The translations under genes and the position numbers were made by a program. Under the pieces are notes generated by a model that was given only the letters and a program-made list of their open reading frames with translations, made no database searches and was not told the DNA's origin. Of a stretch of 64,000 nucleotides of DNA, positions 1 through 64,000 are shown in pieces (the stretch's first letter is position 1; each line of letters begins with the position of its first letter). The DNA is from the human T2T-CHM13v2.0 reference genome, Homo sapiens, in assembly GCF_009914755.1 (NCBI RefSeq), contig NC_060934.1; one strand, 5' to 3'.

Positions 1-202
1 CACTAATTTTCACAGGTCGTCAAGAAAGTAGTAGAGAGGAGATATTTCCAAGAGAGCAAGTCATTCTACCCAGTAGCCCCATCAATACTGACACTTTGGC
101 CCCATCTGAGACAGTACTTCTGGCCTTTCTTAAAGCCCAAATCCCTCATTTTATTGGCTTTTATTTGACACACTGCCTTCCATTTTTAAAAGTTATTTTA
201 AT

Positions 203-582
<380 letters not shown>

Positions 583-1441
583 CTAGTTAATCAAATATTT
601 AACACCAAATTTTCTGAATCAAAACAATTAGCTGGTAACTTAGAGCTGATTTTCTCATGGTTATTAGGCTGTTTGAAAACCTGTGAATGATCTGGATAAC
701 TTATTTGAATAATTATCCTTAAAGCAATTACTCTGCTATGAAGCACTGATAGTGTAGATATTTATCTTAATGTGAGATGAAAGTGTTGTTATGACTTCAA
801 AAAGCTTAAGGAATCTTGGCTCTAATCCTCCATAGCAACAGTCGGTTTTGCTCTAAAACTGGAAAAACAGTTTTGCTAGGGAGGCAGGATATCGGAGTGG
901 AAAAGTCACTGAAGAGACATAGATTCTGTTCCTCTTTCTTGTAACAGGAAGCAACTCCACCTCAGAAACTTTAAGGTGCTGGCCAGGATCAGATAACTAG
1001 TTAGTGGCAGCTTCCATCTTTTTAGTAAAAGCCAATTTGTCTGACGCTTAATTTTTATTCCAAGTGTTATCTTTAGGTCTTTTAGGAACTAGTGTCATTA
1101 ATTACAGTGTTCTGGAGGAAATATCAAAAAGCAGCTAACAGAGTAGCTATCTATAATATCCCCATTAAAGTCTGAGAATGTTATGCAATTGAATATGAAA
1201 TTGCGCCATCCAGTGGCAGAATTATTGAACACTGAACAGACCCAACTTAAAGTCTGGAAATTAAATCCTCTCAAGGCTAGGTCCAGTGAATTACCCTCTA
1301 AGTACAATAACCTAATGTATAGTACATCAGGAAATTGTTTTCTTGTATTTTTTTCAAAACACCATATTTTGATCTACTATTGTCAAGGTATGTTTTATAA
1401 TTTTTTTTTAAAAGATTGTTATCTTCTACATTTTTTCCTAG

Positions 1442-1592
1442 GTCCTGGAATCTCAAAATTTGTTCAGAAAGTAAATGAAATAGGCATTTACCTGACTGAT
1501 TGCATGGAAAGAGCTAGGGAAGTGATTCCAAGGTCCCAGCACCAAGAGACACCCGTTTACCTGGGAGCCACGGCAGGCATGCGGTTGCTCAG
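1442..1592 (+). CDS. ENTPD1: ENTPD1/CD39 coding exon 4 ([10 protein letters not shown]...[14 protein letters not shown]; apyrase conserved region 2)
   Basis: ttttttcctag acceptor, AG|gtatag donor, 151 nt, phase 1-2; translation matches recalled human CD39. Confidence 0.97.
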
Positions 1593-1999
1593 GTATAGCA
1601 GCATGTAGGGACCAAGAGTATCTGGGAGTTAGGCTTGGCAGTGAAAGAGCCTCTGAAGTTATGGGAAAGGGCCACACTCCCTAATACCCCAAGTTCTACA
1701 CACCCAAGTCCATACTTAAGAAAGGATATTTTAGTAAGTGAATAAAATGTTCAAACTCTTAGTATATATAGGGGTAGGATTTTATGTATGTTAAAAAAAA
1801 AAGCCCCCTTGTGCATCTCCCTATGGGGGATTCAAAGGGGAAGGGGCACAGGGAGAGAAAGACTGGGCCCGTATACTCTGGGGTTTGGGGCTACAGATTT
1901 AACTATTCAATATCTGGGAGGAAGAGGATAAGAGGAGACTCATAGACATCCCAGGTCATAAATATTCACAACTAGCACATCTTTATATCACTTGATACC

Positions 2000-2900
2000 T
2001 GTGTGAATTATTTGTTCACTTGTTCATTCATTCAGCATATAGTGCCTGCTCTATCCAGAATATGAAAACTCAACCCTCAAGGAAATCAGTTTCAATGCAG
2101 GGTGATCAGTGTTTTAATAGAGGAGTGCTCAGAGCTGCTATGGGAGCACATTTGGCCCTGCCCAGGGTGAGAGGAGGTCAGGAAGACTTAGAGGAAGGGA
2201 TGCCTGAACTGAATCATGAAAAATGAGTTGGAGGATCGGGGAACAGCTTTATCAGCAGAACAGACAGCATGCATTCAGTAACTGATGTTTATTCAGCACC
2301 TATTATATGTCAGGCACTGTTCTAAGTACTGAGGATACAACAGTGAACAGGACAAAGTCTCTGACTTCATGGAGCTTGTGTTCTACCGGATGTGCAAAGG
2401 TAGGGAAGTGTGAGAGGCATATTCAGAGGACTGTAAGTAGTTCTGCATAGATAGAAGATAGGTAAGTAGTGTAAAATAATAATGATAATAATAGTAGCAG
2501 CTCGTATTTATTGAGCCCTTCCTATGTTCTTAGCACTACGCTAAGCACTTAATTGCACTGTCATAACAACTCTATGAAATTAACAATTATTAACAAGATA
2601 AGGAAGCTGTGGCTTACAAATGTTAAGTAACTCACCCAAGGTCACACACCTGGGAAGTGGTGGAGCCAGGATTCTGAGTGGGATTCTGAAAAGGAAGGGT
2701 CCAGGTCACAAAGTGCCCTATGGGGCCATGCTAGGAAGTTTGGAGTTTATCTTAGAGATAGTAGGAAGCCATTAAAGGATGCTACACAACTGGTGACACT
2801 GGTAGAGAAGATGGATTGGAGGGGAGAAAAGCTGGGGATAAAAGGAAGGCAGTTAGTAGGTGTGGACGCCATTTAGATGAGAGATGACAGGGGCCTAATG
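2000..2900. mobile_element. Ancient L2/MIR fragments
   Basis: ttcattcattca L2 3' ends, 'caggcactgttctaagtactgaggatac', MIR core 'gttaagtaactcacccaaggtcacac'. Confidence 0.6.
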
Positions 2901-3573
2901 CCAGCTGGAAGGTAGCATCCTCTCGCTCAGAGACTCCCAGTGTTGGGTAGCCTAGATCTTGGAAGCAATTGCATCCCATCTTCATTAAGACAACCCTGGA
3001 AGATTCCTTCTTTAGGTCTCAAGGTCTCAAACAGACCCAAGAACTGAGCTGTAATATGAGGAAGATTTTTCCCAGTCTGGCAGCAGAGGAGATTGGATAT
3101 CTATTCCAGGTCATTTGCCACCTGGTTTCTACTAGAACCCTAATTAAAAACCTGGAGCAGAGTCTGGCCATGTAACCAGCTAGGAGCCACCCACAGTGGT
3201 TAATATAGCACACATCAGCTTCAGGTATGGTCATCAAACCATACCCAGCTATCACCACCACAGTAATTTTAAGAGCCTTTGATAACTTTTTGAGCCAGGG
3301 AACTTCAGAACAAAAGTGGTATTTTAAGGAAAACCAACCTATGAAAGGATTGGAAGGATGTGGATTTGGAGAGAGATGAACAAAATATTAATTCTGCCTC
3401 ATCCAAAAAAGGGGTTTCTTGGACAGCTATGTGCGAAGATCCCCATCTCTTCATTTATTCCAGGGCATTATGGTTCACTTCTTAGTAGCACTGTGTGGAT
3501 GCTGTAGCTGAAATGGGTAATGTAATATAATTATTAAAACAAAAATGATAACCTCAGCTCTTCCTTTGTACAG

Positions 3574-3733
3574 GATGGAAAGTGAAGAGTTGGCAGACAG
3601 GGTTCTGGATGTGGTGGAGAGGAGCCTCAGCAACTACCCCTTTGACTTCCAGGGTGCCAGGATCATTACTGGCCAAGAGGAAGGTGCCTATGGCTGGATT
3701 ACTATCAACTATCTGCTGGGCAAATTCAGTCAG
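3574..3733 (+). CDS. ENTPD1: ENTPD1 exon 5 (MESEELADR...[21 protein letters not shown]; ACR3)
   Basis: cctttgtacag acceptor, CAG|gtgaat donor, 160 nt, phase 2-0. Confidence 0.97.
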
Positions 3734-3818
3734 GTGAATATCTCACGGCATCCATGGAGGTGGCTCTCTGGAGGCCAATGCCATTGCTATCTCAGGCAGT
3801 ACTTGGGTCGCTAGCCAG

Positions 3819-3872
3819 AATGAATGAATGAATGATAGATGGATGGATGGATGGATGACTGGATGAATGAAT
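3819..3872 (+). repeat. (GAAT)n/(GGAT)n microsatellite
   Basis: Directly visible. Confidence 0.9.
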
Positions 3873-4454
3873 TTACTCTCACATTTGTAAGGGTCACCAG
3901 AGGTATAATTCTCTTACAAGACCTTCTACTATTGGGAGAATAAGGACATGTCTTTACCTTAGGGAGGCATAAAGGAAATTAAAAATTTATCATTAAAAAT
4001 TAGAATAGCTAACATTTGCCTTCTGCTATGTGTCTCCCGCTGTGCTCAGCACTTTTCATGTTTTCTCTGATTTTATCCTTAGAACAACACTATGAGGTAC
4101 TACATCATCCCCATTTTAGAGCCCCATATCGATGCCTAGAGAGGGTAATTAGTCTGCCCATGGCTGTACAGCTAACAAGCGACTGAGTGAGAATTTGAAC
4201 TTGAATGTGTCTGGCCTCAGACCTCTTGTTTTTAAACACCAGTTACACTGCTTCTATGTCCGGCAGTCTGAGCTATGTCTTTGAAGCCCCTCTTTTCTTG
4301 CTGATAATCTGTTGTAGATCAGGAGCCTCTAGTGAGCTTTGCCTCACCTTTATGCCCCTGTTTCTTTGCCTTAGGAAATCCCTGACTCCAATAGATACTA
4401 TGAAAAGCAGGGTGTCCAGAGACTTCTAGCACTGGTAACTGTACTGTCTTTCAG

Positions 4455-4694
4455 AAAACAAGGTGGTTCAGCATAGTCCCATATGAAACCAATAATCAGG
4501 AAACCTTTGGAGCTTTGGACCTTGGGGGAGCCTCTACACAAGTCACTTTTGTACCCCAAAACCAGACTATCGAGTCCCCAGATAATGCTCTGCAATTTCG
4601 CCTCTATGGCAAGGACTACAATGTCTACACACATAGCTTCTTGTGCTATGGGAAGGATCAGGCACTCTGGCAGAAACTGGCCAAGGACATTCAG
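4455..4694 (+). CDS. ENTPD1: ENTPD1 exon 6 (KTRWFS...[11 protein letters not shown]...LAKDIQ; ACR4)
   Basis: tgtctttcag acceptor, non-canonical CAG|gcaagt donor, 240 nt, phase 0-0. Confidence 0.96.
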
Positions 4695-5217
4695 GCAAGT
4701 ATAACTCAATCCAGACCTGCCCCCTTCACATCTGCACCTCCAGCCCCCACATCCTGTTGTTTTCTGTTTCAAATTCAGTAGTTTGTCTGAACTTGGTTAT
4801 TGTACTTTCCAAACCTTTTTAGGCAGGATATTGAACTACATCTGGTTGACCCCTATAAATTGTTTCAGTCAGACATCCCCTCCCATGTTTGTTTACTGCG
4901 TTATCTCCACAGACACAACTGAGATCTTCTCTCAGGAAATAATTTCTCCCCCTCGTGGGGTTGATAATGAAAATTATGTGGTAGAATATTGTTTGTTGGA
5001 GGGGGAATTGCAATTTATAAGCTCTTTTAGACCACTTTTTAAAGCTCCCTTTCCTACAAACTACAAAAAAACAGAGTTGTTAGAAATGACCTGGAGAGGA
5101 GAAGGAAAAAAAAAAAAACACTTCAGGAGAAACACAAAATGTATCAATTGACACTTCAAATCTTGTCATCTTGTCCCCAGATGCCTTCTGCATTTTGAAG
5201 ACAAGAAAAGTTAAACA

Positions 5218-5513
5218 CACTTTGGGAGGCTGAGGTGGGTGGATCACTTGAGGTCAGGAGTTGGAGACCAGCCTGGCCAACATGGTGAAACCCCATCTCT
5301 ACTAAAAATACAAAAAAAGAAAAAAAATTAGCTGGGCATGGTGGCACATACCTGTAATCCCAGCTACTTGGGAGGCTGAGAAAGGAGAATCACTTGAACT
5401 GGGAGGTGGAGGTTGCAGTGAGCCGAGATTGTGCCACTACACTCCAGCCTGGGCCACAGAGCGAGACTCCATCTCAAAAAGAAAAAAAAGAAAAGAAAAA
5501 GAAAAAGAAAACA
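5218..5513 (+). mobile_element. 5'-truncated AluS
   Basis: Alu consensus; TSD aaagttaaaca. Confidence 0.93.
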
Positions 5514-5793
5514 AAAGTTAAACATACTCAACATCATGTGAGTACCAGGCACACCCTGACAAGCAAACACAAAGCCAGGATGTCATATCCAGCTGTTCCC
5601 TGTCTCCACTGAAAGGATAACAAGTTCTCTGCTCTCCTCCAAAGCATTCTCTCTGGTTTTCAAAACCACTACCAATAAGATGGTCCTGGGAGTAGGGGGC
5701 GCTGAGAGACATCCACTGAGCCTCAAAGCTCCACTAACCTTCTTATCCACAGCAGCCTCCTTTCTTCCCTAGTAGGTTGTGGGTTAGAAATTA

Positions 5794-6097
<304 letters not shown>

Positions 6098-6543
6098 TTA
6101 TTTTTCTTGGATAGGAGAATGCTTGAAGAAGAAAAAAAATTTTTTTAATAATTTTTAAATTATGTAGGCTCCTGGAGAACTACTCCCAGGCCCAAATTTT
6201 TGACAACCTTGAGAGTTTCCTTGTGAATTTGCTCCTGACCTAGATGATTAGGACTAAGCACTCAGGGACATTTCAAACTAATGGCATTTCTGGGCCCAGT
6301 TTTAACTACATCAGCATTCTTTGACTAGCCAAATACATTTATATCTGATACCACTTCTGGTGCCTGTTACACAAATCCATTTTTCATATTTATTCCTAAG
6401 GGTAAAAAGGCAGGGCAGGACATATTGATTCCAATACCAAGTGGTGGGATGTTGTACAGTGCCTACATATTGATTAAGTCAGACTGTACCTTTTGTATCC
6501 AAAGCGTTCACACATGATGCTTTCAAGTGATTTTTCCATTCAG

Positions 6544-6804
6544 GTTGCAAGTAATGAAATTCTCAGGGACCCATGCTTTCATCCTGGATATAAGAAGGTA
6601 GTGAACGTAAGTGACCTTTACAAGACCCCCTGCACCAAGAGATTTGAGATGACTCTTCCATTCCAGCAGTTTGAAATCCAGGGTATTGGAAACTATCAAC
6701 AATGCCATCAAAGCATCCTGGAGCTCTTCAACACCAGTTACTGCCCTTACTCCCAGTGTGCCTTCAATGGGATTTTCTTGCCACCACTCCAGGGGGATTT
6801 TGGG
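6544..6804 (+). CDS. ENTPD1: ENTPD1 exon 7 ([16 protein letters not shown]...PPLQGDFG)
   Basis: ttttccattcag acceptor, GGG|gtaagt donor, 261 nt. Confidence 0.97.
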
Positions 6805-7568
6805 GTAAGTTTGTGAAATGATGAGGTATAGGATGTCTTGTTTACAAGTTATAGAATATGTGCCTACAAAAGATTTAAATAATAGGATGCATTTTTCTCT
6901 TACATAATGTCTTGAGGTAGATGATTAGGGGTTGGTTCTTCAGCTCAACTATGTCAGAACTTGGGATCAGTTTTTTCCACTATCGTTGTGATCTTTTTGT
7001 GCTAAGGTATGTTACTGCTCCAAGCACCATATCACTAGGTCACTGCCTCCTTTTTGGCTCTAGGCAGCACCTTAAGCCCAGGTTCATCTCCTTTCTAGTC
7101 AACAATAAGAGTACTGCCTTTCCGGAATGGGGGAGGTCCCAAAGAGGTTAGCCCCAGCAGTGTGGGAAAACTGACTAGGGGGTTGTGCCCAGGGGACCTT
7201 GTGGGACAGACCTCCTACAGCCATAGAACAGCCACTCTGATTTGGCATCTCCTTTGGCCAAGTGACAGAGCAGACTTCCCAGGGCTGGGGATGCTAAATC
7301 TGCCTCTTCCTTGTCTCTGCCTGTCCCCAGGGATATCTCCCTTCAGGATGTCACGATGCTTACTGTGGGTTAAGACAAAGACAGGTTTCCTGCTAGGGAA
7401 CCCAGGATGATGGGGAAGCTGATTGTCCACCTTGATCTCACTTTTTCCAGTGTACAAATTGTGAGTTTGGGGGAAATTTTCCACAAGCTTGGTGTCAGGC
7501 AGAATCGGGGGAGAGGTGACATGGATGTGGAAGTTTGATTATCTTCCCGTCTGCTTGGAGTTTTTTCA

Positions 7569-7835
<267 letters not shown>

Positions 7836-9569
7836 TCAGATCCTGCTGGCCAGAACTTGGTGAAATATATACTCTAAACCAATCTGTGATAAAGAGAAAT
7901 GGATTAATATAGTTAGTTTAGACTAATTATTGTTTATCACCTGAGGAGTCGTTTTTGAGGATATTGCTTTCCTCTACTTGGGTAAAATCAGGACTTCATA
8001 AGCGAGGAAGAAGGGGGCTAGCTATGGGGTATGTGCCTGTTAGAGTTTGCCATAGGTGGCTTCTCAAATGTTAGAAGGAGGAGGAGCAGCAGTTAGATGA
8101 CACAGCTGAGGGTTTTCCTCTATAAAGACATTTAGGAAGTAGAAACTCAGGAAATCCCAAAGAAACATTGAAGATAACATCATTGTCATTATGTTTTGAA
8201 GAGTTGGGGGATTATTTGAATCCTAGCTCCAAATTCCTTATTTTCTTAATAACTCCAGAATAAGATAAAATATTTGAGCAGAGGCAGAAGAGATGGCTCT
8301 TAATTGACTCAGTCTTCAAATTTCTTATTTTGGTCCCAGAGGCTGAGCATTATTATAATCATAGTTTAGTAGCATATTGAAAAATTAGCTACCATCTGTC
8401 AAATGCCAATTATTGACTATGCACTATATGTATATTATCTCATTTATTCATTCAAGATATTCAAAGAAACAAGGCTTTTGCCTGCCTTCATGCTTTCTCC
8501 CTTTTCAGAAAACAGATCAGCATGTAAGAAGGGAGGTTCAGCTCCTCCCCTCCAGGACCCCAGCAAGAGAGTTTCTCCTAAGGTCACCTGGCTTGGCCCA
8601 AGACAAAGCTCTAGAAGAGAACATAGGCACTGTCGTAATCAGATCTGATTCTACTTCTGGCTTCTTATGAACTGTATGAGCTCTTCATTTTCTTGGTCTC
8701 TGAGAAAACAATAGGTAATGCCATAGATCCAGACTTACCTTAACCATGGTCCAAACCACAGTCTACCCTCCCCTCAAGGTTCCTGAGGGAAATACATGAC
8801 AAGACAATGACTGGCAGAGTAATATTTGGTTATTAGTTGGCTGCAAACCCAAATTCAGAAGAAACTGAACCTCACTTGAATGCCCTGTGGCTGAGCTGGC
8901 ACTGGCTCTTCACCTTGGACTTTTTTTTGGGCCAGGGCCCTTGCCTTAGATTGAACTCCTTGAAGAGGAAGGAGGGTGCCACCTTGGCCAAGGGCCTTTT
9001 TCATTCCAGTCACTGCGAGGATGTAAATCTAAAGTCAATGAACATACCCTTGTGTCTTGAGTTTGTAACTTCTCAGAAAGTTTCACTTCCTGGGAAACAT
9101 GGCCAATTCCTGCCTTCAAGCTTGAGCAAACCTTTCCTCCTTAGGGGACTGAAATTTCTTGCCTTTGAATGTGATTCATCCAACCAAAGCAGGGAGAGAT
9201 AGGGGCTGGAAAAGGGTGGAGGAGTCTTGAACTCCCCCTGGAGGCTTTTCTATTTGATCCCTTAGTTCCTCATTGAGATTGTTCTCCCAGCCTTCTGAAC
9301 CTCAGTTTGGCAGTTCCTGAGACTATCGCATTGCCTGCCTCTATGTAGGATCTTTCTCCTCTAGATACAGCCCTCAGGGTCAGGACTGTCCTGTCCCGAT
9401 TTCTGCATTGGCAGTTTCATTCTGCTTCAGATTTTTGATGTTTTTTGTTTTGTTTTGTTTTATGCCCTCTGTAATGTATCCCTAAGACCTAAAGTTTTTT
9501 TGTCTGTTTCCTCATCTGTACAATGGGGACAGTAATATCTACCTCATTGATAGTTGTGAGTCAGACAAG

Positions 9570-9776
9570 CAGTGATGGTCTGGGAAATGTCCAACAACCA
9601 ACTCTCGGGGAATGGGGAGCTGATTTGTAGCACTTACCAGTTTCCATGGTGTAAGTAGTTCTACCACAGCCTATTTCAAGCTATATCAACATATCAACTG
9701 GCTCACAAAAATCTGGAAATTTTAAGAATCAGCTCTTGTGAGTACATAAGAAAGAGTCAGCTCCAGCACACCACTG
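9570..9776. mobile_element. hAT DNA transposon relic (MER63-like)
   Basis: Terminal inverted ends cagtgatggtctgg ... ccagcacaccactg; family name from recall. Confidence 0.5.
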
Positions 9777-10529
9777 TAAATAGCAAAAAGCGGGCATACC
9801 CCAGCACCACCCTTAAAAAGGTTAGGTCTTTATCCTAGCAGTCTTCATTCTATGCTGTCCTTCCTGCAGGGAGTTCCTGTTATCGAGTCCTGCCTCTTGA
9901 AGCATAGCTATGTGCAACACAGAAATCCAGTTTCATTCCCATTCTTTCCAGAACTAGTTAGCCTGGGTGTTCTCAAGCCACAGAGAATTTGTTGGGGAGG
10001 GAGTTTTTGCCACAGTTGCATTCAGCACTGATGATCTGATTCTTAGTTGGTAAATATGGTATTAAAAATTGTCATTGCTTTAGTCAGTCTGGCTACACTG
10101 TAGCCTTGGTTGCTAAACAGAATCCAATGTTGTGGGCAAATTAGAAACACTAACAAGAAAGAGGGAACATCTGTAGGGAATTACTTATGAGGTAATTTAG
10201 AAATTATTTTTAAAGATCACATTGTGCTGTTTATATAAATAAGAAAGGGAAGAAACAAGTTCAATAGGAAACTGGAATTAAAGAACATTAAAAACACATT
10301 TGTTTACATATGTATACATAAATGTGTGTATATTTATATTTATATTTATTTATATTTATATTTTTGTTGGTACAAAAGTAATTGTGGTTTCAGACCATGA
10401 ATTTTATTTTTTTAATTTTTTTTGAAAAGTACTAAATATATAAATATTCACAAGTTCAACAAAGGAGAGAAAATAACACCAATAAAATCCCCAAAAACTT
10501 AACAATACATTAATCTAGGTTGGATGATC

Positions 10530-15286
<4,757 letters not shown>

Positions 15287-15289
15287 GCT

Positions 15290-15749
15290 AGACCATTCTT
15301 AAAAGAAGATATACAAATGGCCAACAAACATGAAAAAATGCTCAACATCACTAATTATCAGGGAAATGCAAATTAAAACCACAGTGAGACACTACCTTAC
15401 TCTCCTGCAAGAATGGTCATAATTTAAAAATCAAAAAATAATAGATGTTGGCATGGATGTGGTGTAAAGGGAACACTTTTGCACTGCTGGTGGGAATGTA
15501 AACCAGTACAACCACTATGGAAAACAGTATAGAGACTCCTTAAGGAACTAAAAGTAGAACTACTGTTTGATCCAGCAATCCCACTACTGGATATCTACCC
15601 AGAGGAAAATAAGTCATTGTATGAAAAAGACACTTGCACACACATGTTCACAGCAACACAATTCGCAGTTGCAAAAATATGGAACCAGTCCAAATGCCCA
15701 TCAATCAACAAGTGGACAAAGAAAATGTGGTAAATATATATATGTATGC

Positions 15750-15780
<31 letters not shown>

Positions 15781-15853
15781 TAAATGTATATACACACACT
15801 ATGGAATACTACTCAGCCATAAAAAGGAATGAAATCATGGCATTTGCAGCAAG
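15290..15853 (+). mobile_element. Older L1 (L1PB/L1MA-like) 3' ORF2 fragment with (TA)n(CA)n
   Basis: 'gaagatatacaaatggccaac...atggaatactactcagccataaaaagg'. Confidence 0.85.
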
Positions 15854-16979
15854 GACACATGATGTATTAAGTAAAACAAAGCAGTATTATAAAAAATTTG
15901 TCTAGTATCATCATATTTAGGTTATATATATACATATACACATATATAATTATATAAATATGTATTCACTATTTTCTATTACATATCTATTTGCTATAGA
16001 TATTAAACAGTAAATTGTTAAAAAGTGTACATCTCTAGAGGATGGTTAGATTAAGGAGGGACTTCCATTTTTAACTTGTATTATTTAAATTCTATATAAT
16101 AAACGTGTTTTTTTTTAATAAGCCAGCATTTTAAAGACATTTCTATTTTGAAGGAAAAGAAATGAATAGGGAAACTTCATGTTTTGAGAAATAAATAAGA
16201 GCAAGATTCTGAGATGCCAGAGGGAGGCTTCTGAAGGTCATGGGAAATTTTTCAAGAGCCGATGGCATGTAGTGTCTTGGGGGGTTGGAGGTGGCATGGA
16301 CCAGGAGGCCCTGCTGACTTGATCGCTATGTATCCTACTGAAGGCTCAATATGTTGCTAAATCTACCTCATAGAAATTTGTTGTTTGTTGATCTGTTTTT
16401 TATAATTTGTACTTACTTTATAAAGCAAATGTCACTACTTAGCAAAAGCAAGAGAGTTTCTAGATGCTTACCTCATTGAGACTTTTGCTAATAGAATAAG
16501 CTCTAGGATTAATTTCAGAAAGTCTTTTGAAATGTAACAATTTAAGGAAATATTTATTAGTGCTTTATTACATGCTCATTATAAAAAAACTGTACAAAAA
16601 GCTTAAAGTAAAGACTAAAAGGTCTCTTCTCCCTCTCACCCCACCATCAGTTCACTAGAGGAAAAATGAGGAATAGTTGTAATAAACAGGAAGAACTTTT
16701 CCAGGCATTAGCTATGCGAATCCAAGCATATATAAATTTATCCAGATTTAACAGAGATTGTTGTGCCTTAGGAACTAGAGAGAGAGCAGTTTTCTGCCAC
16801 TTATTTACGGAGCACTCACATATGCCAAGTGCCATGTTAGTGAGGGCAGATTCAACCAAGAACAAGGGAAATTCCGCGCCTGCCATCACAGAGTTGGCAT
16901 TCTAGAAAGCAGGCAGACATGAGACCAGAAACACAAACAAAGGCAAATCCGACTGCTGCAAATCAAAAGGAACTGCTGG

Positions 16980-17272
16980 GGCAGGTCGCGGTGGCTTACG
17001 CCTGTAATCCCAGCACTTTGGGAGGCCGACGCGGGCGGATCACGAGGTTAGGAGATTGAGACCATCCTGGCTAATGCGGTGAAACCCCGTCTCTACTAAA
17101 AATACAAATTAGCCGGGCGTGGTGGCAGGCGCCTGTAATCCCAGCTACTCGGGAGGCTGAGGCAGGAGAATGGCGTGAACCCGGACGCAGAGCTTGCAGT
17201 GAGCCGAGATCGCGCCACTGCACTCCAGCCTGGGCGACAGAGCAAGACTCCATCTCAAAAAAAAAAAAAAAA
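16980..17272 (+). mobile_element. AluY, CpG-rich
   Basis: AluY diagnostics; TSD aaaag(g/t)aactgctggg. Confidence 0.95.
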
Positions 17273-19567
17273 GTAACTGCTGGGAGGAAAGAGACAGTCC
17301 TGTGAAAGCAGATAACAGAGGGTCCTAGAGACCCCTCTAAGGAGGGGAAGTGGAAGTCCAGGGAATTCCAGCAGAGGGAATAGCAAGTGTACAGGTTCTA
17401 GGGGAGGAAAGGCTTGGCGGGGATTGAAAGCCAGGGTGCTGGGTATGGTGGGCATGGGGGCAGGGCTAGAACATGCCTGGTTTTCAGCGACCTTGTAGGA
17501 TTTGATTTTTATTCTAAGTATAATTAGGAGCCACCAAAGGTTTTAAGCAGGGGAGTGATATGATCAGATTTGTTTTTAAAAGATTCCTGTGACTGCTGTT
17601 TGTAGGATGGGTTGGACTAGAACCAGAAAGCTAATGTGGAGACTAATTAAGAGGCCATTGCAGTATCCACACGAGATGATAGTGGCTTGGGTTAAGAGGG
17701 CAGAAATAGGACCATACCACGATCTTTTTCTGCACCTGGGATACAATGATAATGGAAGTGCTGGAATTCCTGAGTTCAGGGCATATGGAGGCTCTCCAGT
17801 TTCTGCAGAGCTCGACTTCCTAGAGGAATGAGCATACCAGTTCAGAGGCTAAATGTATTTATACCATTGCTCATAGGGGAAATTGCTGGAAATCAGGAGA
17901 ATATCTACCAGTAGAGAGTTGTTGAATAAATTAAGATACATCTACACCGTAGACTCTTATGTGGCCATTAGAGTGGCCCCAGCTGACTTGGAGGGATTTC
18001 TATAAAGGATTGTTAAGAAAAGCAAGATGAAGAATCTGTTTAAAATTTCATTTCTAAAACAAACCCTTTATATGTGTGTGTTTGTATATGATTATAGGAG
18101 CATGGGAAAAATGGAAGGCTTCATATTAAGTTGTTAGTATGAACTCCTGTTGGGACTGAAAGTGGAAGAAAAAAATCAAGCCAAAAAAAGGAAAATTTAT
18201 TAAAAAGGACTAATATGCTCACACTTATGTTATTAGATATATATGTATAAGAATATTGAAAAATGCAACTTTTAAGAAGCTGGCACTGGGTTTATGTCAA
18301 TTGGAACTGAGGCATACGGCCTGTTTGCAGCAGGAAATTGCCTGGTGGAGGATATTTTTCCTCATCTCTGAGTCACAGTGAGCCCCCAATGGGATCTCTG
18401 CTACCTCCTGTTTCTTTGCCTACCAAAACTCTGTTTCTTTGCCTATGCGAATTACACTTTGGGAATCACATTTGCTTTCTACATTCACTTCTAGTTAAGT
18501 AATTTTACAGAAGGCAAATTATAATCCCCAATCTAACCGTGTTTGCCACAGGGAAAACTTTATGCCCCCCTCAAATAATCTCAGTAAACTATGACTCAGC
18601 ACAGTGTCTAGCAAACAGAGCTCAGTGTGTTTGCTGAATGAACAAATGATGTGCTCCTTTAATATCCAACATGATTTCCCCCTAAAAACTGGCACCTTTT
18701 TGGGTAGGAAAGAGGAAAAGCACTGGAGTTGGGGTTTGAATTGCCTCATCTAGCAAGCTCTGCTCAATTATTTTTTCCCCTTTAAATTATGCTCTATTAA
18801 AAGAGTAAAAAGGCAGTTATAGGGTGGTATGAAGTATAATAAACATTTTATATGTATCATAGAATGAGAAAGATGCTAGAAGCCTATATACTATATTGAA
18901 TAGCAGTTGTCACTAAGTAGTAGAATTTAGAGGTCATTTTAATAGAATTTTTTTTGTTTTACTGATTTGAACTTTTAACTTTTTTTATAGTTCTTATGTT
19001 TGATGATGATAATGATTTTTAAAAAATTTCAGTTGTGTCTAAAATAGTACCTAGCCCATAGTAGACCTGTAATAAATATTTGTTGAATAAAGATGGATTT
19101 TTTAAAGGAAAGCAGTACATATTCATTATAGAAAATAGGCAAAAAATAAGCACAAGGGGAAAAAACCAATTTCGCTACTCAGAGATAACTCAATAGTGTT
19201 GTATAGAATTTTCCAGTTGTTTATATTTATTAAACATTCATATGTAGTACATAGTATTTTTAAATGGGATTTTTGCAACCCCTTTCTCTCTCTTTTCTTA
19301 TTCTCTTTCCCCATTTTTCTTTCTCCCTGACTCTTCTATTACAATTATGGAGAAAAGTAACTGCCAGGTGGCTTAGAAATGTGTGTCAGCAGCAAAGTGG
19401 CTCCTCTTCCAGGAAGGAAACAGCTCTTGGGCCTGCAATATCACTTTGTGTGTTAATTTACTCAGCAGAACTTTCCAGGCACCTGCACAAGGGATGCGGC
19501 CTTTAGGAGAGCAAGTTGGCATCCCTCTGTGTGGAACACAGCCTAAAACTGCGATTTTCTCTTGTAG

Positions 19568-19681
19568 GCATTTTCAGCTTTTTACTTTGTGATGAAGTTT
19601 TTAAACTTGACATCAGAGAAAGTCTCTCAGGAAAAGGTGACTGAGATGATGAAAAAGTTCTGTGCTCAGCCTTGGGAGGAG
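19568..19681 (+). CDS. ENTPD1: ENTPD1 exon 8 ([14 protein letters not shown]...FCAQPWEE)
   Basis: ttttctcttgtag acceptor, GAG|gtaagt donor, 114 nt; translated by hand, reading frame absent from the ORF track. Confidence 0.96.
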
Positions 19682-20886
19682 GTAAGTGACTAGGCACAGC
19701 AGCTCTAACAGCATGAGTGCCCTGTGTCGTTGCTGATGCAGAGGATGTGAGTCTGCTCTGAAACTCCTGCTGGTTTGACCAAGATCCAGCAAATGTGTTA
19801 GAGAAGACCAGATGGTGGACTCAGGAATGAATTTATCAGCATTCCTTGATAACTTGACATCCAGTGGCTTAAATAAGATCTTATTTTTTTCTCACCTAAT
19901 ACAAAGTCTGGCAGTAGGCAGCTGCTGGCATGGGGTCAGCAGCTCTGCTCTATCTCAGCCATTGCTTCTTCAGCTCTGCTGTTGTGCCTGTTTCTTCATG
20001 GACACAAGATGGTGGCTGTGGCTTCAGGCATCACAGCCATGTTCAGAAAGGTCAGAAAAGGGGTCGAACCAGATACATCTGTTCCTTTTTACAGGAAAGC
20101 AAAAGCTATCCCAGACTCAGCAGTCTTCCCCTTATATCTCAATGGCCAGGATTGACTGGGAAAACCAGGTGCAGAATTTTGTGACCAGCTTAGAGCTTAG
20201 ACCTATAATGAGCCACTGCCTCGAGCTGGGCACATTGTGGCCCACTCTCCTCCTTCAGTCCCCAAATCAGAGTTCTGTTAGCAAGAAAGCAGGCAATTTG
20301 CAGAGTCTGACACAGACACAATTGTGGTAAAATCCTCTCCATTTCCCAGGTCCAAGATATCTCCTACTTATTCATAAACTTGAAGCACAATTTTTTTCTT
20401 ATCAGAGGCACTGAGCCATTCAACATCCAGTGCCACAAGATGAAAATCCAGGGATGAGAGGTATGGAATCCACTCCGATTATAAAAGACATAGCTCAAAA
20501 CAGCAGCTGTACTTAAGTTGACAGTTGCAAAAGTGAATGGTGTTTTCATTCTTAAGAAATACTATTAATTAAAAATAGATGCTTATCCCTGACTGCACTG
20601 ACAAGGGGGAAGAAAGGCTGAGCAAGAGCCTGGAAGCTTGCCATTCTCTCCAGGTATTTTGTCTAGAACATGAAAGAAATGTGGTCAGGGCCTTCATCAA
20701 GAGTTGCTCAAATATGTCTCAGCATTTTACAAAATGCTTAGCGGTGGTTTTTTGCATCTGGCGGTGATCTGTGGAGGAAGATAAGCATGTTAGAGTGGAG
20801 GCAATTTGAGACCAGGCCTACATGTGGCTGCTGAGGAAGCAGATTTAGGCTGCTCTTTGAAAAAAAATTACTTCTGGTTTAGATTA

Positions 20887-21136
<250 letters not shown>

Positions 21137-23286
21137 TTATCCACATCTCATGTTTTACTTCATAAGACTATGTTAGGCTGGGAATGCTTATATTTAGACC
21201 TGTAGTTCTGCTCAGGTAAGTCATGTGGGGAGTTGTTCAGAGGCCCTGGAAGTAAGCTAAGAAGGGCCTGCATTTGGGAGAATTCCTGAAGCATTTGGGG
21301 AAGGGGTTGCAGGGTTAGACCCCTGTCTTCACCCAGAGCCTACAGCATTGAGGTGGATGTTATGACCCAGGGTTCACTTTCCCAAGCTGCATCGTCCACC
21401 CAGGTAGAAAGCATAGTTTTGTCAAGTACATTGTTAGAAGGTGACTCTTTCTTCTTTCCCTCCTAACTTCATCATGGACTGCTACTCCAGTATGGCTTGT
21501 GTTTGGGAATGTTCCTCCTAAACACCTTTGGTAGAGAGATAATTAACAATGTTTAAGCATGTACTATGTGTTGACAGTGGTGGACATTTGCTTGCTGTGC
21601 TTTATGCATATCCTATCATGCTGCCTTCCCCTGCTTTGGCAAGGGAAATAAAATGCAAACCACACCTGCTGACACTCAGTCAGGTACCTGAAGCCATTGG
21701 GTCTCTGAAGTGGAGGGACCAGGAGAGTGAGTGGAAGGGAGACTCCATGGTTGTCTTCTGGCAGCTTCATTAGAGGGCTAGTAGAATCTTTCAGCAGCCA
21801 GAACACAGCCAATTTTCTACTCTGAAAATCTGGTCATCCAAGATCTGGTCAGCCCAAGTGAACAATGTGATCAGATTCTATGTGTACTGATGACCAGTTA
21901 TATTTCAGTGTACTCTGGATCCTCACATTCAGCCTCATGAATATTTAGCCTTTCTAGGGAAAGGCATCCCATTCTTGAAGATCCATCAATGCCCCTTTAT
22001 GTGGAGGGCAGAAAGAGGATATCCATGAAGGGAAAAGAACCTCATCATGTTCCACTGCCCTGGGAATAGAAAGGAGAGAAGAGAGAGGGGAAGGTGGGAG
22101 AGAGAGGAGAGAGGAGAGTAGACTTCCCCTCCCAATTTGGAGAGCACATAGTGATCCACCCACAGGCATGAGCATGATCAATTCTGGATTGATGAAGAAG
22201 GTGGATGCCTTTTTGGCTTCTATATTTTTGGCTACTATCATAACCTTCAGGAGGCCAGACTGCATAGCCAATGTACAGATTTCCAGAAGGAGGAGGGGAA
22301 TAGGAGTATTAAAGAATTCAGGGAAATTAGGCCAAAATGGCATCTCCCAGCCCCCCACAAGGGATAGGCCAGCCTTCAAGGACCTACAGGGGCTCAGCAC
22401 TTTCAAGTTGGACCTAAGTAGATTCTTGGGATTTTGTGTCCCATAGGCATCCTTCAATTGACAGGCCCAAGACTACTTCAATAGGGGAGGAGGTCTTTTC
22501 ACAAAGGGAAAGCAGAATGCAGTGACTGAAAGGAAGGGGTAGGAACCTGGACAGGCAATGCCAACTGATGTCCACACCAAGGTCTCAAGAGGATGTCACA
22601 TGCAGAGGAATCAATCAAAGGATAATTTCCAGAACTGTGCTGAAAAGACAAGCTCCAAGCTGGGTCATTCTGAGAATTTCATCAGAGCAAGACAAGGCAG
22701 TCTAGTTATGGACTTATCCTTCCAGAAACTGGGGACAGGCAAGAACCAAGTGAGAAACAGACCCCAGCCAGCGGTTAGGATTTGCATATGGGTTAGGACC
22801 CACGGAAGGGAGAGAAATCTGGGAAAAGAGGGGTGTGGTTTAGGCATCAAGGAGATACTACATATAAAACATCTGGCATAGTTCCAGATGGTACATGATG
22901 CATGCATAACAAATGTTCTCTCTCTGCCGAGGGTATCCAGGAGGGAATGCCTATCTGAAGGGCTGAGGAATGGGGCAGCAGACAGAAGTCCAGGCTGAAC
23001 TAGAGAGGTCCTGGCCTGTTGTCCTCAAATTGAGGGCAGGAGAGTTGCAGAGCAGGCTGTGGGTATCTGGGTGTATATTCACAACAGCTAGGCTAGGTAA
23101 GGGCAAGGGATGGCAAGCAGCTCTTAATATTTTTAGTAGGGAGTAGGATGAGTAAACATAGGAAGGACTCAAGGAAACAACCACTTTGCATGACTCAGAT
23201 GCAAAAAAAGACATTAAGACAGAAGATAGAAGGTGAGATGTTGGCAGTGCTAGCAGTCCTCAGCAAAATGCTGCCTAAACTGTGTC

Positions 23287-23432
23287 CACAGCTGTGTTTC
23301 TCAAACTTTACTGTGCACGTGAATCACCTGGGAATCATATTGGGATGCAGATTCTGAATTGGTAGTTTTAAGGTGAGGACTAACCAGCTCCCAAGTGATG
23401 CTGATGCTGCCAGTCCAGGGACTAAAGTGAGT
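23287..23432. mobile_element. MER5-like DNA transposon relic
   Basis: 'tttctcaaactt...gaatcacctggg...atgcagattctga...gtgatgctgatgctgc'. Confidence 0.65.
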
Positions 23433-23822
23433 GGTAAGGCTTTTTATGGCTGTGGGCCAAAGGCTCTGGTCAAGAGCATATAGAAAACTCAGATTAAACA
23501 AAGTCTAGGGCATGAACAGAGGTACTGAAATTTAGTGTTTCAGAACCTACTAGACCACAGGAACTACTTTTTTCCTGGAGGACCTGTTATTATCTCATAG
23601 AAGCCTGTGCAGGAAAAGCTTCCTTAAGAGACCCTAAACTATAAAACCCTGCTCCCACTGAAGGAGTGCAGCACCACCCCCAAAACCCTCTGGAAGAGGC
23701 CAACCTTCAGGTGCACTGGAGCTGGGGCTTTCCCCTCTCTTCATCAGGGCTAGTAGAGAAAAAGAGGGCCACAGAGAGGTGCCTATCATACGAGTATGAT
23801 CTCCCCCTCACTTCACTTCTAG

Positions 23823-23960
23823 ATAAAAACATCTTACGCTGGAGTAAAGGAGAAGTACCTGAGTGAATACTGCTTTTCTGGTACCTACATTCTCTCCCTC
23901 CTTCTGCAAGGCTATCATTTCACAGCTGATTCCTGGGAGCACATCCATTTCATTGGCAAG
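23823..23960 (+). CDS. ENTPD1: ENTPD1 exon 9 ([20 protein letters not shown]...HIHFIGK)
   Basis: cttcacttctag acceptor, AAG|gtaatt donor, 138 nt; translated by hand. Confidence 0.96.
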
Positions 23961-24873
23961 GTAATTTGGGGGCCTGTTGGGCTGGGGGGAGGTTGGGGTT
24001 CGGTGGTAGTGACTGAAGCAGTTTGGGGCTTGAAAAAGGGGGGAGTCAGCATGGTGTAGCTTTGGCTTGATGTCCTGTTCTGCCATTCTGCTTCAAACCC
24101 TGGCATTCTGTGTCAAGCCCTCCTGGGTCTGTTGGCCCACTGTGAGCATCCTCGCTAAGGACAGCTACTTGCATTTTCAGTTGCACCTTCCCACATAACA
24201 GTGACTAATTCCTTACAAAACAAAACACAAAACGAGATATATTAAAGTAACAGCATTTCAGCAGCTACAGTGACTCTGTGTGCTGACTTCAGCAGCCCTC
24301 TGAAAGGCCCCTTCCATAAGCTGGGAAAGTATGATCATGGTTTCATCATCCTTGTTGGTTATTACTTCAAGGTTGACCAATCTGAAAGCTCTGTGTGAAG
24401 AAGGGGACTGAGTGGCTGTGAATGATGAGACCGTTGTTTAGAAGCCAGGCTTAGCCTGAGTCCGGAAGAAGCAACCTCAATGCTGTGCTTTACCATAGCA
24501 CCACCTGCAGGTATCCAGGAATAGAGAACCCAGCTGAGCGACTCATGCTTGACCAAAAATACCCAGAGCAGTGTGTCTCTACCTTTTTAAGCCCATGCTC
24601 ACTAGTGGGGAAAACATTTTACCCCCTGTATTAAATATGGTGATTTCAAGCAAAACAAAGCATTGAGACAGAGGGCTGTAGCAGGCCTGAGGATAACAGT
24701 GTCCTTACACTCTTGTCAGTGCTGATCTTGCTAATTCAAACTTAAATCTTTTCCTTGTTATAATATTCCAGACTTCCTTTAATTCCAGCAGTTTATTTTG
24801 TTTGAAAGATTATACCTATGTCAAATTTAGGACTGACACACGAGGTAGTCATGATGTATGTGTGTGTATATAC

Positions 24874-25179
<306 letters not shown>

Positions 25180-25275
25180 TGAACTCTTCCAATGCATGAT
25201 CCAATAATTCTAAGCCCTAGGTGATAACTCTTCTAACTCCTCCAACCACAAACAGACTTTCCCCACTGTTTGCAG

Positions 25276-25482
25276 ATCCAGGGCAGCGACGCCGGCTGGA
25301 CTTTGGGCTACATGCTGAACCTGACCAACATGATCCCAGCTGAGCAACCATTGTCCACACCTCTCTCCCACTCCACCTATGTCTTCCTCATGGTTCTATT
25401 CTCCCTGGTCCTTTTCACAGTGGCCATCATAGGCTTGCTTATCTTTCACAAGCCTTCATATTTCTGGAAAGATATGGTATAG
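25276..25482 (+). CDS. ENTPD1: ENTPD1 last coding exon ([17 protein letters not shown]5; C-terminal transmembrane helix; stop TAG)
   Basis: ctgtttgcag acceptor; 68 codons ending SYFWKDMV*. Confidence 0.97.
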
Positions 25483-28186
25483 CAAAAGCAGCTGAAATAT
25501 GCTGGCTGGAGTGAGGAAAAAAATCGTCCAGGGAGCATTTTCCTCCATCGCAGTGTTCAAGGCCATCCTTCCCTGTCTGCCAGGGCCAGTCTTGACGAGT
25601 GTGAAGCTTCCTTGGCTTTTACTGAAGCCTTTCTTTTGGAGGTATTCAATATCCTTTGCCTCAAGGACTTCGGCAGATACTGTCTCTTTCATGAGTTTTT
25701 CCCAGCTACACCTTTCTCCTTTGTACTTTGTGCTTGTATAGGTTTTAAAGACCTGACACCTTTCATAATCTTTGCTTTATAAAAGAACAATATTGACTTT
25801 GTCTAGAAGAACTGAGAGTCTTGAGTCCTGTGATAGGAGGCTGAGCTGGCTGAAAGAAGAATCTCAGGAACTGGTTCAGTTGTACTCTTTAAGAACCCCT
25901 TTCTCTCTCCTGTTTGCCATCCATTAAGAAAGCCATATGATGCCTTTGGAGAAGGCAGACACACATTCCATTCCCAGCCTGCTCTGTGGGTAGGAGAATT
26001 TTCTACAGTAGGCAAATATGTGCTAAAGCCAAAGAGTTTTATAAGGAAATATATGTGCTCATGCAGTCAATACAGTTCTCAATCCCACCCAAAGCAGGTA
26101 TGTCAATAAATCACATATTCCTAGGTGATACCCAAATGCTACAGAGTGGAACACTCAGACCTGAGATTTGCAAAAAGCAGATGTAAATATATGCATTCAA
26201 ACATCAGGGCTTACTATGAGGTAGGTGGTATATACATGTCACAAATAAAAATACAGTTACAACTCAGGGTCACAAAAAATGCATCTTCCAATGCATATTT
26301 TTATTATGGTAAAATATACATAAATATAATTCACCATTTTAACATTTAATTCATATTAAATACGTACAAATCAGTGACATTTAGTACATTCACAGTGTTG
26401 TGCCACCATCACCACTATTTAGTTCCAGAACATTTGCATCATCAATACATTGTCTAGAGACAAGACTATCCTGGGTAGGCAGAAACCATAGATCTTTTGT
26501 GTTTACAGCTATGGAAACCAACTGTACCATAAAGATAGTTCACTGAGTTTTAAAGCCAAGCCACATCTTATTTTTCCAAGGTTTAATTTAGTGAGAGGGC
26601 AGCATTAGTGTGGAGTGGCATGCTTTTGCCCTATCGTGGAATTTACACATCAGAATGTGCAGGATCCAAGTCTGAAAGTGTTGCCACCCGTCACACAACA
26701 TGGGCTTTGTTTGCTTATTCCATGAAGCAGCAGCTATAGACCTTACCATGGAAACATGAAGAGACCCTGCACCCCTTTCCTTAAGGATTGCTGCAAGAGT
26801 TACCTGTTGAGCAGGATTGACTGGTGATGTTTCATTCTGACCTTGTCCCAAGCTCTCCATCTCTAGATCTGGGGACTGACTGTTGAGCTGATGGGGAAAG
26901 AAAAGCTCTCACACAAACCGGAAGCCAAATGTCCCCTATCTCTTGAATGATCAAGTCACTTTTGACAACATCCAGGTGAATATAAAAACTTAATAAAGCT
27001 GTGGAAAGGAACTCTTAATCTTCTTTTCTGCTACTTAGGTTAAATTCACTAGATCTTGATTAGGAATCAAAATTCGAATTGGGACATGTTCAAATTCTTT
27101 CTTGTGGTAGTTGCCTATACTGTCATCGCTGCTGTTGGTTGAGCATTTGTGGTGTACCACGCTGTGTGCTCAAGGGTATTACATTCATCTTCTCATTTAA
27201 TCCTCACAACAATCTGAAGAAGGTAGGTATTACAATTCCCACTTCATAGAAACAGAAACTGAGGTTCAGAGAGGTTAAGTCATTTGCCCAAATGGCTGAG
27301 CCAAAGCCTACCATGTACCTAACCTTTATTTTCTTTCCCGAACATACCAGGCTGTCTCCTCATAACTTCCAAGCATGCACTTAAAACTCCACATGAATAC
27401 AAGGTTCATGGGACTTGGTATTCATAGAAAGGGAGGCAGAAAGCTGGTCTGTTCCTGATAGGCTTGTAATTTAATATCATTCTGTTCATGTGCTTTGGAT
27501 GGAAGCACATCCGGCATATGATGCTAATCAGTGGTTCCCATACCCCTGGCTTCCTAATTTTAATGTTTGCTCACAGCATAGTAGATTGACATCAAATAGT
27601 GGCCGATGATGATGAAAATAAAGGTCAAATAAGTTGAGCCAATAACAGCCGCTTTTTTCCTTCTGTCTGCGTATACAAAGCACTGTCATGCACACAATCT
27701 ATTCTGACCCTCACAACAACCCATAAGGGTGTAAATAGTATTTCCATTTTACAAATGAGGATCACACAAACTACTACATGGCAGAGCAGATACTCCAACT
27801 CATGTCTTCTGGTTGAAGCCTATTGCTTTTTCTTTTCTAAACACTTTCCCTCAGCAAGTTGGAATTAGACTTCACAAGTCTCCTTCAGAGAACACAAATC
27901 TTTTCTTATTCCATTCCTGTTTGGTTGCCTACGTCCAATCTCCCCCTCCCCAGAGATGCCAAAAAAAAAATCCTTTAAGGTATTTGGGAGCCAAACTCAA
28001 CTTGTTAAAATCTCAAATTATGGAGACAATCAGCAGACACAACCTAACCCCAATTATTTTGGCAGGAAGGTTGGTTTAGAGGCAGATCCAGCAATCTGCT
28101 TTGGGCCACTCTGGGTGGGGTAGGTGAAATAAGATTGGTCACTGTTAACTAATTTTAATATTGGATTGGCCATTGGTTATCACTGA

Positions 28187-28765
<579 letters not shown>

Positions 28766-29391
28766 TAAATAAAATTTTTTAAAATTACACTTCATTTTAA
28801 TGTTGTATCAGTCAAGGTCCCTGCAAGAGATGGATGGTATGGTACACTCAAACTGGGTAACACAGGAGAGTTTTCAGAAAGCAACTAAATCCAAAATACT
28901 ATCAAGGAATCAATATAAAAATTGTTAATATTTTTCTCATACTAAATTTTCAAAATATTTTGTGTCTATTACATTTACAGCACATCTTAATTAGGACTAG
29001 CTGTGTGTTCACCTCACATGTGGCTTGTAGCTACCATACTGGACAGCACATGTCCAAAAAAATACACGTAAAGTTAAAGTTTAAAAGACACAGGAACTAA
29101 GCCCTCATTGTCTTTCCCTTGGGAGGTAGTTTAAAGAGCTATAGATGCTGTAACATTCTTGCTATTATTTATTATATATGACATTATTCCTAAAAAAGCT
29201 TTTGAGATCCTAGGTTGTATTCCTCAGGTTTTGTTGCCTTCCCATGAAGATGTGAAGGCAGGGATGCCTGTTATTCAGTCCAAGATGCATGACAAGAGAC
29301 CTTGGGAAAGTTTCATCTGGATTTAAAGATTAATTCTTGATGCTTACATTCCATACTCAAAATGTAAATTTGAATATTAAAATAAAGATGA

Positions 29392-29676
29392 TTTTTTTTT
29401 TGGAGCTAGTCTTGCTCTGTTGCCCAGGCTGGAATGCAGTGGCATGATCATGGCTCACTGCAGCCTCGACCTCCCAAGCTCAAGCAAGGCTACAGGTGTG
29501 CACCTAAGTAGCTAGGACTACAGGTGTGCACCACCATGTCTAGCTATTTTTTTTTCTGTAGAGACAGGGTTTTCCTATGTTGTCCAGGCTGGTCTCGAAC
29601 TCCTGCCCTCAAGCAATCCTCCTGCCTTGGCCTCCCAAAGTGTTGAGATTACAGGCGTAAGCCACTGCACCTGGCC
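29392..29676 (-). mobile_element. AluJ in ENTPD1 3'UTR with small internal duplication
   Basis: Reverse Alu; ctacaggtgtgcacc occurs twice. Confidence 0.9.
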
Positions 29677-31470
29677 AAGATGAATATTTTAATAGCTCAC
29701 AGAACAAAGTTTGCCACATAATGATAAAATTACTATGAAAATATATTCCCTTTATTGTCAGTTTAAAAGATGAACTGAGTTTCACCCAAACTGGTCTGGC
29801 CCCTCTCTGATTCAAATACCAATAGTTGCTCTGATTCAAATTCCAACTGTTAGAACATGACAGTTGCTCATAACTAGCTTTGCTTACTAACCATGTTTCT
29901 TTCCATTTGTATTAGGTCCTTTACTTTTTATAACAGCCTCAAAGTTTCATGAATTGCTGCAGTAAACATTGATTTTCATGTTTGTGAGTCTGCAAGCCAG
30001 CTGGGCAGCTCTACTTCAGGTGGTAAGGGTGGATCAGACCTATTCCATATACCTCTTGTTCTCCTTGTCCAGTGGTTTCTAGGGATATGTTCTCATGATG
30101 AACCCCGCAGAGGCTCGTGAAAGTGAGAGGAAACTAGGATGCCTCTTAAGGTCTTGGTCAGGATGGGGTCTCCTGTCACTTCTGTCACAGGCTATTGTAA
30201 GTCATATGAGCAAGCTCAATAAAATATAAACAAGTCAGATAAACAGTGGGAGGAATGGCAAAGTCATATGGCCAAGGCCATGAGTGATTAATTTTAACAC
30301 AGGAAAAAAGTAAAGCATTAAATGCGATTATTTAATATACAATGTCTTATTAACTGAAATATAAAATGTGTTTACTGTAAAATATAATCTGCTTATCTCA
30401 CCAAAGAAATATTATCTTTAAAAAATGTCATTACTTCTAAGACATCATCAGTCTGCAACTTCTTTCCATAGCCTTAATCAGGATGCTGTGGCAGCTCCCA
30501 CATTAGCCTCGCCTTCTAAACTGGTAGATGTCCTAGGAAACCATACATCTATGTATTTTTCTTATTTTATACGTTTAGGACAATGTATAGCTAATTACCC
30601 AACTTTTTATTTGCATACAAATCTAATACAACTGAACACAATCAGTTTTATCACAGGTATAATGGATTTTTCAATAGTGAGGAGGTGCCTCCATGAGCCT
30701 TCTCTTTAGAAAAGTGGCATTCAAGACTCTTCATTTGAAGTGAAGATTGCTATGTCTTTTGCATTGCTCTATTTTACATAAATTAAGTTATAAATTGACA
30801 CTATAATCAACTGACACCATGATCAGTGATGATGATCACCCTCATCAGCACTAGAGTTGACTTGTTTTTATAACCCCTTTGCATGTATGTTGAATAGCAA
30901 AGTTCATCAGAGAACATGTATTAGTCAATGGTAAGTAAGATACTCTCATCTAAGAAATAACATCACCTCTTCTAATGAAGTTCTAAGAAGAGAGGGAAGA
31001 AAAAGTCTTGGGAGCTAGTCAGGGAATAGTGTGTATTTGCAATTACCTAAACTGAACTCTACCATTACTCCTAACCCAGTTCCTCCTCCTGTGTTTTACA
31101 TGATTAATGCCACCCCTGCCTCAATGAACCAAGATCAGCTCCATCACTGGGACCTCCCCATTCTGCCTGTGCAATATTTTTCTTTTTTATTTCTCCTTCT
31201 AATATTACTGTTATTGCTCCAGTAAAGAGCTGTAATATATTTTACCTGGACTGATACCAGGAATGGTGGTGTTGCTTCCAATCTGTTGCTGCTAGATTAA
31301 TCTTTGCAAAGCACAGGCTTAATTTCATTGCTGCTCAACTAAAACCACTGGTGGCTTTCCATTGCCTACAAAATAAAGTCAACCTCCCCATCAGACATTC
31401 AAGGCTTTCAATGATCCATGGCCGCCAGCTCTCTCCAGGCTCATATCCCACTCCACTCCTCTGATGTTTC

Positions 31471-31500
31471 CTACACTACACTACACTATACTACACTACA
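31471..31500 (+). repeat. (CTACA)n pentanucleotide repeat
   Basis: ctacactacactacactatactacactaca. Confidence 0.9.
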
Positions 31501-32798
31501 GCCAGGTAGAATGACTGTTCACCCAACACCACTCAGGTTGTCTTCTCAACTTGGAATACTCTTGCACCTTCAAAGCTCATTTCAAATGCCCCTTCATTTG
31601 TGAAGCCTTCTCCAAATTTCCAAGTCAGAATGTCTCTTCCTTGTGCTACCACAACCCTTTAACTGAGCCTCCATTAGTGCACTGAGACCATTCTGTTCAG
31701 TGTCTGGGTGAAGCTTCCTGGTGAAAAATATGTTACCTATTTCTTTCTGAAAAGTTGGATTCAGGGATATTATCACGGACCTAAGGTAATAGTTCTAGCC
31801 AACCTCCCTGTCCACTGCCAGGCCGACTACAAACCCTTCTGTTGCTGGCGAGCTGGTCCGCACCACTAGTTCTGCTTCACTCTATTTATCTCTTGATGTA
31901 ACCATCTTCTTTCTCCAGGTTTTAAGAACCAGCCCAACTCCTGGTTCCCTGATGAAGCTTTTATTCCCCTAGCCACATGGAACTTTTCCTTTTTGGAACA
32001 TGCCTTTAGTTTCTGTGTAGTTTGCCATGCAGCACTTCATTGTACACATTATTAAAACAGAATTTTAAGGATTAGAATGAACCTTAAAAGATCATGCATC
32101 TCAAAATTTAATGTACATACAAATTACCCAGGGATTTTGTTGAAATAAAAATTATTTAATTTTAATTAATATAAATAATTCAGTAGGTCTGGGGTGAGGC
32201 CTGAGGTTTTACATTTCCAACAAGCTGCCAGGTAAAGCCAATACATCTGTCCAGGAATCACACTTTGCGTATCAAAGGTCTAGATGACATTATCATTCCA
32301 AAGAGTTTCTTTTACAGGCTCTCAGATCAGTGTTCATCCACTACCTGACTACTGTCATTCATAGGCATTCTGTTCCACAGCAGGCCAGCTAACGTGGTAT
32401 TTACAAAGCTCACTCCTCTTATACAACAATCCAAGTGTTTCTTTTGTCAGTTGTCTGTGCCCCAGGAGATCCCTCTCTGCCTTGCCTTGCCCTCTGCCTT
32501 TGGAGACCAGCACCTCATACTCAGTGAAGGCCTGGAGTGCTTAAGAGGGATTTCTTCCAGCTCTCTTGCCCTGGTCTTCAGTGTATTAGATGTATTACCT
32601 CCATGCTCTCAGTAGAGGCCCATAGGAAAGAGTAGGTAGGTTATGCCAGCTCACACGCATCCTTTAAAAATGGTTTAGAAGTTTAGCTGGTTTCTTATTA
32701 CTCCTGTCTATGGATGTTTCCTTCTGTCACTCTACTAGGGATGAAACAGCTAATCATGTTCAATAGTTACATTTAGATTGGTTTTTAAAAACTATGAT

Positions 32799-35064
32799 TG
32801 TATTAGTTCGCTTCCATGCTGCTGATAAAGACATATCTGAGACTGGAAACAAAAAGGGTTTAATTGGACTTACAGTTCCACATGGCTGGGGAGGCCTCAA
32901 AATCAGGTGGGAGGCAAAAGGTACTTCTTACGTGGTGGCATCAAGAGCAAAATGAGGAAGAAGCAAAAGCAGAAACTCTTCATAAACCCACCAGATCTTG
33001 TGGGACTTATTATCACGAGAATAGCACAGAAAAGACTGGCCTCCATGATTCAATTACCTCCCACTGCGTCCCTCCCACAACATGTGGGAATTCTGGGAGA
33101 TACAATTCAAGTTGAGATTTGGGTGGGGACACAGCCAAACCATATCATTCCTCCCTGGGCTCCTCCAAATTTCATAATCCTCACATTTCAAAACCAATCA
33201 TTCCTTCCCAACAGTTCCCCAAAGTCTTAACTCATTTCAGCATTAACCCAAAAGTCCACAGTCCAAAGTCTCATCTGAGACAAGGCAAGTCCCTTCCACT
33301 TACAAGCCTGTAAAAGCAAGCTAGTTACCTCCTAGATACAATGGGGGGTACAGGTATTGGGTAAATACAGCTGTTCCAAATGAGAGAAATTGGCCAAAAC
33401 AAAGGGGTTACAGGGTCCATGCAAGTCTGAAATCCAGTGGGGCAGTCAAATTTTAAAGCTCCATAATGATCTCCTTTGACTCCATGTCTCACATTCAGGT
33501 CATGCTGATGCAAGAGATAGGTTCCCATGGTCTTGTGCAGCTCCGCCCCTGTGGCTTTGCAGAGTACAGCCTCCCTCCTGGCTGCTTTCTCAGGCTGATG
33601 TTGAGTGTCTGTAGCTTTTCCAGGCACAAGATGCAAGTTGGTGGTTGATCTACCATTCTGGGGTCTACCATTCTGGGGTCTACCGTTCTGGGACTGTGGC
33701 CTTCTTCTCACAGCTCCACTAGGCAGTGCCCCAACAGGGACTCTGTGTGGGGGCTCTGCCCCACATTTCCCTTCCACACTGCCCTAGGAGAGGTTCCCCA
33801 TGAGGGCTCTGCCCCTGCAGCAAACTTTTGCCTGGACATCCAGGTGTTTCCATATATATTCTGAAATCTAGGCAGAGGTTCCCAAATCTCAATTCTTGAC
33901 ATCTCTGCACCCACAGGCTCAACATCACATGGAAGCTGCCAATGCTTGGGGCCTCTACCCTCTGAAGCCACAGCCCAAGCTCTATGTTGGCTCCTTTCAG
34001 CCATGGCTGGAGCAGCTGGGACACAGGGCACCAAGTCCCTAGGCTGCACACAGCACAGAGACCCTGGGCCCAGCCCACAAAACCACTTTTTCCTCCTGGG
34101 CCTCTGGGCCTGTGATGGGAGGGGCTGCCATGAAGGTCTCTGACATGACCTGGAGACATTTTCCCCATGGTCTTGGGGATTAACATTAGGCTCCTTGCTG
34201 CTTATGCAAATTTCTGCAGCCAGCTTGAATTTCTCCTTAAAAAAAATGGGTTTTTCTTTTCTACTGCATCATCAGGCTGCAGATTTTCCACATTTATGCT
34301 CTTGTTTCCCTTTTAAAACAGAATGTTTTTAACAGCACCCAAGTCACCTTTTGAATGCTTTGCTGCTTAGAAATTTATTCCACCAGATACCCTAAGTCAT
34401 CTCTCTCAAGCTCTAAGTTCCACAAATCTCTAGGGCAAGGGTGAAATGCTGCCAGTCTCCTTGCTAAAACATAACAAGGGTCACCTTTACTTCAGTTCCC
34501 AACAAGGTCTTCATCTCCATCTGAGACCACCTCAGCCTGGACCTTATTGTTCATATCACTATCAGTATTTTTGTCAATGCCATTCACAGTCTCTAGGAGG
34601 TTCCAAACTTTCCTACATTTTCCTATCTTCTTCTGAGCCCTCCAGATTATTTCAACACCCAGTTCCAAAGTTGCTTCCACATTTTCGGGTATCTTTTCAG
34701 CAATGCCCCACTCTACTGGTACTATTAGTCCATTTTCATGCTGCTGATAAAGACATACCTGAGACTGGGAACAAAAAGAGGTTTAATTGGACTTATAGTT
34801 CCACCTGGCTGGGGAGGCCTCAGAATCATGGCAGGAGGTGAAAGGCATTTCTTACACGGCAGCAGCAAGAGAAAAATGAAGAAGCAGCAAAAGCAGAAAC
34901 CCCTGATAAAACCATCAGATCTCGTGAGACTTATTCACTATCACAAGAATAGCATGGGAAAGACCAGCCCCCTTGATTCAATTACCTCCCCCTGGGTCCT
35001 GTGGGAATTCTGGAAGGTACAATTCAAGTTGAGATTTGGGTGGGGACACAGCCAAACCATATCA
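32799..35064 (-). mobile_element. Full-length THE1 (ERVL-MaLR) element: LTR 32799-33147, internal 33148-34722, LTR ~34723-35064
   Basis: Two homologous LTRs ending 'ggggacacagccaaaccatatca'; 5-bp TSD ATGAT at 32794-32798 and 35065-35069. Confidence 0.93.
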
Positions 35065-35615
35065 ATGATTTTGTACTTTAACCAGCTGAATGGAAGTACA
35101 ATCTCTTGCTATATGACACAATAATTATTTGCAAAATGAGTAAACATATCATAAGGAAATTATTTTTACAAGGTTTGAAACCTGAAATGCAGTCTATTAT
35201 CATACATAACTAAAAATAGAGCCTCAATAAACAGATTCCCAGTTTTGAAAATGCAACATTTGTACTCCACATTGTCAGTTTTCTTAGGTATATTTATAAA
35301 TACTCCTATAAAAATGTAAAGAAACACATAATGTAGATTGCTAATTTTATAATAACACAAGTTGATTTTGACATCCAACTTATTAATTATGAAATGACTT
35401 TTGGCCTAGTAACAATGAAAATGGGGGCAAATACAGATAAATGGTAATTCTTAGAATGAACTACTCAGCACCAATTCTAAGTTTTTCTTGATGGTAAATC
35501 ATAATGTTCCCTTTCTCCTCGGTTCTGCAATCTATAGGCATACCATAATTGTAATCAATAGCTTAAAAATATGTCTCTCTGTCCTATTCTGTATCTGTAT
35601 CTCTTGGATTTTTAC

Positions 35616-35758
35616 CTTTGCAATAGTCAACTGAACCATCTTCTTGGAGTACTCATGAAGATGGAAGTCTACATGGAGAATACAGGATGAATCCACTCTG
35701 TCTCCTGCAGTGAAGTCTGTTTGAAGGATGTATTTGGCTGTCTTCTGGACAGGCCATT
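35616..35758 (-). pseudogene. Antisense exon within the ENTPD1 3'UTR, candidate 3' exon of the decayed gene
   Basis: Strong acceptor ttgtttgtttctgttattag, AAG|gtaaaa donor, 143 nt; a phase-2 start fits the donor at 38519. Confidence 0.4.
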
Positions 35759-36342
35759 CTAATAACAGAAACAAACAAGTTATTTTAAAACTTATTGGAA
35801 TATTCAAATATTAACCAAAGTAGAAAAATATAATACACATCCATGTGCCCATCACAGAACTTCACTGATTATCATCATTTAGCCAGTCTTGAAGAAGCAA
35901 GTGCTAATTACAATCACAAATGAAACAAGATTCAGACTTCATGAAGAGCACTGCGCTATAATAAAAGAAGAAATGAGCACATACATTCTTTTACTGACAG
36001 TCAAATGGTGAAGGTGGGCAGAATCATTATGTGATGCAACATGGCAAAAGTATACAGACAGTGCATCCAGAGGAAGGCACCTTGCTGAATGACTAGAATG
36101 GAAGTAGGAGACATTTTGCAGGCCCCCTTCATCCTGCAGGGAGAACCAGAACCACAGCAGCTCTATTTGCCTATTCCTCTTTAAATTACAAAGTTAAAAT
36201 TTGGGAGTAGTAGAAAATCAATTGGTTATCTTATAGAGTCTCCTAGAATATTTCATTGGCATTGAGAAGGTGGAAAATGCAAATTATATACTTTAAAATG
36301 TAATTTTTGCTTTTCACATATGCTTAAAGCCTAAAACCTCTT

Positions 36343-36348
36343 AATAAA
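36343..36348 (+). terminator. Distal poly(A) signal AATAAA of ENTPD1
   Basis: AATAAA followed ~20 nt later by GU/U-rich sequence (tttgtgg, tatgtttt). Confidence 0.65.
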
Positions 36349-37941
36349 CTTCTTCTGAAATATACATTTGTGGGACAATTCTAGTATGTTTTAAATGTAA
36401 CTGTTTCATAGTGTTTATAGAGAACTCTATTTTTTTCCAACTGCAATCCCTTCTTAACCCAAATTTATAACATGCTGTATTGTATGGATCTGTCAGTAGT
36501 GGGTCAGTTAAAAGGAAGAGGGTAGGAGGAATCCTGTCTGGCTGTCATCTGCCTTATTTTTTCTTAGGCCAAGGCTTTTTAGGATAACTAAATTTTTCCT
36601 TTAGGTTTCTCCACTTGATTGGAATACCTTTGAGTCATTTTAATCCTGTCTGTAGTAGATGAAGAAATTAGGGAAGTATGAAAAACTTGGTAATTTGAAA
36701 CAAAAACTTGAATCTGATTTTAATAGAGTAGCTTAGTTCAACATGGAATATCCATTTATATTGAAACTCATTCTTTCATATAGTGTACTTGTAACCCCGA
36801 CCCCATATCTGGTACTGAGTGACAAGAGGGAAGAAAAAGGAAGGCTTTTGAGAAAAGGCCTTTTTATATGCTCTCTTTGGAATACTATAAAATTCCTAAC
36901 CCAACCCACCATCAGTAATAGAGAGGTTTTCCTAAGAGAAGCAAGGAATTTTTATTGACCAGCATTGTCTTTTATCTTGTACAATGGAAGACAGTGGGTT
37001 GGAGTTAGGGTGTAGAATTATAATTATGGAATAGAGCTATATTATCATAAGGGAAATGAAACAATTTCTGGTTTAACTGGTACCAACTGCTAGCTACTGG
37101 AAACCTAGGTACAGATAAACTGATCAGTTTTGCAACCCCAAGCCATGAAGGAGAAGTGACAGTCATTTCAAGAGGTCCTGGCCAACCTCTGTAGAGGTTG
37201 TATCTAAACCCTGAATATGTGTGAATTCATGAAACACTTATTTTCTAACATGTTTACATATCAATGGGAGTGATTAGGGATAGGGTTGAGAAAGATTATC
37301 CCATAGCTAAATCAATATTTACCTCTGACTTCTACCTCTGCAATTATTGGTACCAAGATTCCTGTCAAGTGAAGAAGGTGAGGAAGATAGATGAGATATT
37401 AGTAGAAAAGTTATGAGAGAAAAACTGAGTAGTCTCTAAAGAAATACCAAAATAACCCACACTAGGTTCAGGCAGGAGTTAACATCTAACCAGGTATATA
37501 CAGAATAATGTCATAGATAACTGGAGAAAATATATTGTAAATCGGGGAAAGGCACATAATGACTTTCTCTATACACCTCTTTGTGTCCCTTCAACCTTTT
37601 CTCTCTTCTGTGGCCTTATTTTCTATTCCAGTTTTTCTATTCCAGCACTTCTCTTTTCCTGACTTTTCTTTTGATTTCTATACCTTTTTATATCCTTCCT
37701 TCTCTTGTTCTTTCCCTTTAGGGTGCCATGCTTTACTTTTCTCCTTGCCTTGCACTTCAATTTCTGAGGGCAGTGATCTGCTAATGCTCTCACCTCAGTG
37801 ATACAGATTTAAAAACTACTGAATGATAGAAGAAAGGACTACTGGGTTGTGTATGTCAAAAATATTTTTTGTAGCACATCTATAAGGAATATTTTTAAGA
37901 CCCTTGTCTAAAAATCATGGCCTTTACATTTATGTTTCTGA

Positions 37942-38322
<381 letters not shown>

Positions 38323-38519
38323 TAACTTAATGGGGTATTTTCAATTCATAGCAATCAGAAATAACCTCGGTTGTAAATTGAATCTATAGCGCAACAAATA
38401 TTGAGTGATAATTTTATACCACTTTTGAATGTTTATACAAATGCCCTAATTTGAAAGAAGTTTGAGTGTTTCATTGAAATAAAATACCATTCCTTAGTGT
38501 AGAGAACAAAATGACTGAC

Positions 38520-39853
<1,334 letters not shown>

Positions 39854-40016
39854 TTTAACAATAAATAAAAGATAAATGCTATTGTATTAGCAATATCTCC
39901 CTTTACCCAATTCAGCAGGACACAAGATGACTTTGGTGTGATGTCTCCTAAATTGGGTTGTGCCTCATTTTCATTTCTCCTTTTTATCTACTTGTGAGCC
40001 CAAAACACCCTCCCAC

Positions 40017-40218
40017 TGAAGCAGCCTCGTTGTCTGGGGTGACACCTGAGGTTTGCTGTCTGACGGCCACAGAGATCAAGGATGCAGACACACAAAGAGT
40101 GAGGTTAAGATCAGAAATTTAACAGGTGAAAGAATAGTTCTCTGCTACAGAGAGGGGTCTTCCAAGGACTCTTTTGCCCTCACTATCTGCCTAAATAATC
40201 TCTATCTCCTGTATCACT
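40017..40218. mobile_element. Short ERV1-type LTR fragment
   Basis: TG...CA ends and 'ctcgttgtctggggtgacacctgaggt' resemble ERV1 LTRs (recall). Confidence 0.45.
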
Positions 40219-40831
40219 ATCAGCTATCAGACTGTAACTATAAGCTTTAAAAATTCCAAACTTGTTTTGGTGTTAATAAATTTTTAGTAAAAACTGGTGA
40301 ACACATTTCCCGGCATCTTTTCATTTAAAGGAATGTGTCATAACCAGGTCACTTTTACTGTAATTTGATGCATTAAAGAAGTAATCTTACAAATGTGGCT
40401 GATGACATGCTGGTTTATTGTACTGACTTCATGTCAGAAGAAACAATCAAAATATAACTTACTCCTAAAGACATTCAGCTGATAACATAAAATATTTATT
40501 ATATAAATAACATATTTGGGCTGTTTCTTGTTCTTAGTTACTATAAATAAAGCTGCTATGAACATTCATATCAGATTTATGAGTGAACAAAATTTTCATT
40601 TCTCTGGGATAAATGCCCAAGAGTGAAACTGTTGGGTCATATGCTAAGTCTGTTTCTATTTTTATAAGGAACTGCTAAACTGTTTTATAACAAAAAACAC
40701 TCCAACTTGAAATAGAGATAAAAAACAATAGATATCAGTTAGAATGAAAAAAGATAACTTTTAAAGACCTAGGATAAGATACTATAATTGACCACAAATT
40801 AGAACTGTGCTTCCTAGCAACAGGAACATAA

Positions 40832-41222
<391 letters not shown>

Positions 41223-41562
41223 TCTGGCACTAACTCCTAAGAGGGATTTTCCCAAGGATTTATAAGAAACAGGAATATAATAGTTATTTTCAATGTTGAA
41301 GATAAATGCTTCCTTGGAATGGGAGAGCAGAGATTGTGTGAGGGAAAGGAACTGTGTCAAGGCAATATGAAGTGCTGTGGGAAGTTGAGCTCTGTACACC
41401 CTTCCTGTATGTTATGTCCTGTGAGGCTAATGCCTAACAGTGCCTGGCATTGCTCAAGTGCTCCTTCTCCTGGGAAACAGAAAATTCAGAATTGTGTCTG
41501 TTCTAACTTGTATTAAATCAGTTCACAGTAGATAGTCTCAGTGTATTCAAAATAAGTTATAT

Positions 41563-41955
41563 ATGTGGCACATATACAACATATACACCATGGAATACTA
41601 TGCAGCCATAAAAAATGATGAGTTCATGTCCTTTGTAGGGACATGGATGAAATTGGAAATCATCATTCTCAGTAAACTATCGCAAGGACAAAAAACCAAA
41701 CACCGCATGTTCTCACTCATAGATGGGAATTGAACATTGAGAACACATGGACACAGGAAGGGGAACACCACACTCTGGGGACTGTTGTGGGGTGGGGGGA
41801 GGGGGGAGGGATAGCATTAGGAGATATACCTAATGCTAAATGACAAGTTAATGGGTGCAGCACACCAGCATGGCACATGTATACATATGTAACTAACCTG
41901 CACATTGTACACATGTACCCTAAAACTTAAAGTATAATAATAATAAAATAAAAAA
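41563..41955 (+). mobile_element. L1PA 3' end
   Basis: L1 3'UTR with G-rich tract; TSD aaaataagttatata. Confidence 0.93.
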
Positions 41956-42807
41956 ATAAGTTATATATTTCATTTTTTTTCTCAAAAAATCAAACCAAAG
42001 ACAAACACAAACTATTTCTTATATTTAAACTAGTACTGTGTATTGTGAAATTAGTTTTATAGAGAAAAATGCCATCAGAGTGCAAAAACTTTTCAAAGAT
42101 AGGGAAGATTGCAAGATTTTTTTCTATTGTCTCTATCAGTTTATAAATACACACACACACACATTATATGTGAAAGTCATAGAAGAGATTCTAGTACCAT
42201 TTGATAAACCTTAATTCAGTTTCTGATATATTGGTAGAATAAATACAAGTTATTACTAAGAATCATAGCATTTTAGATTTTGAAGAGCATAGAGATTATC
42301 TATTTCAACATTTCCCAGTTTGGAGAACATTACTGTCCCATATCATAATGCTTGTTCTGTGGGGAAAAAAAGTGAGTTCTGTGCTTAAATAAGTTGGGAA
42401 AATGCTGAGCTAAATACAATTTAATAAATTCCTTCAGGATTTCTAATGCTTTTAATGAGTGAATGTTCATGGTCATAGTGGGCTGCATTTCCCAAACTTA
42501 TTTGACTTAAAAAAATACTTTTTATTCCTGTAAAACTAACAATATCTCATGAAACACTATGTTTTTAGAATACAGCATAAGAATAGCTAACTGATCTGGT
42601 CCATCTCCTGTATGTTATAAATTAAATATCTGTGGCCTAAAAAAGTTATCACTTACTCTAGGTCACATACAATTAACAAGTGGCAGAGCTAAGATTTGAA
42701 CCCAAATTTCCTGATTCCCAATCCTATGGATTTCCCCCACTACTCTGCTATTATTTAAAAAATATGTTTCATAATTTTTATAAAATATTCATTTAAAATC
42801 ATGTTAC

Positions 42808-42917
42808 TAATGCCATGAAAGTCTTTATTTGGAGGCTATTCTCTGGATTCTTCCATAGAATTATTGGTTGGGGGATTTGCATCTTCATCTGAACCCCAGA
42901 CACCCATTCCAAGATTA
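42808..42917 (-). pseudogene. Decayed exon, probably post-catalytic region of the DUSP11-like gene (NLGMGVWGSDEDANPPTNNSMEESRE*PPNKDFHGI)
   Basis: tttttcttctag acceptor, A|gtaaca donor, 110 nt, phase 2-1, one internal TAG; same strand as and downstream of the 57975-58106 exon. Confidence 0.6.
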
Positions 42918-43869
42918 CTAGAAGAAAAATATCAATAAACAACAGAAGCTTAAAATTCAATCAGAAACAGTCACAGGCTTTTAGAAACATAAGCTGAACA
43001 CAAAATAAGAAAAAGGCAAATCTACACACCATTCATATCTTGGGAATCTATAGATATGTTGCCATTTGTCGTAGTGGAAACAAGAATAATACATCATCAA
43101 GCACAATTTTAGAGAGTATTTTCAATTGTTAGGATATACCCATTTTCTCCTGTGGCCAAGAGAGCATAAAAATTATTAAGGGTTTAAAGAATAGGCACTA
43201 TGAGGAAAGTTTAAAGGAAGAGATAGAGAGGAAGTGGGAAATAGGTTATGGGTACTGAAGTACTGAATTAACTAATGAGCCCTTATAAGTATTTTTAGCT
43301 TCACCAAAATATAATCAAAACAGTATACAAGATAATAATGGCATTTTAATATCTTTAATAGTGGAGATTTAGTACTAATTTTGCTTACTATTCCTCTCTT
43401 CATTAGAGACTTTTCAAGAACTCTTGCTTCAATAGATGGTTATAAATTCCATTTTTTTCTTGTTGTAGATAATACACAAGTATCCCATGACTTTAAACAT
43501 GTTTTTACTTCATCACTTATAAGATGCATATAATCAATCTGAAATTCTACAGAAAAAATTATGCATATTATAATTTTGTTTAAAAGGAATTTTAGCTGGA
43601 TAGGGATTCCTGTACAGTCCTTTAGTACATAAGTAATGACTATTTGAGGTATAAATCTCAGAGCTAATAGCTAACACTTATTGAGCTCCTACCATATTTG
43701 GCACTGTGCTAAGAGCTTTACTTGTATTAACTCATTTAATTCTTACAACAACCTGTGAGGTATTATCTCCATATTATAGTTCAGAAAACTGCAGTACAAA
43801 AATCATAAAGTGGAAGCAGTGAAATTTAAACATAGGCTTTCTGGCTGTGCAGCCCATGTTCTTAGTTAA

Positions 43870-44233
43870 TGCTATGGACTGAATGTTTGTGTGCCCCTAA
43901 AATTTATATGTTGAAGCCCTAATCCTCAAGTGTGATGGCATTTAAATGTGGAGACTTTGAGGAGTAATTAGGTCATGAGGGTGGAGCTCTCATGAATGGG
44001 AATAGTGCTCTTATAAGAAGAGACATAAAAGAGATGATCTCTTTCTTGGATATGTGAGGATACAGCAAGAAGGTGTCTGTTTGCAAACCAGGAAGAGAGC
44101 CTTCACCAGGAACTGAATGAGCTGGCATCTTGATCTTGAACTTCCCAGCTGTCAGAACTGTAAGGAATAAATTTCTGTTGTTTACACTACCCAGTGTATG
44201 GTATTTTTGTTAACAGCAGTCTTAACTAAGACA
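43870..44233 (+). mobile_element. MLT1/MST solo LTR inserted in a MIR
   Basis: tgctatggactgaatgtttgtgt ... aataaatttctgttgttt ... ctaagaca. Confidence 0.8.
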
Positions 44234-44499
44234 GCCAAAAAGTTATATTGTCTCTTTCCAACGAGGTAATTGATTTTAAGTACAAAGCAGTGGCCAGCCC
44301 TGTTCTATTTAGTACATGAGTCAACATGAGTTCAGGAAAATTTTACTTAAGTCTAATCTATTCCTAATTCAAATTATTTCTGGCCAGTTTGAATAAATCC
44401 TCCCAGATAACTCTAGTTTTCTTTCCAATACTGACCTCCAAATTACTTGAGCAGGACCTGCCTTTTTCTGAGGACTACATTTAGTCTGAAATATCTGGG

Positions 44500-44800
<301 letters not shown>

Positions 44801-44955
44801 CTCTAGTCTGAAATATCTTGATACTCACCCTCTACAAGCCTTTCCTCTTTCTGAGCTGTAGCTTACCTAGACACCTGAATTTCCTTTTCAGCTATCATTC
44901 GTTGGAACCCAGACCTGGTAGGTGTTTCTTAAAATTTTCAGGCAGTTTATTTTCA

Positions 44956-45482
<527 letters not shown>

Positions 45483-45639
45483 TCATTTGTGGGTCCCCAA
45501 GACCAGTGTCATCCTTTTAAACTAGACAAACGCTTAAACCTCATATTTTCAATTCAGTCCAACAAATATTTATGAAGAACCGAAGTAGTATTTGACCTAA
45601 AATGGCTAGTCAAAGCTGGTCCATATTTACAATCTAATT

Positions 45640-45955
45640 ACATAGGCTCTTAAAACTGGAGAACCTTTCTGGCTGTGGAGATGTGACTATGGGTGAAAGT
45701 TACACAGAGATGCAAAGTTGTTGACTTTGAAGATGAAGGAAGGGGGCCAATATCCATGAAGTGTGGGTGGCATCTAGAAGCTGCAAAAGGCAAGGAAACA
45801 AATCCCCTGTAGGGCCTCCAGGAAAGAATGCAGGCCTGGTGACACCTGATTTTAGCCCACTGAGACCCTCGTTGGACTTCTAACCTACGGAACTGTAAGG
45901 TTTTTTAAGCCACTAAATTTGCGATAATTTGTAATAGCAGCAATGGAAAATCAAC
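45640..45955 (+). mobile_element. MLT1 LTR fragment
   Basis: 'tctagaagctgcaaaaggcaaggaaaca...ttttaagccactaaattt...agcagcaatggaaa'. Confidence 0.7.
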
Positions 45956-46275
45956 CCATTGGCACTGATCACAAACTCAAATTTCCAATTTCCTCTCTGG
46001 TCCAAGTATCAACCCAAAAAGTAGGGATGTAAAATAGAACTCTGATTCATGAGGGCAGTGAATCTAGAAGGTTCTCAGACATGGGTACATGAAATGATCA
46101 CTTTTTAATTTTGATGTAATTGCTCTTGGATGGGACCAGACATCAGGTTAAAAAAATGTCATAATAAATTCTAATGTATAATTAAGTTCAAAACTCTATT
46201 CTAGGAACAAAAGAAAATAAGCATCTGAATTGCCTGTTGAGGGAATAACTTTGTTCTCTAATAGGTACCCAGGAC

Positions 46276-46566
46276 TTTTTCTTTTTTTGAGAGACAGAGT
46301 CTCACTCTGTCACCCAGGCTGGAGTACAGTGGCACCACCATGGCTCACTGCACACTCAACCTCCCAGGCTCAAGTGATCCTCCTGCCTCAACCTCCCAAG
46401 TAGCTTGGACCAAGGTACACACTACCACACCCAGCTAAATTTTTATTTTTTGTAGAGGTGGGATCTTCCTATGTTGCCCAAGCTGGTCTTGAACTCCTGG
46501 GCTCAAGTGATCCTCCTGGCTCAGCCAAAGTGCTGGGATCACAGGTGTGAGCTACTGTGCCTGGCC
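46276..46566 (-). mobile_element. AluJ
   Basis: Reverse Alu. Confidence 0.9.
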
Positions 46567-47059
46567 AGTAGCTAAGATTTCTTAGAAGACAAACACCATA
46601 TCCTTACACCCAAACTGGTACAGCTAGAAGTTTTATAGACAGCAGTCAGCACAGGTTGCCAAGATGAGCAAAGCTGTGTTTCATTAAAGCATTACGAGGG
46701 TTATCCTTCAGATTTTAGCCAAAGGACTACGTACACAACTGCAGGCACCTGTGCCCCAGCAGTTCAATGACTTTGAGAGCTGGTGAAGCTAATTATCTCT
46801 TCTCTACTTAATGCATCAACCTGGGTGATTGGTACCAAGTGAGAAACCTGGGAATCAACCCATTCTTCCCCCCAACTCACTCACCTACATCTCTTTGCCA
46901 TTATTTTAATAAGTCTCTCTTTAAAAATCTTCAACTGTTTTCCTCACCATCTCTTCTGCCACTGCCTTAGATTAGGCCCCTAATTAATTTTTCCTTTAAT
47001 TTCTGTAATTGTTCCCACACTAATCTCTGTGCCCCCAACCTACTTCCATTCTTCGATAC

Positions 47060-47876
47060 TGTGAAACATATATTTGGTCATAGTCCATTTCCTGACATAC
47101 AACTCCCAAAACCCTTGGAATCTCCAGAGTGGTAAGAGTGCCTTTTGTATACTACTGAGATGACTGGTGATTGGGGCCCCTGATAGCCTCAGCACGGGGA
47201 CTGGTCCTCAGAAAAACCAAGGCAGGATTAAAGTGTTGGGACTTTCAGCTCTATCCCCCAACCTTTGGGGAGGGGAGAAAGGCTGTAGGTTAATCTCCTT
47301 GCCAATGGCCAGTAATTTAATCCATCATCCTACCTAACGAAGCTTCCATAAAAATACAAAAGGCTTGGGTTTGGACAACTTCTGGATAGCTGAACATGCG
47401 GAGGTTCCTAGAAGGTGGCTTGCCTGGAAAGGGCATGGAAGCCTGGCTCCCCTTCCCGCGTACTTTGCCCTGTGCATCTCTTGTCTGGTTGTTCCTCTGT
47501 ATCCTTTGCAATGTCCTTTTTAATGAATGGGTAAACATAAGTGTTTCCCCGCATACTGTGAGTCACTCTAGGAAATTAATAGAATGATTTAGGAGGGGTT
47601 GTGGGAACTCTGATTTATAGTTGTCAGAAGTACAGACTGCAACCTGGGGCTTGTGATTGGCATCTGAAGTGGGGGACAGTTTTGTAAGACTAAGTCCTCA
47701 ACCTATGGGATCTGATGCTATCTCCAGGTAGATAGTGTCAACAGAATTGAATTAGCGGACACCCAGATGGTGTACATAGCAGAACTGCTTGATGTTTGTG
47801 GGAAAATCCCCACACATCTGGAGTCAGAAGTGTTGAGTAGCTGTGTGAGAGCAGGGAAAATACCTTTTTTCCTACA
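47060..47876. mobile_element. Solo LTR (MER21-like)
   Basis: TG...CA ends; 'ggttcctagaaggtgg...gggcatggaagc', 'atctgatgctatctccaggtagatagtgtca' motifs recalled from MER21. Confidence 0.65.
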
Positions 47877-48677
47877 TGTAACCTATCTATTCGAATCTAT
47901 CTTACTCTCTGGTGCCAGAATGATCTAAGATACATAACTTATTATGTGACTTCTACATAAAATGCCTCTGTGACTACATTTTGCCTTTAGGTTGCAATTC
48001 AAATCTTCGTAAGACAAGTCAGCTCCTTGGAGCTCTCACCCTTGCTATCTGCCCCTAGGTGAACCTATAATCTAGGCATTCTCACTACTTGTGAATCCCC
48101 CATGCGCCATGCTTTCACACCTCTGTGATCCAGCTTACATTGTTTTCTTTGCCTAGCCAACTCTTCCTTTACATTTCTGCTCAGACATCAGAATACTGAC
48201 TCCACTTCTCCATTAACCTTCTCTGAGTACCCATACTTTCACTATCTGAAATTGCCTTATTTGTTGAATGCCTTTCTCCAGCACCATCCACACATTCGTT
48301 GTTTCATCCCATCATCAAATGTGTTTTAGGTGCCCAAAATATTCCAGATACCGTTTAAACACTTAGAGATACCAAATCAATCAAAGTCCCTGTCCTCAAG
48401 AGGGACAGACCAAAAGCAAGTACACACATCATCTCTGATAGTAATAAGTGCTTTGAAGGAAATCAAGATCATACAATCAACAGTGACTAGAAGAGAGGAA
48501 CAGCACTAAATAAGACAGTCATGGAAGGCTGGCCCTCTGAGAAGGTGACATTTGAACCGAGCCATGCAAAGATAAAGCATTCTAGGCAGAGGAAACAGCA
48601 AGTGCAAAATCCCATCATATAAGGCCTTGCAAGCCCACACAGATTTACAATCTTCATGGCCTGGTCTGGGTTAACCT

Positions 48678-49244
48678 GAAATAATCAAAAGGATCAAAAT
48701 CCAGTCGAGATTATTCAAGTAAAAAGCTGGGAATAGCCATTTGGGAGACACAGACTCCAGAGAAATAGAGTCAGTGTTCCAAAGTTCAAAGTTAAATTAT
48801 TGCATATATAGGCAGAAAACAAAGAAGTTTAGTAGGTTTATAACATTTTCTAGAACGCTAGTTTATGAGTTTCTTTTCTGTATGGCTTGTTTTCTTTACA
48901 GTTGGTTTTCCTTTCTGATTTAAAAGAGGTATTTAACACTCCATCTTAACACGGTGTGATAGCCATGAAACCTTTGGGTGAGAAACTAAAAGGGAAGTTA
49001 ATCTATAATAAAAATCAACAGTAACAGGGAAGGGGTCTTTCCTGGAGCCCTTTAGTCATTTGTAACATTTTGTACAACAATGTAAGCAAGGAGGAAGGTT
49101 AATCTATAATCATAGAAACAAAGATTACAGCTTCCCAGGTTACAGCTGCTTGTAACGTGACTCAGGCCCCATAATCACATTTCTTTAAGGATCAAAATAG
49201 TTTGGAGTTCCAACAGCTTAGATTTTGAATTACTTATTTTCACA
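48678..49244. mobile_element. ERV1-type solo LTR
   Basis: tgaaataatcaaaagg ... ttattttcaca ends with LTR-like composition. Confidence 0.5.
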
Positions 49245-50408
49245 CCTGTCTTATTCATTGCTGAATCCTCAGAGCTAAGCAGAGTGCCAGGACACAGTAG
49301 GTATTCCATAAACACTTGTGGAATGGATAAAGTGTCTATTTGCTGGTTTACTTACCTATCTCCTTGAAGGCAAGGGCTCCTTCTGACCTCTGTAGGTCTA
49401 GTGTTGAGCTGTATGCCTGGCACATAGAGGTGCTTAACAGAGTTGCTAAGCAGCATATAAAAGATGTTGCTTGAGTACCATACAGCATATAAAAGATGTT
49501 GCATGAATACCATTATCTTCATTAGAGAAGATAAAATTAAATGGAAAGTATTCTTTAGGAATATGCCACTGAGTTTAGGCTAAAAGACACTAAGATTTTT
49601 GAATTGTTCCAGTGTTGCTTAGTTTCATAAAGTAGAAAACTGACATCCAGGCATGTTATAAAAGCAATCTTCTCAGGGAAAAATTATATATTAGTATCTA
49701 TAAATAGCAATCACAACCTTAGATGGATATTAATGTTGACATGAGCTCAGAAAATGACTTATATGAATTCTAGTAAAAGATCCCCAGAGTTAATTTTCTG
49801 GTATTGTTAATTTTCAGATGTCATCTATTGGGAAGAACATTTCTTTAGGTAGGGACTAAAAACAAGCACAAGTAAAAGGTTGCAAAGGGAAGAAGACTAT
49901 AAGGAGAGAACATTTTATCAAGCAGCTCTTATAAGAAATTAGGAACCAATAAATTTTCCTCCCAGAATACCTGAATAAATACTGAGAAGGAAATCCCTAG
50001 CTTTCAGGCAAAATTCAGTTTCTGGTTTGATTTTATTTAGCTTATGAAACACTGAAAGATCATAATGCAAACAAAACAGATATGGTGTCAAAGAAACAAA
50101 TATACATAAAACATTCATTCTTTTTATGAGCTATATAAACTATCCCAAAGACCTGTGATTTGAAAAGAAAGTGTTCCTTAGAGAAGTGGGGATTTTGTAC
50201 ATAACTGAGGTATGCGAAACATTTAGGGGTCATCTGGCAGACATGACAGCCAAAGTGACAAGAGAATGGGAATAAAAGCAAAGCCAAAGAAAGAGTTTTA
50301 TAAAACCTCTACAGTGAGAAGAATAGGAGACAACCAAAGTGATTGAGAGCTATCAGAAAAGAGGCAAACCTGGATAATTACTGTGTTCAAAATAAAAAAA
50401 TATAAGTA

Positions 50409-50634
50409 CAGGTTGAGGATCCCTCATCCATAATGCCCAGAAGTGTTTCAGATTTCAGATTTTTGTGGATTTTGGCATATTTGCACTATGCCAGTTGAGC
50501 ATCCATAATCCCAAAATCTGAAATCTGAAATGCTCTAATGATCATTTCCTTTGAGTGTCAGTTTGGTGCTCAAAAAGTTCCATATTTCGGAGCATTTCAA
50601 TTTTCAGATATTTGGATTTGGCATTCTCAATCTG
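50409..50634. mobile_element. Tigger/MER2-group MITE (MER46-like)
   Basis: TIRs caggttgag...ctcaatctg flanked by TA. Confidence 0.75.
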
Positions 50635-51129
50635 TATGTGTAGATGCCAGATGCTGCAAAGAAAAGGCTGCAGGATTTGGCTAGATTGTTGGTGATTTCT
50701 GAGAAGGCAATTTCATTAAGTGGTGAAAACAAACCACACATTTAAGAAGAGAATGGGACAGTAAAGAAATGGAGGTGGTGATCACAGCCAAGGTGTTTTC
50801 AAATGTTTGACAATAGGCACAACAAGAAAGTGGAATAGTAGTTCATACAAGAGAATAGAAACCAACAGAATACTTCTAGGTATATTTGAAAGTAAGAGGA
50901 AAGCGGCAAGGGAGATTTAAGATGCCAGAGAGGAAAGTGATAGGGACAGTGAGATCCTAGAGCTAAAAAGGAATCACATTCTGTAGAAATGAAAGATTTT
51001 TTTCTTTAAAAAAAAAAGGAAAATTTTTCTAAGAATAAGGCAAAGACTAATAAAAAGGGAAATGGGGTAGTGATCTATTCTTATAGTGATAATTAAATTC
51101 TATTGCCAATAATCTTAAGCTTTATTGTA

Positions 51130-52325
51130 AAGAATGAATCTAAATGGGATAATGGCAGAAAGCCACTCAGGAATACAAAATGCAAATTATAAATAGGGAA
51201 ATGCAAATTAAAAGCACAATGACATACCCTTTCAAACCCACTAAAATAATAAATAAAAATGATAGACAATAACAAATATTGGCAAGGCTAAACTCACCTT
51301 AAATAGTTGGGCAATTTGTTTAAAAGTTAAATATAAATTTACCATACGACCCAGAAATTTCACTCCTAGATATCAATCCATGAGAAATGAAAACATATAT
51401 CCATACAAAGACCTCCATATGAATGTTCTTAGCAACCTTATTAACAGTAGCCAAAAATGGGAAACAACTGAAATGTCCACTGTGAACCCTGAATATCTGA
51501 GATAGGTCTCAGTTAATTTAGAAAGTTTATTTTGCCAAAGTTGAGGACATGTGCCTGTGAGACAGCCTCAGGAGGTCCTGATGACATGTGGCCAAGATAG
51601 AGCACAGTTTGGTTTTATACATTTTAGGGAGACATGAGACATAAATCAAATATATAAGATGAACACTGGTTTTGTCTGGAAAGGTGGGACAACTCAAAGC
51701 TGGGAGGGGGCTTCCAGGTCATAAGTAGATAAGAGACAAATGGCTGCATTCTTTTGAGTTTCTGATTAGCCTCTCCAAAGGAAGCAATCAGATATGCATT
51801 TATCTCAGTGAGTAGAGGGGTGACTTTGAATACAATGGGAGGCCGGTTTGCCCTAAGCAGTCCAGGCCTGACTTTTCCCTTTAGCTTAGTGATTTTGGGG
51901 CCCCAAGATTAATTTTCCTTTCACACCACCTACTGATGAATAGGTAGACAAAATGTGGTATATCCATATAATGTACTATTATTCAGCAAAAACACAAATG
52001 AACTACTGATATATGCTGTATATCATGGACAAACCTCAAAAACATTATGCTAAACGAAAGAAGCCAAACACAAGAGACCAATATTGTATGATTCCATTTA
52101 TATGAAATGTCCACATGAGACAAATCTCTAGAGACAGAAACTACATTAATTGTTGCCTGGGGTGGGGGAATAGGAATGAACAATTCATGAACATGAAGGT
52201 TCTTATTAGGGAGATAGAAGTGTTTTAAAACTGATGTACAGTAATAGATGCATAAATAGGTAAATTTAATAAAAATCATTAAATTGTATGCTTGAAGTGG
52301 GTGAATTATATGGTATGTTAAATAC
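51130..52325 (+). mobile_element. Old L1M 3' fragment split by an LTR insertion
   Basis: L1 3' motifs continue across 51481-51924. Confidence 0.75.
51481..51924. mobile_element. MER4-like ERV1 solo LTR
   Basis: tgtgaacc...tttcctttcaca, 4-bp TSD CCAC. Confidence 0.8.
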
Positions 52326-54050
52326 CTAACCAACAAACAAATGGAAACACATCCCATGTACATGGATGGGTAGATTCAATATTGTGAAAATGACCATACC
52401 GCCAAAAGCAATCTGTAAATTCAATGCATTCCCATCAAAATACCACTGTCATTCTTCACAGAACTAGAAAAAACAATCCTAAGATGCATATGGAACCAAA
52501 AAAGAGCCCACATAGTCAAAGCAAGACTAAGCAAAAAGAACAAATCTGGAGATATCACATTACCCGACTTCATACTATAAGGCCATAATAACCAAAACAG
52601 CATGGCACTGGTATAAAAAGAGGCACATAGACCAATGGAATAGAAGAGAGAACCCAGAAATAAAGTCAAACACTTACAGCCAACTGATCTTCAACAAAGC
52701 AAACAAAAACATAAAGTGGGGAAAGGATACCCTATTCAACAAATTGTGCTGGGATAATTGGCAAGCCACATGTAGAAGAATGAAACTGGATCCTCATCTC
52801 TTACCTTATACAAAAATCAATTCAAGATGGATAAAAGACTTAAATCTAAGACCTAAAACCATAAAAATTCTAGAAGATAACATTGGAAAAACCCTTTTAG
52901 ACATCGGCTTAGGCGAAGACTTCATAACCAAGAACCCAAAAGCAAATGTAACAAAGATAAATAGATGGGACTTAATTAAGCTAAAAAGCTTCTGCACAGC
53001 AAGATAATAATAATAATAATAATAATAATAGTAATCAGCAGAGTAAACAGACAACCCACAGAGTGGGAGAAAATCTTTGCAATCTATGCATCCAATGAAG
53101 GACTAATATCCAGAATCTACAGGAACTCAAACAAATTAGCAGGAAAAAAACAAACAGTCCCATCAAAAAGTGGGCTAAGGACATGAATAGACAATTCTCA
53201 AAATAAGATATACAAATGGCCAACGAACATATGAAAAAATGCTCAACATCACTGATTATCAGGGAAATGCAAATCAAAACCACAATGCAATACTACCTTA
53301 CTCCTGCAAGAATAGCCATAATCAAAAAAATAAAAATAAATAGATGTTGGTGTGGATGTGGTGAAAAGGGAACACTTTTACACTGCTGGTGGGAATGTAA
53401 ATTAGTACAACCACTATGAAAAACAGTGTGGAGATTCCTTAAAGAACTAAAAGTAGAACTACATTTGATCCAGCAATCCCACTACTGGGTATCTACCCAG
53501 AGGAAAAGAAGTCATTATACAAAAAAGATACTTACACACACTTGTTTACAGCAGCACAAGTCACAATTGCAAAATCTGCAAAAATATGGAACCAGTACAA
53601 ATGCCCATCAATCAACGAGTGGATAAAGAAAATGTGGTGTGTATACACACACACACAAACACACACACACACACACACCCACGAGGGAATACCACTCAGC
53701 CACAACAAGGAATGAAATAATGGCATTTGTAGCAACCTGGATGGAACTGGAGACCATTATTCTAAGTGAAGTAACTCAGAAATGGAAAACCAAATATCGT
53801 ATGTTCTCACTCATAAGTGGGAGCTAAGCTATGAGGACACAAAGGCATAAGAATGATACAATGAACTTTGGGGACTTGGGGGAAAGGCTGGGAGAGGGGA
53901 TGAGGGATAAAAGAGTATACATTGGGTACAGTGTACACTGCTTGGGTGATGGGTGCACCAATATCTCAGAAATCACCACTAAAGAACTTCTGCACGTAAG
54001 CAAACATCACCTGTTCCCCAAAAACTATTGAAATAAAAAATATTAAAATG
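52326..54050 (+). mobile_element. L1PB-like 3' fragment containing (TAA)n and (CA)n
   Basis: ORF2 C-terminal peptides 52744-53007 and 53216-53419; L1 3'UTR with AATAAA. Confidence 0.9.
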
Positions 54051-55566
54051 AATAAACATCATATATAATTTGGTTTATCCAGTAAATGACTAACTTTAAG
54101 AGAAATTCACAAATTGATTTTAAATGATTTAAATTTTTGTAACAAATTAGAATCCCTTATGCTTGATAAAACAATTAGTAAAACTAAGTAGAATCAAGTA
54201 ATCTTTTCTGCATTTTAGTGTTCCTGATTCTTTTGAGCAAATATAGAAGGCCTGAAGACAATTTCATTTTAGAGTTTAAGAATTTTTCAGAATTTGTTTG
54301 ATCCAAATCCCTCCATGTACTGGGGTCACTTGTGACAAGAAAAAAGAAAACCTTGACCATGGTCACATGGTAAGTCGGTAGCAGAACTAGACAAAAACTC
54401 AGCTCTCCTGATTTCTAATCTAATACTTTTTTCATTATCCCATGCAACCTCCCACATTTTCAGAACAGAAACAGAAAAATTAGAAGGAGAAAAGTAACCC
54501 AAACTCATAGGACTGTATCTTTTTTGGATTCCTACAAATACTCTTAAGCTTTGTTTCAGGAAGCAGTTACTTGGAAACAGTTTGATCCTTTCAGGTCTCG
54601 CTGTTAAGACTTATTAGGTAAGATCAGAGTAGTGTTTAGTCTAGAGTTCATTCCCCACTATTGAGACAAGGCCCTTCTGAACTCTACCCAGCATCCTGTG
54701 AATTATGAGGTTTTCCATAGATCAGAGTAGTGTTTAGTCTAGAGCTCATTATTCCTTACTATTATGAGGTTTTCCATAGATCAGAGTAGTGTTTAGTCTA
54801 GGGCTCATTATTTCCCACTATTGAGACAAGGCTCTTCTGAATGCTACCCAGTATCCTGTGAATTATGAGGTTTTCCATAACCTCATAATGGCTGGTGGGA
54901 AAAGTCCCTATTGCCAGCCCTAAGTGAGCTCCAAGTACTGTTCCTTCTAATCTTCTAGAGTAGCTCTTTCTCCAGCCTCAGGTACTTTCCTGAAATGCAG
55001 GGAAACCTTCTGCATTCCAGGAAAGTATCTGAGGGTTGGTAAAGAGTACCCTAGAATACTCTCCCTGGGCAGTACTCTCTTGTCCAGTGCTAGCTGCCTT
55101 GGTTTCCCAGGCGTCTCAGTTCTGTCCCCTTAACTTGGCAGTGACTTGCTCCATCATGATTCCCACTTTCTGCACCATGACCTGGAAACTCTCTCAAGGC
55201 AGCAAGCTGGAACATTTCTCAGAGATCACTGTCCTTCATTGCCTGATATCCAACTTCTTGGAAATTGTTGTTTCATATATTTTCTTCACTTTTTTTTTTG
55301 TTGTTTCAGGTGGGAGGGTTAATCTGGTCCCTGTTACTTCCTCTTATCTGAAAGCAGAAGTCCCAGTGGCGTCATTTTTTTTTTCTTACTCTGAAATCTT
55401 GGGTCTAACAACTCTCTCCTACTTTATGAATTGGCTAATAACAATTCCTTTTCTTTTAATAGCCTTTTCTTTTATCTGTTCTCATAATGAGAAGCACAAT
55501 TAAATGCTTATAAAGCTTTGGTAAGAGGTACTTGGCAAAAATAAACAATTTAAGTATGATGACTAC

Positions 55567-55990
55567 TGACAAAGACTCTCCTTAAGCAAAATTTAGTCAG
55601 GTTCCTTTGAGCCCATTTTCTACTAGGCCCGGTACTTGGGCCTTGTCCTCAAGAGCAAGAATCCTGTTAAGTCAGTTTTGTAAGAATCCCATCCTCATAT
55701 CTGACCTCCTTCAATATCTGATCAAATTCCTCATCCTCCATTGCCCCCGAGGTGTTGTCTGATCATCCTGGCCTGCCTTCAGCAAGAATCCTGTTAGGTC
55801 TGTTTAACCAGAATTACCTCTTACCTTGATGTTTCCTCCTAGGAATTTTCCATCCACCGACCCCACTCTGTTCCTTGGTATGAATCCCCCCTTATTCTTC
55901 TTCTTTTCAGAACTGAGCACAGTTCTATACTCAAGTCCCTTACTTTATTCCAATAGTTCCTGAGTAAAATCTATTTTTTACTGCTTTCTT
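55567..55990. mobile_element. ERV1-type solo LTR
   Basis: 'tgacaaagactctcc...ttagtcagg', repeated 'agcaagaatcctgtta'. Confidence 0.55.
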
Positions 55991-56485
55991 TACTGTCTAG
56001 CTCTGGTTTTAATACTATGTCTAATTTTACATAAAAATCCTTTATCACATATTCCACACTTTGAAACTCTAGCACTATCAACACCTAAGCTGAAAATGGT
56101 CTCTTATCCCTTAAAATTAAGGTTGTAAAAGTATTAAACTAAACAATAAAAAAAAAATCCACCTTGTTGTCATTGGCTCTAATTCTATATACTCCAAATA
56201 CAAACAACTGTAGTGATTATGTCCCATTTAAGATTCTCTGCATTCCCTTTCCACATATTGGGAATTATTTCTATAAAGGCAGTAAGCAGGGTCAATGAAA
56301 ACTTTAATCATTGCATTTTGGAGCCAAAGGGGACCTCAGAAAATCAATTTCTAATTGCTATCTTTGTGGAGGTCAAAAACTGAAGTCTTGAAAGAATTTA
56401 ACTGTCTTACTACTATATTATAGGAGACATGAGACTCAGTCATTATCCATCTTGAATTTTTAGTGATTTAAAATGTAGTATTATA

Positions 56486-56792
<307 letters not shown>

Positions 56793-57608
56793 ATTTAGTA
56801 TTACCATTGAACTCAACACTTGAAAAATGGTAGAACCATCCACATGCATAGTAAAACTACTATTTCCTTTGACTTAAATCTGGAACTTTAAAATATCAGA
56901 CTTTAAAAGTGCATTAGCTTTTTAATCACTGGCATCATACTGCATCTAGTAAAATTCCACTTTTTCATGTGAACTGCTAAGACAGATGCTTTCATATCTT
57001 GTCACTGCAATTTTTAGTTTTCTCATAAGGTCTAAGAATTATTTTCCTCTAGAGCAGGGTTTTAAAATTCTGCTCTTCGAAGTGTCCTTCTGCCCCTTAG
57101 TCTGTGGGTGGAAAGTGAAGGAAGGAGAATAATTATCATGTCAAGTGGACTAAGTCTGGATCCTCAATCCCCTGCTTCAACCAACCCAACTCCCCACTTA
57201 CCATATCTGCTTTATATAACGGGCTTCGGAGCAAGATTTAATTGAAAGATTTCTCTGTTAAAGTTCAAAAATTACTGTTGTAATACCCATCTCACTTACG
57301 TTTTTATTTCTTCCGTTTTCATCATATTGCTGTCTTTCCCTCCTTTTGTTTCTCTGTCCCTTTTTCACTTTTCCTATTTGCAACTATATTTCCTTCTAGT
57401 TATTTTGCTTTTTTAAAAGGATAAGTTCAGTGTTTTTTTTCCTCTTTGCACAACCAATGGTTTTTAGAAAAAGAATATTGTATGAGTATATGAAGGACTA
57501 AAAACATTGCTAAGAGATTATTCATGGGCAATTCTGAAATTAATATTAAAATAACCAAGAGAATATCTTAATTCACTTTCCAAGTGCAGTATTAAAAAAA
57601 AAATTCTT

Positions 57609-57923
57609 GCCAGGTGTGGTGCCTCACGCCTGTAATCCTAGCACTTTGGGACGCCGAGGTGGGCAGATCATCTGAGGTCAGGAGTTTGAGACTAGCCTGG
57701 CCAACATGGCGAAACCCCACCTCTACTAAAAATACAAAAATTAGCCAGGCGTGGTGGCGGGCGCCTGTAATCCCAGCTACTCAGAAGGCTGAGGCAGGAG
57801 AATCACTTGAACCCAGGAGGCGGAGGTTGCAGTGGGCCGAGATCACGCCACTGCACTCCAACCCGAGTGACAGAGCAGGACTCTGTCTTAAAAAAACAAA
57901 ATAACAACAAAACAAAAAACAAA
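57609..57923 (+). mobile_element. AluS
   Basis: Alu consensus with A/C-rich tail. Confidence 0.94.
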
Positions 57924-57974
57924 CTTTCTATTTTAAGACCTACCCATGATAACAATATACATTTGCAACTTTAC

Positions 57975-58106
57975 CTTAACTTCATAATATCTTGTGGTGT
58001 ATGTTAAATCAATAATTAATCCGAGCTCCTCATTTAGTGCTTTTATTGAGCTAATCAAGTCTTTTGGTATAAACTTCTGGGTTGGAGTAAGTCTCTGATT
58101 AACTGT
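57975..58106 (-). pseudogene. Intact exon of a DUSP11/PIR1-like RNA 5'-phosphatase paralogue (TVNQRLTPTQKFIPKDLISSIKALNEELGLIIDLTYTTRYYEVK)
   Basis: tttttcatttttcatcatag acceptor, AAG|gtaaag donor, 132 nt, phase 0-0, no stop; aligns without gaps to recalled human DUSP11 SFEKKLAPEECFSPLDLFNKIREQNEELGLIIDLTYTQRYYKPE (23/44 identical by my count). Confidence 0.85.
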
Positions 58107-58256
58107 CTATGATGAAAAATGAAAAATAAGGTTATAAAATACAGATAAAATGTTAACATTAAACATAGAACAAGGAAGAGAAAAAACATAAGACAATAAA
58201 AAGACTTGGTGAAAATGTCATAGCATAAGAATATTGACAAGCTTTTAACTAACTAG

Positions 58257-59025
<769 letters not shown>

Positions 59026-59351
59026 TAAGGAGAAGGAAAATATATCACTTTTAAAAGTGGAATTTCAATTGTTTTTCTTCTATACTCATATGTTTTCCAT
59101 TTTTTTTCTATTTCCAACAGAAACTTTCTGTAAATGCTACTGTCATTACAGGATAAACTTCAAATCTACTGTGATTCTTTAAGGCCGTATACACACAGAC
59201 TTATCCATATATTGAGTCTTACCTTTCACCACAGATCCCACCTGGAAACACTCTCCAGTCCAGCAGCTCTCCTTACAGTCCAACAAATACCTTAAGTTCG
59301 TTCCTCTTTCTGTGTCTTGTACCTTTCCTTAGGCTCCTTGACCATCTAAAT

Positions 59352-59565
59352 CAGGGTTTCTCAACTGGGCACTAATATTTGGGGTGAAACATTGTTGTGG
59401 GGCTGTCCTGTGCATCGTGGGACATTTAGCAGCACCCCTGGCCTCTGCATACTGAATGCCAAGAGCACCCCCTCCCCAGACCCTCCAAGTTATGACAATC
59501 AAACATGTCTCCAGACATTGTCAAATGTCTCCTGGTGGACAAAATCACCCTGGCATGACTCACTG
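59352..59565. mobile_element. MER20-like hAT relic
   Basis: 'cagggtttctcaac...tgtctccagacattgtcaaatgtctcctgg'. Confidence 0.75.
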
Positions 59566-60221
59566 AAACTAATGCTTTAAGTAATTAATGTAATATAGTC
59601 CAAGTACATAAGTCTGAGTGGTCCAGCTTGATCCATAGGGAGTGATGAATGGACTGCACAGTCTTTAAATGACCTTCTGCAATAATACTTCTTTCAGCCA
59701 AACTTCTGAGAAAAAGTTAGGAAGGACAATTCTAGATTCTACTCTCTCACAAGAATCTGATGTGCTGGTGTTTTATATTGCTTAAGAATGGATCCATACA
59801 AATTAGAGGCCCACAGATATGAAGAGCAAACCCACAGTATCTAGCACTTGGTAAGCAGTCACTATTTTTTCTTAAAGCCAATTAGACAATAAGGCTGGCA
59901 TCTTACTGAGCAAGATAAGAAACTAGAACTCTTACCTAGATAGAAGAGTTCCATCTAGAGGAAGACTTGATACTAGAGAACTTTTATATATCACCAATCC
60001 TAACTGCCCCTTGAGGCCACTCCTAATTTGCAAAGTAAAAGTATGTTATCAGTGTACTGAAGATAATTACGCAGGAGTATGCACACAGTTCATTTAAAAG
60101 CCGTAAATGGTTAGATTCACATTGAAAGGAATCCAGGATAGTCTTATTTTGCACTTTTAAAAATATGTATTTAATCTGCCACGATATCTGCTATCTGTAG
60201 TGTTATTAAAATGCAGGTTTT

Positions 60222-60516
60222 CATCATTCTCAGCAAAGTAACACAAGACGAGAAAACCAAACATGGCATGTTCTCACTCGTAAGTGAGAGTTGAACAATG
60301 AGAACACATGGACACAGGAAGGGGAACATCACACACCGGGGCCTGTGGGGGGGTGGGGGCTGGAGGAGGGATAGCATTAGGAGAAATACCTAATGTAAGT
60401 GACGAGTTGATGGGTGTAGCAAACTAACATGGCACATGTATACCTATGTAACAAACCTGCACATTGTGCACATGTATCCCAGAACTTAAAAAGTATAATT
60501 TAAAAAAAAAAAGAAG
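60222..60516 (+). mobile_element. L1PA 3' end
   Basis: L1 3'UTR; TSD aaaatgcaggtttt. Confidence 0.93.
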
Positions 60517-63148
60517 AAAAATGCAGGTTTTATAGAAACATCAGTTAACTGAAGTATATATTAAGTTTATGCGACTTATAACTAGTTACTGTCTACTAAA
60601 ACAAAGGTCAATGTAAGCTGTGCATAACAAAATATTAAATTTGACAGACCTTCCCACAAAATAGGTATACTACTGCTCTATAAATCTATAGATCAAGAAA
60701 ACTGATCTATAGATTGATTTATAGGTCAATAGTATGGCTATATTTGAATCTCACTTGCTTTTCATTAAGATAAAAGTGAATTGAGAAGCAAGCAAAATAG
60801 TGTTTTACTGGGCAACACTGGTAAATATCAGGGTCTAAATTTAATCTGAGGAACATAAAAATTCCTCAGATTATTTTGCAACTATTCATAATATGAAAAG
60901 TCAGATTTATGCAGAGAATCAAGATCCAATTACAGAGCAACTTAACATAAAAGCTCTATAAGCCACACACTTTTAAAAATGTATCAAAAGCAGGTACTAC
61001 CAAGAATATACAGTTGCTAAAATTGGGGAGGTAAATACTTTGTTCAACTCCAAATAATTGGTGACAGTATAAATTTCTTTAAGCCACATTCTTCTTGCCA
61101 GGAAAGAAGCTGGGTTTAAGGAAAACTCAGCTGCTTGCTACCGATTTGAGCTGGAAGAATGAGTCAAACTAACATTCACTTATGCAGCAGACAGCAACCC
61201 TGTTCACACCTTTGTCTTAAGTTAGGTGACGGGGCATCAACTACCCTTTAGGACACCTACAATTCCATGGTAAAATGTCAGCAATAAGCTGGGCCTTGTT
61301 CTCTTTTGGGGTCTCAGAGTGGTCTTACCCTCAACCACTAAATGTAAAAGAATCCCTTTGAAAATCACCCCCCAACTTTTGAAAATGAATGCTGAACTGA
61401 ATAGTATTTTTTTGGAGTGAGGTTTTGCTAAAGAATGAGCAATAATAAATTTAAGCTTCAATTACTTTTTGTGCTATTGCTATATAATTTTGAGTTAGTT
61501 CATTTTGTAAGTAACAAAGATGAAAATCACAAAAGATTTATTGAAAGCTGTTTATGGCAGCATATACTAAAACCTAGATGCAAAGACAGTTCCTTTCTCA
61601 TTTTGGAATCAGTATTTATTCTTTTCTACCAGCCCCCATCCCTGCCCATCTTTCTCTCTCTTCTTGTGTGTTTGTTTTGCAGGGGAAAGCAGAGGGGGAA
61701 GTAGAGACCTTTCTTTTTTTAGGTTAATACAGTGAAACTCCACTTAAAATGGACTTCCTGGATTCCCTTCCAGAGATTGGTTCAAAAACTCTGTGATGGA
61801 GTTCAGGAATCTGCATTTTAAATAAACACTCCTAATAACTTTGATGCTGGTAGTCCAAGAACAACACTGAAAAGCAAGGTGCATGGATAAGTAGAGTAGT
61901 GTTTTGCCAGGTGGAACAGTCCATTCTAGGCAGAGAACAGAAGTAAAGGCATGATGGCATCAATGTGCATCATGTGCCTGAGGAACAGGTGCTTAAGGTC
62001 CTTAACTTTGCTGGTCCTCAGTTTCTGCGTCTGATAAAAGAAGAGCTGACCTACATTGTTTTTGAGGTCCTTCCCAAAGTTAATATTTGATCATCACCCA
62101 AAGTACACAGGAATCATGGTTCACTGTTCACAGATGATACTGTGCTAATTGCTACTCATTTATTCAACAAACAAATGAAGAAATTCAGTGTCAGCCCTCA
62201 GTTTTTAGTCTGGTGGAGAGAGAGACAGATGAGTAATTACTATACAGTGCCATACAGAAGGAATTAGTGGTGGCATCACAAAGAAAGTAATGCTTGAGCA
62301 GAAACTTTATGGGGAAAAGTTGACAGGATTCCAGCAAGGAATGGCTCGTGCAAAGAAAACTACATGCTGTGACCAGGATACAGTTAATGGTTTAGCATGG
62401 TTTTAGCACAGTGTGCATGCTGGAGAATCGCAGAAAAACAAAGTTTTGGAAGAAAGGAGCTAGTTCATATATGTCAGGCAGAGCTCAGATTTTACTATAT
62501 GGAGGAACTGAAAGCAGGGGATCAGGTCTGCACTTTAGGAACACAGTTCTGGTGATAATATAATGAAAGAAACAAGAAGGAGATAACTGGGAGACAAGTT
62601 AGTTAGTCAGTGAATGTCAAGAGATGCTGGCTGCTAAAGCACAGCCATGAGGACAAAGACAGGCTCCAAAGAACAGCTATTCAGGCAGCAGAATTAACCT
62701 GCTGAATGTGTGTGGAATGACTTTAAAAAATGGAATTTCAGGATTGTTCTTAGTTTTCACTGGGGTGACTGAGCAGATACTGGCCTCATTCACGAAACAG
62801 GAAACACAGGGAATAAGTCTGGGGAGGGAAGGTTGGTTTTGAACTCTATACATTTCGGGTACTTTGGGTACTGGGGTAAGGGTGTCACCGTCAGGAGCTC
62901 AGGTAAGAAGTCCAGGCTAAAGAGAGATTTGGAGGTCATTTCCCTAAACTGGTGGTTGAAGCTAAGAGATTACTCATAGGGAACAACAGAAACTGAAAAG
63001 AGAAAAAGATCAAGGACAAAACCTTAAAGAGCAACAACTGCGGGAAGGGGGACAGAGGGAAAGGTTTGTTTATTTTTATGACAAACTTCAACATGTCTAG
63101 ATGCCAAGGAGAAGAAAATGACTACAAAAGCATAGAAAAGGTATTAGA

Positions 63149-63370
63149 GCAAGCTTGTCCAACCTGCAGCCCACAGGCTCCATGTGGCCCAGGACTGCTT
63201 TGAATGTGGCCCAAGACAAATTTGTAAACTTTCTTAAAACATTTTGAGAGTTCTTTGCAATTTTTTATTTTTTGAGCTCATCAGCTATCGTTAGTGTATT
63301 TTATGTATGGCCCAAGACATTTCTTCTTCTTCCAATATGGCCCAGGGATGCCAAAAAATTGGATACCCCA
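63149..63370. mobile_element. MER30-like hAT relic within L2 remnants
   Basis: 'caagcttgtccaacc...ttttatgtatggcccaagaca...ttggatacccc'. Confidence 0.75.
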
Positions 63371-64000
63371 CACTAGAGCAAGATCCCAGAGGAACTGGTA
63401 CTGCAAATTTAAAATAACCTAAGAGGTGGGAGAAGAATGGTAGAAACTGATGTTTGCGAAAACAATGAAACAAGGAAAGTTCAAGACTGGGAAATGGTCT
63501 ACAGAGCCAAGTGCAGAAAAGAAGCCTAAGAAGATATTTTGGGTTTGGCAATCACAAAGTCCTTGGTGGCATGATTAGGTGGCGGAAGCCAGAACTCTGT
63601 GGGTAGAAGAGTTAACAAGTAAGGGAAGGGAAAAAAAGATTACCTTTTTCTCTAAATGTGGCTGTAAAAAAGGAGAGAGAGAAGAAATCTGAGAATAATC
63701 CCAGTTGATGGTTTTTCTTTTTGTTTTTGTTTTGTTGGATAGGGCAGATAAAGCCAGGGGAGGGAGGTGGGGAAAGGGTATACTGAAGATAAAAAGGGAG
63801 GGTTAAATGATGAAATAAGGCCCCAGAGGAGACAGAATGAATGGGATCTAGGACATATATTGGATCATCTGTAGATAGAAAAAAAAAAAAGAAATAAATC
63901 AAACATACCTCTTCATCTGAGACAGGATATCTGCTGATGTTAAGTTGGCCTGGTGGTCAGTGTCACAGTATTCATGTCTGAGAGTCTCTGTTTCCTCTGA

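What the first reader, a model, noticed from the sequence alone, without database searches (positions are those of the whole stretch)
57975..58106. Pristine 132-nt DUSP11-like exon missed by the ORF track
Seen: strong polypyrimidine acceptor, AAG|gtaaag donor, 44 open codons, phase 0-0. The recalled human DUSP11 segment is also 44 aa and aligns without gaps, with 13 consecutive identities (NEELGLIIDLTYT) plus RYY. It is closer to DUSP11 than to RNGTT (recalled GLLVDLTNTSRFY). Inference: its intactness compared with the other exons may be chance at this length, or may mean it is still spliced into antisense transcripts (ENTPD1-AS1 is known on this strand), i.e. a lncRNA born from a dead enzyme gene.
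Basis: partly seen in the sequence, partly recalled or inferred. Interest (0 to 1): 0.8.

Follow-up and report, generated by a model that had tools for sequence, protein, structure and literature searches.

The report
Relic exon of lost DUSP11 paralogue
The intact-looking 132-base exon is a leftover of a second DUSP11-type RNA phosphatase gene that dogs, bats, birds and sharks still have but humans have lost, and its good state is about what chance would leave.

Summary
Observation confirmed. 57975-58106 (minus strand) is 44 open codons between ...catcatag| and |gtaaag. It matches human DUSP11 (PDB E 1.6e-9) in 23 of 44 residues. The matching DUSP11 exon on chr2 is also exactly 132 nt, in the same phase.

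It is not a DUSP11 copy. It is 40-41 of 44 identical to a separate, deeply conserved vertebrate paralogue. Sources name it 'dusp11 gene 2'/dusp11.2 in Xenopus and 'RNA/RNP complex-1-interacting phosphatase-like' in dog. Protein models exist from sharks to carnivores, bats, pangolin and armadillo; no primate model was found.

The rest of the human gene lies collinear on the minus strand as decayed exons (7, 8, 9, 10 and a probable exon 1a). The exons for residues 11-35 and 80-180, including the catalytic loop, were found nowhere in the genome. This is a unitary pseudogene.

Chance explains the intactness. The human lineage made 4 residue changes, one at a site where 0 of 103 orthologues carry the human residue. 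Simulated probability of staying intact is 0.3-0.5.

The lncRNA idea is partly supported. The RefSeq ENTPD1-AS1 exon 35616-35758 starts at the relic exon-10 acceptor. Its end coincides with a splice position implied by a bat protein model. The 132-nt exon is not in the supplied RefSeq models. Junction data could not be checked.

The parts
57975..58106 (-). Relic exon 2 of the dusp11.2 unitary pseudogene: 132 nt, 44 open codons, phase 0-0, no indel relative to orthologues
   Evidence: sequence and translation. (DUSP11 E 1.6e-9). (orthologue cluster E 1.6e-16, 93% identity). (40 of 44 identical to dog, 41 of 44 to armadillo). (the DUSP11 exon is also 132 nt).
58107..58130 (-). Acceptor of exon 2: pyrimidine-rich tract ending in AG at 58108-58107
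   Evidence: read directly from the sequence.
57969..57974 (-). Donor of exon 2: gtaaag after AAG
   Evidence: read directly from the sequence.
42814..42917 (-). Relic exon 7 (SNLGM...DFHG). It carries one in-frame TAG where orthologues have W, one extra codon, and GC instead of GT at the donor.
   Evidence: colugo guide, 80.6% identity, E 4e-12. (profile E 0.0056). (sequence).
38520..39814 (-). Relic exon 8, the large repeat-rich C-terminal exon. There is no AG at the expected acceptor (reads ...cacatg|GG). It has 6 in-frame stops across HSPs 8b+8c (1+5), at least 2 frame changes between HSPs, and an Alu inserted at 38598-38920. The donor gtcagt is kept.
   Evidence: alignments; stops 0+1+5 in HSPs 8a-8c. 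(splice sites). (Alu).
37323..37361 (-). Relic exon 9: 39 nt, open, with cag| acceptor and |gtaaat donor. This is a second undamaged small exon.
   Evidence: E 0.034, 11 of 16 identical to colugo. (bat, E 0.001). (sequence). (the exon is skipped in carnivore models, which fixes its boundaries).
35563..35758 (-). Relic exon 10, up to the TAA at the mammalian stop position, with 2 in-frame stops and 1 indel. Its acceptor (AG at 35760-35759) is the 5' end of ENTPD1-AS1 NR_038444.1 exon 35616-35758. It lies antisense inside the ENTPD1 3' UTR.
   Evidence: colugo, E 1.5e-15, 59% identity. (sequence). Hub gene table (ENTPD1-AS1 exon 35616-35758; ENTPD1 last exon 25276-36364).
35461..35531 (-). Alternative terminal coding segment (CRTEEKGNIMIYHQEK...), open to a TAG. 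In the bat Saccopteryx protein model it is joined to exon 10 across an 84-nt gap that begins exactly at 35616|35615, the ENTPD1-AS1 donor.
   Evidence: one tblastn HSP with a 28-codon gap. (CAAAG|gtaaaa and ...cctatag|ATTGC).
58107..64000 (-). Upstream part of the dead gene inside the window. It should hold the exon for residues 11-35 (WRTV...PLKG), but no relic of that exon was found. The probable exon 1a lies beyond the window end, at window-equivalent 66751-66780 (L006 2751-2780). It reads LVKKKSIPSG followed by gtgagt, with CTG where orthologues have ATG, at the CC2D2B start (66760, + strand).
   Evidence: no hit for residues 11-35; exon 1a 7 of 10 identical, E 11-22 alone, so weak. (sequence and donor). 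(a Pteropus insertion marks an exon boundary right after ...IPNG).
42918..57968 (-). Interval between relic exons 2 and 7, where exons 3-6 (residues 80-180, including the catalytic HC..G..R loop) should lie. None was detected, so they are inferred to be deleted.
   Evidence: only non-collinear chance-level hits. (no copy elsewhere in the genome apart from DUSP11 and one chr6 match).

Best explanation
The 132-nt frame is exon 2 of the human unitary pseudogene of dusp11.2. This is an ancient vertebrate paralogue of DUSP11 (PIR1). It has a cysteine-phosphatase RNA 5'-phosphatase-type catalytic core followed by a long repeat-rich tail. The gene once ran on the minus strand from the CC2D2B promoter region to inside the ENTPD1 3' UTR. 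In the human lineage it died. The exons for residues 11-35 and 80-180, including the HC..G..R catalytic loop, are gone. The start codon position reads CTG. Exons 7, 8 and 10 carry stops, frame changes, lost splice signals and an Alu insertion. Exon 2, like the 39-nt exon 9, has simply not yet been hit by a disabling mutation. It shows relaxed, not maintained, protein constraint. It encodes no working enzyme. Because its splice signals survive and it lies inside the ENTPD1-AS1 transcription unit, occasional inclusion in that lncRNA is possible. That is inference only, and no selection needs to be invoked. Shown: homology, shared exon structure, the other relic exons and their lesions, absence of the catalytic exons, the paralogue clade, and the coincidence of an ENTPD1-AS1 exon with relic exon 10. 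Inferred: enzymatic activity of the intact orthologues, deletion as the cause of the missing exons, and timing of the loss.
For: Homology and exon structure:
- Match to DUSP11 at E 1.6e-9.
- Identical 132-nt, phase 0-0 exon in DUSP11 on chr2.

Orthology to the paralogue:
- 40-41 of 44 identical to dog and armadillo, against 23 of 44 to human DUSP11.
- Of 169 ungapped homologous segments, 113 are closer to dog dusp11.2; the relic matches these at 20-41 of 44 (median 33). The other 56 are closer to DUSP11; it matches these at 13-27 (median 23).
- A tree of 29 catalytic domains splits DUSP11 from dusp11.2 with 100/99 support on both sides. Bird, turtle, crocodilian and caecilian sequences sit in the DUSP11 clade, while other bird, turtle and crocodilian sequences sit in the dusp11.2 clade.

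Rest of the gene:
- Collinear relic exons on the minus strand.
- Lesions read directly from the sequence.

Missing catalytic exons:
- None found by tblastn at E up to 1000, or 50 with the colugo guide.
- None found by a 7-sequence profile with filters off (only exon 2 at 6.7e-22 and exon 7 at 0.0056 stand out).
- None found by a whole-genome six-frame search. Of its 14 matches, 5 are chr10 relics and 4 are DUSP11 exons. One on chr6 covers the catalytic-loop residues; I take it, from recall, to be RNGTT. The last 4 have E>2.

Relaxed constraint:
- 4 human differences from the mammalian majority, against 0-3 in 11 other mammalian models.
- Ile at position 13, where 0 of 103 orthologues have Ile (T 95, S 5, G 3).

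Chance:
- Joint probability of no stop, no indel and kept AG/GT is 0.48 at d=0.03 and 0.30 at d=0.05, with 2.5-4.1 expected residue changes.
- The Alu inside exon 8 differs from the local Alu consensus at 16 of 260 non-CpG columns, or 6.2%.
- Human-branch excess over the colugo branch is similar in exon 2 (+4.7%) and in exons 8-10 (+6.9%). The Fisher test of exon 2 against exons 8-10 gives p=0.12.

Taxa:
- No primate protein appears among the listed hits of three searches.
Against: - Exon 2 has the lowest human-branch change rate of the relics: 3 of 43 columns, against 65 of 379 in exons 8-10.
- Exons 7, 8 and 10 together carry 8 in-frame stops in about 400 codons.
- If true neutral divergence since the loss were 0.12, the joint chance of exon 2's state falls to 0.06. 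The chance of 4 or fewer residue changes falls to 0.05.
- Both neighbours of exon 2 (the residue 11-35 exon and exons 3-6) are gone while it survives with both splice sites.
- An ENTPD1-AS1 exon demonstrably reuses relic splice sites, so reuse of exon 2 cannot be dismissed.
- Not testable here: nucleotide-level comparison with other primates, and synteny of the orthologues.
- The orthologues are gene predictions. Their source names are automatic annotations.
Confidence: 0.8

Rival explanations
1. Exapted lncRNA exon. The exon stays intact because it is still spliced into ENTPD1-AS1 or another antisense transcript. Selection then acts on its splice signals or RNA sequence, not on the protein.
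For: - Both splice signals are intact.
- The exon lies on the ENTPD1-AS1 strand, within that gene's span (hub table).
- ENTPD1-AS1 exon 35616-35758 coincides with the relic exon-10 acceptor and with a bat-model splice position. This lncRNA therefore does recycle the dead gene's exons.
- Exon 2 shows the fewest human-branch changes of all the relics.
- A 2026 paper's Table 1 lists ENTPD1-AS1 among lncRNAs with many candidate micropeptides: 35 over 10 aa, longest 99 aa (passage only).
Against: - The hub table lists no ENTPD1-AS1 exon at 57975-58106 among the four RefSeq transcripts.
- An open reading frame is irrelevant to an lncRNA exon, so the 'pristine' frame is not explained by this idea.
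- The lower change rate is not significant (p=0.12). It is matched by an equally low colugo-branch rate (1 of 43), so it reflects constraint before the loss.
- The one supplement of the micropeptide paper held as text contains neither the exon's peptide nor the gene name.
Confidence: 0.13
2. Still-coding exon of an unannotated human gene or short protein that keeps the N-terminal part of the phosphatase fold.
For: 44 open codons with good splice sites. Exon 9 and the alternative terminal segment are also open.
Against: - A CTG stands at the orthologous start.
- The preceding coding exon and the catalytic exons are absent genome-wide.
- Downstream exons carry stops and broken splice sites.
- A residue conserved as T/S/G in all 103 orthologues is replaced by Ile in human.
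- No primate protein models were found.
Confidence: 0.02
3. A fragment of a DUSP11 duplicate or retrocopy, rather than an orthologue of a separate ancient gene.
For: 23 of 44 residues are identical to DUSP11, with a 13-residue identical run.
Against: - Introns are retained at both ends of the exon, so it is not a processed copy.
- It is much closer to dusp11.2 than to DUSP11: 40-41 against 23 of 44.
- The relic C-terminal exons have no counterpart in DUSP11.
- The two clades are separated with 100/99 support, and cartilaginous fishes sit inside the dusp11.2 clade.
Confidence: 0.01

Closest known systems
Vertebrate dusp11.2. Sources name it 'dual specificity phosphatase 11 (RNA/RNP complex 1-interacting), gene 2' in Xenopus tropicalis, 'dusp11.2.S' in X. 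laevis, 'RNA/RNP complex-1-interacting phosphatase-like' or 'uncharacterized LOC...' in dog, fox, otter, panda, seal, bats, pangolin and armadillo, and 'DUSP11RC1I' in chicken.
   Same: Exon 2 is 40-41 of 44 identical. Relics of the family-specific repeat-rich C-terminal exons are collinear. Exon boundaries are the same where the models reveal them.
   Different: The human copy lacks the exons for residues 11-35 and 80-180, including the catalytic loop. It has CTG at the start, plus stops, frame changes, two broken splice sites and an Alu insertion. It is a pseudogene. Synteny of the orthologues could not be checked.
Human DUSP11 (PIR1), chr2; solved structures 4jmj, 4mbb, 4nyh.
   Same: Same fold family. 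The dog orthologue's core matches 4mbb at E 1.3e-62 over 180 residues. The 132-nt exon has the same length and phase. The P-loop exon is 18 of 20 identical between dog dusp11.2 and human DUSP11.
   Different: It is a paralogue, not the parent: only 23 of 44 identical in this exon. DUSP11 is intact and has no counterpart to the relic C-terminal exons. DUSP11's RNA 5'-triphosphatase activity is recalled knowledge, not tested here.
lncRNAs that are fossils of ancestral protein-coding genes (Hezroni et al. 2017, PMC5577775; title and abstract seen in the listing, text and supplements searched by term only).
   Same: An annotated lncRNA (ENTPD1-AS1) has an exon whose acceptor is that of a relic coding exon. 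Its donor coincides with a splice position implied by a bat model.
   Different: ENTPD1-AS1 starts about 190 kb upstream of the dead gene's presumed promoter (hub table) and skips relic exons 2, 7, 8 and 9 in the RefSeq model given. [quoted passage not shown]
mRNA capping enzyme RNGTT triphosphatase domain and baculovirus polynucleotide 5'-phosphatase (2c46, 1i9s, 1yn9).
   Same: Same cysteine-phosphatase RNA 5'-phosphatase superfamily. The exon matches 2c46 at E 0.008. The dog orthologue matches these chains at E 4e-27 to 3e-25.
   Different: Much more distant than DUSP11 or dusp11.2.

Membership tests
DUSP11/PIR1-type cysteine-phosphatase RNA 5'-phosphatases (Pfam PF00782 core) | Significant sequence homology to the DUSP11 core | tested here: met
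   E 1.6e-9 to 4jmj, 4nyh and 4mbb over residues 4-42. Pfam alone gives no hit for the 44-aa piece (0 families at E up to 10).
DUSP11/PIR1-type cysteine-phosphatase RNA 5'-phosphatases (Pfam PF00782 core) | Catalytic P-loop (HC..G..R) encoded at the locus | tested here: not met
   No exon for residues 80-180 was found in the window plus 7 kb, or anywhere in the genome apart from DUSP11 and one chr6 match that I take to be RNGTT. The human locus cannot encode an active enzyme.
DUSP11/PIR1-type cysteine-phosphatase RNA 5'-phosphatases (Pfam PF00782 core) | Intron positions shared with DUSP11 | tested here: met
   Both exons are exactly 132 nt, phase 0-0, and align without gaps.
Vertebrate dusp11.2 orthologue group | Closer to dusp11.2 than to DUSP11 | tested here: met
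   20-41 of 44 (median 33) identical to 113 dusp11.2-type segments, against 13-27 (median 23) to 56 DUSP11-type segments; the two clades are split with 100/99 support.
Vertebrate dusp11.2 orthologue group | Family-specific C-terminal exons present and collinear | tested here: met
   relics at 42917-42814, 39814-38520, 37361-37323 and 35758-35563, in order on the minus strand.
Vertebrate dusp11.2 orthologue group | Conserved gene neighbourhood (between ENTPD1 and CC2D2B) in species that keep the gene | not testable with these tools
   No annotated vertebrate genome other than the window's own was available.
Unitary pseudogene | Disabling lesions in a copy that keeps its introns | tested here: met
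   start position reads CTG, 8 in-frame stops, frame changes, an Alu inside exon 8, exon-7 donor GC, exon-8 acceptor lost, and exons missing.
Unitary pseudogene | No intact copy elsewhere in the same genome | tested here: met
   a genome-wide six-frame search with the dog protein finds only the chr10 relics, DUSP11 exons, one chr6 match (taken to be RNGTT) and 4 matches with E>2.
Unitary pseudogene | Intact, constrained orthologues in other species | tested here: met
   catalytic halves are near-identical among 9 mammalian models; terminal branches in the amniote dusp11.2 subtree are short (0-0.12). These are predicted proteins; their function is untested.
lncRNA exon derived from an ancestral coding exon | An annotated lncRNA exon coincides with the relic exon and its splice sites | tested here: not met
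   For the 132-nt exon, the hub table lists no ENTPD1-AS1 exon at 57975-58106. For relic exon 10 the feature is met: exon 35616-35758.
lncRNA exon derived from an ancestral coding exon | Transcript evidence (junction reads, long reads) for inclusion | not testable with these tools
   No expression data or GENCODE isoform table was available.

The most novel reading that the evidence does not exclude
ENTPD1-AS1 is in part the transcriptional afterlife of a lost enzyme gene. Primates discarded a second DUSP11-type RNA 5'-phosphatase that is kept almost unchanged from sharks to dogs and bats. The splice-competent survivors of its carcass are exon 2, exon 9 and exon 10. Exon 2 is bracketed by inverted Alus. 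On this reading, these exons are maintained because they are still spliced, linearly or as circles, into ENTPD1-AS1 isoforms with a regulatory role at the ENTPD1 (CD39) locus.
Probability: 0.1. Interest if true: 0.6.

Novelty: new member of a known kind. Interest (0 to 1): 0.42.

Why it matters
The finding places an unannotated unitary pseudogene in the supplied RefSeq T2T table between ENTPD1 and CC2D2B. It also shows that humans lack a second DUSP11-type phosphatase.

Among the species that keep the gene, the catalytic half is almost invariant. My searches found no primate protein model.

From recall, DUSP11 removes 5' triphosphates from RNAs and thereby dampens RIG-I-type sensing. A lost paralogue that carnivores, bats and pangolins keep would therefore be a reasonable candidate for lineage differences in RNA handling or innate immunity. 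That link is untested.

The locus also gives a clean example of an lncRNA (ENTPD1-AS1) reusing splice sites of a dead coding gene.

For the specific question asked, the answer is ordinary: the exon's intactness needs no explanation beyond chance.

Tried and rejected
1. Processed or duplicated DUSP11 copy. Rejected: introns are kept, and identity is 23 of 44 to DUSP11 against 40-41 of 44 to dusp11.2.

2. Still-coding gene. Rejected because of the lesions and the missing exons.

3. Hunt for the missing exons (residues 11-35 and 80-180). I used tblastn with the dog catalytic part at E up to 1000 (hits below 200 printed) and the colugo protein at E up to 50. I also used a 7-sequence profile with filters off, and a genome-wide search. 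Only non-collinear chance-level hits appeared, for example 56224-56165 (E 2-6) and 44321-44250 (E 18). I did not accept them.

4. Pfam on the 44-aa piece: 0 families.

5. Rfam on 57300-58800: 9 sub-threshold matches, all to SRP or mir-1268/mir-3135 models and all in the flanking Alus. None overlaps the exon.

6. Literature searches:
- 'dusp11.2': 0 papers.
- DUSP11 + 'unitary pseudogene': 0 papers.
- DUSP11L / DUSP11-like / DUSP11P / DUSP11B / DUSP11RC1I / 'DUSP11 paralog': 1 paper, unrelated.
- DUSP11 + pseudogene + phosphatome: 1 paper, unrelated.
- DUSP11 + ENTPD1: 2 papers, unrelated by title and abstract.
- ENTPD1-AS1 + pseudogene: 17 papers, 15 listed, none about origin by title or abstract.
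- Subscription journals and database records are not covered by these searches.

7. Micropeptide paper PMC13675225: its one held supplement has no occurrence of the exon peptide or of the gene name.

8. Earlier findings of this scan were not open to the session.

9. Dating the loss. I obtained only a rough lower bound, from the Alu inside exon 8: 6.2% non-CpG difference from a home-made consensus of the 16 Alu copies in the window. The Alu subfamily was not determined.

Full report
**1.
- On the minus strand, 57975-58106 reads 44 codons without a stop.
- A pyrimidine-rich tract ending ...catcatag| precedes it. AAG|gtaaag follows it.
- The peptide's best solved-structure matches are three human DUSP11/PIR1 chains (E 1.6e-9). 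The capping enzyme RNGTT follows at E 0.008.
- A six-frame search of the window's own genome finds two places only: this exon and a DUSP11 exon on chr2.
- Read directly, that DUSP11 exon is also exactly 132 nt between ...gtgacag| and |gtaagt, in the same phase.
- The two translations align without gaps, with 23 of 44 identical.
- The shared intron positions exclude a processed copy.

**2. It is not a DUSP11 copy but the remains of a different, ancient gene.**
- A scan of 1.84 billion representative proteins gave 77 hits at E up to 0.001. The best were 86-93% identical over the whole exon.
- The word-indexed library shows who they are:
  - dog, jackal, fox, seal, otter and panda;
  - five bats, two pangolins and an armadillo;
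  - a colugo;
  - many birds, turtles, crocodilians and squamates;
  - amphibians, where sources call it 'dusp11 gene 2' or 'dusp11.2';
  - coelacanth, sharks and rays.
- The proteins are about 560-780 aa long. An N-terminal PF00782 core is followed by a long repeat-rich tail.
- The dog core matches DUSP11 structure 4mbb at E 1.3e-62. It matches the baculovirus and capping-enzyme RNA phosphatases at about 1e-25 to 1e-27.
- A tree of 29 catalytic domains separates DUSP11 proper from this group, with 100/99 support on each side. I attempted 31 sequences; two were dropped because my anchor motif was not found in them.
- Cartilaginous fishes sit at the base of the second group. Bird, turtle and crocodilian sequences occur in both clades. 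These are therefore old paralogues.
- Of 169 ungapped homologous segments, the human relic matches 113 paralogue-type segments at 20-41 of 44. It matches 56 DUSP11-type segments at 13-27 of 44.

**3. The rest of the gene is there, broken.** With dog, gecko, colugo and bat proteins as guides, the minus strand carries these relics in order.
- Exon 7 (42917-42814):
  - a TAG where orthologues have W;
  - one extra codon;
  - GC in place of the donor GT.
- Exon 8 (39814-38520):
  - no AG at the acceptor;
  - 6 in-frame stops and at least two frame changes;
  - an Alu inserted at 38598-38920;
  - donor kept.
- Exon 9 (37361-37323): 39 nt, open, both splice signals kept.
- Exon 10 (35758-35563): 2 stops, ending at a TAA at the mammalian stop position.
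- Probable exon 1a (window-equivalent 66780-66751), 2.7 kb past the window at the CC2D2B start:
  - it reads LVKKKSIPSG followed by gtgagt, with CTG where orthologues have ATG;
  - alone this is weak (E 11-22);
  - its place, strand and donor fit, and so does an exon boundary at the same residue revealed by a Pteropus model.
- The exons for residues 11-35 and 80-180, which include the HC..G..R loop, were not found:
  - not by tblastn at very permissive thresholds;
  - not by a profile with filters off (only exon 2 at 6.7e-22 and exon 7 at 0.0056 rise above noise);
  - not genome-wide.
- A 16-residue exon at 69% identity was detectable (exon 9, E 0.034). I therefore infer that the missing exons were deleted rather than eroded.
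- The locus is a unitary pseudogene. The supplied RefSeq table has no row for it.

**4. Is exon 2 better preserved than chance allows? No.**
- Residue changes:
  - Against the mammalian majority sequence, the human exon has 4 changes.
  - The 11 other mammalian models have 0, 0, 0, 0, 0, 0, 1, 1, 1, 2 and 3.
  - One human change puts Ile where 0 of 103 full-length orthologues have it (T 95, S 5, G 3).
  - That is relaxed constraint.
- Branch comparison, with colugo as sister and nine other mammals as outgroup:

| Exon(s) | Human-branch changes | Colugo-branch changes | Human excess |
|---|---|---|---|
| 2 | 3 of 43 | 1 of 43 | +4.7% |
| 7 | 3 of 35 | 2 of 35 | +2.9% |
| 8-10 | 65 of 379 | 39 of 379 | +6.9% |

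  - The excess in exon 2 is similar to that in exons 8-10. The difference in human-branch rate is not significant (p=0.12).
- Simulation on the exon itself, giving the joint probability of no stop, no indel and intact AG/GT:

| Divergence d | Joint probability | Expected residue changes |
|---|---|---|
| 0.03 | 0.48 | 2.5 |
| 0.05 | 0.30 | 4.1 |
| 0.08 | 0.14 | 6.4 |
| 0.12 | 0.06 | 9.2 |

- The Alu that interrupts exon 8 differs from a consensus of the window's 16 Alus at 6.2% of non-CpG columns. This points to d of roughly 0.05 or more since that insertion.
- About six relic exons were examined. A second small one (exon 9) is equally undamaged. One or two survivors are therefore expected.
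- Against this reading:
  - Exons 7, 8 and 10 carry 8 stops, which hints at more decay than exon 2 shows.
  - Four of the stops in exon 8 are TAA, and the region is rich in Gln and Arg. I did not model this quantitatively.

**5. The lncRNA idea.**
- The hub table gives ENTPD1-AS1 NR_038444.1 an exon at 35616-35758 on the minus strand.
- Its 5' end is exactly the first base after the ...gttattag| acceptor of relic exon 10.
- Its 3' end (CAAAG|gtaaaa) is exactly where the protein model of the bat Saccopteryx leaves exon 10. That model skips 84 nt and resumes in a downstream segment that is still open in human (35531-35464).
- So an entire ENTPD1-AS1 exon appears to be an inherited coding exon of the dead gene. 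In that sense 'an lncRNA born from a dead enzyme gene' is partly right.
- For the 132-nt exon there is no such evidence. The table lists no ENTPD1-AS1 exon there. I could not see GENCODE isoforms or junction reads.
- ENTPD1-AS1 also starts about 190 kb upstream of the old promoter, so it is not simply the old transcript.

**6. Taxonomic pattern and literature.**
- Three searches list no primate, rodent or ungulate model. These were the catalytic half (best 120 of 617 hits listed), exon 2 against longer proteins (120 of 197 listed) and the colugo C-terminal 434 residues (15 of 15 listed).
- This is absence from prediction sets within the length windows searched. It is not proof of loss in each lineage.
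- The colugo model lacks the 36 residues of the catalytic loop.
- An elephant model of 108 aa runs past the exon-2 donor.
- Both hint at independent decay.
- I found no paper describing this paralogue or a human relic of it.
- The 2017 paper on lncRNA fossils does not mention ENTPD1, DUSP11 or CC2D2B in its text or in the 4 supplements held as text.

**7. Verdict.**
- The finding is real and cleanly explained. It is a relic exon of an unannotated unitary pseudogene of dusp11.2, intact by chance.
- The modest novelty lies elsewhere:
  - the gene loss itself, of a highly conserved second DUSP11-type phosphatase missing in humans;
  - the reuse of its exon 10 by ENTPD1-AS1.

Noticed in passing
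window 57613-57915 (+) and 58465-58929 (-): The 132-nt exon is bracketed by Alu elements in opposite orientation. One starts about 60 nt downstream of the donor. The others start about 360 nt upstream of the acceptor. From recall, inverted Alu pairs around an exon favour back-splicing or skipping. Rfam gives only sub-threshold SRP, mir-1268 and mir-3135 matches in them.
   Followed up: partly
window 35461-35615 (-): The sequence after the mammalian stop of relic exon 10 still resembles the longer C-terminus of a gecko protein (IDYNYG..., E 0.017). It also resembles the alternative C-terminus of a bat model, across an 84-nt gap. The ancestral gene seems to have had alternative 3' ends, and the segment 35531-35464 is still open in human.
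   Followed up: partly
proteins P0127 (colugo) and P0008 (Asian elephant): The colugo model lacks exactly the 36 residues of the catalytic loop but keeps all other exons open. The elephant model has exons 1-2 and then reads into what looks like intron. These may be independent losses of the same gene in other mammals.
   Followed up: no
L006 2751-2780 (window-equivalent 66751-66780, outside the window): The probable first coding exon of the dead gene overlaps the annotated CC2D2B start (66760, + strand) head to head in a GC-rich stretch. This suggests a former bidirectional promoter.
   Followed up: partly
window 37323-37361 (-): A second undamaged relic exon: 39 nt, open, with both splice signals. 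Carnivore models skip it.
   Followed up: yes
window 39300-38950 (-): Three in-frame stops fall within about 8 codons of relic exon 8, inside a repeat unit that reads G.QR.RPF in orthologues. Four of the five stops in this HSP are TAA. I did not work out codon by codon whether this reflects Gln/Arg codon content.
   Followed up: no
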